The notes under the pieces were generated by a model. The model was not told the DNA's origin. It ran no database searches and worked only from the letters and a program-made list of their open reading frames with translations. From positions 1-42,895 of the forward strand of contig SCUN01000054.1 in the NCBI GenBank assembly GCA_004297655.1: a DNA stretch of 42,895 bases. The letters run 5' to 3'. This document shows, in pieces, positions 1-42,895 of the stretch; positions within the stretch are counted from its first letter, which is position 1, and each line of letters begins with the position of its first letter. A program made the position numbers and the translations under genes. The stretch comes from Acidobacteriota bacterium. GTDB lineage: Bacteria; Acidobacteriota; Vicinamibacteria; Vicinamibacterales; SCN-69-37.

Positions 1-311
1 AACCCCGGCTGGCGGCGAAGCAGGCGAAAGGCGTGGCGCACGTCCAAGCCGAGGCCGGCCCATCGCGACGCCGACGCGGGCGCCGAGGCGAGCAGCGGGT
101 CGCGGCGCGCGCGGCGCGGGCCCGCGGTGCCGCGCGCCCAGCCATCGATCAGCGCGCGGACGTGGGCGTCGGCGGCCGCGGTCGTATCGCCCTCGGCGCG
201 GCGCTTCTGCCATTCCGCGTCCGCGTGCTGCGCCATTTCCTCGACCACGTCATCGTCCACGCGGCGCCGCTCGAGGTCGAACGCTCGCCGAATCTCGTCT
301 CGCCAGCTCAT
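1..311 (-). CDS. ADOP-family (duplicated FtsX/MacB-type) permease, N-terminal fragment running off the window edge
   Basis: My own minus-strand translation from ATG 311-309 gives MSWRDEIRRAFDLERRRVDDDVVEEMAQHADAEWQKRRAEG...GLGLDVRHAFRLLRRQPG. This is the same cytoplasmic prefix plus D-x-R-x-x-x-R-x-L/V-R-R-x-P-G lead-in seen in the complete permease at 2797-5430. It starts 3 nt after the PadR stop codon (315-317). It is absent from the ORF track because it is open at the edge. Confidence 0.7.
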   Translation of the reverse strand, partial: MSWRDEIRRAFDLERRRVDDDVVEEMAQHADAEWQKRRAEGDTTAAADAHVRALIDGWARGTAGPRRARRDPLLASAPASASRWAGLGLDVRHAFRLLRRQPG

Positions 312-314
312 GGC

Positions 315-659
315 CTAGCCTTTCTGAAAACCGGCCACGCGATCGATGGCCAGAAAGAAGTTCTGCCAAACGGTGCGTTCCGCCGCGAGCCGCTTCCGGC
401 CCGCGGGCGTGATGCGGTAGTAGCGGCGGCGGCGCTGGCCCACTTTCTCGACCCATCGCCCTTCGACGAGCCCGGCGTCTTCCAGGCGGTAGAGCGTCGG
501 GTAGAGCGACGGCACGTGGTAGCTGAGCGCGCCATGCGAGCGCTGCTCGATGAGCTGCGCGATTTCGTAGCCGTGGCGCGGCCGCTCTTCGATGAGGGCC
601 AGGATCAGGATGTCGGCCGAGCCCTTCTTCAGTTCCTTTGAAACGCGATCGTTACCCAT
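315..659 (-). CDS. PadR-family transcriptional regulator
   Basis: 114 aa. The winged-helix core ILILALIEERPRHGYEIAQLIEQRS...SLYPTLYRLEDAGLVEGRW...RRRYYRITPAGRKRL is typical PadR. It sits directly upstream of a permease gene, like the two other pairs in the window. Confidence 0.9.
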   Translation of the reverse strand: MGNDRVSKELKKGSADILILALIEERPRHGYEIAQLIEQRSHGALSYHVPSLYPTLYRLEDAGLVEGRWVEKVGQRRRRYYRITPAGRKRLAAERTVWQNFFLAIDRVAGFQKG

Positions 660-678
660 ATGTGGATTACCAGTATAT

Positions 679-734
679 CAAGCCACACGTCACAAATCGG
701 ACGTCACCACACCCACACCTGTGACGTGTGACTT
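679..734. promoter_or_regulatory. Two inverted copies of the TGTGACGTGTGRCTT motif in the PadR / hypothetical-gene divergent spacer (candidate operator)
   Basis: The reverse complement of 679-698 is GATTTGTGACGTGTGGCTTG. Positions 720-734 read TGTGACGTGTGACTT on the plus strand. Each copy points toward its adjacent gene and ends 19-30 nt before the start codon. The same motif recurs at 37441-37483. Confidence 0.5.
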
Positions 735-759
735 CAAATTTGATTAGGATGGCAGGAGG

Positions 760-1386
760 ATGTCCGTGCTCCCCGCGTTCCGCCGAAACGCTGTTCATGT
801 TCGAACAGGTCTCGCGGGCCTCGGCGCCGACGCGGGTCCGCTCCAGATCGACGGCGGCCAGATTCGCGACGCCAACCAGATGGAGCGCTTTAAACAGCTG
901 GCCATCCCGGTTCGGCGAGCCCTGAAAGCCACCGACCGCGTGTCGTTCGCCGGCGCGCTCGCCGAACTGAAGACGCTCCGGCCCGCCGACGCCGTCGCGG
1001 CGCAGTGGACCGCTCTCGAGGCCGAACTCAACGGCACCGTCAATCTCGGCGGCCGCAAGCTGCAGCGCCGCCTGGTGCTCGAGGGTTTTCTGAACGCCGC
1101 CGCGTTCTACAACCAGCTCGAGCACGACCGCGCGAGAAGCCACGACCGCGCGGACGAATACGACAACTTCATTCAGGAATGGGGCACGGCCGCCGAAAGC
1201 CTCGGGGCGCAACTCGCCGAGGACGCCGCGCGCGTGATCGTCGCGCTGGATGGTGAAATCGCGGCGGCGTTGGGCGAGCCCGAGATCCTGCCGCCGCCAG
1301 AAAAAACGCCGCCGCCGCCGCCGGATCCGAAAGAGCCGCTCTGGAAGCGGATCTGGATGTTGATCAAGCCGGACTCTACCCCTTGA
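760..1386 (+). CDS. Hypothetical protein, mostly alpha-helical, with a proline-rich C-terminus (PPPEKTPPPPPDPKEP)
   Basis: Strong GC3 bias in this frame. AGGAGG at 754-759 abuts ATG 760, so GTG 766 (6-nt spacing) is the more likely start. I recognise no family. The 3' end overlaps the convergent proline dehydrogenase by 11 nt. Confidence 0.6.
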   Translation: MSVLPAFRRNAVHVRTGLAGLGADAGPLQIDGGQIRDANQMERFKQLAIPVRRALKATDRVSFAGALAELKTLRPADAVAAQWTALEAELNGTVNLGGRKLQRRLVLEGFLNAAAFYNQLEHDRARSHDRADEYDNFIQEWGTAAESLGAQLAEDAARVIVALDGEIAAALGEPEILPPPEKTPPPPPDPKEPLWKRIWMLIKPDSTP

Positions 1387-2308
1387 ACATGTTCTTCACG
1401 ACGAACCAGACGTTCGCGGGCCGTTCGCCGAGCCGCCGCATGTACCACGGGAACCAGAACTCGCCGTAGCTGATCAGGCACCGGATCTTCACGCCCGCTT
1501 TCGCGAGCTCGTGCTGACGCGCGGAGTTGATGCCGAAGAGCATCGCGAACTCATAACGCTTCGGATCGATCTTCCGCTCCGCGATGAGCGCGCGCAGCCG
1601 TTCCTGCAGCGTGACGTCGTGCGTCGCGATGTGCAGCAACGCGCCCGGCTTGTTCGCGTCGTCTCTGAGCAACCGCTCACAGTTCTTGTAGTACTGCTCG
1701 TCCACCCGGCTCTTCTCGGGGAACGCGACCGTCGGCGGCTCGAGATACGCGCCCTTGACCATGCGCACGAGCGCGCCCATCGCGACCAGATCTTCGAGGT
1801 CCTTATCCGTGCGAATGAGATACGCCTGGATCGCGACGCCGACATTCGCCGATTGCGGACGCAGGCGCTTGTAGAGCGCGAGCGTGCCGTCGACGTACGG
1901 CGAGCTCTCCATGTCGAGCCAGAACAGCACGTTCTGCTGCTCGCAGGCGCGCAGCAGCTTCATGCAGTAGTCGAAGCACTTCTCCGGATCCTGGTCGTAG
2001 CCGAGCTGCGTCGGCTTGATCGAGATCTGGGTGTCGATGCCGGCCTGCTTCACGAGCGCCAGCACCGACATGTAGTGATTGAAGACGTCGTCGGCTTCTT
2101 TAAGGTGCGTGATGTTCTCGCCGAGCCGCGTCAGGATCGTGTTGATGCCCGACGGTTTCAGTGCGGCGGCCGCCTGAATCGCGTCCTCGACCTTCTCGCC
2201 GGGCATGAACTTCTTGACCGACTTCTTCACGAACCCGGTGCGCATCGCGCGCTCCCGCAACCAGGCGTTGGTCGACGCCCACAGCAGGGCCTTTCGCATG
2301 ACGGACAT
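1376..2308 (-). CDS. Proline dehydrogenase (monofunctional PRODH family)
   Basis: Pro_dh-like sequence: SIKPTQLG...AIQAYL.RT...VRMVKGAYLEP...HIATHD...YGEFWFPWYMRRLGERPAN. I chose ATG 2308 (MSVMRKALL...) because the longer ORF to 2362 would overlap the upstream cytochrome gene. The gap to the upstream stop is 2 nt. Confidence 0.85.
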   Translation of the reverse strand: MSVMRKALLWASTNAWLRERAMRTGFVKKSVKKFMPGEKVEDAIQAAAALKPSGINTILTRLGENITHLKEADDVFNHYMSVLALVKQAGIDTQISIKPTQLGYDQDPEKCFDYCMKLLRACEQQNVLFWLDMESSPYVDGTLALYKRLRPQSANVGVAIQAYLIRTDKDLEDLVAMGALVRMVKGAYLEPPTVAFPEKSRVDEQYYKNCERLLRDDANKPGALLHIATHDVTLQERLRALIAERKIDPKRYEFAMLFGINSARQHELAKAGVKIRCLISYGEFWFPWYMRRLGERPANVWFVVKNMFKG

Positions 2309-2310
2309 GG

Positions 2311-2751
2311 TTAGTGCCCCGAGCCGGCGACGGTGAGCGGCTTGACGGCGCCGCGATGGCACGTGAAACAGGTCACCTTGGGCTGATCGGGCAACGCCGG
2401 ATCACCCACGCCCTGCAGATACGTCGCGTTGATGTCGGCGGTCATCTTGATCATCTTGCGCGCGATCTCCTTCTTCGGATTGTCGTCCGACGCGCGCTGC
2501 GCCATGTCTTCGACATGGCAGTGATCGCACTTCACGCCGAGGGCGGCCGTGAATCCGCGCATCGTCGCCGTCAGCACCGGGCGGGCGATGTCCTTCGGCA
2601 GTACTTTGAGATTCTGCGGCGGCGCGCCGCCTTGACGACCGGCGCCGGCCGGCGGCGGAGTCTGCTGCTGGCCCGCGACGCGGGCACCGGCGACCACCAG
2701 GCCGCACACCATCACTGTTGTCAGAACTGCGAAAGATCGGAACGAGCGCAT
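2311..2751 (-). CDS. Secreted dihaem c-type cytochrome (reaction-centre cytochrome c-like repeat)
   Basis: N-terminal signal peptide (MRSFRSFAVLTTVMVCGLVVAGA). Two CxxCH motifs (CDHCH, CFTCH), each preceded by a Met-containing helix (TATMRGF, ARKMIKM). AGGAGG at 2756-2761 lies 4 nt from the ATG. Confidence 0.8.
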   Translation of the reverse strand: MRSFRSFAVLTTVMVCGLVVAGARVAGQQQTPPPAGAGRQGGAPPQNLKVLPKDIARPVLTATMRGFTAALGVKCDHCHVEDMAQRASDDNPKKEIARKMIKMTADINATYLQGVGDPALPDQPKVTCFTCHRGAVKPLTVAGSGH

Positions 2752-2775
2752 CGCGCCTCCTTGAAGAGAGACGCA

Positions 2776-2804
2776 ATTATAGGCCCTCCGCCGGGATCAG
2801 TCGC
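2776..2804 (-). promoter_or_regulatory. Candidate sigma-70 promoter of the cytochrome c / proline dehydrogenase operon
   Basis: The minus strand reads GCGACT, 17 nt, TATAAT (perfect -10, complement of 2776-2781), 14 nt, AGGAGG, 4 nt, ATG. The -35 overlaps the stop codon of the upstream permease. Confidence 0.5.
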
Positions 2805-5430
2805 CGCGAAGCGTTCGCGCGGGATCGAGCTTCATCGCGCGGACGGCCGGCGCCGCAACGGCGAGGATAGACACGGCCAGTACCGTGAGCGTCACCACTA
2901 TTAATGTGGCGGGATCGTGGGGGCTCACGCCGTAGAGCACGGGCGCGGCGAGCTGCCCGATCACCAGACCGAGCAGCAGTCCGGCGCCGGCGCCAATGGC
3001 CGTGACCTTGAGTCCGTCCGACAGGACCATCCGGCGAATGCCCGACGGATCCGCGCCGAGCGCCATCCGCACGCCGATTTCGCGGGTGCGCTGACCAACC
3101 GAATAGGAAATCACGCCATACAGGCCGCCGGCGGCGAGCGTCAGCGCGAGCACCGCGAATCCGATGAAGAGGCCGTTGATGATCGTCGTGCTCGACATCT
3201 CATCGCGTTCGATGTCTTTCACCGTTCGCAGGTTGGAGATCGGCACCGCGCTATCGAGCCGCCGCATTACCGCGCGCAGATCCGGCGTTCGATCGGCCGG
3301 CGTCGAGGCGCGAACGAGCGCCGTCATGTCCGCCCTGGGCCACTGCGCGAACGGCACATAGACCTGCGGACTGGTGACGGTGATGTTCGGCGCGCGCGTG
3401 TCGGCGGCCACACCGACGACGGTCACGGCCCGCTTCGGTTCGTTGCGGCCTGCGAGCGTCACCTGCCGGCCGATCGCCGGCGCCGCGCCGCCGAAGTACT
3501 TGTCGGCCGCCGTGCGATTGATGATCGCCACGGGTTGCGAAGCCGCCGCATCGGCGGCGCCAAAGCCGCGGCCGCCGACGATGTTGACGCCGGCGGTGCG
3601 GAAGTAACCGGGCGTCACCGCGTACCACGACGCCCACGGCACGTCGTTGTCGCGGCCGCCGAGCGCGAGTCCCTCGATCTGCCGCGTCACTTCGCCATCG
3701 AATACCGGGAGGTGACTGATCACCGCGGCGGCGCTGATGCCGCCGACTTCGGACAACGCCTGCGACAGCGACGCCGCGAATCGCGCGCGCGCTTCGTCGG
3801 TCGCGTAGCGATCGGCGGGCAACTCGAAGCGGAAGGTGGCCATCTCGTCCACGGCGATGCCGGTGTCGATGCGATTGAGGAAGAGCATCGATTGAACCGC
3901 CAGCGTCGAGACCACGAGCAGCGAGAGCGCCAGCGCGACCTGGCCGGCCACGAGGATGCTGCGGCGCCGCTTCGACCCGCGGCTTCCGCTGGTTCGGCTG
4001 TCCCGCAAGGTCTCGGCGCTCGTGGACCGGCCGGCCGAGAGCGCCGGCAGCAGGCAGAAGATCAGCGGCGTCACGAATGAGATCGCCGCGACGAAGACGA
4101 GCACGTAGCCGTCGATCGCGATCGTCTTCATGAACGGCTCGTAGGCAACGGCGTTGATCGTCTTCAGGCCCGCATGCGCGAAGCCGAGGCCGAGCGCGCC
4201 GCCGGCGAGGCTCAGCACCAGGCTCTCGGCCATCATCGGCCGAACCAGCTGCGCGCGCGAGGCGCCCAACGCCTGTCGCACGGCCAGATCCACGCGTCTC
4301 GACACGAGCCGCGCCATCACGAGATTCGCCAGGTTGGCGCACGCAATCAGCAGCACGAAGCCGACGACGATCGCGAGGAGCAGGAGGATGAGCCAGGTGT
4401 CGTTCGATGTCATCGCCGTGCGGGTCGATACCGCGCCGGCGGTCCAGTCGTGATGCGTGGCCGGATACGAAGCCGCCCACTGGCGGCTGAGACCTTCGAC
4501 TTCCGCGTTGGCGGACGCGATCGTGGCGCCCGGCGCAAGCCGGCCGAGCACGCGCAGCGTGCGGGCATCGCGGGCGCCGTTCGGGTCCACCGGCATCGGC
4601 GTCCACATGTCGATCAGAGACAAGTTGCCGAGCTCGAGGTCCGACGGCATCACGCCGACGACCGTCAGCGGCTTGCCGTTCAGGAGAAGTTGCCGGCCGA
4701 TGACCGACGGATCCGATTGGAAACGGTCCTTCCAATAATGATTGGCGAGCACGGCTGCGATCGGTTGGCCCGGCTCGCCGTCCTGCGGTTGGAACAGCCG
4801 GCCGATCACGGGCCGCATCCCCCACACGTCAGTGAGATTCGCGGTTCCCCGAATGATGGTGACGCGCTCCGGATCCTGCTGGTGGCCGGTGAGCGTCGCC
4901 GACGCGTTCTCGTAGCCGGCAACTGCTGTGAAGCTCTTCGCGCGTTCGCGCAGGTCGACGAGATCCGGCATCGACAACTGGCCGCGGTCGATCTGCCGCG
5001 GCGCATTGAGCGATCGCACCCATCCAAGCCCGTCAGGGTTCGCGATCGGCAGCGGGCGCACGACCAGCGGACTGGCGAGGCTGAAGAGCAGCGTGTTCGC
5101 GCCGATCGCCAGCGCGAGCGTGAGAATGGCGATCGCGCTGTATCCCGGCGACCGGCGCACGGTGCGACCCGCGAGACGAAGATCATTCAATAGGCTGTTC
5201 ATCGTTGTTCCAAAAGTAAGGCCGACTGGTTCCGAAGTCGGCCAGGCCCGCCGCCGCGAAAGATGCCACGCCCCCGCAATCGCCTGACGCCAGTACGCTC
5301 TCCACGCACGCCACCGCCCGCGCGTCTGATCGCGGACAAAGCGCTCATCGAGATCGCCGAGCAGCGATTCGCGGAGCGGCTCCGCCACGAACATCGCGAC
5401 GACGAGCGCCGCCATGCGTGGAGGTTTCAC
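2797..5430 (-). CDS. ADOP-family duplicated FtsX/MacB-type ABC permease (no ATPase partner adjacent)
   Basis: 877 aa. It has two MacB_PCD + FtsX-like halves, each with four TM segments, and the N-terminal prefix ESLLGDLDERF. The start is GTG 5430 or ATG 5415. Confidence 0.9.
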   Translation of the reverse strand: MKPPRMAALVVAMFVAEPLRESLLGDLDERFVRDQTRGRWRAWRAYWRQAIAGAWHLSRRRAWPTSEPVGLTFGTTMNSLLNDLRLAGRTVRRSPGYSAIAILTLALAIGANTLLFSLASPLVVRPLPIANPDGLGWVRSLNAPRQIDRGQLSMPDLVDLRERAKSFTAVAGYENASATLTGHQQDPERVTIIRGTANLTDVWGMRPVIGRLFQPQDGEPGQPIAAVLANHYWKDRFQSDPSVIGRQLLLNGKPLTVVGVMPSDLELGNLSLIDMWTPMPVDPNGARDARTLRVLGRLAPGATIASANAEVEGLSRQWAASYPATHHDWTAGAVSTRTAMTSNDTWLILLLLAIVVGFVLLIACANLANLVMARLVSRRVDLAVRQALGASRAQLVRPMMAESLVLSLAGGALGLGFAHAGLKTINAVAYEPFMKTIAIDGYVLVFVAAISFVTPLIFCLLPALSAGRSTSAETLRDSRTSGSRGSKRRRSILVAGQVALALSLLVVSTLAVQSMLFLNRIDTGIAVDEMATFRFELPADRYATDEARARFAASLSQALSEVGGISAAAVISHLPVFDGEVTRQIEGLALGGRDNDVPWASWYAVTPGYFRTAGVNIVGGRGFGAADAAASQPVAIINRTAADKYFGGAAPAIGRQVTLAGRNEPKRAVTVVGVAADTRAPNITVTSPQVYVPFAQWPRADMTALVRASTPADRTPDLRAVMRRLDSAVPISNLRTVKDIERDEMSSTTIINGLFIGFAVLALTLAAGGLYGVISYSVGQRTREIGVRMALGADPSGIRRMVLSDGLKVTAIGAGAGLLLGLVIGQLAAPVLYGVSPHDPATLIVVTLTVLAVSILAVAAPAVRAMKLDPARTLRGD

Positions 5431-5452
5431 GGCTTCAGCTCCGCGACGTTCT

Positions 5453-5785
5453 TCATAACTTCAGCTCCGCTTCGAGGCCGTCCGTCATGTTGCGGAGCGC
5501 CGCGACCGATTGCCTGAGCGCGCGATGGCCCGCCGCCATCAACTTGAAGTGTTTCTTGCGGCGCCCGCCCCGCTCCGCCGTCGGCTCGCCGAACCGGCTC
5601 GCGACGAGGCCCTTGTCTTCGAGCCGTTCGAGCGTCTTGTAGACGGCGCCGAGCGACACGTCGCGGCCGGTGCGCGCCGTGATGTCGTCGCAAATCGACA
5701 CGCCGTACGGCTCGCCGCCCTCCCGCGCTAATCGCGTCAGCGACAGCAAGACCAACTGTTCGAAATCGCCCAGGATCATCTCCAT
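5453..5785 (-). CDS. PadR-family transcriptional regulator
   Basis: 110 aa: FEQLVLLSLTRL...PYGVSICDDI...SLGAVYKTLERLEDKGLVASRFGEPTAERGGRRKKHFKL. It lies immediately upstream of the permease. Confidence 0.9.
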   Translation of the reverse strand: MEMILGDFEQLVLLSLTRLAREGGEPYGVSICDDITARTGRDVSLGAVYKTLERLEDKGLVASRFGEPTAERGGRRKKHFKLMAAGHRALRQSVAALRNMTDGLEAELKL

Positions 5786-5810
5786 GGCGATATGTTAGAC
5801 GATGTCGAGG

Positions 5811-6641
5811 TTATCGAGGTTCGATCGAGAGAGCGAGGTCCAGCGCCGGGGCCGAATGCGTGAGGGCGCCGACCGAAATATCGTCCACGCCGGTCTCGGC
5901 GATCGCCCGCACACGGCCGAGCGTCACGCCCCCTGACGCTTCGAGACGAGCGCGGCCGCCGACCAGTTCCACGGCCGCGCGCATTTCGTCGAGCGTCATG
6001 TTGTCGAGGAGAATCCGGTCGGCGCCGGCAATCAGCGCCGCCTCGACCTGCGGCAGCGTGTCCGCTTCAACCTCGACCTCCGCGCCCTTCGGGAGCAACC
6101 CGCGGACGCGCGCCACGGCGATCCCGACATCCCCGACCGCGGCGAGATGGTTATCCTTAATAAGAGCCATCTCCGACAGGTCCATCCGGTGATTCGCGCC
6201 GCCGCCCATGCGCACGGCGTACTTCTCGAGCGCCCGCCACCCCGGCGTCGTCTTGCGGGTGTCGAGGATGCGCGCGCGTGTGCCGCGAACCGCGTCCACG
6301 AACGCCGCCGTGAGCGTCGCGATGCCCGACAGACGCTGCAGGAAATTGAGCGCGACGCGCTCGGCCGACAGCAATCCGCGCGTCGTGCCGTCGATCACCA
6401 TGACGACATCCCCGGCGCCCACCACCGCGCCGTCTTCGGCCAGGACGGCGATCTCGCACCGCGGATTGAGCAAACGAAACGCGACCCCGGCCGCTTCGGT
6501 TCCGGCGATCACTCCGGGCTGACCGGCGGCAATCGTCGCCCGTCCCCTCGCCTCCGCCGGCACAATCCCCTTCGTCGTCACATCATCGAACGCGCGATCT
6601 TCGTCGAGCGCGGCGCGCACGAAGCCGACGAGGTCGGTCAT
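5811..6641 (-). CDS. nadC: Nicotinate-nucleotide pyrophosphorylase (carboxylating)
   Basis: MTDLVGFVRAALDEDRAFDDVTT...RKTTPGWRALEKYAVRMGGGANHR.DLSEMALIKDNH is classic NadC. The start ATG 6641 overlaps the nadA stop (ATGA at 6638-6641). The longer ORF to 6812 is an Arg/Asp-rich artefact inside nadA. Confidence 0.9.
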   Translation of the reverse strand: MTDLVGFVRAALDEDRAFDDVTTKGIVPAEARGRATIAAGQPGVIAGTEAAGVAFRLLNPRCEIAVLAEDGAVVGAGDVVMVIDGTTRGLLSAERVALNFLQRLSGIATLTAAFVDAVRGTRARILDTRKTTPGWRALEKYAVRMGGGANHRMDLSEMALIKDNHLAAVGDVGIAVARVRGLLPKGAEVEVEADTLPQVEAALIAGADRILLDNMTLDEMRAAVELVGGRARLEASGGVTLGRVRAIAETGVDDISVGALTHSAPALDLALSIEPR

Positions 6642-7615
6642 CGCGAAGCGCTCAGTTCGAGCTCGGTGGACGGCGAGCCGCCGATCGTGACCATCCGCTC
6701 GATCGCCACGCGCGCGCGCGACGCGATCGCCGGCGGCACCGTCACGCGATGCGTCATGGTCTCGAGCGCATGCAGCACTTTCGGCAGCGTCGTGAGCTTC
6801 ATGAACGAGCACTCGGCTTCAGCGCTCGCCGGAAGGAACGTCTTCGAAGGATGCATCAGCCGCAGCCGATGCAGAATGCCGGTTTCCGTCGCGACGATGA
6901 ACGAAGACGAGGGCGATTCGGCTGGGCGACGCATCATCCCCTCGGTCGAGAGCATGTGCGCGTCGAGGCTGTCCACGTCGCCCGCCGAGATGGCTTCAAC
7001 CACGTTCGTCGAACAACCGCACTCCGGGTGAACGAGCAGCTCCGCGCCCGGATGCGAGGCGCGCTGTTTCGCGAGCGACTCGGGCGTGATGCCGGCATGC
7101 ACGTGGCACTCGCCCATCCATACGCGGATGTTCTCGCGGCCGGTCACGCGGCGCACGTGGGCGCCGAGAAAGAAGTCCGGAAGAAACAGAATCTCCTGCG
7201 ACGCGGGAATCGCGTTGACGACGTCGACGGCGTTGCCCGATGTGCAGCAGTAATCGCTTTCGGCTTTCACCTCGGCCGACGTGTTGACGTACGACACGAC
7301 CACGGCGCCCGGATGCTCGGCCTTCCAGCGACGGACGTCTTCGGCCGTAATCGTGTCGGCGAGCGAACAGCCGGCGCCGAGGTCCGGAAGGAGCACGGTC
7401 TTGTCGGGCGAGAGAATCGCGGCAGTTTCCGCCATGAAGTGGACGCCGCAGAAGACGATGACCCTGGCGCTCGTCCGGGCGGCCTCGCGGCTGAGACCGA
7501 GGGAATCACCGACGAAATCGGCCGCGTCCTGGACCTCCGGCCGCTGGTAGTTGTGCGCGAGGATGACGGCGCCGCGCTCCCGCGCCAACACGCGGACCCG
7601 TTCCGGTAAGTGCAT
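6638..7615 (-). CDS. nadA: Quinolinate synthase
   Basis: 325 aa: ILAHNYQ..EVQD.ADFVGDSL...FCGVHFMAETA...VSYVNTSAEVKA...CCTSGNA...HPECG...GD matches NadA motifs. Confidence 0.92.
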   Translation of the reverse strand: MHLPERVRVLARERGAVILAHNYQRPEVQDAADFVGDSLGLSREAARTSARVIVFCGVHFMAETAAILSPDKTVLLPDLGAGCSLADTITAEDVRRWKAEHPGAVVVSYVNTSAEVKAESDYCCTSGNAVDVVNAIPASQEILFLPDFFLGAHVRRVTGRENIRVWMGECHVHAGITPESLAKQRASHPGAELLVHPECGCSTNVVEAISAGDVDSLDAHMLSTEGMMRRPAESPSSSFIVATETGILHRLRLMHPSKTFLPASAEAECSFMKLTTLPKVLHALETMTHRVTVPPAIASRARVAIERMVTIGGSPSTELELSASR

Positions 7616-7658
7616 CCTGCTAGTTTAATGAATTGCAAAATCGCTCTATCGCAAAATG

Positions 7659-7676
7659 GCAAGATTCCAATCTTGC
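7659..7676. promoter_or_regulatory. Perfect palindrome GCAAGATTCCAATCTTGC in the repeat-rich AT-richer spacer upstream of nadA, downstream of the topoisomerase gene
   Basis: 8-bp arms with a 2-nt centre. It is flanked by direct repeats GCAAAAT (7635-7641, 7651-7657) and ATCTTG(C) (7670-7676, 7678-7683, 7694-7700). It could be an operator of the NAD genes or a terminator stem. Confidence 0.35.
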
Positions 7677-7705
7677 AATCTTGAATTGAAGCGATCTTGC
7701 GATCC

Positions 7706-10132
<2,427 letters not shown>

Positions 10133-10207
10133 TCCGAAATACTAGTACCGAAATGGACATCTATGCGAGGCCCCCCGGGCGTAGGCTCGTGCTAGCCTAG
10201 GCTTCCT

Positions 10208-11260
10208 TTGAGCACAGCTCCCCAATTCGCCACCCCCGCCGTCTTCAAGCATGTTCTCGAAAAACGGGTTGAAGGGTTCCTGGCCAACCGCCGGACCACC
10301 GACAGTCCGTTGATGTACGCCAAGGCCATCGGCCTCTTCGCGGCCTCGGCCCTGTCCTACTACTTTCTGGTCTTTCGGACCGATTCGATCTGGGCGGCGC
10401 TCGCGTGGGGCTTCGTCCTGGCGATGGCGCTCGTGGGCATCGGCTTCAACGTGCAGCACGACGGCAATCACGGGGGCTTCTCGCGCTACAAGTGGGTCAA
10501 TCGGTCCGCGGGCTTCACGCTGGATCTGATCGGCGCCAGCTCGTACTTCTGGGCCGATAAGCACAACCACAACCATCACGTGTACACGAACATCCCGCAC
10601 GAGGATGCCGACATCAACCTCGGCCCGCTCGCGCGGCTCAGCGAAGAGCATCGCTGGCTCTGGTTCCATCGCTTCCAGCACATCTATCTCTGGGCGCTCT
10701 ACGCGTTCGTGCATCTCCGGTATCTCTTCACCGACCTGCACCGCATGTCGGGCCTCAAGAAGGACGGGCTGACGGAGAACTACCCGAGGGGCTGGGATCT
10801 CGTCGCGATGATCGCCGGCAAGGTCATCTTCCTGACGTTCGCGTTCGCGATCCCGCTGACGCAGCACTCGTTCGGCCGTGTGGCCGGCATCTACGTCCTC
10901 GTCTCGATGGCGATGGGCATCGTCTTCAGCACCGTCTTCCAGCTGGCGCACACCGTGGACAACGTCGAGCACCCGCTGCGCGGCGCGACCGATCACAACG
11001 AGTGGGTCATCCATCAGATCCGGACGACGGCGAATTTCGCACCGCGGAACTGGTTCCTGACGTTCACGCTCGGCGGCTTGAACTTCCAGCGCGAGCATCA
11101 TCTCTTCCCGAAGATCTCGCACGTCCACTACCCGGCGATCTCGAAAGTCGTTCGCGCGGTCTGTCAGGAATACAAAGTGGATTACTGCGAAAGCCCGTCG
11201 GTCTGGGAAGCGATCCGCTCGCACTATCGCTTCGTAAAAGCGATGGGCGCCAAACCGTAG
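10208..11260 (+). CDS. Membrane fatty-acid desaturase, front-end (DesD-like) type without a cytochrome b5 domain
   Basis: 350 aa. His boxes are HDGNH, HNHNHH and QREHHLFP. A Q-x-x-H-H third box is the hallmark of front-end/delta-6-type desaturases. The start is TTG. Confidence 0.85.
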   Translation: MSTAPQFATPAVFKHVLEKRVEGFLANRRTTDSPLMYAKAIGLFAASALSYYFLVFRTDSIWAALAWGFVLAMALVGIGFNVQHDGNHGGFSRYKWVNRSAGFTLDLIGASSYFWADKHNHNHHVYTNIPHEDADINLGPLARLSEEHRWLWFHRFQHIYLWALYAFVHLRYLFTDLHRMSGLKKDGLTENYPRGWDLVAMIAGKVIFLTFAFAIPLTQHSFGRVAGIYVLVSMAMGIVFSTVFQLAHTVDNVEHPLRGATDHNEWVIHQIRTTANFAPRNWFLTFTLGGLNFQREHHLFPKISHVHYPAISKVVRAVCQEYKVDYCESPSVWEAIRSHYRFVKAMGAKP

Positions 11261-11313
11261 GGGGACGGACCCCTTTTCCACAACTTTTCAACAGTTGGGG
11301 ACAGGTCTCGGGC

Positions 11314-11781
11314 CTATCGAGTCCGCCGCTGTCGCATTACTTCATACACAGCGAGAGCAACGCTAGTTGACAGATTGAGCGACCGCACGTGTTCGGAGAG
11401 GATCGGTATCTTCACCAAGCGGTCGTTGTATTTCTCGCGCACTTCGCTCGGAAGCCCGCCCGTCTCTCGCCCGAAGATCAGAACAGCATCCTCCGACTCG
11501 CCAAGTGGCGCGTCCCACAACTCGCGCGTCGCCTTCGTCGAGAAGAACCACGGCTCGCCGAGCGCGGGCAGCGCTCGTTCGAACGCGCCCCAATCGGGCC
11601 AGACACGCAGATCGACGTGCTCCCAGTAGTCGAGTCCCGCGCGCTTGACCTGGCGATCGTCGAGCGAGAAGCCGAGCGGTTCGACCAGATGCAGCGTGGC
11701 GCCCACCGCCAGGCACGTTCTGCCGGCGTTGCCGGTGTTCCAGTGAATCTCGGGATGGACGAGGACGACGTGGATCGCCAC
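11314..11781 (-). CDS. trmL: tRNA (cytidine/uridine-2'-O)-methyltransferase, SpoU/TrmL family
   Basis: 155 aa: IHVVLV.PEI..NTGN.GRTC...LHLV.PLGF...KRAGLDYW......LIFG.E..GLP......IP.....RSLNLS.SVA is TrmL-like. Confidence 0.88.
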   Translation of the reverse strand: MAIHVVLVHPEIHWNTGNAGRTCLAVGATLHLVEPLGFSLDDRQVKRAGLDYWEHVDLRVWPDWGAFERALPALGEPWFFSTKATRELWDAPLGESEDAVLIFGRETGGLPSEVREKYNDRLVKIPILSEHVRSLNLSTSVALAVYEVMRQRRTR

Positions 11782-12287
11782 TAGCTGCGGCCGGGGCGAA
11801 CGATGCCATAGATCAGGAGCCGTTTGCCGCCTTCGGCCTCTTCGCGCTCGAGCGCGGCGCCGAGCCGTTCGGCGATCCTGATCGATCGGACGTTATCCGC
11901 GTGAATCACGCACGCAATGTGTCGCTGATCGAGTTCGTCGAATGCATGAGCGACGAGCGCGCGAGTGCCTTCGAGCGCGTACCCCTTGCCCCACGCCGAT
12001 CGCGCGAGCGCCCAGCCCAGCTCGAACCCGCGGCCGCCTTCAGGATTCAGGAAGCCCATGTGCCCGATCACATCGCCGGACGACTGCTCCACCGCCGCGA
12101 AGATGCCGTAGCCGCGCAAGTGCCAGTGCCCGACGTATCTCGCGATGTTCCACCACGCCTGCGCGCGCGAGAGCGCGCCGTCGTGAATGTAGCGCATGAC
12201 CTCGGGATCCGACGTGATCCGCGCGTGCGCTTCGAAATCGTCGGCGGTGATCGGGCGGAGGCGCAGCCGCCCCGTGTCTATCTCCAA
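11781..12287 (-). CDS. GNAT N-acetyltransferase (RimJ/RimL-like, Acetyltransf_3)
   Basis: 168 aa: TGRLRLRPITADDFEAH....DPEVMRY......GFELGWAL....WGKGYALEG. TTG start at 12287 with AAGGAG (12296-12301) 8 nt upstream. The stop overlaps the trmL start by 1 nt. Confidence 0.85.
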   Translation of the reverse strand: MEIDTGRLRLRPITADDFEAHARITSDPEVMRYIHDGALSRAQAWWNIARYVGHWHLRGYGIFAAVEQSSGDVIGHMGFLNPEGGRGFELGWALARSAWGKGYALEGTRALVAHAFDELDQRHIACVIHADNVRSIRIAERLGAALEREEAEGGKRLLIYGIVRPGRS

Positions 12288-12302
12288 AACTGAAACTCCT
12301 TC
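12206..12302. repeat. Copy A of a 97-bp direct duplication (active GNAT 5' end plus dead DUF2164 tail)
   Basis: Aligns without gaps to 12884-12980 with 86/97 identities by my own count. Confidence 0.85.
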
Positions 12303-12415
12303 ATCACAAGCGGCGCCGAACTTCCACGCAACTGGGCTCCCGCCGATCGTCGCGCCGATACAGGCTGGGCACCCAGCCGCGTGGATGCCGCCGCAGCGGC
12401 TCCAATCAGCCCTCG

Positions 12416-12784
12416 CTATTCACTCGTCTTTCTGGCCGGAAACGCTTTCGCGACGATGGCTCCCGCGAGAGGGCCGACGCAGCCGGCCAACAACAGCGGG
12501 AGGCCCTGGTTAAGAATCACCTCGCGACTCTCAAACACAACGTTGGCGACAAATCCCAAGGATAAGGGCGCCGCCATGCCGAGTAACGTCGCAAGGTTGG
12601 AGCGGAGGCCAATTCCCTTAGCGGCAACGAGTAACTGGCAAACCCCAAGGTATACGCCCATGATGACAAACGTCATCGGTGGAGTCGGGCTGCGAGCTGC
12701 TCCCAGAATCCCGTCCGAAAGTGTGCCCACCCCAAGCGCAGAAACCCCCAGAGCGAAAGCGAGGCCAACTCTCTTGACGTCCAT
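12416..12784 (-). CDS. Small hydrophobic membrane protein (about 4 TM), atypical codon usage
   Basis: 122 aa: GLAFALGVSALGV...FVIMGVYLGVCQLLVAA...LLGMAAPLSLGFVANVV...LLLAGCVGPLAGAIVA. It has many T/A-ending codons (gtt, ctt, tta, ttg, gga), unlike its neighbours. It lies between the two copies of the 97-bp duplication. Confidence 0.55.
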   Translation of the reverse strand: MDVKRVGLAFALGVSALGVGTLSDGILGAARSPTPPMTFVIMGVYLGVCQLLVAAKGIGLRSNLATLLGMAAPLSLGFVANVVFESREVILNQGLPLLLAGCVGPLAGAIVAKAFPARKTSE

Positions 12785-12883
12785 GAGCGCTCCTAATTCC
12801 GAACGAGGGTCGTCAATCCGCTGGGAGCAAGTCCCAGATTGGCCCGAGGTTACACCGAATCAGGGCACCCACGGCCAGAGAAT

Positions 12884-12965
12884 GATCCGATGTGATCCGC
12901 GCGGGCGCCTCGAAGTCGTCCGCTGTGATCGGTCGAAGACGCAGCCGCCCGGTGTCTATCTCCAA
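12884..12965 (-). pseudogene. 5' fragment (27 codons) of a GNAT acetyltransferase gene, homologous to 12206-12287
   Basis: It translates as (M)EIDTGRLRLRPITADDFEAPARITSD and then diverges into unrelated sequence. It differs from the live gene at 10 positions, 9 of them synonymous third-codon positions. Confidence 0.7.
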
Positions 12966-12980
12966 AACTGGAACTCCTTC
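12884..12980. repeat. Copy B of the 97-bp direct duplication (live DUF2164 3' end plus GNAT 5' fragment)
   Basis: See copy A. The offset is exactly 678 bp. Confidence 0.85.
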
Positions 12981-13201
12981 TCGTAGCACGAGCCTTCGAG
13001 GTCCAGCACGCGGTCGTGGAAGTACTTCTGCGCGTCGGAGATGGCCTTGTTGTAGATGCTCGGCCCGATCTCTCTCAAGCAGAACTCCATGACCAGCCGG
13101 GCCTTGAGGTCGCCGATGTCCTCGTCGAGATGTTCCGCGAAGAAGCGTTTGATGGACGCGTGAAGGTCCTTCGTCGTGTCAGGCGCAAGCTGGATGGCCA
13201 T
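12956..13201 (-). CDS. DUF2164-like small protein
   Basis: 81 aa: IKRFFAEHLDEDIGDLKARLVMEFCLREIGPSIYNKAISDAQKYF resembles the DUF2164 family from memory. GC3 is host-like. Confidence 0.7.
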   Translation of the reverse strand: MAIQLAPDTTKDLHASIKRFFAEHLDEDIGDLKARLVMEFCLREIGPSIYNKAISDAQKYFHDRVLDLEGSCYEKEFQFWR

Positions 13202-13233
13202 GGCCCGATTTCATCACAGCCGGCGCCGCACCG

Positions 13234-13728
13234 CTAACGCTGCACGCGTCTCCGGATTTCGGTCGCGTTCACGCGTCCAAAGAACTCGGGCGCGATGATC
13301 CACGCCGCGCGCATGAAGAACAGTAATCCAGTCTGCATGAGCGCGTACGGCGCCACGAACAGCAGCAAGGCGAAACCGGCCGCGGACGGCTGCGTCGGGT
13401 CGAACGATACCTTGAAGTACACGAGCAAACCATAGACGCTGACGCCAACAATAATGCCGAGCAAATACCACATCGTCGCCTGCATCGAGCGCTCGGCGGC
13501 ATAGAGCGACCGTGTCTGGCCCTCGCCGTCCGGGAGCGCGCGGCCGCGGCTGTAGAGCAGCCCGGTGAAGCTGAAGAACACCACCAGGATCGGCACGCAG
13601 AGCGCCGCCAGCGGTTTGAAGTCGAAGTGGTAGATGTGATGCAGCATCACCACGAAGAACACGAACGCCGCGCTCACCTCGAGTGCGATGAAGGCGATCC
13701 GAGCGGTCCGTCTGCTGCCGGCCGGCAT
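13234..13728 (-). CDS. Hypothetical integral membrane protein (4 TM)
   Basis: 164 aa, hydrophobic segments, good GC3 bias. No family recognised. Confidence 0.6.
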   Translation of the reverse strand: MPAGSRRTARIAFIALEVSAAFVFFVVMLHHIYHFDFKPLAALCVPILVVFFSFTGLLYSRGRALPDGEGQTRSLYAAERSMQATMWYLLGIIVGVSVYGLLVYFKVSFDPTQPSAAGFALLLFVAPYALMQTGLLFFMRAAWIIAPEFFGRVNATEIRRRVQR

Positions 13729-13769
13729 GATCCGCGCATCCTAATACAGGGCGCGCTCGGCTGGGCGTT

Positions 13770-14126
13770 TCACTTCGCCGGCTTGATCTCGATGCTGACG
13801 ATGTGGAGGGGTGCGGTGCCGACGTTTTCGAGAGTGTGGGGCCCCAGCGCCTCTCCCCACAAGACGGCTCCCTGCACCGCCGTCACGCCTGCGGTTCGTG
13901 TGTCGAGCAGCACGACGCCCTTGTCGTCCCGGCGGACAAACGCGCTCCAACTCATGACATGGTGCGCGGCCGGCCATTGGTGCGTGTGAACCGGCGTCCG
14001 TTCGCCCGGCGCGATCCGGGTGTCCAACACGCGGACGCGTTCGTTCTCGAGGACCAGACGGTGCTGTGCGGGCGCGGCCGAAAGTGCGTCCAGTTCTGCG
14101 GGCCAGGCCGAGGGGTCGTCCATCAA
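13770..14126 (-). CDS. Cupin-fold small protein
   Basis: 118 aa: VRVLDTRIAPGERTPVHTHQWP...GPHTLENVG..PLHIVSIE looks like a single cupin barrel with His ligands. Confidence 0.6.
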   Translation of the reverse strand: MMDDPSAWPAELDALSAAPAQHRLVLENERVRVLDTRIAPGERTPVHTHQWPAAHHVMSWSAFVRRDDKGVVLLDTRTAGVTAVQGAVLWGEALGPHTLENVGTAPLHIVSIEIKPAK

Positions 14127-14130
14127 TGCC

Positions 14131-14757
14131 TCAGCGAGCCGCGGCCTCCGCGACCGTCGGCAAGTGCTGCTGGTACAGCTTCACGAGCGAGATCTCGGCT
14201 GATTGAATGTCGGCGATCGTCAGCCAAAGCAATCGCACGACGGCAGGACGCTTGGCGGGGTCATATGTGGCGGCATCGGCCAAAGGGCCATTAGCTAGCC
14301 GCTGAACATTCGCCGTCACCTGATCCTGCGCCGTGTAAACGTCGGCGAGCGCGGACGCGACATTGAAATCAATCAGCCGCACGGCGCCGCTCGACACGGC
14401 GGCGTCCCATGCGCTTCGGCGCAGCGTCGGGAACGGCGTCGGGCTTTTTCCGAGATCCGGGCGTGTCCTGAACCAGACGTCGAGTCCGGACTCGGACGCT
14501 CTCGAGGTATCGGCGGTATCCAGCGCTCGGCGCCACTCAGAGTGAATCGAGATGTACGGCTCCAGGGCGGCGAAGTTGTGATCGATCTCGGCCTTGATGC
14601 CGCTGAGCACCTGGTGCTTCAGTTCACGATTGGCCCTGGCGTCGCGGTACTCGTCAACGCCGAACGCCAGCAGGACGCTGACGACGATAAGCAGGCCTTC
14701 GAGCAGCCAGTTGACGAGCTGCTTGCCGCGCCCGGCTTCCGATCCGCCCGATGTCAT
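14131..14757 (-). CDS. Hypothetical protein with an N-terminal TM anchor
   Basis: 208 aa. TM segment LLEGLLIVVSVLLAFGV followed by a soluble domain. The gap to the next gene is 4 nt. No family recognised. Confidence 0.55.
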   Translation of the reverse strand: MTSGGSEAGRGKQLVNWLLEGLLIVVSVLLAFGVDEYRDARANRELKHQVLSGIKAEIDHNFAALEPYISIHSEWRRALDTADTSRASESGLDVWFRTRPDLGKSPTPFPTLRRSAWDAAVSSGAVRLIDFNVASALADVYTAQDQVTANVQRLANGPLADAATYDPAKRPAVVRLLWLTIADIQSAEISLVKLYQQHLPTVAEAAAR

Positions 14758-14766
14758 CGGCGCATC

Positions 14767-15339
14767 CTAATACATGGACGCTCGCCGCGTCCGTGCCTCC
14801 GCGGCTCGCCGGATTGCGGGAAGGAGAAACCAACGGATGGGCAAGATCCCGAGCCGGGCCCAGCGCCAATAGGCCTTGAAGCGGACTTGTGTTTGCGAGT
14901 CGGTTGCCGCCGCTCGCGTCTCGGTTCGCAGCACACACGTGTGTTCGGTGACAGGATCGACTTCCAGCGTCCACGCGATCTTGACGTAGCCCGGCTCACG
15001 AAACAGCGGAAAAGTCTGGGCGTCGAGGGGAGTGAAGTGGACATCCGCCAACCAGGGCTGGCAAAACGCTCCTGCGACGAAGAGGTGATCGGGCTCGAGC
15101 GCCAGCTGGCCCCAGCCAAAGGCGGGAAGTTCGGTGAGGATGCCGAGAGATGGCGGCCGAGGATTACGGGACCGGAGCAGGAGTTCGCGGAGACGGAAGA
15201 TGGCCCGGATCGGCCACAGCGATTGGAGGTCGAAAGCGGCGGCGGTCGCGAAGGTGAGAGCGGCTGGAGCCTGGACCCGCACCTCGAAGTGCTCGCGGGC
15301 GTCAAAGATGGGCAGAAAGGGATCGAGTGGACTGGACAT
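14767..15339 (-). CDS. Hypothetical protein, possibly SRPBCC-like ligand-binding fold
   Basis: 190 aa. The pattern F.P.FDARE...V.AP......GWG.L...P......GAFCQPW......TETR.......RF.AYWR resembles SRPBCC/DUF-type proteins. The assignment is weak. Confidence 0.45.
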   Translation of the reverse strand: MSSPLDPFLPIFDAREHFEVRVQAPAALTFATAAAFDLQSLWPIRAIFRLRELLLRSRNPRPPSLGILTELPAFGWGQLALEPDHLFVAGAFCQPWLADVHFTPLDAQTFPLFREPGYVKIAWTLEVDPVTEHTCVLRTETRAAATDSQTQVRFKAYWRWARLGILPIRWFLLPAIRRAAEARTRRASMY

Positions 15340-15417
15340 AGATCAGTGAGAATCAGTGGCTAGCGCCGAGCAAATCCCACATCACCCTCACAGATCACGA
15401 TGCCACAGACGGTGGGA

Positions 15418-16236
15418 TCACCGTTGAACAGCAACGACGTGCGCCTGGATTTTGCCATCCACGACGCCTCGGCCAAACCGCTGTGAAATCGCGGCAGCGC
15501 CGGCGTCCGTGACTTCGGCCAGCCGGGACGCGTCGCGCGCCTCGATTTCGTTTCGGAGCGGTGTGCCCTGGCAATAGGCCATGGCGACCGCTTCGGCAGA
15601 GCTGGCCCGGCTGCGTGCCGCCACTGTGACGATCTCCGGCGGAGCGGCGAACCCGCCGCCTCCGAGGTCTCGCTCGATGGCCGCCCGGTCGTGGTAGCCG
15701 TGCGGGGTGCGCGCCAGGAAGCGAGGCGGATCGTCCGGAAACAGCGGCTCGAGCGCGGCGGTGACGACATCCGCAAATTCGTTCTCTCTAATGTGATCCC
15801 ACACGTTGAAGATGAACACGCCGCCGGGTCTGAGAACTCGGCGCGCCTCCGCAAACGCCGCGGCCTTGTCCGGGAAGAACATGGCGCCGAATTGGCATAC
15901 GACTGCGTCAAACGTCTGGTCCTCAAACGGCAAGTGCATGGCGTCTGCCTGACGCCACTCCACCGGCCGCTGCAGTCCGAGCGTCATCGCGTGGTCGAGC
16001 ATCGCCTGATTCAAATCCGTCGCCACGATCGCGACGTGATCAGGCAACCTGGAGGCCAGAGCGCGTGTGAGGACGCCGGTGCCAGCGGCAATTTCGAGAA
16101 CCCGGGCCGGGGATCGCGATGCGAGCCGAGCCGCCAGATCCGTCGCGTAGGGCTCGAAGATCAGCGGAACGAGGTATGTCTCGTAAAGACTCGGAATCGA
16201 ACCGGCGAAGAGTTTGTCGGAATCAGGGCGGTTCAT
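15418..16236 (-). CDS. Class I SAM-dependent methyltransferase (Methyltransf_11/UbiE-like) with a C-terminal extra domain
   Basis: Motif I VLEIAAGTGVLT, motif post-I VATDLN, FDAVVCQFG, LRPGGVFIFNVW. It starts 9 nt after the stop of the FAD subunit gene. Confidence 0.85.
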   Translation of the reverse strand: MNRPDSDKLFAGSIPSLYETYLVPLIFEPYATDLAARLASRSPARVLEIAAGTGVLTRALASRLPDHVAIVATDLNQAMLDHAMTLGLQRPVEWRQADAMHLPFEDQTFDAVVCQFGAMFFPDKAAAFAEARRVLRPGGVFIFNVWDHIRENEFADVVTAALEPLFPDDPPRFLARTPHGYHDRAAIERDLGGGGFAAPPEIVTVAARSRASSAEAVAMAYCQGTPLRNEIEARDASRLAEVTDAGAAAISQRFGRGVVDGKIQAHVVAVQR

Positions 16237-16245
16237 GATGTGAGG

Positions 16246-17271
16246 TCAGAGTATCTGCCTCGCCAGACTCAACCGCTTCGCGCGCATGTCGTCGCCGCGG
16301 GCTTCGCGAAGGGCGCTCGTCACGAGCGACTTGACCATCTTCTTCCGCCAGACGAGCTCGAAGTCGGTGTTGTCCATCGGCTTCGCGATGTCGTACGCCG
16401 CGGCGGCCGCGGCGGCGATCGCCTCATCAGTCAACTTCTGGCCGATCAGGAGCGCTGACGCTTTCTCCGAAAGGAGCGGCCGCGAGGCGACGGCGCCGAG
16501 CGCGATGCGGGCGTGTTCGACGACGCCGCCGTCCAATTTGAGCGCGATGGCCGCGGCGCCCACGGGAAAGTCGAAACTGCCGCGGCGGCGCAGCTTCCAG
16601 TACGAGGTCGTCCACCCTCGCAGATTCGGCAACGACACAGACGTCAGCAGCTCGTCGGCCCGCTTCGTGAGATACGACATGCCGTCGTTGTTGTAGAAGT
16701 CATCCACGGCGACATCGCGCGAACCCGAGGCCGACACGAGCGTGACCTTCGCGCCGAGCGCGAGGAGCATCGGCGCGGTGTCGGTCGACGAGACGGCGAG
16801 ACACCGCTTGCTTGACGTCGCCACCCAGCACGTCGAGCCGTCCTTCTTCATGCAGTACCCGATCGCCTTGCGCCACTCCTCGGACTGGTCGTAATAGGTG
16901 CAGCGCGTATCGAGGCACAGATTGCCGCCGATCGTGGCCATGTTCCGAAGATGCGGCGTCGCGACCTGCGCGGCGGCCTGCCAGAGACCGCGCACATTCT
17001 TCTGCAGCAGCTCATCCCCCACCAGCGTCGAGAGCGTCGTCCCCGCGCCGATGATGCGTGAGCCGCCGGGGCCGGGCATCATGACGGCCAGCTCGCGAAT
17101 GCCGCGAAGGCCGACGAGCGTCTTCGGCTTCCACTGCCCGCGCTTCATGTTCGGCAGCACATCCGTGCCGCCCGCCACGATCATCATCGTCTCCGGCGAC
17201 TGGCCGAGAATGTCGACGGCTTCTTCGACGGACGCGGGCGCGTAGTACTTGAAAGATGGAAGGCGGAGCAT
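16246..17271 (-). CDS. FAD-binding (medium) subunit of a xanthine dehydrogenase-family molybdoenzyme, with a Cys-rich insertion (HcrB-like)
   Basis: 341 aa: AGGTDVLP, ATIGGNL (FAD_binding_5), CO_deh_flav_C-like C-terminus. The insertion after GGNL reads C-LDTR-C-x15-C-x7-C-x8-C (Cys119/124/140/148/157). Confidence 0.88.
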   Translation of the reverse strand: MLRLPSFKYYAPASVEEAVDILGQSPETMMIVAGGTDVLPNMKRGQWKPKTLVGLRGIRELAVMMPGPGGSRIIGAGTTLSTLVGDELLQKNVRGLWQAAAQVATPHLRNMATIGGNLCLDTRCTYYDQSEEWRKAIGYCMKKDGSTCWVATSSKRCLAVSSTDTAPMLLALGAKVTLVSASGSRDVAVDDFYNNDGMSYLTKRADELLTSVSLPNLRGWTTSYWKLRRRGSFDFPVGAAAIALKLDGGVVEHARIALGAVASRPLLSEKASALLIGQKLTDEAIAAAAAAAYDIAKPMDNTDFELVWRKKMVKSLVTSALREARGDDMRAKRLSLARQIL

Positions 17272-17272
17272 G

Positions 17273-19753
17273 CTACTTGGCCTCCCTCGCGATGGTGATG
17301 CCGGCCTTCACTTCCGTGCCGGCGTCGGCGACGCGCTTCTTCCTCTTCGGATCGTTCGCGGCGCGGCCGTCGCCGCCTTCCCACGGCGGCGTGACCATCA
17401 GCGTCTCGGGCCACGGAATCGACGGGAACGAATCCGGCCCGTAACGCGCGGGCTTGCCCGCGGCTTTCGCGGTCAGCGCTTTCAGGATCTTCTCGGGCGT
17501 CACGGGAATCTCGTCGACGCGCACGCCGACGGCGTCGTACACGGCGTTGGCGACCGCCGGCATGATCGGCAGCAGCGGCCCCTGCCCGACTTCCTTCGCA
17601 CCGAACGGTCCGGCCGGATCCGGGTCTTCGATGAGATCCGTGAAGATGTTCGGCATGTCGAGGCTCGTGAGGCTCTTGTACTCGAGGATCGACGGGAACT
17701 TGTGCACGAGCGCGTTCGAGAGTTTCGCGGGCAGCCGGCGGAACGCCGACTCCTCCATCAACGCCTCGCCCAACCCCATGTAGACGCCGCCCTCGACCTG
17801 GCCGCGCACGAGCGTCGGGTTGAGCGCGCGGCCGATGTCATGGCCGATCCACACATTCGGCACGGTGAGCCAGCCCGTTTCCGGATCGACTTCCACTTCG
17901 ACGATCGCCGCGCTATACGAATACGTCGGCGTCGGTCCGACGCCGCCGCCCTTGTACCGCGCCGGCGGCTTCGGCGGCGTGTAGGAACCGGTCGTGCCGA
18001 TCGTGCCAAACTTCGCTTCGGCAAAGACAACAGCCTCCTGAAAACTACAGCTCTTCTCCGCGCCCTCCGCGTGAGAGACACGCCCGTCTGCGAAGACGAG
18101 TTGCTCTTTGGGAACGCTGAGCTTCTCCGCAACCGCCTCCGCGAGAAGATCCCTCGCGCGCTCCGCCGCCTGGATCGCGGCGTTGCCCATCATCAGAGTC
18201 ACTCGGCTCGAATACGACCCGAGATCGACGGGCGTGAGATCGGTGTCACCGGTGACGACACGAATGTCGAAGGTCTCGAGACCGAGGATCTCGGCCACGC
18301 ACGCGGCGAGCACGTCATCCGATCCCTGGCCGATTTCCGTCGCTCCGCAAAACGCGGTGACGCCGCCGCTTCTGTCGAGCTTCAGCTGCACGCCCGAGTG
18401 CGGCAGATCGTTCCAGTTGATCGGCAAACCGGCGCCGGAAAGATACGACGAGCACGCGATGCCGACGCCGCGCCCGTACGGCAGCTTTCTGAACTTGTTC
18501 TTCCAGTCGGACCGCGCGACCACCTTGCGAATGCACTCCGCGAGGCCGATCGTGCCGATCTTCATGAAGTTCGCCGTCAGGCTGTTGGGCGGCGCCACGA
18601 TGTTCAGCCGCATCTCGGCCGGATCGAGCTTCAGCGTCTCGGCGATCTTGTCGAGCTGCACTTCCTGGCCGAACCGCGCCTGCGGCGTGCCGTGCCCCCG
18701 CTTCGGCCCGCACGCCGGCTTGTTCGTGAACACGCGGCAGCCGCGGAAACGGTACGTGGGAATCTCGTACGTCACCGTCTGCAGCGCGCCCGTGTAGAAC
18801 GTGCTGGCTACGCCGTACGATCCGTAGGCGCCGCCGTCGAGCAGTGTCTCGAGATCGAGACCGGTGATCTTGCCGTCCTTCGTGACACCCGCGCGGAACT
18901 TCATCTGCACGGGATGCCGGCCGCGATGGCAGTAGAACACCTCCTCGCGGCTGAGCGTGATCTTGACCGGACGATCCAGCATCATCGCCGCTTTGGCGAC
19001 GACGATCTCGTGGTTGAAGGGATCGCTCTTGCCGCCGAAGCCGCCACCGTTGGGCGTCGCGATCACGCGGATGTGCGCGGCAGTCATCGCGAGCGTCTTC
19101 GCGAGCGCGCGATGGAGATAGTGCGGCGTCTGCGTGCTCGAGTAGACGACCAGCTTGCCGTCCGGATCCTTCAGCGCGACGGTCGCGTGCTGCTCCAGCG
19201 GCAGGTGCGTGCTGCCCTCGAAGAAGAACGTATCTTCGAAGATGTGATCCGCCTTCGCGATCGCCGCGTCGACGTCGCCGAACTGCATCGCCACGGCTTT
19301 GTGGATGTTCCCGTCATCGCCATATTCGTGAATACGCGGTTCAGGGTTCAGGAGACTCTCTTCAGGGGTGCCGAAGGTTCTTAGTAGTTCGTACTCGACT
19401 TCGATGAGCTTCGCCGCTTGATCGGCAATCGACTCCGTTCGCGCGATGACGGCGGCAACGGGATCGCCGACGTGGCGGACTTTGTCCTGACAGAGCGCAT
19501 GTTCGTCATGGCTGACCGGCAGGACGCCGTAAGGAATTGGAAATGTCGATCCGGTGAGCGTAAGCAGGACGCCAGGAAAGGCGTCGGCCTTCGACGTATC
19601 GATGCGCACGATCCGCGCATGCGGGTGTGGCGACCGCAGCAGCCGGCAATAGACCATGCGCGGCAGCGCGATGTCGTCGGCGAACTTCGTCTGTCCGGTG
19701 ACTTTCGCGCGGCCGTCGACGCGGCGGCGCGGGCGGCCAATGACACCGGCCAT
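17273..19753 (-). CDS. Molybdopterin-binding (large) subunit of a xanthine dehydrogenase-family enzyme (HcrA-like position)
   Basis: 826 aa starting from ATG 19753: MAGVIGRPRRRVDGRAKVTGQTKFADD..., GGGFGGKSD, GHGTPQ, GAKEVGQGPL. The ATG overlaps the small-subunit stop (TAATG). The ORF-track extension to 20125 is an out-of-frame overlap artefact. There is a roughly 60-aa C-terminal tail beyond TPEKILKAL. Confidence 0.9.
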   Translation of the reverse strand: MAGVIGRPRRRVDGRAKVTGQTKFADDIALPRMVYCRLLRSPHPHARIVRIDTSKADAFPGVLLTLTGSTFPIPYGVLPVSHDEHALCQDKVRHVGDPVAAVIARTESIADQAAKLIEVEYELLRTFGTPEESLLNPEPRIHEYGDDGNIHKAVAMQFGDVDAAIAKADHIFEDTFFFEGSTHLPLEQHATVALKDPDGKLVVYSSTQTPHYLHRALAKTLAMTAAHIRVIATPNGGGFGGKSDPFNHEIVVAKAAMMLDRPVKITLSREEVFYCHRGRHPVQMKFRAGVTKDGKITGLDLETLLDGGAYGSYGVASTFYTGALQTVTYEIPTYRFRGCRVFTNKPACGPKRGHGTPQARFGQEVQLDKIAETLKLDPAEMRLNIVAPPNSLTANFMKIGTIGLAECIRKVVARSDWKNKFRKLPYGRGVGIACSSYLSGAGLPINWNDLPHSGVQLKLDRSGGVTAFCGATEIGQGSDDVLAACVAEILGLETFDIRVVTGDTDLTPVDLGSYSSRVTLMMGNAAIQAAERARDLLAEAVAEKLSVPKEQLVFADGRVSHAEGAEKSCSFQEAVVFAEAKFGTIGTTGSYTPPKPPARYKGGGVGPTPTYSYSAAIVEVEVDPETGWLTVPNVWIGHDIGRALNPTLVRGQVEGGVYMGLGEALMEESAFRRLPAKLSNALVHKFPSILEYKSLTSLDMPNIFTDLIEDPDPAGPFGAKEVGQGPLLPIMPAVANAVYDAVGVRVDEIPVTPEKILKALTAKAAGKPARYGPDSFPSIPWPETLMVTPPWEGGDGRAANDPKRKKRVADAGTEVKAGITIAREAK

Positions 19754-20265
19754 TATTTTGTTGCGCGGGGCTGAAGCCCCGCGGCTACTTTCGTCTGGAG
19801 TTTCTGAACCGCGCTCTCGACGGCTTCCACAATCTGCAGGTAACCCGTGCAGCGGCAGAGGTTGCCGGAAAGCGCTTCCTTGATCTGTTCCCGCGTGGGG
19901 TTCGGCTCGCGATCGAGCAGTGCTTTCGCTGTGACGATGATGCCGGGCGAGCAGTAGCCGCACTGCGATCCGCCGAGATCGGCCATCGCGTCCTGCAGCG
20001 GATGCAGTTCGTCGCCGGCCGCGATGCCTTCGATCGTGGTAACGCTGCGTCCGCCGCATTCGACGGCGAGCGCCAGGCACGACAGCACCGGCTGGCCGTC
20101 GACGAGCACGGCGCACGCGCCGCACTCGCCCAGTTCGCAGCCGTGCTTGGTGCCGGTGAGTTGAAGGTCTTCGCGGAGGACTTCGAGCAGGGTCTTCGCC
20201 GGATCGACGAGGGCGTCAATCGGCTCGCCGTTGACGGAAAGCGACAGCCGGAATGAATTCGACAT
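19753..20265 (-). CDS. [2Fe-2S]-binding (small) subunit of a xanthine dehydrogenase-family enzyme (HcrC/CoxS-like)
   Basis: 170 aa: CELGECGACAV...SC (plant-type cluster) and CGYCSPG...CRCTGY (second cluster). The last roughly 12 codons are encoded by a REP-like hairpin. Confidence 0.92.
   Translation of the reverse strand: MSNSFRLSLSVNGEPIDALVDPAKTLLEVLREDLQLTGTKHGCELGECGACAVLVDGQPVLSCLALAVECGGRSVTTIEGIAAGDELHPLQDAMADLGGSQCGYCSPGIIVTAKALLDREPNPTREQIKEALSGNLCRCTGYLQIVEAVESAVQKLQTKVAAGLQPRATK
19764..19788 (-). repeat. REP-like GC hairpin (type 1), embedded in the small-subunit 3' coding end
   Basis: The minus strand reads GTAGCCGCGGGGCTTCAGCCCCGCG, identical over 25 nt to 41990-42014 on the plus strand. 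8-bp stem, 4-nt loop (19764-19783). Confidence 0.8.
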
Positions 20266-20277
20266 GCCGCGCGGGGG

Positions 20278-21228
20278 CTAGAACTCGACGTTGGACGGGT
20301 TTTGCGGCGGCGTGCCGATGGCCTTCGCGGCATTGGCCGCCGCGGAAGCCGCCTGTTCGCCGGCCGAAATCGCCTGAAGCTTGGCGCGCTCGATCGTCTG
20401 CTGCGACACCTTGCGAAGGTCCTTGGTGATGCGCACCCACGACAGCGCCTTCACGATCCACTTGGTCGGATCGAAGTGCCACGCGCGCACGCCGTTGCGG
20501 TAATCACCCGGAAACTGGTGATGGAAGTTGTGGTACCCCTCGCCGAGCGTGATGAGCGCGACGATGCCGTTGTCGCGGGCGGAGATGGCCTTGTTGTACG
20601 GCTTCCGGCCGAACATGTGCGCGAGCGAGTTGATCGAGAACGTCGAGTGGTACTGCACGACGAGCCGGATGAATCCGGCCCACAGCACCGCGCCGACCGG
20701 ATCGCCCCACGCCATGCCGATCGCCGCCGGCAGCACCGCGACCATCAGGACCGTCAGCGGGATGTAGTACTTGTGCTGGAACGCGACGAGCGGATCCTTG
20801 TAGAGATCGGCCACGTTGTCGAGGTTGCGCAGCGGGTCCTTGAACAGCACCCAGCCCACATGCGACCACCAGAAGCCCTTCATCGAGTTGTAGGGGTCTT
20901 CGTCTTCGTCCGTGTCGGCGTGATGGCGGCGGTGGTCCGACGACCAGTTGATCACCGAGTTCTGCACGCCGGCCGCGCCGAAGAGCAGGTAGAACAGCCG
21001 CAGCGGCCACGCCGCGCGATAGGTCTTGTGCGAAAAGAGGCGATGATAGCCGCCGGTGATCGAGAGCCCCGCGCACAGGAACCAGATCACCGCCAGGAGG
21101 ACGTTTTCCCAGACGATGCCGGCCCAGAACGAGTAGATCAGCGCGGCGGCCGCGACGACATGGGCGGTCGCGATGAAAATCGTGTTCACCCAGTCGATCT
21201 GGCGGTCTTCGGACGTTGCATGGTGCAT
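20278..21228 (-). CDS. Acyl-CoA (stearoyl-CoA type) delta-9 desaturase
   Basis: 316 aa. His boxes HRLFSH, HRRHH, HNFHHQFP. The WSHVGW and GEGYHN motifs are typical of the membrane delta-9 family. It lies 12 nt upstream of the small-subunit gene. Confidence 0.9.
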   Translation of the reverse strand: MHHATSEDRQIDWVNTIFIATAHVVAAAALIYSFWAGIVWENVLLAVIWFLCAGLSITGGYHRLFSHKTYRAAWPLRLFYLLFGAAGVQNSVINWSSDHRRHHADTDEDEDPYNSMKGFWWSHVGWVLFKDPLRNLDNVADLYKDPLVAFQHKYYIPLTVLMVAVLPAAIGMAWGDPVGAVLWAGFIRLVVQYHSTFSINSLAHMFGRKPYNKAISARDNGIVALITLGEGYHNFHHQFPGDYRNGVRAWHFDPTKWIVKALSWVRITKDLRKVSQQTIERAKLQAISAGEQAASAAANAAKAIGTPPQNPSNVEF

Positions 21229-21263
21229 AACCTTTAAATTGTCCCACGGTACGGGGCCGGGGG

Positions 21264-22640
21264 CTATCCCTTCCTGAGCAGGTGCCTTAAGTCGTGACGC
21301 CCCAACAGGCGGTAGAACGTCCGGCGGCTCACCCCAAGCGCGCGCGCGGCGCCCAGGCGGTTGCCCCCCGACCGGGCCAACGCCTCTTCGATGCGCTCGC
21401 GCGTGATCGACCGTTCGGCGGGCTCGGGCGGCGGCATCGAGCCCCCGGAAAACCGCACGTCGTGTTCTTCAATAGTTGAGCCGTGGGCCAGCATGGCGGC
21501 GCGTTCGATCACGTTCCGCAACTGGCGCACGTTGCCCGGCCAGGCTGACGTGACGAGGATCCGCTCCGCGGCCGGCGACAGCCCCGTGAGCGGCTTGTGC
21601 ATCCGCTCGCCGCATTCCTTGATGAACCGCGCGGCCAGCGTCGGAATGTCGTCCGGCCGGTCGCGAAGCGCGGGCACGTGCAGCTCCGCGATGTTCAGCC
21701 GGAAATACAGGTCGCTCCGAAATCGCCCGGCGCGCACCTCAGCCTCGAGATCGCGATTGGTCGCGGCGAGAATCGTCACGTCGACGCGCCGCGGCTCGAC
21801 GCTGCCGACGCGATACAGCTCGCCCGACTCGAGCACGCGCAGGAACTTTGCCTGCATCGCGAGCGACAGCTCGCCCACCTCGTCGAGAAACAACGTGCCG
21901 CCGTCGGCGCGCTCGATGAGACCCGGTTTCGCGTCCACCGCGCCGGTGAACGCGCCGCGCACGTGGCCGAACAGCTCCGACTCGACGATCGTCTCGGCGA
22001 CGGCCGCGCAGTTGATCGCGACGAACGGCTTCGCCGCGCGCCGCCCGCACTGATGCATCGCGCGCGCGACGAGTTCCTTCCCGACGCCCGTCTCCCCCGT
22101 GATCAACGACACCCGCGCGTACGGCGCCATGCGCCGGATCAGATCGAAGAGTTCGCGCATCGCCGCGCTGCGGCCGACCAGTCCCTGGAACGAGCTCTGC
22201 TCGGCGATCCGAAGTTCGAGGTCGGCGATCTGCTGATGACGCTCGAGGTCGGCGCGAATGCCGGCGAACCGATGCTCGAGATACTTGGTGTCGAGCGGCT
22301 TCTCGAGAAAATCGAGCGCGCCCAGCTTGATCGCCTCGAATCGCTCCTCGGTAATCTGCGTCGATCCCGTCATCAACATCGTCTTGCAGCTCGGCCAGCG
22401 CTCGCGAATCACCTGGAGCACGTTGAGACCATCGATGCCGGGCATGTTGAGGTCGACCATGACGACGTCGATGCCGCCGTGCTCGAGGCGCGCGAGGCCG
22501 GCCTCGCCCGACGACGCGGTTTCGACATCGAAGTTCCAGCGCGTGATGAATCGGCGCAGCACCGTGAGCACGCCGGGGTCATCGTCCACGACGAGCACGG
22601 TGGGTCGACGGACCTGCTGGGTATGTGCCACGTGCGCCAT
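21264..22640 (-). CDS. Sigma-54-dependent response regulator (NtrC family: receiver + AAA+ + Fis HTH)
   Basis: Receiver VLVVDDD...DLNMPGIDG, Walker A GETGVGKE, the GAFTGA motif, and C-terminal HTH AARALGVSRRTFYRLL. I chose ATG 22640 (MAHVAHTQQ...). The 17 extra codons up to 22691 have poor GC3 and cover the TGGCAC repeat region. Confidence 0.9.
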   Translation of the reverse strand: MAHVAHTQQVRRPTVLVVDDDPGVLTVLRRFITRWNFDVETASSGEAGLARLEHGGIDVVMVDLNMPGIDGLNVLQVIRERWPSCKTMLMTGSTQITEERFEAIKLGALDFLEKPLDTKYLEHRFAGIRADLERHQQIADLELRIAEQSSFQGLVGRSAAMRELFDLIRRMAPYARVSLITGETGVGKELVARAMHQCGRRAAKPFVAINCAAVAETIVESELFGHVRGAFTGAVDAKPGLIERADGGTLFLDEVGELSLAMQAKFLRVLESGELYRVGSVEPRRVDVTILAATNRDLEAEVRAGRFRSDLYFRLNIAELHVPALRDRPDDIPTLAARFIKECGERMHKPLTGLSPAAERILVTSAWPGNVRQLRNVIERAAMLAHGSTIEEHDVRFSGGSMPPPEPAERSITRERIEEALARSGGNRLGAARALGVSRRTFYRLLGRHDLRHLLRKG

Positions 22641-22662
22641 TGTGGCACGACTGGTGGCACAG

Positions 22663-22678
22663 TGGCACATGTCTGGCG
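22663..22678 (+). promoter_or_regulatory. Candidate sigma-54 (-24/-12) promoter for the CheY-like regulator / guaD operon
   Basis: TGGCACatgtcTGGCG has GG at 22664-5 and GC at 22676-7, the canonical spacing of TGGCAC-N5-TTGCW. It is one of five TGGCRC repeats (starts 22643, 22655, 22663, 22674, 22684). It lies about 75 nt upstream of ATG 22752. Confidence 0.45.
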
Positions 22679-22751
22679 CACTCTGGCGCATATTCCCTTG
22701 GGGAGCCCGTACGGCACGCGCCTTGCTCTATTGAAGGCGGAGACACGATTC

Positions 22752-23186
22752 ATGAGGCTTCCCAGTTTTCTGCAACCCGCGCCGCCCGCCGAGAAGCCGG
22801 CGGATGTTCAGCCCGCCCCAAAGGACAAGACCTGCGTGCTGCTCGTCGATGACGAGCCGGCGATCAGATCGCTCTTTGCCGCCTCGCTCCGGCGCGACGG
22901 CTACCACGTCGTCGAAGCCGGCGACGGCAAGGAAGCCGTCGAAGTCGCGAAGAAGGCCGAGCGGGTGGATCTCGTCGTGACCGACATCCGCATGCCGAAG
23001 ATGGACGGCGTCGCGATGGCCAACGCCCTGCGCGAGGCGCAGCCCGGCATTCGCATCGTGTTCGTGAGCGGCTATCCGATGGATCTCGACGCGCTCGGTC
23101 CGAACTCGACGCTGTTGAGCAAGCCGTTCCTGCGCGCCGACCTGATGAAGGCGGTGCACGATATTTCCGGGACCAGAACGACGTAA
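22752..23186 (+). CDS. Single-domain CheY-like response regulator with a short Pro/Ala-rich N-terminal leader
   Basis: 144 aa: VLLVDDEPAIRSL......DLVVTDIRMPKMDG......VFVSGY......LSKPF. It is the only real part of the 529-aa ORF 21597-23186. Confidence 0.85.
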   Translation: MRLPSFLQPAPPAEKPADVQPAPKDKTCVLLVDDEPAIRSLFAASLRRDGYHVVEAGDGKEAVEVAKKAERVDLVVTDIRMPKMDGVAMANALREAQPGIRIVFVSGYPMDLDALGPNSTLLSKPFLRADLMKAVHDISGTRTT

Positions 23187-23195
23187 CCTAACGGC

Positions 23196-24518
23196 GTGAG
23201 CATTCACGCCATCCGGGGGCGGCTGGTCTGGTTCACGGCCGACCCGTTCGTCGACGGCGCGCGATCGCTGCGCCACGAGGCCGACGGGATCGTCGCGATC
23301 GATGCCGGGCGCATTACCCGCGTCGGCCCGGCGGCGGAGATTTTCGCCCACCTCCCGGAGAATTGCCCAGTCACCCACTACCCCGGTTGCCTGATCTCGC
23401 CGGGATTCATCGACACGCACGTGCACTACGCGCAGACCGGCATCGTCGGCGCCCATGGCGCGCAACTGCTCGACTGGCTGACCGAGTACGCGTATCCCGC
23501 CGAGGCGGAGATGGCGGACCGGCCGAAGGCCGACGCGATGGCGCGCGCGTTCTGCGACGAGCTGATTCGCAACGGCACGACGACCGCGCTGGTGTTTTGC
23601 ACGGTCTTCCCCGAGTCGGTGGACGCGCTCTTCGAGGAAGCCGCACGGCGGAATCTGCGCCTCATCGGCGGCAAGGTGTTGATGGATCGAAATGCGCCGG
23701 CCGCGCTTCTCGACACGGCGCGGTCGTCGTACGACCAGTCGAAGGCGCTGATTAAGAAATGGCACGGCCGCGGCCGCGCGAGTTATGCGATCACGCCGCG
23801 GTTTGCGCCGACATCAACACCCGAGCAACTCGAACTGGCGGGCGCGCTGTGGGCCGAGCATCCCGATGTGTACGTGCACAGCCATTTGTCTGAAAATGCC
23901 GCCGAGTGCGCCTGGGTGCGCGAGCTATTCCCGGATAGCGACCGCTATATAGATGTGTACGAATCATTCGGGCTGACGGGGCGGCGCGCGGTGTACGCGC
24001 ACGGTGTTCACCTGGCCGACGAGGACTTCGCGCTCTGCCATCACACCGGCACGGCGCTCGCGCACTGCCCCACCTCGAATCTCTTCCTCGGCAGCGGCCT
24101 CTTCAATCTCGGCGCGGCGACGCGCGCGGACCGGCGCGTGCATGTGGGGCTGGGGACGGACATCGGCGCCGGCACCAGCTTTTCGATCCTGGCCACGCTC
24201 AACGAAGCCTACAAAGTGGCGCAGATGACGGGGAGCGCGCTCGACGGCGTCCACGGCTGGTACCTGGCGACGCGAGGCGCCGCGGAGGCGCTCGATCTGG
24301 CCGGCACAATCGGTTCGCTCGAACCGGGCTGCGAGGCCGACATGGTCGTAGTCGATCCTCAGGCGACGCCGTTGCTCAAGCTCCGCGCGGAGCGGTGCCA
24401 ATCAATCGAAGAGCTGTTGTTCGTACTGATGACGCTCGGCGACGATCGCGCGATCCGCGCGACGTATGTTGCCGGGGCTAAAGCCCCGGCCTACGTCACC
24501 ACTTCCAATCCGCAATAA
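23196..24518 (+). CDS. guaD: Guanine deaminase
   Basis: 440 aa: PGFIDTHVHYAQ, ITPRFAPTST, HSHLSEN..E, HCPTSN.FLGSG, LGTDIGAG is the amidohydrolase/guanine deaminase signature. GTG start 9 nt after the regulator's stop. The last roughly 13 codons read through a REP-like hairpin and overlap the convergent gene by 23 nt. Confidence 0.9.
   Translation: MSIHAIRGRLVWFTADPFVDGARSLRHEADGIVAIDAGRITRVGPAAEIFAHLPENCPVTHYPGCLISPGFIDTHVHYAQTGIVGAHGAQLLDWLTEYAYPAEAEMADRPKADAMARAFCDELIRNGTTTALVFCTVFPESVDALFEEAARRNLRLIGGKVLMDRNAPAALLDTARSSYDQSKALIKKWHGRGRASYAITPRFAPTSTPEQLELAGALWAEHPDVYVHSHLSENAAECAWVRELFPDSDRYIDVYESFGLTGRRAVYAHGVHLADEDFALCHHTGTALAHCPTSNLFLGSGLFNLGAATRADRRVHVGLGTDIGAGTSFSILATLNEAYKVAQMTGSALDGVHGWYLATRGAAEALDLAGTIGSLEPGCEADMVVVDPQATPLLKLRAERCQSIEELLFVLMTLGDDRAIRATYVAGAKAPAYVTTSNPQ
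24471..24499 (+). repeat. REP-like GC hairpin (type 2: GCCGGGGCTaaAGCCCCGGC + CTACGTCAC)
   Basis: 9-bp stem at 24471-24490 followed by CTACGTCAC, the same tail as at 42042-42050. Confidence 0.75.
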
Positions 24519-25569
24519 AGATGTTCGTCTCGCCTTCCTTGGCGTCGTTGCGATTCGACGCGAAGACGAGCTTCTTGCCGTCGGGCGAGAACATCGCGAA
24601 CCCGTCGAAGGTCTCGTTGAACGTCACCTGCTCGAGCCCGGTGCCGTCGAGGTTCACGAGGAAGAGATCGAAGTTGCGGCCGCGCGGGTCCTTCATGTTC
24701 GACGCGAAGATGATGCGCTTGCCGTCGGGCGTCCAGTACGGCGCCCAGTTCGCCTTGCCGAAGTGGGTCACCTGCTTCTGGTTCTTGCCGTCGCGGTCCA
24801 TGATGAAGACTTCGAGCGACGTCGGCTTCCACGCGGCTTTCTTCAACAGCGCGAAGTACTGATCGAGTTCCGCCCCGGGTCCCGGGTGATATCCGCGCCA
24901 CACGATCTTCGTGCCGTCGGGCGAGAAGAACGGGCCGCCATCCGGGCCGGGCGCGTTGGTCAGGCGCCGGACGTCCGAGCCGTCCGGATTCATCGAGTAG
25001 ATCTCCATGTCGCCGTCGCGCACGCTCGTGAACACGACGCGGCCATCCTTGCCGACCGTCGCTTCGGCGTCGTAGCCCGGCGTCTTCGTGAGTTGCACCG
25101 GGTTCGTGCCATCCGCGTTCGCTTTGAAGATGTCGTACCCGTCGAAGATGCCCCACACGTAACCGAGCGACTGGTCCGGCGGCGCCGGGCACTCCTTCCC
25201 AGCCAGATGCGTGGACGCGTAGAAGATGGACTTGTTGTCCGCCGAGTAATGGCTGCACGTCGTGCGGCCGTCGCCGGTCGACACCAGGCGCTTGTCCGTG
25301 CCGTCGATGTTCATCGAGTAGATCTGGTCGCAACCGTGTCCGAAGGTCGACTGGAACGACAGCCGCTTGCCGTCGAACGAGAAGTAGGCCTCGGCGTTCT
25401 CGCCGCCGTTGGTGAGTTGCTTCAGGCTCGTGAAGTGCGTTTCCTGCGGCAACAGCGTCACCGGTTTCGGAGCCGGCTGCGGCGCCATCGGCGTGCCCGC
25501 GCGCTGCGCGGTCAGGACCACAGTGGCGGAGAGAGCGATCAACGGGAGGGCGCGCAACAGCTTCGACAT
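24496..25569 (-). CDS. Secreted PD40/TolB-like beta-propeller protein
   Basis: Repeated DG..I.F.S.R.G...IY.MN.DG PD40 motifs. Signal peptide MSKLLRALPLIALSATVVLTAQ. The alternative ATG is at 25581. It ends ...IADWKW. Confidence 0.85.
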   Translation of the reverse strand: MSKLLRALPLIALSATVVLTAQRAGTPMAPQPAPKPVTLLPQETHFTSLKQLTNGGENAEAYFSFDGKRLSFQSTFGHGCDQIYSMNIDGTDKRLVSTGDGRTTCSHYSADNKSIFYASTHLAGKECPAPPDQSLGYVWGIFDGYDIFKANADGTNPVQLTKTPGYDAEATVGKDGRVVFTSVRDGDMEIYSMNPDGSDVRRLTNAPGPDGGPFFSPDGTKIVWRGYHPGPGAELDQYFALLKKAAWKPTSLEVFIMDRDGKNQKQVTHFGKANWAPYWTPDGKRIIFASNMKDPRGRNFDLFLVNLDGTGLEQVTFNETFDGFAMFSPDGKKLVFASNRNDAKEGETNIFIADWKW

Positions 25570-25576
25570 GGGATAA

Positions 25577-25584
25577 ATCATACT
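25577..25584. promoter_or_regulatory. AT-rich core with overlapping -10-like hexamers facing both ways (TATGAT minus, CATACT plus)
   Basis: On the minus strand TATGAT is followed by 7 nt and then ATG 25569. On the plus strand CATACT is followed by 8 nt and then ATG 25593. This spacing fits leaderless transcripts. Confidence 0.35.
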
Positions 25585-25592
25585 CAGGGACG

Positions 25593-26663
25593 ATGCGCCG
25601 CATCATCCACGTGGATATGGACGCCTTCTACGCGTCCGTCGAGCAGCGCGACCGCCCCGAGCTCCGGGGCAAACCGGTCGCCGTGGGCGGCCGCCCGGAA
25701 TCGCGCGGCGTCGTGGCGGCCGCCAGCTACGAGGCGCGCAAGTTCGGCGTCCGCTCCGCGATTCCCATGTCCCGCGCCATCCGCCTCTGCCCCCACCTCG
25801 CCATCGTCTCGCCCAGCTTTCACAAGTACCGGGCCGTGTCGCAGCAGGTATTCGAGATCTTCCGGAGCGTGACGCCGCTCGTCGAGGGCTTGTCGCTGGA
25901 CGAGGCGTATCTCGACGTCACGGAGAATGCCTGGAACGAGCCGCTGGGCATGAACGTCGCCAAACGAATCAAGGCCGAGATCAAGCAGGCGACGGGGCTC
26001 ACGGCGTCGGCGGGCGTGGCGCCGAACAAGTTCCTCGCGAAGATCGCGTCGGCGTGGCAGAAACCCGACGGGCTGACGGTCATCGCGCCGGCACGGATGG
26101 AATCGTTTCTCCGCACGTTGCCGGTCGACGCGTTGTGGGGCGTGGGGCCGGTCACGGCCGCGCGGCTTCGCGAGCGCGGCATCACGAAGCTGGTCGATGT
26201 GCGCGCGGCCGACCCGGCGGTGCTGCGCGATGCCGTCGGCGGCCTGGCCGATTGGCTGATCGATCTCTCCAACGGCCGCGATGACCGGCCGGTCACTCCG
26301 GATCGCCAGGCCAAATCGTCGAGCAGCGAAGAGACGTACTCGCACGATCTGGTGGACTACGACGTCATGCAGGAAGAAGTCTCGCTCATGGCGCGAGAGA
26401 ACGCCGAGTGGCTGGCCAAGAACGGCCTGCTCGCCAAGACGGTCACCATCAAAGTCCGCTACAGCGACTTCACGACCATCACGCGGAGCGACACGCGGGC
26501 GCCCACCAACGACGCCGACCAGATCGCCAATCGCGCCGTCGCGCTGCTCGACAAGACGGACGCCCGCAAGCGGCCGGTGCGTCTGCTCGGCGCCGGCGTG
26601 CACGGGCTGGTCGATCCGGAAGAAATTGAAGACGACGAATCGCTGCGGCTGCCGTTTACGTAG
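25593..26663 (+). CDS. dinB: DNA polymerase IV (Y-family)
   Basis: MRRIIHVDMDAFYASVEQRD.P.L.GKPV.VGG......SYEAR.FGV.S..P...A...CP, SLDEAYLDV, AP.KFLAKIAS...KP.G. Confidence 0.93.
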   Translation: MRRIIHVDMDAFYASVEQRDRPELRGKPVAVGGRPESRGVVAAASYEARKFGVRSAIPMSRAIRLCPHLAIVSPSFHKYRAVSQQVFEIFRSVTPLVEGLSLDEAYLDVTENAWNEPLGMNVAKRIKAEIKQATGLTASAGVAPNKFLAKIASAWQKPDGLTVIAPARMESFLRTLPVDALWGVGPVTAARLRERGITKLVDVRAADPAVLRDAVGGLADWLIDLSNGRDDRPVTPDRQAKSSSSEETYSHDLVDYDVMQEEVSLMARENAEWLAKNGLLAKTVTIKVRYSDFTTITRSDTRAPTNDADQIANRAVALLDKTDARKRPVRLLGAGVHGLVDPEEIEDDESLRLPFT

Positions 26664-26683
26664 AGGTACTGAGGAGGTTCGGA

Positions 26684-27223
26684 ATGACCAAGTTACGCGC
26701 CGGTCTCCTGATCGCGGCCGGCATCTTCCTGCTCATCATCGGCATCGTGGGAACGGCCTTCTACTTCAGAATCTACAAACCCGTTGGCGCGCCGCTCATG
26801 GCGATGTCAACGGCCCGCATCCTCGAACAGCGGCGTCTTCAGAACCAGAGCGCCTTCTCCGAGCCCGGCTCGGGTGAGGTTAGCGCCGAGCAGGTGCGGC
26901 GCTTCGTGGCCGTGGAACAGGCGGTCGAGACCACGGTGGCCGGCGGCGCCGCCGCCCTGGCGGCGCAACAGACCGCGATCGAACGCGCCGAGTTCGACTT
27001 CTCGAAGAAGGAATTCGAGTGGGTGCGAAGCCAGCTCTATCTCGGCGCGGGGCTCCGGCTGACGCGGCTGGACGTCTCGGAGATCCTCGACGGAGTTCCG
27101 GACCCCGCGGCCCGCGTGCGCGCGGTGCGCGATGAGCCGGCGCCGGAAGCCAACCGCGCGCTCGCTCAGCCGCTCAAACCGCGGCTGGAGCGATGGCGCG
27201 CGTTCGGGTTCTTCGGGCTGTAA
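26684..27223 (+). CDS. Hypothetical protein with an N-terminal TM anchor
   Basis: 179 aa. GAGGAGG Shine-Dalgarno sequence 6 nt upstream. Good GC3. No family recognised. Confidence 0.65.
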   Translation: MTKLRAGLLIAAGIFLLIIGIVGTAFYFRIYKPVGAPLMAMSTARILEQRRLQNQSAFSEPGSGEVSAEQVRRFVAVEQAVETTVAGGAAALAAQQTAIERAEFDFSKKEFEWVRSQLYLGAGLRLTRLDVSEILDGVPDPAARVRAVRDEPAPEANRALAQPLKPRLERWRAFGFFGL

Positions 27224-27230
27224 TCTCGGC

Positions 27231-27254
27231 GGCGCCCTTCGAGATCAGGGCGCC
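27231..27254. terminator. Hairpin GGCGCCC-N10-GGGCGCC followed by CTACGT (bidirectional terminator, possible degenerate REP member)
   Basis: 7-bp stem spanning the two convergent gene ends. The stop of the PPIase gene, 27245-27247, lies in the loop. The CCTACGT tail matches the type-2 REP units. Confidence 0.4.
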
Positions 27255-28303
27255 CTACGTACTCTCACGCTCACGACCTTGACGGGCTCGGCGGGCGCTT
27301 CGCCGTTCACCGCGACGGCCTCGATGGCCTTCACGACATCGAGGCCGCTCTCGACCTCCGCGAACACCGTGTACTGATTGTCGAGCGCGCGGCACTGCCC
27401 GGTACAAATGAAGAATGACGAGGTCGCGCTGGCCGGGTCGTCGCCGCGTGCCATCGAGACGACGCCCGGCAGATTCGGCGTGGCGGTGAATTCCGGCTGA
27501 AGGTTGTGCACGAGCGCCGCCTGCTTCTGCGTGAGCGGCGTCCCGCGATACGACGGCGATCCCGTTTGAATCACGAAGTCCTTCACGACGCGATGGAACA
27601 GCGTGTCGTCGTACACGCCGGCCTCGGCCATCCGCAGAAAATTCCGAACTGTCTCCGGCGCCAGGTCCGGACGGACCTTGAGCGTGATCTCGCCCTTCGT
27701 CGTCGTGAGGACCGCGCGATACTGCGCCAGCTCCGCGACGGCCTCGGTCGAGAACGGCACGACCGGCGGTGGCGGCGTGTCGCGGATCGTGACGTTCGTG
27801 ATCACGATGCGCTCGGTCGGAAGGCCGTTGGCGTTGGCGGGCGCCGCGGAAATCTCCTGCACGACTTCAATGCCCTCGACGACTTTCGCGAAGATCGTGT
27901 AGTGCCCCGTCAGGCCTTTCTGATCGGTGACGCAGATAAAGAACTGCGCGCCGCCGCTGTCCGGCTTGCCCGGCGCGAGCACCGCCGCCACCGTCCCGGC
28001 CGAGTAGTCGTCATCGGTGAACTCCGCCTTGAGCTGGTTCATGCCGCCGGTGCCGTACTGCGCGACCTTCGCGGGATCTTTCGACAGCGGATCGCCGCCC
28101 TGGATGATGCCGTAGCGGATCACGCGGTGAAAGATCGTGCCGTTGTACCCGCCGGCGCGGGCGGTCTTGATGAACGCCGCGACGTGATTCGGCGCCTTGT
28201 CGGGTAACAACGCCATGACGAACGTCCCCTTGTTCGTCTCGACGACGGCTTGCTGCGGCGGCGCCTGCGCGACGAGGGCAAACAGCCAGAGCAGGAGGGG
28301 CAT
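27245..28303 (-). CDS. Secreted peptidyl-prolyl cis-trans isomerase with two tandem cyclophilin domains
   Basis: Two copies of the cyclophilin core (..T.KG.......D.AP..V..F........Y.GT.FHRV...F..Q.G.P), preceded by a short signal peptide. Confidence 0.9.
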
Positions 28304-28310
28304 GACGTGA

Positions 28311-28318
28311 ATAATAAT
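28311..28318. promoter_or_regulatory. AT-rich core ATAATAAT in a 21-nt divergent spacer: -10-like hexamers on both strands
   Basis: On the plus strand AATAAT is followed by 6 nt and then ATG 28325. On the minus strand TATTAT is followed by 7 nt and then ATG 28303. Confidence 0.4.
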
Positions 28319-28324
28319 CGCTCT

Positions 28325-29187
<863 letters not shown>

Positions 29188-29188
<1 letters not shown>

Positions 29189-29222
29189 TGGTCAATGGTC
29201 AGTGGTCAATGGCCAATGCTTG
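29188..29222 (+). repeat. Five tandem imperfect heptamers ATGGTCA ATGGTCA GTGGTCA ATGGCCA ATGCTTG at the rhodanese/SufE junction
   Basis: Read directly from the sequence. The period of 7 is not a multiple of 3, so successive copies place ATG/GTG codons in different frames. Confidence 0.8.
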
Positions 29223-29641
29223 ACAGACTGCACGACACGCTCGAGACGTTCGCGACTTTCACGGACACCGCCGACCGCACGAGTCTCCTGCTGAGCTATG
29301 CGGACTTGTACAAGGAGGTGCCGGCGTCGGTGGCGACGCGGCCGTTCGATCGCAGCCACCTCGTGCCGCACTGCGAGTCGGAGGCGTACGTCTGGGCGAA
29401 CAAGCAGCCTGACGGCACGCTGAAGCTGTACTTTGCGGTTGAGAATCCGTCGGGCGTCTCCGCGAAAGCGCTCGCCGCCATTCTCGACCGCTCGCTCTCC
29501 GGTCTGCCCCCATCCGAAATCGCCCAGATCACGCCTGACATCGTCGAGCAGATCTTCCGGCAGAACATCTCGATGGGCAAAGGCATGGGCCTGATGTCGA
29601 TGGTCCAGGCCGTGCGCTCGCTGGCGAAGGCAGTCCAGTAG
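29195..29641 (+). CDS. sufE: SufE-like sulfur acceptor protein
   Basis: VPHCESEAYVW matches the SufE active-site motif (G)C.S.VW. Length and C-terminal helix are consistent with SufE. The true start may be ATG 29216 (MLDRLHD...). Confidence 0.78.
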   Translation: MVSGQWPMLDRLHDTLETFATFTDTADRTSLLLSYADLYKEVPASVATRPFDRSHLVPHCESEAYVWANKQPDGTLKLYFAVENPSGVSAKALAAILDRSLSGLPPSEIAQITPDIVEQIFRQNISMGKGMGLMSMVQAVRSLAKAVQ

Positions 29642-29726
29642 CCGGCGGGCTTCAGCCCGCCGGCGGACCGCCCGAGCTAAAGCTCGGGCCTACGTCCCGT
29701 ACGTAGGCCGGAGCTTCAGCTCCGGC
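29639..29726 (+). repeat. Cluster of four REP-like hairpins between sufE and the M28 peptidase gene
   Basis: H1 is 29641-29664, GCCGGCGGGCttcaGCCCGCCGGC, with the sufE TAG stop immediately upstream (TAGCCG...). H2 is 29670-29689, GCCCGAGCTaaAGCTCGGGC. H3 is 29689-29707, CCTACGTcccgtACGTAGG. H4 is 29707-29726, GCCGGAGCttcaGCTCCGGC. Confidence 0.8.
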
Positions 29727-29740
29727 TTACAATTCGCTTC

Positions 29741-31420
29741 ATGGGTAAATCCGCTCTCGTTGCGATCGTCCTCGCCCTCACCTCCGCGTGTGCCCAGGAA
29801 CCGACGGGTCCGATTGCGGTCAAAGATCTTCCCAACATCGACGCGAACCTCGCGCTCGCCGATATCAAGAAGCTCGCGTCCGACGAATTCGAGGGCCGCG
29901 CGCCCGGATCGAAGGGCGAAGACCTGACGGTGCAGTACCTCACCGAGCAGTTCAAGGCGGCGGGCCTCGAGCCGGGGAATCCCGACGGCACGTGGACGCA
30001 GGCCGTGCCGCTCGTGAGCCTCACGCCGACCGACATCTCGCCGCTCGTCGTCACGGGCAAGGGCGGCAAGACGCACCAGTTCAAGATCCGCGATGAGTTC
30101 GTGCCGTTCAGCCGCCGGGTCACCGACAAGGTCGCGCTCGCGAAGTCCGATCTCGTGTTCGTCGGTTACGGGGTTCAGGCTCCGGAATACAAGTGGGACG
30201 ATTTCGCCGGCATCGACGTCAAGGGCAAGACGATCGTCGTGCTCGTGAACGATCCGCAGGTCACCCTGCCCAATTCTCAATCCCTCGATCCCGCAGTTTT
30301 CAATGGCTCTGCGATGACGTACTACGGCCGGTGGACCTACAAGTTCGACCACGCCGCCGAACTCGGCGCCGCGGGCGTCATCATCGTCCACGAAACGCCG
30401 ACGGCCGGGTATCCGTTCACCGTCGTTCAGGGGTTCGGCGCCGAGCGGTTCAACCTCGTGACGCCGAACAAGAACGCGGACAAGGCCATGGTCGAGTCGT
30501 GGATCTCGCTCGACGCGGCCCGAGAGCTGTTCAAGATGGCGGGCATGAACTACGACGCGGAGAAAACGAAGGCCGCGACGCGCGGATTCAAACCGGTCGC
30601 GATGAATCTCACCGCATCGGTGAACTTCACGCAGAAGATGCGCACGGTGGATTCGCGCAACGTCGTCGCCAAACTGCCGGGCTCGGATCCGAAGCTGAAA
30701 GATGAGTACGTGATCTTCTCCGCGCACTGGGACCACTTCGGCATCGGCGAGCCGGTCAACGGCGACAAGATCTACAACGGCGCGCAGGACAACGCCTCGG
30801 GCACCGCCGGCATCCTCGCGATCGCCCGCGCGATGAAACAGGTCAAGCCCGCGCCGAAGCGGTCGATCCTGTTCCTGGCCGTGACGTCCGAGGAACAAGG
30901 CCTGCTCGGCTCGGAGTACTACGGGAAGTTCCCGCTGTACCCGCTCGATAAGACGCTCGCCGACATCAACGTCGACGACAACCTCTCGCTCATCGGCCGC
31001 ACGTCCGACACGATCGTCATCGGCCTCGGCGCGTCGGATCTCGACGACTACCTCCGCGACGCCGCCGCCGAGCTCGGCAAGTCGCTCAAACCCGACGCCG
31101 AACCGGAGAAGGGCTTCTACTACCGGTCCGATCACTTCAACTTCGCGAAGGTCGGCGTGCCGGCGCTCGATGCCGGCAATGGCGACGATGTGATTGGGAA
31201 GCCGGCGGGGTACGGGCGGCAGAAGAAGGACGACTACACGGCGCATCTCTACCACTCGCCGCAGGATCAGGTGTCGGCCGACTGGGATCTCACCGGCTAC
31301 GCCGAAGACGCGAAGCTGCTCTTCGCCGTCGGGTACCGCGTTGCCCAGGCCGACAAGTTCCCGGAATGGAAAGCCGGCAACGAGTTCAAAGCGATCCGCG
31401 ACAAATCGATGAAGAAATGA
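29741..31420 (+). CDS. M28-family aminopeptidase lipoprotein with a PA domain
   Basis: Lipobox LALTSAC. Zinc ligand motifs HWDHFG, DNASG, SEEQGLLGS, YHSPQD. Confidence 0.88.
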   Translation: MGKSALVAIVLALTSACAQEPTGPIAVKDLPNIDANLALADIKKLASDEFEGRAPGSKGEDLTVQYLTEQFKAAGLEPGNPDGTWTQAVPLVSLTPTDISPLVVTGKGGKTHQFKIRDEFVPFSRRVTDKVALAKSDLVFVGYGVQAPEYKWDDFAGIDVKGKTIVVLVNDPQVTLPNSQSLDPAVFNGSAMTYYGRWTYKFDHAAELGAAGVIIVHETPTAGYPFTVVQGFGAERFNLVTPNKNADKAMVESWISLDAARELFKMAGMNYDAEKTKAATRGFKPVAMNLTASVNFTQKMRTVDSRNVVAKLPGSDPKLKDEYVIFSAHWDHFGIGEPVNGDKIYNGAQDNASGTAGILAIARAMKQVKPAPKRSILFLAVTSEEQGLLGSEYYGKFPLYPLDKTLADINVDDNLSLIGRTSDTIVIGLGASDLDDYLRDAAAELGKSLKPDAEPEKGFYYRSDHFNFAKVGVPALDAGNGDDVIGKPAGYGRQKKDDYTAHLYHSPQDQVSADWDLTGYAEDAKLLFAVGYRVAQADKFPEWKAGNEFKAIRDKSMKK

Positions 31421-31908
31421 CGCGCTGCTCCTGGTGCGGCGACGACCCGCTCTACGTCCGTTACCACGACGAAGAGTGGGGCGTGCCGTCCCACAACGAC
31501 CGGCATCTCTTCGAGATGCTCAACCTCGAGGGCGCGCAGGCGGGCTTGTCGTGGATCACGATCCTTCGGAAGCGTCCGGCTTATCGAAAGGCGTTCGATC
31601 GGTTCGACCCGAAGAAAATTGCGCGCTATGACCGGCGGAAGATCGCGTCTCTGATGAAGAACGAGGGGATCGTCCGTAACCGGCTGAAGATCGAAGGCAC
31701 GGTCAGAAACGCGAAGGCGTTTCTGGCGACGAAGAAGGAATTCGGCACCTTCGACAAGTTCATCTGGCAGTTCACCGACGCCAACGTGATGAGCAAGGCA
31801 CTCAAGAAACGCGGCTTCACCTTTGTCGGCCCGACCATCTGCTACGCCTTCATGCAGGCCGTGGGCATCGTCAACGACCACGCGGCTGACTGCTTCCGGC
31901 GGGCTTAA
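31417..31908 (+). CDS. tag: DNA-3-methyladenine glycosylase I
   Basis: MTRCSWCGDDPLYVRYHDEEWGVP......LFE.L.LEG.QAGLSW.TIL.KR..YR.AF..FD, ...VNDH..DC zinc-snap ligands. The ATG overlaps the peptidase stop (ATGA, 31417-31420). Confidence 0.9.
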   Translation: MTRCSWCGDDPLYVRYHDEEWGVPSHNDRHLFEMLNLEGAQAGLSWITILRKRPAYRKAFDRFDPKKIARYDRRKIASLMKNEGIVRNRLKIEGTVRNAKAFLATKKEFGTFDKFIWQFTDANVMSKALKKRGFTFVGPTICYAFMQAVGIVNDHAADCFRRA

Positions 31909-31938
31909 TTGACAGACCTAAAAGGTCGGAGTTAGTCT
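31909..31938 (+). promoter_or_regulatory. Candidate sigma-70 promoter TTGACA-N18-TAGTCT upstream of the CbiX-like gene
   Basis: Perfect -35 TTGACA at 31909-31914. The spacer contains the inverted repeat GACCTaaaAGGTC. The weak -10 TAGTCT is at 31933-31938, 12 nt before ATG 31951. Confidence 0.4.
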
Positions 31939-31950
31939 GAATGGGCCAAA

Positions 31951-32832
31951 ATGAGAATAGTCTCAGTTTTAGCCCTCTCGGCCTTCCTCACCCTCCCCCC
32001 GGCCCCCGCGCCGGGCATCCTGCTCCTCGCTCACGGCGGCTCGGATGCATGGAACCAGAACGTCCGCGACATCGCTGCCGCCACCGAGCGGGCGATCCCG
32101 ACCGAGGTCGCGCTCGGCATGGCCTCGCGCGCGGAGATTCAGGGCGCGCTCGACCGGCTGGTCGCGCGCGGCGTCACCAGCGTCGTCGCGGTCCCGCTGT
32201 TCGTGTCGTCGCACAGCTCCGTCATCACTTCGACGGAGTACTTGCTCGGACTGCGCGCCGAGATGCCGGACGACTTGAAGATCTTCGCCGCGATGGCGCA
32301 CGGCGGCGGCCACGCAGGCCACGTGATGGCGCCGGACCCGGCGGCCACCACGCCCGTCGTTCGGAACGTGCCCGTGCGGATGTCGCCGGCGCTCGACGCG
32401 CACCCGATTGTGGCCTCGATTCTCGCCGCCCGGGCCGCCAGCATCAGCCGGTCTCCCGAAGATGAAGCAGTGATCATCGTGGCGCACGGGCCTGTCGACG
32501 ATGAAACCAACGCGCGCTGGCTTGCGGATCTTCGCATCACAGCCGGGCGGCTCGCCGCAGCGAAATTCCATTCCGTTGATGCGATCACGGTCCGCGACGA
32601 TGCGCCGGCGGCGATTCGGGACGCGGCAACCGGCGAACTTCGCGCGCTCGTCGAAGAGCGGGCGGCCGGCGGCCGGCGCGTCCTCATCGTGCCGGCGCTG
32701 TTGTCGTTTGGCGGCATCGAAGCCGGCATTCGCAAGCGTCTTGAAGGGCTGGCGTACACGATGACGGATCGCGGACTCGCGCCGGACGATCGCCTCGCGG
32801 CCTGGGTGCTCGAGATGGCCGTCGTGAAATAG
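31951..32832 (+). CDS. CbiX/SirB-like two-domain chelatase-fold protein with a signal-peptide-like N-terminus
   Basis: Two halves with LLLAHGGSD...VVAVPLFVSSH and IIVAHGPVDDE...LIVPALLSFGG, resembling class II chelatase CbiX repeats. A His-rich linker MAHGGGHAGHVM joins them. The assignment is moderate. Confidence 0.5.
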   Translation: MRIVSVLALSAFLTLPPAPAPGILLLAHGGSDAWNQNVRDIAAATERAIPTEVALGMASRAEIQGALDRLVARGVTSVVAVPLFVSSHSSVITSTEYLLGLRAEMPDDLKIFAAMAHGGGHAGHVMAPDPAATTPVVRNVPVRMSPALDAHPIVASILAARAASISRSPEDEAVIIVAHGPVDDETNARWLADLRITAGRLAAAKFHSVDAITVRDDAPAAIRDAATGELRALVEERAAGGRRVLIVPALLSFGGIEAGIRKRLEGLAYTMTDRGLAPDDRLAAWVLEMAVVK

Positions 32833-32873
32833 ACCGCGTGTAACTTTTCGGCCGATCCCGCCTACCTTCTACG

Positions 32874-33347
32874 GTGGCGATGAACGACTTCCACGACCTC
32901 TACGTGCGATACGCGGCTGACGTGCACCGCTTCGTGACGTACCCCTCCGGCGATCCGACGATGGCTGACGACATCACATCGGAGACGTTCCTGAGAGCCT
33001 GGACGTCCGCCGCAGCCATCCGGGAAGCCACGGTCAAGGCCTACCTCTTCACGATCGCCCGCAATCTGTACTTCGCCGAAGCCCGGCGAACGAGCGGGCA
33101 CGCCGATCTGGCCGAAGAAATACCGTCGCCCGAACCCAGCGTGGCCGATCGCGCGGAGCATCGCGCGTCGCTCGACCGCGTGCTGAAGGCATTGCGGGGA
33201 CTGCCCGCCATCGACCGCGCGGCGCTGCTGCTGCGCACGCGCGACGAACTCTCGTACGAAGACATCGCGGCTGCCCTCGATCTCTCGCTCTCGAACGCCA
33301 AGGTCAAAGTCCATCGCGCGCGCATGAAGCTCGCGACGCTGGCATAA
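32874..33347 (+). CDS. ECF-type RNA polymerase sigma factor
   Basis: 157 aa. Region 2 (DDITSETFLRAW, YLFTIARNLY) and region 4 (LSYEDIAAALDLSLSNAKVKVHRAR). GTG start. Confidence 0.88.
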   Translation: MAMNDFHDLYVRYAADVHRFVTYPSGDPTMADDITSETFLRAWTSAAAIREATVKAYLFTIARNLYFAEARRTSGHADLAEEIPSPEPSVADRAEHRASLDRVLKALRGLPAIDRAALLLRTRDELSYEDIAAALDLSLSNAKVKVHRARMKLATLA

Positions 33348-33350
33348 GTC

Positions 33351-33785
33351 ATGGAGCCCACAATGAAGATCACCAGAGACGTCATCAACGATTTGCTGCC
33401 GGTCTATCTCGCCGGCGAAGCGAGCAACGACACGCGCGCGCTGCTCGAGGACTACCTGCGCAGCGATCCCGCGCTCGCCGCCGAAGTGCGGCAGCAGGCC
33501 GAGAAGAGCGCGGCGCTGCTCGGCGCGCTCTCGACGTCGCTCCCGCCCGACCACGAGCGCGAGACCTTCGAGCGCATCCGCCGCCATCAGCGCGAGCGGA
33601 ATCAGTGGCTCGTCTTCGGGCTGGTGTTCGCCCTGGCGCCGCTGACGTTCGTCTTCGGCAGCGAGGGCATCGAGTGGGTGATGATGCGCGACAACCCGAA
33701 GCAGGCGGCGTTCTTCCTCGCGGCCTCGGCCGGATGCTTCATCGCGCGCGCGCTGACCGGCAGAAAGACGTCGCGCACGGCATAG
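33351..33785 (+). CDS. Putative membrane anti-sigma factor (zf-HC2-like N-terminus lacking the zinc ligands)
   Basis: It starts 3 nt after the sigma gene. INDLLPVYLAGEASNDTRALLEDYLRSDPALAAEV parallels the anti-sigma ASD helix pattern, but H-x3-C-x2-C is replaced. Two or three TM segments follow. Confidence 0.6.
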   Translation: MEPTMKITRDVINDLLPVYLAGEASNDTRALLEDYLRSDPALAAEVRQQAEKSAALLGALSTSLPPDHERETFERIRRHQRERNQWLVFGLVFALAPLTFVFGSEGIEWVMMRDNPKQAAFFLAASAGCFIARALTGRKTSRTA

Positions 33786-33794
33786 CCCCGCCGC

Positions 33795-36458
33795 CTAATC
33801 GCGAAGCGCCGACGAGGGATCCATCCGCGCGGCCCGGCGCGCCGGCAGCCACGCGGCGAGGACGCCGATCGAGGCGAGCGCGACCAGCGCCATCGCGAGC
33901 GTCATCGGGTCGCGCGGCGTGAGGCCGAAGAGCAGCGCGCCGACGAACTTCGCCGCCCAGTAACTCAGGCCGGCGCCGATAATGACGCCGGTCGCCACCA
34001 ACCAGCCCGTCCGGCCGAGGACCATCCGCACGACCGAGGTGGCGGTCGCGCCGAGCGCGATCCGAACGGCAATCTCGGTGCGGCGTTGATTCACCGCGTA
34101 CGACGTCACGCCGTACAGGCCGATACCCGCGAGGAGCAACGCGAGCGCGCCGAAAAACCCCGACAGCATCGCGACGAGCCGCTCCTGCGCCATCGATGCG
34201 CGCACCTGATCGGAGAGATCGCGGAACGAATAGGACAGCCGGCCGTCCACCTGCGTCAACGCCGAGGCCAGCGCCCGGCGCGCCGATGGCCGGTCTGTGG
34301 CGATGTTCGACGAGATCCTGAACGACGAGCTCACCCCGCCGCCTTGCAGGAATGGGAAGTACGCCGTCGCGTAGATACCCGCGCGCGAGTTGCGATAGAC
34401 CGCGTCGCTTACCAGGCCAACGATGCGGACGCGCCGGGCTTCGGGAAAATCGGCGTCGGCGATCATCACGCGACCGATCGGGTTTCCGCCGCCGATGAAC
34501 CGCTTCGCGAAGGTTTCGTTCACGACGACGACCTGCTCGGCGGTTTCGGTGTCGGTCGCGGCGACGTCGCGGCCGGCCAGGAGCCGCATCCCATAGGTCT
34601 CGAACCACCCCGGAGACACCGGGTTCACCCAGTACTCCGCAGCCTTGCCGCTCACCTCGAGGCCGCCTTCGACCTTGCCCTGACCGTTCCAACTGCTGCC
34701 GCCAACGGGCGTGATCTGCGAAATCGCCGAGTGCCGAATCCCGGGCACCGACGCGACGGCGTCGCGGATGCGCTCGTACAGCGCGCGCCGCTCCGCCGGT
34801 GTCGCCGCGCTCTGGCGCATGTCCACCGTCGTGACGAGCAGATTCGACGGGTCGAACCCCAGCGGCTGCGTCGTGAGCGACACAAACGAGCGCATGAAAA
34901 GTCCGGCCGCGACGACCAGCGAGAGTGACAGCGCGACCTGAGCGATCACGAGCGCGCTGCGCACGCCGAACCGGCGATCGCCGGTGACGCTACGGCTCTG
35001 TTCCCGGAGCGCCTCGTTGGGCGCGACCCGCGAAACGCCGAGCGCCGGCGCGAGGCCGAAGAGAATTGCCGTGCCGAACGACACGGCCGCCGTGAACGCC
35101 AGCATCCGCCAGTCCGGCGAGAGGTCGAGCGTGACGGTCGACACCGACGTCGCCAACTGACCGACCAGCAGCCGGCTCGCGAACTGCGCGACGGCCAGGC
35201 CCATCAGCCCGCCGGCGGTCGCCAGGATCAGACTCTCCGCGAGCAGTTGCCGCGCAAGCCGCGCGCGCGATGCGCCGAGGGCCAGGCGCACGCTCATCTC
35301 GTGGCGCCGGGCCGTGGCCCGCGCGAGCAGGAGGTTCGCGATGTTCGCGCACGCGATGACGAGCACCGCGCCGACGACGAAGAGGATGACCGTCAGCGGT
35401 TGGGCGTATCGCGGACGCAGCGCGGAGTCACCCGTGGCGGAGGGCACGAGCTTGAACGGATCCTTGAGATAGCGGTCCTGGAACTTCGCGGGCCATTCCT
35501 TCGGCAGAGTGGCGTCACGAATACCCGGCCGCGCCGCATTGAGCGCGAGCGTCACCTCATCGATCGTCTTTCCGCTCGGCAGGCGCATCCAGATCTCGAG
35601 CCACCACGACGTCCGGCTGTCGAGCGCGGTGTCCTTGCCGTTGATCCAGGCGTCCGTCGAGACCGGGATGATGACGTCCGAGACGCGGCCGATGTCGACG
35701 CCCTCGAAACTCGACGGCATGACGCCGACCACCGTGAACGGGTGGCGCTCGATGAGCAGCGAGCGGCCGATCACGGATGGATCGCCGCCGAAGCGCTGCT
35801 GCCAGAGACGGTAGCTCAATACGGCGACCGGACCATCCGGGCCGAACGCGCGGGTGTCATCCGCAGACGTGAAGAGTCGCCCGATCGCGGCGGTCACACC
35901 GAGCGTCTGGAAGACGTCGCCGCTCGCGTAGGCGCCGTCGACGCGATCGACCTCGCCTTCCTTCGCGAGATTGAACGACGTCGCCGACCACGCGAACGCG
36001 CCCGCCGTGAACGTCGGCGCCTGATTGCGGATGCCTTCCCAGATCGGGTTCGTCCACGAGCCATCGTCGATGCGGACAAGTTCTTCGGGCGCGCGCACCG
36101 GCAGCGGCTTCAGCACGAGGCTGTTGAGAATCGAGAAGAGCGCGGTGTTCGCGCCGATGCCGAGGGCGAGCGATACAAGCGCCACGGCCGTGACGATGGG
36201 CGTCGCGCGAAGCGAGCGGCTGGCGGCGCGAAGATCGAACTGGAAGAACGAGCGCATGACGGGTCCTCTCGGAAGACGTTCGAGCGTGCCGAACCAGACC
36301 GCGTGAATGGCGGAGGCCGCCAGGAACGTGGCGCGGCTGAACGGCCCGCGGGCCGTGGCGGCGGCGAGGTCCTGAGCGAAGGCCCGGCGCATGCCGGCGC
36401 CGAACCGCTCGCGGAACCCGCGCGGATAGAGCCTGAGGAGGAAAACGTAAAAATCCAT
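33795..36458 (-). CDS. ADOP-family duplicated FtsX/MacB-type ABC permease (no ATPase partner adjacent)
   Basis: 887 aa. N-terminal LRLYPRGFRERFGAGM prefix. Two MacB_PCD/FtsX halves. Located 11 nt downstream of a PadR gene. Confidence 0.9.
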   Translation of the reverse strand: MDFYVFLLRLYPRGFRERFGAGMRRAFAQDLAAATARGPFSRATFLAASAIHAVWFGTLERLPRGPVMRSFFQFDLRAASRSLRATPIVTAVALVSLALGIGANTALFSILNSLVLKPLPVRAPEELVRIDDGSWTNPIWEGIRNQAPTFTAGAFAWSATSFNLAKEGEVDRVDGAYASGDVFQTLGVTAAIGRLFTSADDTRAFGPDGPVAVLSYRLWQQRFGGDPSVIGRSLLIERHPFTVVGVMPSSFEGVDIGRVSDVIIPVSTDAWINGKDTALDSRTSWWLEIWMRLPSGKTIDEVTLALNAARPGIRDATLPKEWPAKFQDRYLKDPFKLVPSATGDSALRPRYAQPLTVILFVVGAVLVIACANIANLLLARATARRHEMSVRLALGASRARLARQLLAESLILATAGGLMGLAVAQFASRLLVGQLATSVSTVTLDLSPDWRMLAFTAAVSFGTAILFGLAPALGVSRVAPNEALREQSRSVTGDRRFGVRSALVIAQVALSLSLVVAAGLFMRSFVSLTTQPLGFDPSNLLVTTVDMRQSAATPAERRALYERIRDAVASVPGIRHSAISQITPVGGSSWNGQGKVEGGLEVSGKAAEYWVNPVSPGWFETYGMRLLAGRDVAATDTETAEQVVVVNETFAKRFIGGGNPIGRVMIADADFPEARRVRIVGLVSDAVYRNSRAGIYATAYFPFLQGGGVSSSFRISSNIATDRPSARRALASALTQVDGRLSYSFRDLSDQVRASMAQERLVAMLSGFFGALALLLAGIGLYGVTSYAVNQRRTEIAVRIALGATATSVVRMVLGRTGWLVATGVIIGAGLSYWAAKFVGALLFGLTPRDPMTLAMALVALASIGVLAAWLPARRAARMDPSSALRD

Positions 36459-36469
36459 GGGATTGCGGA

Positions 36470-36817
36470 CTATTTCGCGCCCAGATTGAGCTTCTTCATC
36501 CGGGCGACGAGGCCGGTGAGGCGCGCTTGCTCGGCCGCGAGCGCCTGCCGGCCCCGGGCCGTGACCCGGTAATACGCCCCTCGGCGCGGGTCATCGTCGC
36601 CCTTTGGGGCGGGCGCCTCGATGACGAGGCCCTCGTCGATGAGCGTGCTCAGGTGGCGGTAGAACGATCCTGTTTGCAGGGGGATGCTGCCGCCGGATTG
36701 TTGGCGTACCGCTTGCATTACCGCATATCCGTGAAGATCCCGTTCAGCCAGCGCCAGAAGAATGTGGAACGCGGCCGGTTTGAGCGTGGCGAATATGTCC
36801 ATATTGGATATGTCCAT
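36470..36817 (-). CDS. PadR-family transcriptional regulator
   Basis: 115 aa: FHILLALAERDLHGYAVMQAV......GSFYRHLSTLIDEGLV......RRGAYYRVTARGRQAL. The alternative start is ATG 36802. ATGGACATAT is directly repeated at the 5' end. Confidence 0.9.
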   Translation of the reverse strand: MDISNMDIFATLKPAAFHILLALAERDLHGYAVMQAVRQQSGGSIPLQTGSFYRHLSTLIDEGLVIEAPAPKGDDDPRRGAYYRVTARGRQALAAEQARLTGLVARMKKLNLGAK

Positions 36818-36877
36818 TCTACAGCTGTTGAGACGGACGTCGCCTCCGGCCGGTTAGCCGGGATAAGCTGGACGTTC

Positions 36878-37369
36878 ATGCGTCTTTTGCGATGGATCGC
36901 CAGAACGGCCGGAGCCGCGCTCGTCGGCTTCCACGTCTGGCTGCTCGCCTCGCAGTGGTCGGCCGGTCAGCTGGCCGCCGATCCGGCGCTGATCCTCCGC
37001 TGGGCCGCGTCGCTCGTCCTCGCCTCGGCCCTCATCTGGCTCGGCCGCGACGGCACCTCGCTCATCAGCCGCCGCGCCATCGTGCTCTGGCTCCTCGCGG
37101 CGCTCCTCCACGGCCCGGCCGTCGCCGCCCGCGCGGGCGAATCCGGCGCGCTCCAGTCGCTGCCAGAAACCGCCGCGACGCTGCTCATCCAGACCACCGC
37201 CGTCGCCGGCGTCCTCGTCGTCGCGCTCTGGCTCATCGCCGGATTGCTGCGCCGCCGCGACGCCGCCAACGCGGCGTGGTCGTTCGTCCGTATCGTCCCT
37301 GCCTGGGATTTCCTCGACGACGGGTTCAGTCTCGGCGTCACCGCACGGCCCCCACCAGCACACAACTAG
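36878..37369 (+). CDS. Hypothetical integral membrane protein
   Basis: 163 aa from ATG 36878 (MRLLRWIARTAGAALVGFHVWLL...). 4 TM segments, strong GC3. The upstream part of ORF 36527-37369 is antisense to padR and is rejected. Confidence 0.6.
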   Translation: MRLLRWIARTAGAALVGFHVWLLASQWSAGQLAADPALILRWAASLVLASALIWLGRDGTSLISRRAIVLWLLAALLHGPAVAARAGESGALQSLPETAATLLIQTTAVAGVLVVALWLIAGLLRRRDAANAAWSFVRIVPAWDFLDDGFSLGVTARPPPAHN

Positions 37370-37385
37370 CACAACGCGATCCAGC

Positions 37386-37409
37386 GGCGGACTTGGGGAT
37401 CAGTCCGCC
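37386..37409 (+). other. Hairpin GGCGGACT-N8-AGTCCGCC downstream of the membrane-protein gene
   Basis: 8-bp GC-rich stem with no T-tract, so it may be a terminator or processing structure. It is followed by the 12-bp palindrome CGACGTACGTCG (37421-37432) and the hairpin CGTCGCGCatgGCGCGACG (37428-37446). Confidence 0.4.
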
Positions 37410-37440
37410 CTACCGGAGACCGACGTACGTCGCGCATGGC

Positions 37441-37483
37441 GCGACGTGTGACTTGCTACTTGTGATTTGTGACGTGTGACTTG
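37441..37483 (+). promoter_or_regulatory. Two direct copies of the GACGTGTGACTTG motif upstream of the TonB-dependent receptor
   Basis: 37441-37455 reads GCGACGTGTGACTTG. 37464-37483 reads GATTTGTGACGTGTGACTTG, a 19/20 match to the complement of 679-698. The second copy ends 17 nt before ATG 37501. Confidence 0.5.
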
Positions 37484-37500
37484 ATGTGCGGGAGTGCCAA

Positions 37501-40155
37501 ATGTTCGCTCGACGTGTTTTCAGTACCTGTGTTTTTGCTGCGGCCCTGATGGCTGCAGCCTCCGCGGCGAACGCCGCGGGTCTCTCGGGCATCATCTCCG
37601 ATGCCTCCGGCGCGCCGGTGCCTTCGGCGCGCATCGTGGTTCGTGATCTGGCGACGGGCAAGGAAATCACCGTCGTGACGGGCACGGACGGCAAGTATCA
37701 GATCGACACCAAGACGAGCGGCACGTTCCTGCTCGTCGTCACGCGCGACGGCTTCGCGGAAGCGGCGCGCACGATCGTCGTCAACTCGCCGGATCAGACC
37801 ATCACGGTGCCGGTGCGCCTCGAAGTCGGCGGCGTCTCGGCGCAGGTGACGGTGACGCCGTCGCGCTCCGCGCGCGAAGCGAAGCAGATTCCGCTGAACG
37901 TGGATTCGATTTCGGGCCAGCAGATCGCCGAAACCAATCCGCTGTCGACCGGACAGTCGATCACCGCGGCGGCGAACGTGACGCCGGTTGGCGACGGCCC
38001 GTTCGGTGTGCGGCCTCGGCTGCGCGGTCTCGACTCCACCCGTTTGCTCGTGCTCGTCGACGGCGAACGGCTCAACACGGCCCGGCTCGCGACCGGCCGC
38101 GCCGGCGCGGAGACGGGCCTCGTCGCCGCCGACAACATCGAGCGCGTCGAGATCGTGAACGGCGCCGGCACGCTGATGTACGGCTCGGACGCGATGAGCG
38201 GCACGATCAACGTGACGACCAACCAGCCGAAGTTCTCAGCATCGGCGCGCGGCGTCTACGGATTCAACGGCTTCTACAGCTCGAATGAGAACGGGATGCG
38301 CGGATCCGTCGTTCTCGGGACCGAGGGCCCGAAGTTCTCGGTGCGCATCCAGGCCGGCGCGGAGCAGTTCGACAACTACACCGCCGGCAAGCTGGGCGTG
38401 GAAGACACGCGGCCGTACTACGCGGCCGGCACGCTGAAGCGGGCTGACACGATCGACACGAACTTCGGGTTCAAGTTCAAGGCGTTCCCCGACCCGTTCA
38501 ACGCGCCGTACACACGCACGGACGCCACGGTGTTGAACTCGAGCGCGAAGGCGAACTTCGTCAACGCCGCCGGCATCGCCCGGATCGACGACCGCCAGAC
38601 CGTGACGTTCCGCTACCAGCAGCGCCGCGCGAAGGACATCGGCTTCCCTGACTTCGCCGACCCGTACTTCTTCAACGCGCAGACGCTCCCGAAGAGCGAC
38701 CTCGACCGCTACTCCGCCCGGTACGAACTCCAGGCGCCGGCGTCGTGGATTCGCAACGTGTCGGTGACGGCGCGTTACCAGCAGACCGAGCGTCTGCTGC
38801 GCAACACGCTCCCGGTGCAATTCCCCGCGCCGACGGCCGTGACGTTCTTCCCGATCACCGTCTTCCGGCTCGACATCCTGTCGGAGACGACGCAGAAGGT
38901 GACGACGCCGGGACTGGATGTGCAGGCTGTCTTCGTGCCGGCCAAGAACCACCTGTTGACGGCCGGCGTGTCGTCGTATCGCGACAACAGCCGGGACTCG
39001 CGCATGACGTCCACGCAGATGTCGATGGTGGGCATGGTCGCGCTGGGCTCGCGCGGTCCGGCGGCGACGGTGTTTCCGACGCCGATCGCGCTCGGCGCGC
39101 CGACGATCGCGCACCCGGTGCGCGTGCCGAACGCCGCGCTGACCGACGTCGGCGTGTTTGCGCAGGACGAATGGCGCATCGCGCCGAAGGTCTCGCTCAC
39201 GGCGGGCCTGCGCGGCGACTACTACGTGGTGTCGAACGACGCGACGGCGGGCTACGACGTCGCCTCGATCGTCGCCGGCGCGAAGCCGGCGGTGAGCACG
39301 GAGAACTTTCCGGACGCCAACGGCGCGTCGTACTCGCGCCGCTCGCTCACCGGCGACATCGGCCTCATCGCCAACACGGGCGGCACCTTCAGCCCGTTCG
39401 TGCGGTTCGGCCGCAGCTACCGTCACCCGAACCTCGAAGAGCTCTTCTTCGCGGGCCCCGCGACGGCCGGCAGCCTCGTGCCGAACATCAAGGTGAAGCC
39501 GGAAACCGGCAACAACTTCGACGCGGGCGTGAAGATCTCGGCGGGCCGGCTGACAGGCGGCCTCTACGGGTTCGTGAACCAGTACCAGAACTTCATCGCG
39601 CAGGATCAGGTCGTCGCCTCGACCAGCTCCGGCCAGATCGCGCAGACGCGCAACATCGGCGACGTCCGTATCGGCGGGCTCGAAGCGAACGCGTCGATGC
39701 CGTTCGTCACCAGCTACGGCGTGTTCACGGTAACCGGCTCGGGCGCGTACCTGCGCGGCACGGTGCTCTCGGGCACGAACGCGATCACGAACCAGTCGCT
39801 GGCAGGCACGCCCGCCGACGACATCACGCCGTTCAAGTTCGTCGGGTCCGCGCGCTTCACCGACATCCGCAACCGGTTCTGGGTGGAGTACGGCGTGCGC
39901 ACGCAGACGAAGGTGAACCGCGTGGCCGACACGCTCCTGCAGTCGCCGTTCCTCATCGCGCAGGATCTGCTCTCGCTCGACGGGTTCACGATCCAGCGCC
40001 TGGGCGCCGGCTACACGCTCACGCAGGGCCCGCGCCGCGCGCGTCTCACGTTCGCGGTCGAGAACCTCGGCAACAAGTACTTCCGCGAGCAGTTCCAGTT
40101 CGCGCCCGCCCGCGGACGATCCATGACGCTCGGCATGTCAGTGGGAGTGTTCTGA
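37501..40155 (+). CDS. TonB-dependent outer-membrane receptor with an N-terminal carboxypeptidase-regulatory-like domain
   Basis: Signal peptide MFARRVFSTCVFAAALMAAASAANA. CarboxypepD_reg segment (GIISDASGAPVPSARIVVRDL.TGKE...TDGKYQI). Plug motifs (RVEIVNGAGTLMYGSDAMSGTINV). Long beta-barrel ending in ...GVF. A GGGAG Shine-Dalgarno sequence lies 6 nt before ATG 37501. Confidence 0.9.
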   Translation: MFARRVFSTCVFAAALMAAASAANAAGLSGIISDASGAPVPSARIVVRDLATGKEITVVTGTDGKYQIDTKTSGTFLLVVTRDGFAEAARTIVVNSPDQTITVPVRLEVGGVSAQVTVTPSRSAREAKQIPLNVDSISGQQIAETNPLSTGQSITAAANVTPVGDGPFGVRPRLRGLDSTRLLVLVDGERLNTARLATGRAGAETGLVAADNIERVEIVNGAGTLMYGSDAMSGTINVTTNQPKFSASARGVYGFNGFYSSNENGMRGSVVLGTEGPKFSVRIQAGAEQFDNYTAGKLGVEDTRPYYAAGTLKRADTIDTNFGFKFKAFPDPFNAPYTRTDATVLNSSAKANFVNAAGIARIDDRQTVTFRYQQRRAKDIGFPDFADPYFFNAQTLPKSDLDRYSARYELQAPASWIRNVSVTARYQQTERLLRNTLPVQFPAPTAVTFFPITVFRLDILSETTQKVTTPGLDVQAVFVPAKNHLLTAGVSSYRDNSRDSRMTSTQMSMVGMVALGSRGPAATVFPTPIALGAPTIAHPVRVPNAALTDVGVFAQDEWRIAPKVSLTAGLRGDYYVVSNDATAGYDVASIVAGAKPAVSTENFPDANGASYSRRSLTGDIGLIANTGGTFSPFVRFGRSYRHPNLEELFFAGPATAGSLVPNIKVKPETGNNFDAGVKISAGRLTGGLYGFVNQYQNFIAQDQVVASTSSGQIAQTRNIGDVRIGGLEANASMPFVTSYGVFTVTGSGAYLRGTVLSGTNAITNQSLAGTPADDITPFKFVGSARFTDIRNRFWVEYGVRTQTKVNRVADTLLQSPFLIAQDLLSLDGFTIQRLGAGYTLTQGPRRARLTFAVENLGNKYFREQFQFAPARGRSMTLGMSVGVF

Positions 40156-40162
40156 GAACAGA

Positions 40163-40218
40163 CCATGAAGTCATGAAGGCATGAAGATCCTCCCTTCATG
40201 TTCTTCATGTCTTCATGG
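40163..40218. terminator. Long composite hairpin: (CATGAAG)x3 - loop - (CTTCATG)x3 between convergent genes
   Basis: CCATGAAGtCATGAAGgCATGAAG atcctcc CTTCATGttCTTCATGtCTTCATGG forms three 7-8 bp helices separated by small internal loops. The last repeat overlaps the methyltransferase stop codon (40213-40215). No clear T-tract. Confidence 0.5.
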
Positions 40219-40812
40219 TGAGGATTTCCGTACAACCCAGGTGGTCATTGACCTGGAGCGGTGAACGAGAGTGGTTTTGATTGGATCGAGCAGTTGGCCG
40301 CCTAACTCGGCGGTCAGCTGCTCGAGTTGTTCAGGGGTGACGAGATACGTGAACAGCGCCTGACCGCCGGATCGTTCCGGGGCGCCGATCGACGATGCCA
40401 GGCGCACCCAGAGCATGCCGCCGGGCCGCAGTACTCGCCACATCGCGTCGACCATGGCCCGGAAGTGCGCCGCGTCCCGCGCGAAGTGCAACACGGCGCT
40501 CGACAGCACGACATCGAACGCCTCTGCGTCAAACGACAGGTTTTCAACGGCTTCGATGCGGAAGTTCTCGTCGGGGAGGCCGGTTTTCAACTCATGCGCC
40601 AGCTCGCGGACGCCGGAAACCGCGTCGGGGTTGGTGTCCACGGCGCTGACGCGGCAGCCCATCCGCATCAAATACAATATGTTGCGGCCTGAGCCACAGC
40701 CGGCGTCGAGCACCCGATCCGTCGAGCGGATCCGGTCCTTGAGCAGCTGGTCGAAAAGGTAGATGTCGATTTGACCAAACTTTTGCGCGAGAGAGCCGTC
40801 GGAACCAGACAT
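40213..40812 (-). CDS. Class I SAM-dependent methyltransferase
   Basis: Motif I VLDAGCGSGRN, then VSAVD, FDVVLSSAVLHF, LRPGGMLWV. The start is ATG 40812 (MSGSDGS...) or GTG 40827. Confidence 0.8.
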   Translation of the reverse strand: MSGSDGSLAQKFGQIDIYLFDQLLKDRIRSTDRVLDAGCGSGRNILYLMRMGCRVSAVDTNPDAVSGVRELAHELKTGLPDENFRIEAVENLSFDAEAFDVVLSSAVLHFARDAAHFRAMVDAMWRVLRPGGMLWVRLASSIGAPERSGGQALFTYLVTPEQLEQLTAELGGQLLDPIKTTLVHRSRSMTTWVVRKSSP

Positions 40813-41217
40813 ATGAAGGTTGTACACACTTTACTGCTCGCGTCGCTCGCCGCCGCCGCCGGATGCGGCAGCGACACCACGACGCCCACGCCGACCACCG
40901 TGGTCGAGACGTTCGCGAGCCGGATCCAGGAAAAGGGCTCCGCCTGGCGCTCGATCAACGTGCCAACCGCGGGTGACGTCACGATGCAGCTCGTCACGAT
41001 GTCTCAGGCGGACACGCCGCTGAATCTGGGCATCGGCACGATCTCGGGCACGCAGTGTGTGATCGCCGCGAGCGTCGATACCGTCGCGGACTCGTCGGCG
41101 GTCAAGCCGCAGCTCACGCGCAACGTTTCAGTCGGCACCTACTGCGTTCGGATCGCCGACATCGGCAAGCTCACGCAGACCGTCGACTTCTCCATCCGCA
41201 TCGAGAAGCCGCTCTAG
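40813..41217 (+). CDS. Hypothetical lipoprotein (beta-rich)
   Basis: MKVVHTLLLASLAAAAGC lipobox, then a Thr/Pro linker and a roughly 110-aa beta-rich domain with two Cys. No family recognised. Confidence 0.65.
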   Translation: MKVVHTLLLASLAAAAGCGSDTTTPTPTTVVETFASRIQEKGSAWRSINVPTAGDVTMQLVTMSQADTPLNLGIGTISGTQCVIAASVDTVADSSAVKPQLTRNVSVGTYCVRIADIGKLTQTVDFSIRIEKPL

Positions 41218-41252
41218 CCCGGGTACGTTAGGCTAGTCGCTGAGGTGCTTTC

Positions 41253-41993
41253 ATGCTGACTCGCCGCCAACTCATTATTGGTACGCCCGCTACTCTTCTG
41301 ACGACGGCGATCGCCGGCAAGGCGTTCGCCGGCACGATCGGCGTCAACGACGCCCAGGCCGCCCAACCCGCTCCGGCCGCCGGCCCGTTCACCCTGCCGC
41401 CGCTCGGCTATGCCGTCGACGCGCTCGAGCCGCATATCGACGCGCAGACGATGACGATCCATCACGACCGGCATCATCAGACGTACGTGACCAACCTCAA
41501 CAACGCCGTGGCCACCGCGCCCGAGCTGAAGACGCGCTCGGTCGAAGATCTCGTGCAGAACCTCGCGTCGCTGCCCGCCTCGGTGCAAACCGCCGTCCGC
41601 AACAGCGGCGGCGGCCATCTCAATCACACGATGTTCTGGACGAGCCTCAAGAAGGGCGGCGGCGTGCCGCCGTCGGCCGAGCTCGGCCGCGCCATCACGG
41701 CGGCCTTCGGTTCGTTCGACGCGTTGAAGACCCAGTTGACCAACACCGCGACGGGCGTCTTCGGCAGCGGCTGGGCCTGGCTCAGCCTCGACCCCGCCGG
41801 CAAGCTCATCGTCGAGCCTTCACCGAACCAGGACAACCCGATCACGAAGGGCAATACGCCGCTCCTCGGCATCGACGTGTGGGAGCACGCGTACTACCTG
41901 AAGTATCAGAACCGCCGCAAAGACTACGTCGACGCGATCTTCAACGTGATCGACTGGGACGTGGTGCAGCAGCGATTCGCCGCCAAGAAGTAG
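41253..41993 (+). CDS. sodA: Mn-type superoxide dismutase with a twin-arginine (Tat) signal peptide
   Basis: [26 protein letters not shown] leader, then [62 protein letters not shown], ending RFAAKK as in enterobacterial SodA. Confidence 0.92.
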
Positions 41994-42050
41994 CCGCGGG
42001 GCTTCAGCCCCGCGGGCGTCCGGCGGGCTAAAGCCCGCCGGCTACGTCAC
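41990..42050 (+). repeat. Two REP-like hairpins (type 1 + type 2) between convergent sodA and OMP genes
   Basis: H1 is 41994-42015, CCGCGGGGCttcaGCCCCGCGG, and the sodA TAG stop is part of the conserved GTAGCC lead-in. H2 is 42020-42041, CCGGCGGGCTaaAGCCCGCCGG, followed by CTACGTCAC. Confidence 0.8.
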
Positions 42051-42056
42051 GAACAT

Positions 42057-42812
42057 CTAGAACCTGAATCCGATTCCCAGCGACAGCACCGGGTAGAACC
42101 GCAGGATCTTGATCGTGTCGTTGAGATCCACTTCCGCGGCTCGTACGTGCGTCTGGATCGTCGCGTCAGTGGCCATGTCCCGGCAGTTCTGCCCGTTGGA
42201 CTGGCACGCCGTGCCGGTAAACGAGAGTTTGCCCGCCGGCGCACCGCCGAAGACCACGCCCAGCTCGAACGGCACGGTCACGCGACGCCCGCCGGCGATG
42301 TTGCCCCAGCCGATCACCACGCCCGGCCGCGCATTCTTGAACGTCACTTCACCAGCCGCCTTGATCGGATTCGACGATGAGCTTTGATACGTCACGTCGT
42401 CGATGTCGATCGTCTTGCCCGCGGGAATGAGCGAGGACAGCGTGACCTTGTTGCCATTGTTCAGCACGAACGTCGGGCTGACGTGAAAGCCGCTGCCGAA
42501 TGGAAACCAGTCAACCGTCGCGGCCAGCGAGTGAAACGACAACTTGCCGACGTACGTGATGTTCGAGTCGGTGTCGTCGAAGTCGTGCGAGAGCGACAGG
42601 AAGTTCACCGTGCCGCGGACGTTGACCTTGTCGTGCACGCGCAACGCCGCATCAACGCCGTAACCGAACGTCGACGCCTTGATCGCCACACCGAAGGCCG
42701 GGCGGCTGGACGCCGATGACGCCGGCGCCGGCGTCTGAGCATTGGCAAGCTGGGGTAAACACACGGCCGCCACGGCCGCGGCGGCGAACGAACTGAGGAT
42801 TGTCGTCTTCAT
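42057..42812 (-). CDS. Outer-membrane beta-barrel protein (hypothetical)
   Basis: Signal peptide MKTTILSSFAAAAVAAVCLPQLANA. Alternating-hydrophobic strands. C-terminal ...LSLGIGFRF with a terminal Phe typical of BAM substrates. Confidence 0.7.
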   Translation of the reverse strand: MKTTILSSFAAAAVAAVCLPQLANAQTPAPASSASSRPAFGVAIKASTFGYGVDAALRVHDKVNVRGTVNFLSLSHDFDDTDSNITYVGKLSFHSLAATVDWFPFGSGFHVSPTFVLNNGNKVTLSSLIPAGKTIDIDDVTYQSSSSNPIKAAGEVTFKNARPGVVIGWGNIAGGRRVTVPFELGVVFGGAPAGKLSFTGTACQSNGQNCRDMATDATIQTHVRAAEVDLNDTIKILRFYPVLSLGIGFRF

Positions 42813-42895
42813 CGAATAGTTTCCACGAAGAGTGTTTTACGGAGGTCCGGCGGATTTTGATCCCGGGAATCGTCACTTCGGGCATCCGGAAACGG

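Follow-up and report, generated by a model that had tools for sequence, protein, structure and literature searches.

In e14 and phage 21 at icd of E. coli, as well as in islands at the 3' ends of tRNA genes, a copy of the gene end carried by the element regenerates the target gene. The displaced native piece is left as a diverged direct repeat, in which most of the differences are synonymous. Such surrogate-end elements (e14, phage 21) encode a site-specific integrase and are several kilobases or longer.

Insertions with long target duplication were described by Nobusato et al. (2000, Gene 259:99), as presented in Furuta, Abe and Kobayashi (2010, NAR 38:2428; PMC2853133). Their target repeats are longer than 30 bp (46 to about 420 bp), they have no transposase or integrase and no known enzyme, and the left and right repeats can be less than 100% identical (e.g., 384/412; PMC2853133). 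Additionally, exogenous linear DNA with one homology anchor can bridge sister chromatids during transformation, producing a duplication with the donor at the joint, and in the resulting merodiploids the duplicated stretch between IS repeats measures 100-900 kb (Johnston et al. 2013, PLoS Genet, PMC3784515). In homology-facilitated illegitimate recombination, the other end joins with little or no microhomology, giving insertion-deletions (de Vries and Wackernagel 2002 and Prudhomme et al. 2002, as summarized in PMC3784515). A recombination unit that runs from the 3' end of one ORF across a spacer into the 5' part of the following ORF has also been reported (Tsuru and Kobayashi 2008, MBE, PMC2568036).

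We analyzed a stretch of 42,895 nucleotides (the window) from an uncultured soil acidobacterium, in which an insert with a single gene, m122, is bracketed by two copies of the junction between a DUF2164 gene and a GNAT gene. Recombination with DNA of a related species most likely lies behind this insert. We consider it, with a probability of roughly 0.55, to be an insertion with long target duplication that arose by recombination of two diverged versions of one accessory locus. The locus resembles the published class in its repeats, which exceed 30 bp (97 to about 350 nt here), in the single-copy, insert-free locus of a related genome, and in an insert of 562 nt (within the <20 kb criterion) that is accompanied by no transposase or integrase. 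In contrast, the published cases came from a screen for restriction-modification cargo (PMC2853133), whereas m122 is a small membrane-protein gene apparently drawn from the cassette pool. The repeats here are also 11% diverged with a synonymous pattern, pointing to one copy from another lineage, and they span an overlapping stop and start, so that both genes stay intact. This kind of gene gain is already known, though poorly understood.

The other systems match the locus in part. Like the e14/icd-type elements, it combines an intact target with a diverged repeat, but its 562-nt insert carries a single cargo gene and lacks a recombinase. The anchor logic of transformation merodiploids may apply here too, with a duplicated target of 97 to about 350 nt. 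A gene junction is exchanged in both the lpl unit (PMC2568036) and this locus, although lpl represents shuffling of tandem paralogues via a conserved central region and involves no foreign gene. Integron gene cassettes resemble m122, a single ORF of about 0.5 kb without a promoter, which is bounded by attC in two metagenome contigs (L015 and L023), and many genomes of the family have IntI; the m122 copy of the window, however, lacks attC, the G/TTRRRY start, and IntI, and its target is duplicated.

Anatomy of the duplicated gene junction

The MAG of the host is fragmented (362 contigs) and 82% complete. The features of the locus are collected in Table 1.

Table 1. Features of the DUF2164-GNAT locus and its insert (positions in the window)
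Feature	Position	Strand	Details
GNAT gene (Acetyltransf_3, RimJ/RimL-like)	11781-12287	minus	intact, 168 aa, TTG start
Copy A of the junction repeat	12206-12302	minus	dead DUF2164 tail (last 7 codons and stop), GAAGGAG, live GNAT codons 1-27
Mini-ORF MKEFQFWR (stop) at the deletion joint	12278-12304	minus	read from the sequence
Leader', second copy of the DUF2164 leader	12300-12321	minus	19/22 match to 13210-13231; abuts copy A with a 3-nt GAA overlap
3' flank of the cargo	12322-12411	minus	long imperfect hairpin, z -3.3
m122 ribosome-binding site and ORF	12412-12793	minus	ORF 12416-12784, 122 aa, 4 predicted helices, GC3 0.67
Genus-specific hairpin element, single-copy	12795-12861	minus	also at G004:C11 and G003:C48, 5' of unrelated ORFs
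22-nt segment between copy B and the genus-specific element	12862-12883	minus	
Copy B of the junction repeat	12884-12980	minus	live DUF2164 tail and dead GNAT' start (codons 1-27) with derived His21Pro
DUF2164 gene	12956-13201	minus	intact, 81 aa
Native DUF2164 leader, GTGCGGCGCCGGCTGTGATGAA	13210-13231	minus	kept in relatives L031 and L033

The first-pass annotation had aligned 12206-12302 with 12884-12980 as a gap-free direct repeat, and we recovered the same alignment with 86 of 97 positions identical; the repeat ends are sharp, and the longest exact run between the copies is 19 nt. The anatomy it had read within these 97 nt also held, as both copies contain the DUF2164 tail (KEFQFWR and stop), a GAAGGAG ribosome-binding site, and GNAT codons 1-27, the DUF2164 tail being live in copy B only and the GNAT start in copy A only. 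Both genes beside the insert remain whole.

The extent of the repeat had been underestimated, since leader' and a 232-nt deletion in DUF2164 were overlooked. The 19/22 match of leader' to the native leader was equalled by none of 100,000 random genomic 22-mers, and it indicates that the duplicated unit is longer than 97 nt and comprises the leader, DUF2164, and GNAT codons 1-27. The body of DUF2164 (232 nt) is gone from the downstream copy, and the GAA overlap marks the deletion joint. With leader' as the second repeat block, the true insert is 12322-12883 (562 nt). The stop of the mini-ORF at the deletion joint overlaps the TTG of GNAT (12287-12285) in the same way as the DUF2164 stop in the native junction, and this mini-ORF may be translated. 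In copy B, the TTG at 12965 opens a 50-aa ORF, the stop of which, at 12813, lies 28 nt 5' of the m122 ATG. The single putative illegitimate joint coincides with the left edge of 12862-12883 (...TCGGATC/ATTCTC...), where the possible microhomology is at most 1-2 nt.

No second copy of GNAT or DUF2164 was found in the MAG, and in each of the 25 relatives searched this GNAT subfamily had at most one member. A genome-wide scan of the MAG revealed no second such case. The other nearby repeats in the MAG were REP/RAYT elements, palindromes around a VapBC pair, and a tRNA attachment-site duplication on contig C211, which is a true tRNA-type surrogate-end example.

Divergence of the two copies and the locus in relatives

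Ten of the 11 differences between copies A and B are synonymous. As had been listed before, those in the GNAT frame comprise nine synonymous third-position changes and one His/Pro replacement, and the single difference in the DUF2164 tail (TTT/TTC) is synonymous as well. The copies differ by a dS of 0.63 and a dN of 0.018 (omega about 0.03), and at least 9 synonymous changes out of 10 would be expected under neutrality with P = 6e-5. The GNAT gene of the window differs from that of the relative L031 by a dS of 0.51, close to the value between the copies. On these substitution counts, the divergence of copies A and B is that between functional orthologues at the species level. The view that decay in place does not account for the dead fragment was thus borne out, given the omega of about 0.03 and the comparable dS values. 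The substitution pattern suggests that both copies were functional in different lineages before they were joined, and the orthologue-like divergence implies that one copy derives from another lineage or from an old homologue.

The earlier proposal of an arrival by recombination with DNA of a related lineage agrees with these orthologue-like copies. Either copy may have been the one that came in. Derived changes are present on both; His21Pro is confined to the dead copy B, and this derived change fits copy B as an old native stub equally well. The GC3 of copy B (20/27) and copy A (23/27) shows no meaningful difference, and a distance matrix aimed at identifying the foreign copy, based on few sites (97 + 22 nt), is near-star. 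A change from donor to recipient sequence within both repeats, as a Campbell-type single crossover would leave, is compatible with the data at repeat positions 10-30 (TTT in copy A and TTC in copy B, followed by the reverse GC3 trend), with a single site behind it.

A lineage with the same uninterrupted junction, which the first-pass annotation had presumed, does exist. In L034, DUF2164, GNAT, and SpoU follow each other without interruption and with the same overlapping stop and start. L031 has the leader followed by GNAT without an insert, representing an independent DUF2164 deletion allele. These empty-site relatives are other species and not sister strains, with amino-acid identities of 71-90% for GNAT and 75% for DUF2164 (L034). 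Each of the four relatives L031, L032, L033, and L034 has one DUF2164-GNAT module, and many clean gene-sized gains and losses are seen at the locus among 85-90% identical relatives. The five other species of the genus lack this GNAT. The presumed donor arrangement, m122 beside leader' or the junction, was found in no collection, nor in DUF2164/GNAT loci from metagenomes or genomes.

The inserted gene and its relatives

The low GC3 ascribed to the inserted gene was evident, at 0.67 compared with 0.78-0.88 in the adjacent genes and 0.85 as the median of the genome; m122 ranks among roughly the lowest 1% of putative genes. The insert consists of one ORF and, as reported before, has no transposase, integrase, or terminal inverted repeats; no promoter or terminator was found within it. 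The m122 protein had no match in Pfam, NCBIfam, PADLOC, or PHROGs, its structure was predicted with a pLDDT of 50, and Rfam gave no match in the insert or in the loci of the homologues. Homologues are rare, with four clusters among 5.8e9 proteins, and m122 is absent from 70 other genomes of the family. A dN/dS of 0.17-0.31 shows m122 to be a genuine gene on which purifying selection acts. Its GC3 is low in every host (0.63-0.68).

The ribosome-binding site and ORF of m122 are the sole part of the insert with homology (75-85% at the nucleotide level) to the cassettes of L015 and L023 and to L024-L026. In the two metagenome contigs L015 and L023, the homologues immediately follow an attC whose R''/R' boxes are paired, and the cassettes upstream differ. 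The attC of L015 is located at 1200-1269 (z -5.25), and in L023 two attC sites bracket a PIN pair. The cassette leaders of the two contigs are homologous from R' onward (score 75 vs 13.5). Judged from these sequence contexts, m122 has an integron-cassette history. The first-pass annotation had described the codon usage of the cargo as unlike that of its neighbours and had missed this history.

At the insert in the window, a hairpin (z -3.3) is present without an R'' AAC box, and an R'-like GTTCGGC matches at 6/7 positions, as read from a crude home-made scan and not from the IntegronFinder model. A strict regular expression found no attC at all, and a relaxed fold-constrained scan found the L015 and L023 sites and none near the insert in the window. 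The 3' flank of the cargo (12322-12411) lacks AAC/GTTRRRY attC boxes, and searches gave no relatives of it; a match to a coding region of G021 (47/62) was weak and judged to be due to chance. The 5' end of the insert lacks the cassette start G/TTRRRY, and the possibility that the 5' flank (ATTCTC) corresponds to the L015/L023 cassette leader was rejected (score 15 vs a shuffle mean of 13.8). Neither flank contains traces of m164 or SpoU. The m122 gene is related neither to m164 nor to the gene after the genus-specific element in G004.

No integron integrase (TIGR02249 above the cut-off) was found in the 82% complete MAG of the host, in which the integrase-family matches were two Xer-like genes only, on other contigs. 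Integron integrases above the curated cut-off were present in 19/71 genomes of the family, including one in the same genus. PF24624, tried as a profile of the integrase N-terminal domain, was uninformative.

Origin of the insertion and its biological meaning

Under the reading that we prefer, the donor would have been a relative of the same genus with the order genus-specific element, m122, hairpin, leader', and GNAT', in which DUF2164 was already deleted or was deleted later. The independent DUF2164 deletion allele of L031 makes a deleted DUF2164 in the donor plausible. This relative would earlier have drawn m122 from the integron-cassette pool, with attC being lost. The recipient chromosome probably carried m164, the leader, DUF2164, GNAT, and SpoU in this order. 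One homologous exchange, in or after the 5' region of GNAT, and one illegitimate joint, linking GNAT codon 27 to the 5' end of the insert (...TCGGATC/ATTCTC...), would have been involved. The order of the two joints would be crossed, which requires either a circular or permuted donor (a Campbell-type single crossover) or a donor strand bridging sister chromatids, a route demonstrated in pneumococcal transformation, and which would explain that the target was duplicated and not replaced. As an outcome, DUF2164 would have kept its own end, GNAT would have a complete start with a ribosome-binding site and an overlapping upstream stop, and the promoterless m122 would have ended up within a co-directional operon. 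In the bacteria studied, sequences that differ by 11% undergo homologous exchange only inefficiently, which counts against such an event, as do the single occurrence in this MAG and the absence of the donor arrangement from every collection. As for the route by which the DNA may have entered, ComEC and DprA homologues are present in the host, as both are in most control genomes, so that they do not discriminate.

A donor from a lower-GC3 lineage, as first suggested, is not required, because the low GC3 belongs to m122 itself in all hosts and part of the 5' flank is native to the genus. The first-pass annotation was right that no mobility gene is present; that this architecture is already in the literature, as insertion with long target duplication, had escaped it.

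If the junction had been duplicated in tandem in place, the dead copy had then decayed neutrally, and m122 had been inserted later, direct repeats around the insert would be the expected remnant; we find this scarcely credible, as a dead stub of 27 codons should change at all codon positions and not show 9/10 synonymous changes (P = 6e-5), and neither indels nor stops occur over 97 nt at 11% divergence. An origin from two ancient, complete and functional DUF2164-GNAT modules, arranged as direct repeats on either side of m122 and further DNA, both evolving under purifying selection and later reduced by deletions instead of transfer, would account for the synonymous-only divergence without recombination between species. 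It predicts one live copy per gene, as observed, and illegitimate deletions with 2-3-nt microhomology are frequent at the locus. We nevertheless regard it as unlikely, since L031, L032, L033, and L034 have one module each and two modules occur in no relative, the GNAT is missing in all five further species of the genus, and two copies of its subfamily were found in none of the genomes searched. The lasting upkeep of redundant, 89%-identical accessory modules (dS 0.63) would also be unexpected, and m122 is foreign in both composition and distribution. In this scenario, one deletion would have fused codon 27 of the upstream GNAT to a site just 5' of m122, and another would have removed the downstream DUF2164.

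Activity of IntI, which would have put or moved the m122 cassette at a secondary site with the duplication as a by-product, seems very improbable to us. IntI recombination does not make a target duplication of about 100-350 nt, the 3' flank lacks the R'' (AAC) box, the 5' flank has no TTRRRY start and is not homologous to a cassette leader, and the 82% complete MAG contains no IntI. These points stand against the attC-bounded state of m122 in L015 and L023, the frequency of IntI in the family, and a 3' flank that forms a long hairpin, with a leader' joint (G/TTCGGC) that fits GTTRRRY at 6/7 positions. A chimeric contig, assembled from two co-occurring strains or species so that the copies were never on one molecule, would suit a fragmented MAG (362 contigs, 82% complete) and a difference between copies that equals the distance of co-occurring related species. 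However, the exact runs between the copies (≤19 nt) make joining via a shared k-mer of at least 21 impossible, and the novel joints of copy B with the 5' flank and of the 3' flank with leader' are unique sequences that must exist in the reads. Even if the strain changed within m122, one genome would have a truncated GNAT' stub 5' of m122 and another would have m122-leader'-GNAT, and the bin has no alternative contig for the region, so that an assembly artefact is also very improbable.

Recombination of two diverged versions of one accessory locus, the reading we favour, links two separate fields, as a gene that is a cassette elsewhere appears here without attC, fixed in an operon by apparent general recombination. 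The present locus is a clean natural example of how the long target duplication beside an insert lends itself to dating and tracing. We suggest, only tentatively, that gene-junction duplications might be the signature of a general, recombinase-independent mode of gene gain, by which genes from the cassette pool, or other small cargo, become fixed in one lineage beside a copy of the end of a host gene. It is similarly a speculative extension that such genes might then pass between related species through ordinary homologous recombination, in the form of "pre-loaded alleles" with their own replacement gene start. If this is true, operons could gain promoterless genes with neither neighbour lost. 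If such events are frequent, diverged gene-end stubs would be a practical marker of recent gene gain, and the process would help explain the gain of promoterless single genes in compact operons of uncultured bacteria without mobile-element machinery.

Extent of the duplicated junction

The junction between DUF2164 and an acetyltransferase gene (GNAT) occurs in two diverged versions, copy A and copy B, which enclose a small membrane-protein gene (m122), and the minus strand carries every gene around the insertion. The alignment confirmed the repeat described in the first-pass annotation, which spans 97 nt without gaps at 86/97 identical positions and has sharp ends; its longest exact run is 19 nt. 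The substitution pattern also held, with nine of ten differences in the GNAT frame synonymous and one His/Pro, and with a synonymous change as the sole difference in the DUF2164 tail.

The duplicated unit exceeds these 97 nt. The 22 nt directly 5' of copy A (12321-12300) match 13231-13210, which stands 8 nt ahead of the ATG of DUF2164, at 19/22, and a score of 19 against that upstream region was reached by none of 100,000 random genomic 22-mers. This leader, GGCGGCGCYGCTGTGATGAA, was also found 5' of DUF2164 or its remnant in two relatives' loci, L031 and L033. Because the EKEFQFWR tail is conserved among DUF2164 proteins, its occurrence in copy A marks a genuine remnant of the gene. The resulting order is m164, leader, DUF2164, the dead GNAT start of copy B (GNAT', codons 1-27), a 562-nt insert (12883-12322), a second leader (leader'), DUF2164 lacking 232 nt, GNAT, and SpoU. 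The joint of the 232-nt deletion shows GAA microhomology and generates a predicted 9-codon mini-ORF, MKEFQFWR*, whose stop overlaps the GNAT TTG start, as the stop of the native full DUF2164 does. The GNAT' frame stays open for 50 codons, with its stop 28 nt before the m122 ATG, and neither promoter-like nor terminator-like sites were detected in the insert or adjoining it.

Coordinates of genes, repeats, and recombination-site-like features at the insertion locus and in compared sequences
Feature	Coordinates	Strand	Description
m164	13728-13234	minus	membrane protein, 164 aa
DUF2164	13201-12956	minus	
m122	12784-12416	minus	122-aa ORF
GNAT	12287-11781	minus	Acetyltransf_3/RimJ type
SpoU	11781-11314	minus	SpoU/TrmL-like methyltransferase
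Genus element, window	12795-12861		
Genus element, G004	C11:29575-29617 (L203 1276-1318)		
Genus element, G003	C48:17741-17807 (L204 1242-1308)		
attC, L015	1200-1269		after HNH-endonuclease-like cassette
attC, L023	97-218; ~989-1065		around PIN toxin pair
Palindromic repeats, C293	3488-3656; 4325-4492		around VapB/VapC-like toxin-antitoxin pair
Palindromic repeats, C355	99-183; 545-629		same type as C293
Paired hairpins, C201	1940-2723		enclosing HV(I/M)NRG gene
Paired hairpins, C144	3799-5087		enclosing HV(I/M)NRG gene
Paired hairpins, C227	2277-2850		enclosing ORF of ~150 aa without HV(I/M)NRG
Direct repeat, C211	7736-7820; 10923-11007		85 nt, 99% identical

The host metagenome-assembled genome (MAG) is 2.79 Mb in 362 contigs and 82% complete, and the window is contig C121 of this fragmented assembly, with Thermoanaerobaculia (Acidobacteriota) as its nearest named relatives. 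An assembly artefact, instead of a real structure, is argued against by the lack of any common k-mer of at least 21 nt between copies A and B and by both novel joints being unique sequence. Across the whole MAG, a scan gave no other case of the same architecture. The remaining nearby repeats were REP hairpins at RAYT-like genes, a duplicated tRNA attachment site, and long palindromes at a VapBC pair. The palindromic repeats of C293 and C355 are 85-169 nt long and 86-89% identical, and the C293 unit resembles a cassette whose unusual ends are non-canonical as attC. The paired perfect hairpins on C201, C227, and C144 are ~50 nt each; those of C201 and C144 enclose a gene carrying the HV(I/M)NRG motif (222-239 aa), which makes both of them REP/RAYT-type units. 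The C211 repeat includes a putative tRNA 3' end, judged by eye, and flanks a 3.1-kb segment resembling a classical island at a tRNA gene.

Origin of the two copies and possible routes of insertion

Copies A and B differ by a dS of 0.63 and a dN of 0.018 (Nei-Gojobori counting), which we regard as equivalent to the GNAT dS of 0.51 between the window genome and L031, and the probability of at least 9/10 synonymous differences under neutrality is 6e-5. These values exclude neutral decay in place, in agreement with the earlier interpretation, which stood in part. Roughly equal distances separate copy A, copy B, L031, and L032 from one another, derived states occur in both copies (ACA, GAG, and CCC in B; GAT and TTT in A), and neither the GNAT start nor either flank was found again elsewhere in the MAG. 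Given the similar dS values, the copies had diverged as working genes before they were joined, either in two lineages or as paralogues kept for a long time.

The simplest history would need a donor in a related species with the arrangement element, m122, hairpin, leader', DUF2164 tail, and GNAT', together with one illegitimate joint between GNAT codon 27 and ATTCTC… and one homologous exchange within or beyond the 5' part of GNAT. These two joints lie in crossed order, so the target was duplicated and not replaced. Crossed joints could arise from a circular or permuted donor by a Campbell-type single crossover; alternatively, exogenous single-stranded DNA may have bridged sister chromatids, as demonstrated experimentally in Streptococcus pneumoniae (PMC3784515). 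Two versions would fit equally: copy B may be the old native start, with copy A and leader' brought by the insert as its replacement, or the crossover may have fallen at repeat positions 10-30, in which case all dead pieces would be donor-derived. The His21Pro change in copy B is compatible with either. Homologues of ComEC and DprA were found in the host MAG but also in most control genomes, and do not discriminate. No donor arrangement was found in our searches.

The m122 gene, its flanks, and integron-associated homologues

Among 5.8 billion proteins, relatives of m122 formed only four clusters (63-78% identity), and none of the family's 70 other genomes yielded the gene. It matched nothing in NCBIfam, PADLOC, or PHROGs, and the 65 remote relatives recovered by a profile search carried no Pfam domain. 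Four hydrophobic helices are predicted, although the structure model is of low confidence. The dN/dS of 0.17-0.31 against homologues indicates that m122 is under purifying selection. Its GC3 is low, as originally reported (0.67 versus 0.78-0.88 in neighbouring genes and 0.85 as the genome median), but the gene also falls at 0.63-0.68 in L015, L023, and L024 as in the window, with 0.78 for the truncated homologue of L026; low GC3 across hosts therefore belongs to the gene, and the donor need not be the lower-GC3 lineage that was proposed.

The surroundings of the m122 homologues are unrelated to one another, and DNA homology of the window to these loci is limited to the ribosome-binding site and ORF (12793-12412). 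Two of the loci, L015 and L023 (JGI 3300036760), are high-GC metagenome contigs with cassette arrays also holding m122. In L015 the gene is preceded by an attC of textbook fold (paired R'' GGCTAAC and R' GTTAGGC, z = -5.25), and in L023 it follows the second of two attC with the same R'' box. The leaders of both are homologous from the R' core on (score 75, versus 13.5 on average for shuffled sequences). Integron integrases scored above the curated cut-off in 19 of 71 family genomes, one of them congeneric, and none was found in the 82%-complete host MAG.

The window flanks of m122 are not cassette sequence: they showed no significant similarity to the cassette leader and 3' region, and a fold-constrained scan found no attC near the insert. 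The 3' flank contains a long hairpin (z = -3.3) and has no relatives found. The 5' flank holds a single-copy element of 45-67 nt, GATYCGGTGTAACCTCKGGCCRATCNGGGASTTGCT, seen only within the genus (86% identity in G004 and 76% in G003). It folds into a hairpin that has two compensatory pairs, and the ORFs 10-60 nt downstream of its three occurrences are unrelated. Thus, the insert appears to be a mosaic with an earlier residence in a congeneric genome. The G003 and G004 sequences share a second block of 39 nt, ending in GTT(A/C)GGC and diverging beyond; this end resembles an attI- or attC-type boundary.

The locus in relatives and comparison with known architectures

DUF2164 and GNAT overlap by 10 nt (11781-13201), resembling a coupled two-gene module. 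GNAT adjoined DUF2164 in none of 80 other metagenomic DUF2164 loci, the same adjacency was seen in none of four Acidobacteriota GNAT loci, and a search of the other five congeneric species did not find this GNAT. Hence the two genes form an accessory, lineage-specific pair and do not represent a conserved system.

In L034, from a more distant relative, DUF2164, GNAT, and SpoU follow without interruption with the same overlapping junction, TTTTGGA(A/G)ATA(A/G), an arrangement that represents an empty site. The L031 contig (ENA ERZ13693045 NODE_53916; 86-90% nucleotide identity to window 10155-16500) keeps the leader, has the DUF2164 ATG fused in frame to GNAT, and lacks the insert. Four clean gene-sized gains or losses separate it from the window, namely 367 nt in m164, the DUF2164 body, the whole of SpoU, and 2.5 kb upstream (13754-16247), with 2-3-nt microhomology at joints where both edges are readable, e.g., the m164 deletion. 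In L032, m164 is followed directly by GNAT, and in L033 the leader and DUF2164 precede an unrelated gene.

In its present form this is not an integron insertion: no attC, G|TT start, or IntI was found, and the target is duplicated, which integron insertion is not expected to do. The insert resembles integrated elements with a surrogate gene end and, unlike them, has no recombinase. Under the published definition of 'insertion with long target duplication' (PMC2853133), the repeat exceeds 30 bp, the insert stays below 20 kb, mobility genes are lacking, and a relative's genome shows the empty site; the present architecture agrees on every point. The cases in that study involved restriction-modification genes, most of them from naturally competent species, and no enzyme was identified. 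The insertion is a further member of this known class of architecture, and the differing arrangements among relatives mark the locus as a hot spot for rearrangements of gene size.

Follow-up and report, generated by a model that had tools for sequence, protein, structure and literature searches.

Organization of the locus

The stretch of DNA analysed here, referred to as the window, is an entire contig of 42,895 bp whose closest relatives are Vicinamibacterales. Five open reading frames, all on the minus strand, are separated by gaps of 12, −1, 1 and 9 nt, and the ATG of the large-subunit gene overlaps the TAA of the small-subunit gene as TAATG. The family assignments of all genes were confirmed with Pfam and NCBIfam. 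In the order of transcription, the activator gene and the five genes are:

21264..22691, minus strand, NtrC-type sigma-54 activator (Response_reg + Sigma54_activat + HTH_8; Pfam, NCBIfam)
20278..21228, minus strand, delta-9-type membrane acyl-CoA/acyl-lipid desaturase, 316 aa (Pfam FA_desaturase)
19753..20265, minus strand, small [2Fe-2S] subunit, HcrC-like, 170 aa (Pfam Fer2 + Fer2_2)
17273..19753, minus strand, large molybdopterin subunit, HcrA-like, 826 aa (Pfam Ald_Xan_dh_C + MoCoBD_1 + MoCoBD_2)
16246..17271, minus strand, FAD subunit, HcrB-like, 341 aa (Pfam FAD_binding_5 + CO_deh_flav_C)
15418..16236, minus strand, class I SAM methyltransferase of Methyltransf_11/25 type, 272 aa (Pfam)

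The activator gene, whose presence varies in close relatives, lies 35 nt upstream of the desaturase gene, and together with the five genes it forms a run of six co-oriented genes with gaps of at most 35 nt. At the junctions of the five genes a terminator-like site was not found; given this and the gaps of 12 and 9 nt, the desaturase and the methyltransferase may be co-expressed with the molybdenum enzyme, and in this genome they are probably co-transcribed with it. The remaining family-matching open reading frames among those scanned in the window are housekeeping genes (GyrA, NadA, proline dehydrogenase, MacB-type permeases, PPIase, rhodanese, M28 peptidase, TonB receptor and DinB). ORF coordinates, Pfam/NCBIfam matches and the alignment described below bore out the gene order, the spacing, a Cys loop, the sigma-54 activator and a nearby guanine deaminase, all of which had been reported in a preliminary description of this DNA.

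Family and active site of the molybdenum enzyme

The molybdenum enzyme groups with 4-hydroxybenzoyl-CoA reductase (HCR) and not with xanthine dehydrogenase (XDH), CODH or aldehyde oxidoreductases. For the large subunit the top NCBIfam model was TIGR03194 HcrA with 800.6 bits (cut-off 994.55), followed by XdhA with 526 bits, and the top PDB match was 1RM6 chain A (617 bits). The FAD subunit likewise matched TIGR03195 HcrB best (292.7 bits, cut-off 404.55), with 1RM6 chain B as top PDB match (193.7 bits). The HcrC, XdhC, PucE and glyceraldehyde-DH gamma models scored the small subunit nearly equally (about 179-182 bits in NCBIfam), and this subunit is therefore uninformative between the families. 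These top HMM and PDB matches showed the earlier designation as an HcrCAB-like enzyme to be right.

The FAD subunit carries an insertion that was examined at residue level:

16801..16917, minus strand, insertion loop of the FAD subunit with C119, C124, C140, C148 and C157 (codon positions)

The extra Cys cluster noticed previously is real, and its five Cys fill this interval exactly. In the alignment with 1RM6_B, C124, C140, C148 and C157 each coincide with one of the four Cys in the Thauera HcrB loop that binds the extra [4Fe-4S] cluster. These four are kept in every sequence inspected from a set of 63 FAD subunits of related loci, and C119 is Leu in Pyrinomonadaceae. To our knowledge, such a [4Fe-4S] loop occurs among characterised members of the family in HCR only.

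At the substrate positions of XDH the window's enzyme equals Thauera HCR, with Gly at Arg880, His at Phe914 and no Glu802. One further active-site position is unusual:

17582..17584, minus strand, Gln724 codon of the large subunit (HMMER alignment to 1RM6_A)

Gln724 sits at the conserved catalytic Glu position, which is E726 in Thauera HcrA and E1261 in bovine XO; the bovine peptide and its residue numbering were verified. The corresponding motif GAKE[VA]GQG was found by regex in 79 of 81 loci and in 117 of 120 close homologues. Among 124 full-length cluster representatives, Gln occupies this position in 3 and Glu in 102. Since the catalytic Glu is replaced throughout the clade, its chemistry or proton delivery may differ from that of the Thauera enzyme.

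The preliminary description had also considered a purine-catabolic XDH-like enzyme. An XDH of this kind, following guanine deaminase in the pathway and controlled by the NtrC-type activator, was rejected, because the XDH models reached 292-526 bits against cut-offs of 780-916, equivalents of Glu802 and Arg880 are missing, Phe914 is replaced by His, the [4Fe-4S] loop points to HCR, and Gln stands in place of the catalytic Glu that is required for hydroxylation (PMC10420851).

With more than 120 public clusters sharing at least 79% identity with the large subunit, the enzyme is a member of a distinct clade that is very common in Acidobacteriota, including soil Acidobacteria. Several features of this clade count against its assignment as HCR. 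The curated HCR equivalog cut-offs are not reached by any of the three subunits, the large subunit is 42% identical to Thauera HcrA (BLASTP), and the clade of the window does not come out as sister to Thauera HcrA in a rough NJ tree, many uncharacterised clusters lying between the two. Moreover, the lineages carrying the clade are aerobes and the Thauera enzyme is oxygen-sensitive.

Conservation of gene order in related loci

Gene order was compared in a sample of 80 related genomic loci, of which 70 for the desaturase and 65 for the methyltransferase had enough flanking DNA to be informative. The order small-large-FAD subunit was kept in 69 of 69 loci in which all three subunits were detected, with the small subunit always ahead of the large one. 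Of the 70 loci informative for the desaturase, 3 had it next to the molybdenum enzyme genes, and these 3 belong to the closest relatives; the methyltransferase was beside the operon in none of the 65 and was absent from all 80. What is conserved as a functional unit is the operon of three genes, small-large-FAD/[4Fe-4S] subunit, at 16246-20265 on the minus strand, and the desaturase and the methyltransferase are recent neighbours by chance, not by function. The five-gene module of the preliminary description is thus not supported by the synteny comparison that had been proposed along with it.

In close contigs all combinations of desaturase and activator occur, and the methyltransferase never does. 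L081, L086 and L089 have the order desaturase-small-large-FAD without activator or methyltransferase; in L082, which has neither desaturase nor methyltransferase, the activator is directly upstream of the small subunit (activator-small-large-FAD). A PaaK-like ligase is inserted between desaturase and small subunit in L004. At the same DinB-PD40-guanine deaminase anchor, L088 carries a desaturase-patatin-CMAS set without the molybdenum enzyme.

The desaturase is an ordinary lipid desaturase whose anchoring at this place in the chromosome is confined to a single narrow lineage. Its translation contains the His boxes HRLFSH, HRRHH and HNFHH, and mouse and human SCD1 (194 and 190 bits) are its sole PDB matches. 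It was found next to the molybdenum enzyme in L001, L003, L004, L081, L086 and L089 only. Some 15 clusters reach an identity to it of 72% or more, and the next ones fall below 65%.

The methyltransferase is a mobile stand-alone gene and not a functional partner of the molybdenum enzyme. Its location downstream of the operon was seen in the window contig only, and its GC3 is 0.75 vs 0.78-0.91 for its neighbours. Three sampled orthologues (75-78% identity) are embedded in arrays of small genes unrelated to this locus, and the contexts of orthologues in Betaproteobacteria are unrelated to it. A CMAS match was not found for this protein, and the PDB returned generic small-molecule methyltransferases only.

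These results bear on whether the five genes act as a functional module in this lineage, be it in lipid tailoring or with the desaturase fed electrons by the Fe-S/FAD chain of the molybdenum enzyme. The tight packing without a terminator-like site at the junctions and the recurrence of desaturase-small-large-FAD with gaps of 12-16 nt in about six closely related contigs speak for such a module. Nevertheless, we regard it as very improbable, given that the methyltransferase is missing in all 65 informative loci and all close contigs and the desaturase in 67 of 70, that no desaturase accompanies the operon in L082, and that a CoA ligase separates desaturase and small subunit in L004. The lipid-tailoring idea, which the preliminary description had listed, is in addition unsupported by the methyltransferase itself, which is not Cfa/CMAS-like and has its orthologues in unrelated contexts, and by L088, in which desaturase and CMAS-type methyltransferase occur without the molybdenum enzyme.

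Sigma-54 activator and divergent genes

On the other side of the activator gene the following features were identified:

22712..22727, plus strand, sigma-54 -24/-12-like element CGGCACGCGCCTTGCT (consensus scan)
22752..23186, plus strand, stand-alone response-regulator receiver (translation)
23196..24518, plus strand, guanine deaminase (TIGR02967, 566 bits vs cut-off 375)

The element CGGCACGCGCCTTGCT has one mismatch to TGGCAC-N5-TTGCW and precedes the divergent response-regulator gene by 25 nt. L081 and L082 also have the response-regulator/guanine-deaminase pair, with an equivalent element identically placed upstream of the response-regulator gene; among ten sequences scanned, -24/-12-like matches occurred in the window, L081 and L082 only, one each. 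Neither a sigma-70-like nor a sigma-54-like promoter was detected between the six co-oriented genes by consensus scans, which are weak evidence in Acidobacteria. The genes had been described as lying downstream of a sigma-54 activator; this holds for their position, but the sole -24/-12-like element is oriented towards the divergent response-regulator and guanine-deaminase genes, and the activator most plausibly drives these.

Alternatively, read-through from the activator gene might co-express desaturase, molybdenum enzyme and methyltransferase under one signal, e.g. nitrogen or oxygen limitation, without a shared substrate. The close spacing of the six co-oriented genes, the lack of detected promoters between them and the arrangement of L082, where the small subunit directly follows the activator, are in line with such a regulatory unit. 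It is nonetheless improbable in view of the limited weight of the scans, the operon kept without activator in L081, L086 and L089, and a TetR regulator directly upstream of the operon in 13 loci of other lineages.

The guanine deaminase is about 2 kb away, a position kept in close relatives, and the activator lies between the two sets of genes, which is what favours the purine-catabolic XDH. However, the guanine deaminase is read in the divergent direction and has a -24/-12-like promoter of its own, and beyond L001, the closest relative, a guanine-deaminase-like ORF (cluster c28) was present only in L015 and L024, several genes off. Together with the active-site and model evidence this makes an XDH extremely improbable.

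Genomic context of orthologues and proposed function

Orthologues with 70-76% identity adjoin genes of the box pathway in loci L018, L020, L023, L027 and L028, where BoxB (868 bits vs 499), BoxC (910 vs 712) and a BzdR/BoxR-type regulator (353 vs 204) exceeded their cut-offs. A PaaK-like ligase adjoins the operon in 7 loci. Adjacent in L028 are a flavodoxin and a member of the benzoate-CoA ligase family (767 bits vs 375), and L027 carries homologues of both, assigned by clustering, in the corresponding position. For P0366, the neighbouring cluster of Gln type, the operon includes a PaaK-like ligase together with a 2-oxoacid:ferredoxin oxidoreductase. The box genes, aryl-CoA ligases and flavodoxin beside orthologues in other lineages suggest that the molybdenum enzyme is a hydroxy-aryl-CoA reductase whose product enters benzoyl-CoA metabolism. 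The earlier proposal of a reductive molybdenum enzyme with unknown substrate survives and, with the HCR grouping and this context, can be narrowed.

Two observations on context count against HCR. Genes for a CoA ligase, a Box protein, benzoyl-CoA reductase, ferredoxin or flavodoxin were not found in the window, and in about 50 loci of Pyrinomonadaceae/Blastocatellia the operon lies amid the housekeeping genes panBC, gatCA and maf, a MocA-like cytidylyltransferase being the sole functionally related neighbour.

An enzyme of HCR-like architecture might also act on another substrate or in another direction, as a reductive dehydroxylase whose substrate is a different aromatic acyl-CoA or, as for the urolithin dehydroxylases Ucd/Uxd, a free phenolic compound, or as a non-hydroxylating redox enzyme. 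The subthreshold scores and 42% identity to HcrA, the uncharacterised clusters in the NJ tree, the clade-wide Glu-to-Gln change, which may reflect new chemistry, the PaaK-like instead of classical 4-hydroxybenzoate-CoA ligase type of the associated ligases, the housekeeping context in Pyrinomonadaceae and the existence of XO-family phenol dehydroxylases on non-CoA substrates (PMC12771579, PMC12658268) are compatible with this. Against it, three lineages have BoxB/BoxC/BoxR and a benzoate-CoA ligase alongside, which indicates a benzoyl-CoA product, the mappable active-site positions equal those of Thauera HCR, and the clade has kept the [4Fe-4S] cluster at which low-potential electrons would enter; we consider another substrate or direction the less likely reading.

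The overall reading that we favour, with modest confidence, is an HcrCAB-type three-gene operon for a likely hydroxy-aryl-CoA reductase, with desaturase and methyltransferase as non-partners and an activator that most plausibly drives the divergent genes. In such an enzyme, a ferredoxin or flavodoxin whose gene lies elsewhere would supply low-potential electrons, which would enter at the [4Fe-4S] cluster of the FAD subunit and reach the molybdopterin site via FAD and both [2Fe-2S] clusters. The substrate at this site would be an aromatic acyl-CoA with a hydroxyl group, by default 4-hydroxybenzoyl-CoA as candidate; its reductive dehydroxylation would give benzoyl-CoA or a closely similar compound, and the product may feed the aerobic BoxABC pathway in several lineages.

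Comparison with known systems

The 10-methyl fatty-acid route of actinomycetes uses a Cfa-like methyltransferase and an FAD reductase. Its likeness to the window, a methyltransferase and a flavoprotein near a desaturase, is formal only; here the methyltransferase is not CMAS/Cfa-like, the flavoprotein is the medium subunit of the molybdenum enzyme, synteny is not conserved, and the desaturase-patatin-CMAS set of L088 occurs without that enzyme. With its three His boxes and SCD1 structures as sole PDB matches the desaturase resembles the SCD1/bacterial DesC type; with respect to the molybdenum enzyme it is just a neighbour, and beyond one narrow lineage no tie between the two is seen.

XdhABC of Rhodobacter capsulatus and E. 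coli and PucCDE of Bacillus share the superfamily and the domain set with the window's enzyme, near which a guanine deaminase lies, but this enzyme lacks Glu802, Arg880 and the catalytic Glu, has the extra [4Fe-4S] loop and scores far under the cut-offs of their models. The urolithin dehydroxylases Ucd/Uxd of Enterocloster are XO-family three-component enzymes that reductively remove a phenolic hydroxyl, and Uxd has an extra 4Fe-4S domain in the FAD-binding subunit (PMC12771579, PMC12658268). Likened here by description, they act on free phenolics in gut Firmicutes, whereas the box/CoA-ligase context of the window clade points to CoA thioesters.

The closest likeness is to HcrCAB of Thauera aromatica (PDB 1RM6/1SB3) and HbaBCD of Rhodopseudomonas palustris, which have the same subunit order gamma-alpha-beta and, like the orthologues of the window clade, are tied to aryl-CoA ligases and benzoyl-CoA metabolism. 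Thauera HcrCAB gives the top HMM and PDB matches for large and FAD subunits, and shares the four [4Fe-4S] Cys of the FAD-subunit insertion as well as Gly for Arg880 and His for Phe914 at the xanthine-binding positions of XDH. It differs in the 42% identity of the large subunit, Gln at E726, scores under the equivalog cut-offs, the non-sister placement in the NJ tree and a window locus without ligase or ferredoxin. Unlike Thauera, the hosts of the window clade are mostly aerobic Acidobacteriota, and the adjacent pathway, where present, is the aerobic Box pathway instead of benzoyl-CoA reductase.

Gene organization of the locus

Six co-oriented open reading frames (ORFs) occupy positions 15418-22691 of the minus strand, and a response-regulator gene and a guanine deaminase gene are located on the plus strand next to them. 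Families of the six minus-strand genes were assigned with Pfam and NCBIfam.

Features of the locus
21264-22691, minus strand, sigma-54 activator (Pfam and NCBIfam)
20278-21228, minus strand, desaturase (Pfam and NCBIfam)
19753-20265, minus strand, [2Fe-2S] subunit (Pfam and NCBIfam)
17273-19753, minus strand, molybdopterin subunit (Pfam and NCBIfam)
16246-17271, minus strand, FAD subunit (Pfam and NCBIfam)
15418-16236, minus strand, SAM methyltransferase (Pfam and NCBIfam)
22752-23186, plus strand, stand-alone response-regulator gene, followed by guanine deaminase
23196-24518, plus strand, guanine deaminase (above the curated cut-off)

Both databases upheld each family assignment of the preliminary description. 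The spacing of 12, -1 (TAATG), 1 and 9 nt between the five genes from desaturase to methyltransferase was reproduced, the cysteine cluster placed at 16801-16917 is exactly the stretch from C119 to C157 in the FAD subunit, and the guanine deaminase near the activator is a real gene that passes its curated cut-off. Other scanned ORFs of the window with a family match were housekeeping genes. The statement that genes of an anaerobic benzoyl-CoA pathway are missing from the window was borne out by the ORF family scan, in which CoA ligase, box, bcr and ferredoxin genes were not found. PaaK-like ligase, TetR regulator and BoxB queries likewise had no tblastn match in the window. The window makes up an entire contig (42,895 bp) of an Acidobacteria MAG, and its nearest relatives belong to the Vicinamibacterales.

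A second, unrelated fatty acid desaturase gene (10208-11260, plus strand, 350 aa) adjoins gyrA at a distance of about 9 kb from the desaturase listed above; its product matched Pfam FA_desaturase with 124 bits and no NCBIfam model.

Conservation of the five-gene arrangement

Related loci were collected by a scan with one genome per species, which yielded 80 loci with large subunits 68-92% identical to that of the window. These originate from Vicinamibacterales, Terriglobia, 'gp2', 'gp6', about 50 Pyrinomonadaceae/Blastocatellia and single representatives of Krumholzibacteriia, Planctomycetota, Beta- and Gammaproteobacteria. Synteny was analyzed by tblastn with six window proteins against the loci. 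The order small-large-FAD was kept in 69/69 loci where all three subunits were detected. The desaturase was found in 3 of the 70 loci with sufficient upstream DNA (L001, L003 and L004, large-subunit identity 87-92%), and the methyltransferase in none of the 65 loci with sufficient downstream DNA, even at E = 1e-3. On metagenome contigs closer to the window every combination of neighbours was seen: L081 (94%) carries guanine deaminase and the response regulator divergent from desaturase, small, large and FAD genes and lacks activator and methyltransferase, L082 (88%) has the activator followed by the three subunit genes without the desaturase, and L086 and L089 show the order desaturase-small-large-FAD. 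In L004 a PaaK-like CoA ligase gene is inserted between desaturase and small subunit.

The five genes had been proposed as a conserved module, with synteny in other genomes as the yardstick. As desaturase and methyltransferase do not keep their synteny with the Mo enzyme, this module is refuted, and what is conserved is the operon of the three enzyme subunits. The five-gene arrangement is a juxtaposition limited to one narrow lineage, its methyltransferase part being limited to this contig. As proposed, the set would have been a new module of lipid or redox metabolism, which it is not.

In the Pyrinomonadaceae loci (L030-L080) the three-gene operon is often split by inserted genes. Small ORFs of about 90-115 aa (neighbour-gene clusters c14 and c17) separate the large gene from the FAD gene, with gaps of about 50 nt to 2.8 kb, and in L044, L054 and L075 the small gene is separated from the large one by an ORF of 1055 aa. 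In L016 a PaaK-like ligase gene accompanies those of TetR and the large subunit (7190-11777); small and FAD genes were not detected within this 18-kb locus.

Desaturase and methyltransferase

The translated desaturase contains the His boxes HRLFSH, HRRHH and HNFHH, equivalent to HxxxxH, HxxHH and HxxHH of delta-9 desaturases, and its sole PDB matches were 4YMK and 4ZYO (194 and 190 bits). Its close clusters (72-84% identity) number only about 15, after which identity drops below 65%, in contrast to the Mo subunit with more than 120 at >=79% identity.

Members of the methyltransferase family have a near-invariant length (272 aa), are 75-81% identical and are common to Acidobacteria and Betaproteobacteria (Usitatibacter, Burkholderiales). 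The three orthologues examined (contigs L083-L085) have unrelated surroundings, namely arrays of small genes for cupin, glyoxalase, SnoaL and DinB-type proteins, which may be described as small stand-alone 'stress/detox' genes. The fixed length, the high identity across phyla and the small-gene arrays suggest horizontal mobility and a constrained function. GC3 of the window gene is 0.75 and thus lower than that of the neighbouring genes. Its PDB matches reach the SAM-binding core only, and Pfam gave only generic Methyltransf_11/25/UbiE matches and no match to PF02353 (Cfa/CMAS). Membership in the Cfa/CMAS family was therefore rejected, and the lipid-tailoring reading offered earlier loses the methyltransferase it calls for.

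At the same DinB-PD40-guanine deaminase anchor as in the window, contig L088 (6712-11165) contains a desaturase gene (product 64% identical) followed by genes for a patatin phospholipase and a CMAS-type methyltransferase, plausibly a lipid-remodelling trio. The Mo enzyme is absent from this L088 locus.

Regulatory elements

The activator had been described as lying upstream of the proposed module. Its position was confirmed, but a promoter for the module was not: in the pattern scan of the window, neither the desaturase nor the small subunit is preceded by a sigma-54 -24/-12 match. TGGCAC-N5-TTGCW matches are not enriched in the window (11 observed vs 13.1 expected from shuffles). The best -24/-12-like site, CGGCACGCGCCTTGCT (22712-22727, plus strand), is located 25 nt upstream of the response-regulator gene and faces in the direction opposite to the operon. 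A YGGYAC-N5-TTGCT element 20-30 nt before the response-regulator gene is also present in L081 (6417-6432, minus strand) and L082 (5919-5934, minus strand), and a slightly relaxed sigma-54 pattern had a single match each in the window, L081 and L082 and none in the other seven loci scanned. In L081 the element is kept and the activator gene is absent nearby. Because the lone good site faces the response-regulator and guanine deaminase genes and is conserved in L081 and L082, the activator would most plausibly serve these divergent purine/nitrogen genes.

Between 14000 and 24000 the scan found no sigma-70 promoter-like sites, and terminator-like sites were located away from gene junctions. TGGCAC/TGGCGC repeats (GTGGCACGAC, TGGTGGCACAG, TGGCACATG and TCTGGCGCACTCTGGCGCA) are clustered in the divergent intergenic region at 22625-22700 and could be activator-binding sites.

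Affiliation of the molybdenum enzyme

The [2Fe-2S], Mo and FAD subunits of this xanthine oxidase (XO)-family enzyme are encoded in the order gamma-alpha-beta (Pfam, NCBIfam), as in 4-hydroxybenzoyl-CoA reductase (HCR; HcrCAB/HbaBCD). For the large subunit the best curated model was HcrA (TIGR03194) with 800.6 bits at a cut-off of 994.55, followed by XdhA with 525.7 bits; for the FAD subunit it was HcrB (TIGR03195) with 292.7 bits at a cut-off of 404.55, with xanthine dehydrogenase (XDH) models at <=170 bits. The small subunit scored 179.3 bits against TIGR03193 (cut-off 257.8) and is no guide to the family because its HMM scores across families are nearly equal. None of the three subunits thus reaches the curated HCR equivalog cut-offs. 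The best solved structures were chains A (617 bits) and B (194 bits) of Thauera HCR (1RM6), far ahead of other family members and an unambiguous match, and BLASTP identity between the large subunit and Thauera HcrA was 42%.

Residues C124, C140, C148 and C157 of the FAD subunit align with the four cysteines of the [4Fe-4S] loop of 1RM6_B, and the four ligands are kept in all sequences listed among 63 FAD subunits of related loci. The fifth cysteine, C119, is not a ligand and is Leu in Pyrinomonadaceae. Of the 46 FAD subunits missed by a first Cys-loop regular expression, 45 have Leu at this non-ligand first Cys; the miss in L015 is explained by an insertion inside the loop that over-extends the spacing.

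The preliminary description had also offered a purine-catabolic XDH. Substrate-binding positions were mapped with bovine XDH reference segments (residues 795-931 and 1248-1285, exact match to the PDB sequence). Glu802 has no equivalent in the window large subunit and falls in a gap beside Ser, Arg880 corresponds to Gly322, with Gly also in Thauera HCR, and both enzymes have His in place of Phe914. Scores and cut-offs with XDH models were 525.7/780, 514.4/916, 415.2/784 and 292.3/850. XDH was rejected on the missing Glu802 and Arg880, on Gln724 in place of Glu1261 and on scores below the cut-off of every XDH model; since positions 802, 880 and 914 differ from the bovine enzyme and match Thauera HCR, the window enzyme shares the HCR signature at the mapped XDH substrate positions.

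Glutamine at the catalytic position

In the large subunit Gln724 takes the place of the catalytic Glu (E726 in Thauera, E1261 in bovine XO); the aligned motifs are GAKEVGQGPL in the window, GAKEASEGML in Thauera and SKAVGEPPL in bovine XO. The catalytic Glu is described as essential for hydroxylation and as the residue that likely donates the proton when family members catalyse reductions (PMC10420851). The Glu three residues before Gln724 is retained (E721 in the window, E723 in Thauera). With the regular expression GAKE[VA]GQG, Gln was found in 79 of 81 related large subunits, the other two being missed because of their long C-terminal tails, and 117 of 120 close homologues have Gln as well. 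Among full-length representatives of 50%-identity clusters (n=124), 102 have Glu and 3 have Gln.

In a neighbour-joining tree, which is rough, distance-based, free of support values and hence indicative only, the window clade groups with another Gln-type large-subunit cluster (P0366) and then with P0362 (Glu), and Thauera HcrA with its cluster P0379 (61% identical to HcrA) branches outside a larger radiation formed by uncharacterised clusters of the 'GAKE.GE' type. The clade, with identities of 68-94%, includes members from Vicinamibacterales, Terriglobia and Pyrinomonadaceae as well as a few from Proteobacteria, and its homologues in public metagenomes and MAGs number thousands. The likeness to HcrCAB noted earlier holds for subunit order, [4Fe-4S] Cys loop and best models but not for curated cut-offs and the catalytic Glu. 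The real feature of the locus is the operon of an HcrCAB-like enzyme, whose clade is widespread in Acidobacteria and unusual in having Gln as the catalytic-site residue.

Genomic context and proposed function

Where a known pathway adjoins orthologues of the Mo enzyme, it is the aerobic Box pathway. Aryl-CoA ligase or Box genes (BoxB/C/R, PaaK-like, benzoate-CoA ligase) occur in 10 of the 80 orthologous loci; the window has none. BoxB, BoxC and a BzdR/BoxR-type regulator, all above curated cut-offs, adjoin 70-76% identical orthologues in L018, L020, L023, L027 and L028, whose hosts are Terriglobia, gp2 and Betaproteobacteria. A PaaK-like ligase adjoins orthologues in 7 loci and a TetR regulator in 13 loci. 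In L028 a benzoate-CoA-ligase-family protein and a flavodoxin adjoin the orthologue, with clustered homologues at the same place in L027; L018 runs on into enoyl-CoA hydratase and PaaH-like dehydrogenase genes; and in the P0366 locus the operon also includes genes for a PaaK-like ligase and a 2-oxoacid:ferredoxin oxidoreductase. Box genes form about one small cluster per genome. Because they nevertheless adjoin the enzyme in three lineages with different arrangements, this adjacency is probably not due to chance.

The flavodoxin genes of the betaproteobacterial MAGs precede the benzoate-CoA ligase gene and the HCR-like operon (L027 4743-5318; L028 4736-5212, plus strand), and their product could supply the HCR-like enzyme with low-potential electrons. 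Directly upstream of the TetR-HCR-like-Box cluster of L018, six tandem paralogues of 162-182 aa are encoded at 3098-6642 (minus strand); the one scanned had no NCBIfam match.

In Pyrinomonadaceae the operon is located between panBC and gatCA. A MocA-like cytidylyltransferase is its sole related neighbour there; with 133 bits this protein stays under its cut-off of 186 bits, and its presence agrees with a Mo cofactor of the cytosine-dinucleotide type.

Taken together, the likeness to HCR and the context of Box, ligase, flavodoxin and 2-oxoacid:ferredoxin oxidoreductase genes suggest that the clade enzyme is a hydroxy-aryl-CoA reductive dehydroxylase yielding benzoyl-CoA or an analogue, with substrate, direction and O2 tolerance as predicted properties. 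As the XO-family urolithin dehydroxylases show, reductive phenol dehydroxylation extends beyond HCR within this family (PMC12771579, PMC12658268). It is conceivable, if rather unlikely, that the clade is functionally new, either as an O2-compatible dehydroxylase that channels hydroxy-aromatic acyl-CoAs into the aerobic Box pathway or as an enzyme for a substrate novel to the XO family.

Annotation and significance

JGI pipelines name members of the clade '4-hydroxybenzoyl-CoA reductase', the NCBI name is generic, and the cluster names of the nearest 50%-identity representatives are only automatic '4-hydroxybenzoyl-CoA reductase' labels. The literature search for an HCR-Box link or for the clade in Acidobacteria found incidental mentions and no characterising paper. 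KEGG-style pipelines routinely give this label to the abundant acidobacterial protein, which could lead to its being misread as a marker of anaerobic aromatic degradation. The label calls for caution, as the clade lies outside the curated HCR family, lacks the catalytic Glu and has the aerobic Box pathway as its informative context. Should the clade dehydroxylate phenolic acyl-CoAs in aerobes, the view of how soil Acidobacteria process lignin-derived phenolic acids would change, a 'strictly anaerobic' reaction type would be placed in very abundant aerobic soil bacteria, and mechanistic enzymology would gain a Birch-type Mo reductase in which nature has exchanged Glu for Gln. Overall, the significance is modest: low for the five-gene module and moderate for the enzyme clade.

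Comparison with known systems

The window desaturase has the three His boxes of delta-9 acyl-CoA/acyl-lipid desaturases as well as similarity to SCD1. Sets of the 10-methyl fatty acid, cyclopropane or mycolic-acid type use a Cfa/CMAS methyltransferase, whereas that of the window is not of this family. The closest known system of the Mo enzyme is the HCR of Thauera and Rhodopseudomonas, which is alike in architecture, cofactor-binding motifs and extra cluster but differs in curated-model scores and the catalytic Glu; because of these two mismatches, the enzyme is classed as a variant of the HCR kind and not as an HCR orthologue.

Follow-up and report, generated by a model that had tools for sequence, protein, structure and literature searches.

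The three-subunit molybdenum enzyme encoded in the window (the whole stretch of DNA analyzed, 42,895 nucleotides long) carries in its FAD subunit a cysteine-rich loop of the type that holds the [4Fe-4S] cluster in HcrB of Thauera aromatica 4-hydroxybenzoyl-CoA reductase (HCR), and it has a glutamine in its large subunit at the position of the catalytic glutamate of the xanthine oxidase family. We consider it probable that this glutamine-variant enzyme acts as a ferredoxin-linked reductase of the aryl-CoA type that feeds the benzoyl-CoA pathways, and we infer a substrate resembling 4-hydroxybenzoyl-CoA from its relatives and its genomic company.

The FAD subunit and its cysteine-rich loop

The AGGTD and TIGGN motifs for FAD are intact in the HcrB-like medium subunit (Table 1), and the only cysteines of its 341 residues, Cys119, Cys124, Cys140, Cys148, and Cys157, all lie within a stretch of 39. 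Translation of the open reading frame bears out the pattern C-x4-C-x15-C-x7-C-x8-C that the initial annotation had read from the DNA, with residues 119-157, CLDTRCTYYDQSEEWRKAIGYCMKKDGSTCWVATSSKRC, mapping exactly to positions 16801-16917. The same annotation had described this stretch as an insertion compared with ordinary subunits of the family, and rightly so, as 46 query residues stand for 8 in CutM of CO dehydrogenase, and the HMMER match to that protein is split into two segments (query 5-119 with CutM 4-117, and query 166-323 with CutM 126-281); the Pfam FAD_binding_5 match covers 211 residues of the subunit over 168 profile positions. Among 51 homologs with 64-88% identity, the loop region (residues 115-164) is the best-conserved part of the whole subunit, with 33 of its 50 positions invariant compared with about 26% elsewhere, and all five cysteines are kept in 120 of the 120 closest clusters. 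This conservation, and the crowding of five cysteines into 39 residues, argue that the stretch is not a chance feature. An AF2 model of the subunit built from the 51-sequence alignment has a pTM of 0.82 and finds 1rm6_B as its top Foldseek match, though residues 106-160 are modeled with a pLDDT of only about 50-64.

The closest solved relative by sequence is also Thauera HcrB (PDB 1RM6_B, E 4e-56, 39% identity), which has an insertion of about 40 residues in its FAD subunit with cysteines at equivalent positions. In the loop, the two proteins align with zero gaps and with 28 of 50 residues identical, and the query residues Cys119/124/140/148/157 pair with Cys117/122/138/146/155 of HcrB (HcrB cysteines are numbered by counting along the 1RM6_B alignment, where query residue n corresponds to HcrB n-2). 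An alignment to HcrB had been named at the outset as a check on the loop, and in it all five cysteines superpose on HcrB cysteines; since it is gapless, it also confirms the spacing of 16/8/9 residues that the initial annotation had given for HcrB, as the last four cysteines fall at 122/138/146/155 in HcrB and at 124/140/148/157 in the query.

The five cysteines are not equally conserved in more distant relatives. When one representative was taken from each of 150 clusters formed at 50% identity, about 145 kept Cys124, Cys140, Cys148, and Cys157, the exceptions being a few fragments, and Cys119 was replaced by L, M, A, S, or F in about 19 of the 150; in 46 Acidobacteriota sequences the last four are likewise near-invariant and Cys119 variable. 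Cys119 is therefore an unlikely ligand. In HcrB itself, we assign the four cluster ligands by conservation. Crystallography has shown a [4Fe-4S] cluster bound to the HcrB loop (PMC11760930). The gapless match to HcrB and the near-invariance of the last four cysteines make it very likely that the query subunit would also bind a [4Fe-4S] cluster, on Cys124, Cys140, Cys148, and Cys157, as had been proposed when the loop was first noticed.

Two further solved structures match the query FAD subunit and have cysteine-rich inserts at the same site, PaoB of Escherichia coli PaoABC (5G5G_B) and the corresponding subunit of the Methylobacillus sp. KY4400 aldehyde oxidase (5Y6Q_B), and the insert in both is a [4Fe-4S] loop as well. 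They have equivalents of Cys124, Cys140, and Cys157 and no Cys119, but their cysteine spacing differs from that of the query, with no cysteine at the Cys148 equivalent and the fourth one placed in an additional insert that the query lacks, which identifies the query loop as HcrB-type and not PaoB-type. Because these aldehyde oxidases carry such a loop, a [4Fe-4S] cluster by itself is no proof of low-potential or reductive chemistry, and the initial annotation went too far in reading ferredoxin-type electron exchange directly from the cluster. HCR itself accepts electrons from reduced ferredoxin (PMC12771579).

Table 1. Positions in the window of the operon, of the residues discussed, and of flanking genes
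Feature	Positions	Strand	Basis or remark
Medium (FAD) subunit, HcrB-like, 341 residues	16246..17271	minus	1RM6_B match, TIGR03195, PF00941/PF03450, Foldseek
Cysteine-rich loop, residues 119-157 of the FAD subunit	16801..16917	minus	gapless alignment to 1RM6_B, conservation
Cys119 codon, first loop cysteine	16915-16917	minus	alignment, conservation
Cys124, proposed [4Fe-4S] ligand	16900-16902	minus	alignment, conservation
Cys140, proposed [4Fe-4S] ligand	16852-16854	minus	alignment, conservation
Cys148, proposed [4Fe-4S] ligand	16828-16830	minus	alignment, conservation
Cys157, proposed [4Fe-4S] ligand	16801-16803	minus	alignment, conservation
Large molybdopterin (MCD) subunit, HcrA-like, 826 residues	17273..19753	minus	1RM6_A match, TIGR03194
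Large-subunit C-terminal tail, about 60 residues	17276-17455	minus	clade tail about 50-75 residues; none in Thauera HcrA
Gln724 of the large subunit, at the family's catalytic Glu position	17582-17584	minus	alignments; query motif GAKEVGQG
Glu663 of the large subunit, Gln in HcrA-type proteins	17765-17767	minus	alignments
Small subunit, 170 residues, two [2Fe-2S] motifs	19753..20265	minus	CELGECGAC...C and QCGYC...CRC
Methyltransferase flanking the operon	15418-16236		recurs in 0/80 relatives
Delta-9 desaturase, upstream of the operon	20278-21228		recurs in 3/80 relatives
Amidohydrolase gene near the operon	23196-24518		synteny with the operon kept in two near relatives

The operon and the other subunits

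The three genes follow the order small-large-medium, as in hcrCAB, and form one tight, translationally coupled operon, in which the small-subunit gene overlaps the large-subunit gene by 1 nt (stop codon with ATG) and the large- and medium-subunit genes are separated by a 1-nt gap. The full domain set of the xanthine oxidase family is present (Fer2 and Fer2_2; Ald_Xan_dh_C, MoCoBD_1, and MoCoBD_2; FAD_binding_5 and CO_deh_flav_C), and the motifs for FAD, for two [2Fe-2S] clusters, and for the molybdenum cofactor are intact across the three subunits, as they are in the likewise three-subunit Thauera HcrCAB (1RM6/1SB3). The small subunit sequence has no twin-arginine leader or other export signal, so the enzyme appears to be cytoplasmic.

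The large subunit is 42% identical to HcrA and, among solved structures, scores 617 bits with 1RM6_A compared with 258 for the next best and 210 for PaoC, and it conserves with HcrA the motifs GGGFGG, RGHG, EIGQGS, and GSYSSR. It differs from HcrA in having an 8-residue insert and the C-terminal tail. This tail is found throughout the clade of close relatives described below, with a median of 66 residues after the TPEKIL motif at 62 loci, and with FP.I.WP in about half of them.

A glutamine-variant sister clade of 4-hydroxybenzoyl-CoA reductase

When compared with the NCBIfam equivalog models for HCR (TIGR03193, TIGR03194, and TIGR03195), each of the three subunits falls below its curated cut-off, the small subunit at 179.3 versus 257.8 bits, the large subunit at 800.5 versus 994.55 bits on TIGR03194, and the medium subunit at 292.7 versus 404.55 bits on TIGR03195. 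Residue Gln724 of the large subunit takes the place of Glu726 in HcrA, and it aligns as well with E743 of quinoline oxidoreductase (QOR), E692 of PaoC, and the Glu that nicotinate dehydrogenase (NDH) and CoxL have at this place, with residue numbers verified by counting along the alignments; the catalytic Glu is present in HcrA and in every other solved family member compared. The Gln is not a peculiarity of one sequence, as it occupies the position in all 72 close-relative loci that have the motif. When 40 large subunits of the phylum were aligned with Thauera HcrA, 27 proved to be of the Gln type, whereas the 13 others, which are Thauera-like, all have Glu, and in the resulting tree the 27 form one clade with support of 1.0, apart from Thauera HcrA. 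The FAD-subunit tree splits in the same manner (support 0.89), with the query clade apart from Thauera HcrB, and the latter groups with a Holophagaceae protein that adjoins bcrCBAD and that passes the TIGR03195 cut-off with 481.7 bits. The clade-diagnostic features of the large subunit comprise Gln724 and nine more columns, among them a reciprocal swap in which Glu663 and Gln724 stand for Gln and Glu of HcrA-type proteins, and the sequence CGPKRGHG instead of CGAMRGHG. Given the sub-cut-off scores, the separate clade, and the exchange of the catalytic Glu for Gln, the enzyme cannot be counted as an HCR orthologue, a point that the initial annotation had not recognized; it belongs to a large and uncharacterized Gln-variant sister clade.

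One enzyme in the sample combines features of both groups. In genome G198 (L012:5698-6760 region), an HcrCAB-like enzyme adjacent to bcr genes has CGPKRGHG together with GAKEAGEG, in which the Glu is kept; it scores 270 bits on TIGR03195, below the cut-off, and may represent an intermediate that links the Gln and Glu clades.

Benzoyl-CoA pathways in the source genome

The source genome is a Vicinamibacterales metagenome-assembled genome (MAG) of 2.79 Mb that is 82% complete, and it has only one HcrB-like gene. Named relatives likewise point to an uncultured bacterium of the Vicinamibacterales, with 82% identity for the best match. On a separate contig, C160 (L009:2-5489), a dienoyl-CoA-hydratase-like gene (dch) is followed by bcrC, bcrB, bcrA, and bcrD, an SDR gene, and an Rrf2 regulator. 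This cluster encodes a Thauera-type class I benzoyl-CoA reductase, with BcrC, BcrB, and BcrD over their cut-offs and BcrA at 566 versus 578. Contamination was considered as the source of C160 and rejected, given a GC content and tetranucleotide profile typical of the MAG. Another contig, C71 (L143:394-5839), likewise distinct from that of the operon, carries boxC and boxB, both over cut-off, and an aldehyde dehydrogenase gene. The MAG thus encodes both the oxic (Box) and the anoxic (Bcr) benzoyl-CoA routes. It also has four matches to 2-oxoacid:ferredoxin oxidoreductases, and from the bcr, box, and oxidoreductase genes together we infer that benzoyl-CoA is a metabolic hub in this organism and that low-potential ferredoxin chemistry is available to it. 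Neither a benzoate-CoA ligase nor Oah was found over cut-off in the MAG, which says little at 82% completeness.

Co-occurrence with Box and Bcr in Acidobacteriota

The association with benzoyl-CoA metabolism extends beyond the source genome. We sampled 401 Acidobacteriota genomes, 66 with the query clade and 335 others, and scored BoxB and BcrB by cut-off. BoxB is present in 38 of the clade genomes (58%) versus 34 of the others (10%), BcrB in 20 (30%) versus 20 (6%), and at least one of the two in 48 (73%) versus 51 (15%); both are missing from 18 of the 66 (27%). Fisher p-values for these contrasts are only indicative and overstate the association, because genomes that share ancestry do not count as independent. 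Of the 23 families with clade members, 20 show the association, and wherever a genome holds a relative at 57% identity or more (18 of 18), BoxB, BcrB, or both are present. Control genomes that have nothing closer than a generic FAD subunit show no enrichment of Box or Bcr (24% versus 25%). In contrast to Thauera HcrCAB, the query operon does not sit in a cluster with bcr genes, and its clade is found more often alongside aerobic Box.

Local gene neighborhood

The immediate surroundings of the operon were rejected as a clue to the substrate. No bcr, box, or CoA-ligase gene adjoins it, either in the window or in any of 80 close relatives, and in the 10-kb flanks of these relatives no bcr gene, CoA-ligase signature, or small ferredoxin gene was found; the only recurring neighbor is a TetR regulator, at 31 of the 80 loci. 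A module of desaturase, molybdenum enzyme, and methyltransferase was considered and likewise rejected, given how rarely the first and last recur (Table 1) and the absence of a sigma-54 regulator from all 80 loci, and the tight packing of these two genes with the operon looks incidental. The amidohydrolase synteny is probably inherited gene order and not a functional link. A distance of 13 kb separates the operon from dch-bcrCBAD-Rrf2 in G288, one of the near relatives. Two other kinds of gene appear at a minority of loci. A gene of the (tungsten-type) aldehyde:ferredoxin oxidoreductase family lies just upstream of the TetR gene and the operon in 5 of the 80 relatives (for example L091:4537-6303 and L107:4542-6314), and NuoF-like and formate-dehydrogenase-alpha-like genes occur within 10 kb of the operon at 9-11 of the 80 loci.

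Proposed reaction and alternatives

Our best guess is that the enzyme acts reductively on an aromatic thioester, with electrons supplied by ferredoxin. In such a mechanism, Cys124, Cys140, Cys148, and Cys157 would ligate a cubane next to the flavin, which would extend the electron wire to [4Fe-4S], FAD, two [2Fe-2S] clusters, and Mo-pterin. By analogy with Thauera HCR, a low-potential ferredoxin would dock at this cluster and deliver its electrons there, and these would flow toward the molybdenum to support a reductive reaction. The active site fits this direction. Hydroxylases of the family need a Glu as general base, which has been established for E1261 of XOR (bXO) and E730 of RcXDH, and its absence in the query argues against an ordinary oxidative hydroxylase and would favor a reductive or otherwise non-hydroxylating reaction. 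Since true HCRs keep the Glu, Gln724 may also be the sign of a wholly different reaction. In its likeliest role, the enzyme would reductively cleave a substituent off the ring of a thioester similar to 4-hydroxybenzoyl-CoA, and the product benzoyl-CoA would enter the aerobic BoxABC and the anaerobic BcrCBAD pathways. A comparator for reductive chemistry is the urolithin C dehydroxylase of Enterocloster (Ucd/Ucdh), a xanthine oxidase-family enzyme that dehydroxylates phenols and whose closest characterized relative is HCR (PMC11760930, PMC12771579), but which differs from the query in having no [4Fe-4S] loop, in using NADH, and in keeping the catalytic Glu (E741).

A more far-reaching version of this reading, which we put forward only tentatively, is that the Gln clade as a whole is a distinct aryl-CoA dehydroxylase or reductase, driven by ferredoxin and perhaps compatible with oxygen, one that in soil Acidobacteriota would mainly funnel substituted benzoyl-CoAs to aerobic Box, and not only to the anaerobic benzoyl-CoA reductase, and in which the active-site carboxylate would have been relocated. 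The relocation is suggested by the reciprocal swap of Glu663 and Gln724 for Gln and Glu in HcrA.

It is rather unlikely that the enzyme is a plain HCR orthologue that has diverged in another phylum and shares the substrate and mechanism of Thauera HcrCAB. The hcrCAB gene order with its coupled start and stop codons agrees with orthology, as does the finding of HcrA and HcrB as best PDB matches, yet all three subunits score under the curated cut-offs, a discrepancy that is softened by the bcr-adjacent G198 enzyme being under the TIGR03195 cut-off as well. Relatives are named HcrB by JGI, whereas in the trees the clade stands apart both from Thauera HcrA and HcrB and from the bcr-adjacent Holophagaceae HcrB, and Gln replaces the catalytic Glu along with changes in nine further diagnostic columns. 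While bcrCBAD occurs in the source genome, and lies near the operon in G288, the clade as a whole is tied more to Box than to Bcr.

An oxidative enzyme of the PaoABC or Methylobacillus aldehyde-oxidase type, in which the [4Fe-4S] cluster would be an exit to an acceptor and not an entry, is improbable. The shared insertion site in 5Y6Q_B and 5G5G_B would suit this alternative, as would the absence of a CoA-ligase gene nearby and the 27% of clade genomes that have neither Box nor Bcr. Against it, the loop spacing is that of HcrB, the large subunit is far closer to HcrA than to those of PaoABC and 5Y6Q (about 210 bits), the Glu that both oxidative enzymes keep is missing, and the small subunit has no twin-arginine leader, whereas PaoABC is periplasmic. 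That the cysteines bind zinc or form structural disulfides, with no Fe-S cluster, would accord with the poorly modeled loop but is hardly credible for a protein that appears cytoplasmic and whose loop is more strongly conserved than any other part of the subunit and is identical in spacing and flanking residues to a crystallographic [4Fe-4S] loop (PMC11760930).

Significance and distribution of the clade

The loop itself is an ordinary, textbook HcrB loop, and the interest lies in the enzyme that carries it. Automatic annotation, in the form of JGI names, labels the clade 4-hydroxybenzoyl-CoA reductase despite the missing catalytic Glu, and the clade tracks aerobic Box at least as well as anaerobic Bcr. 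[quoted passage not shown] The clade is present in about one-sixth of the sampled Acidobacteriota genomes, and members are also found in MAGs labeled Acidimicrobiia, Planctomycetota, and Proteobacteria. Its function is open to experiment in a genome-sequenced strain, Acidobacteria bacterium Mor1, in which BoxB but no Bcr was found and which holds a clade member 58% identical to the query.
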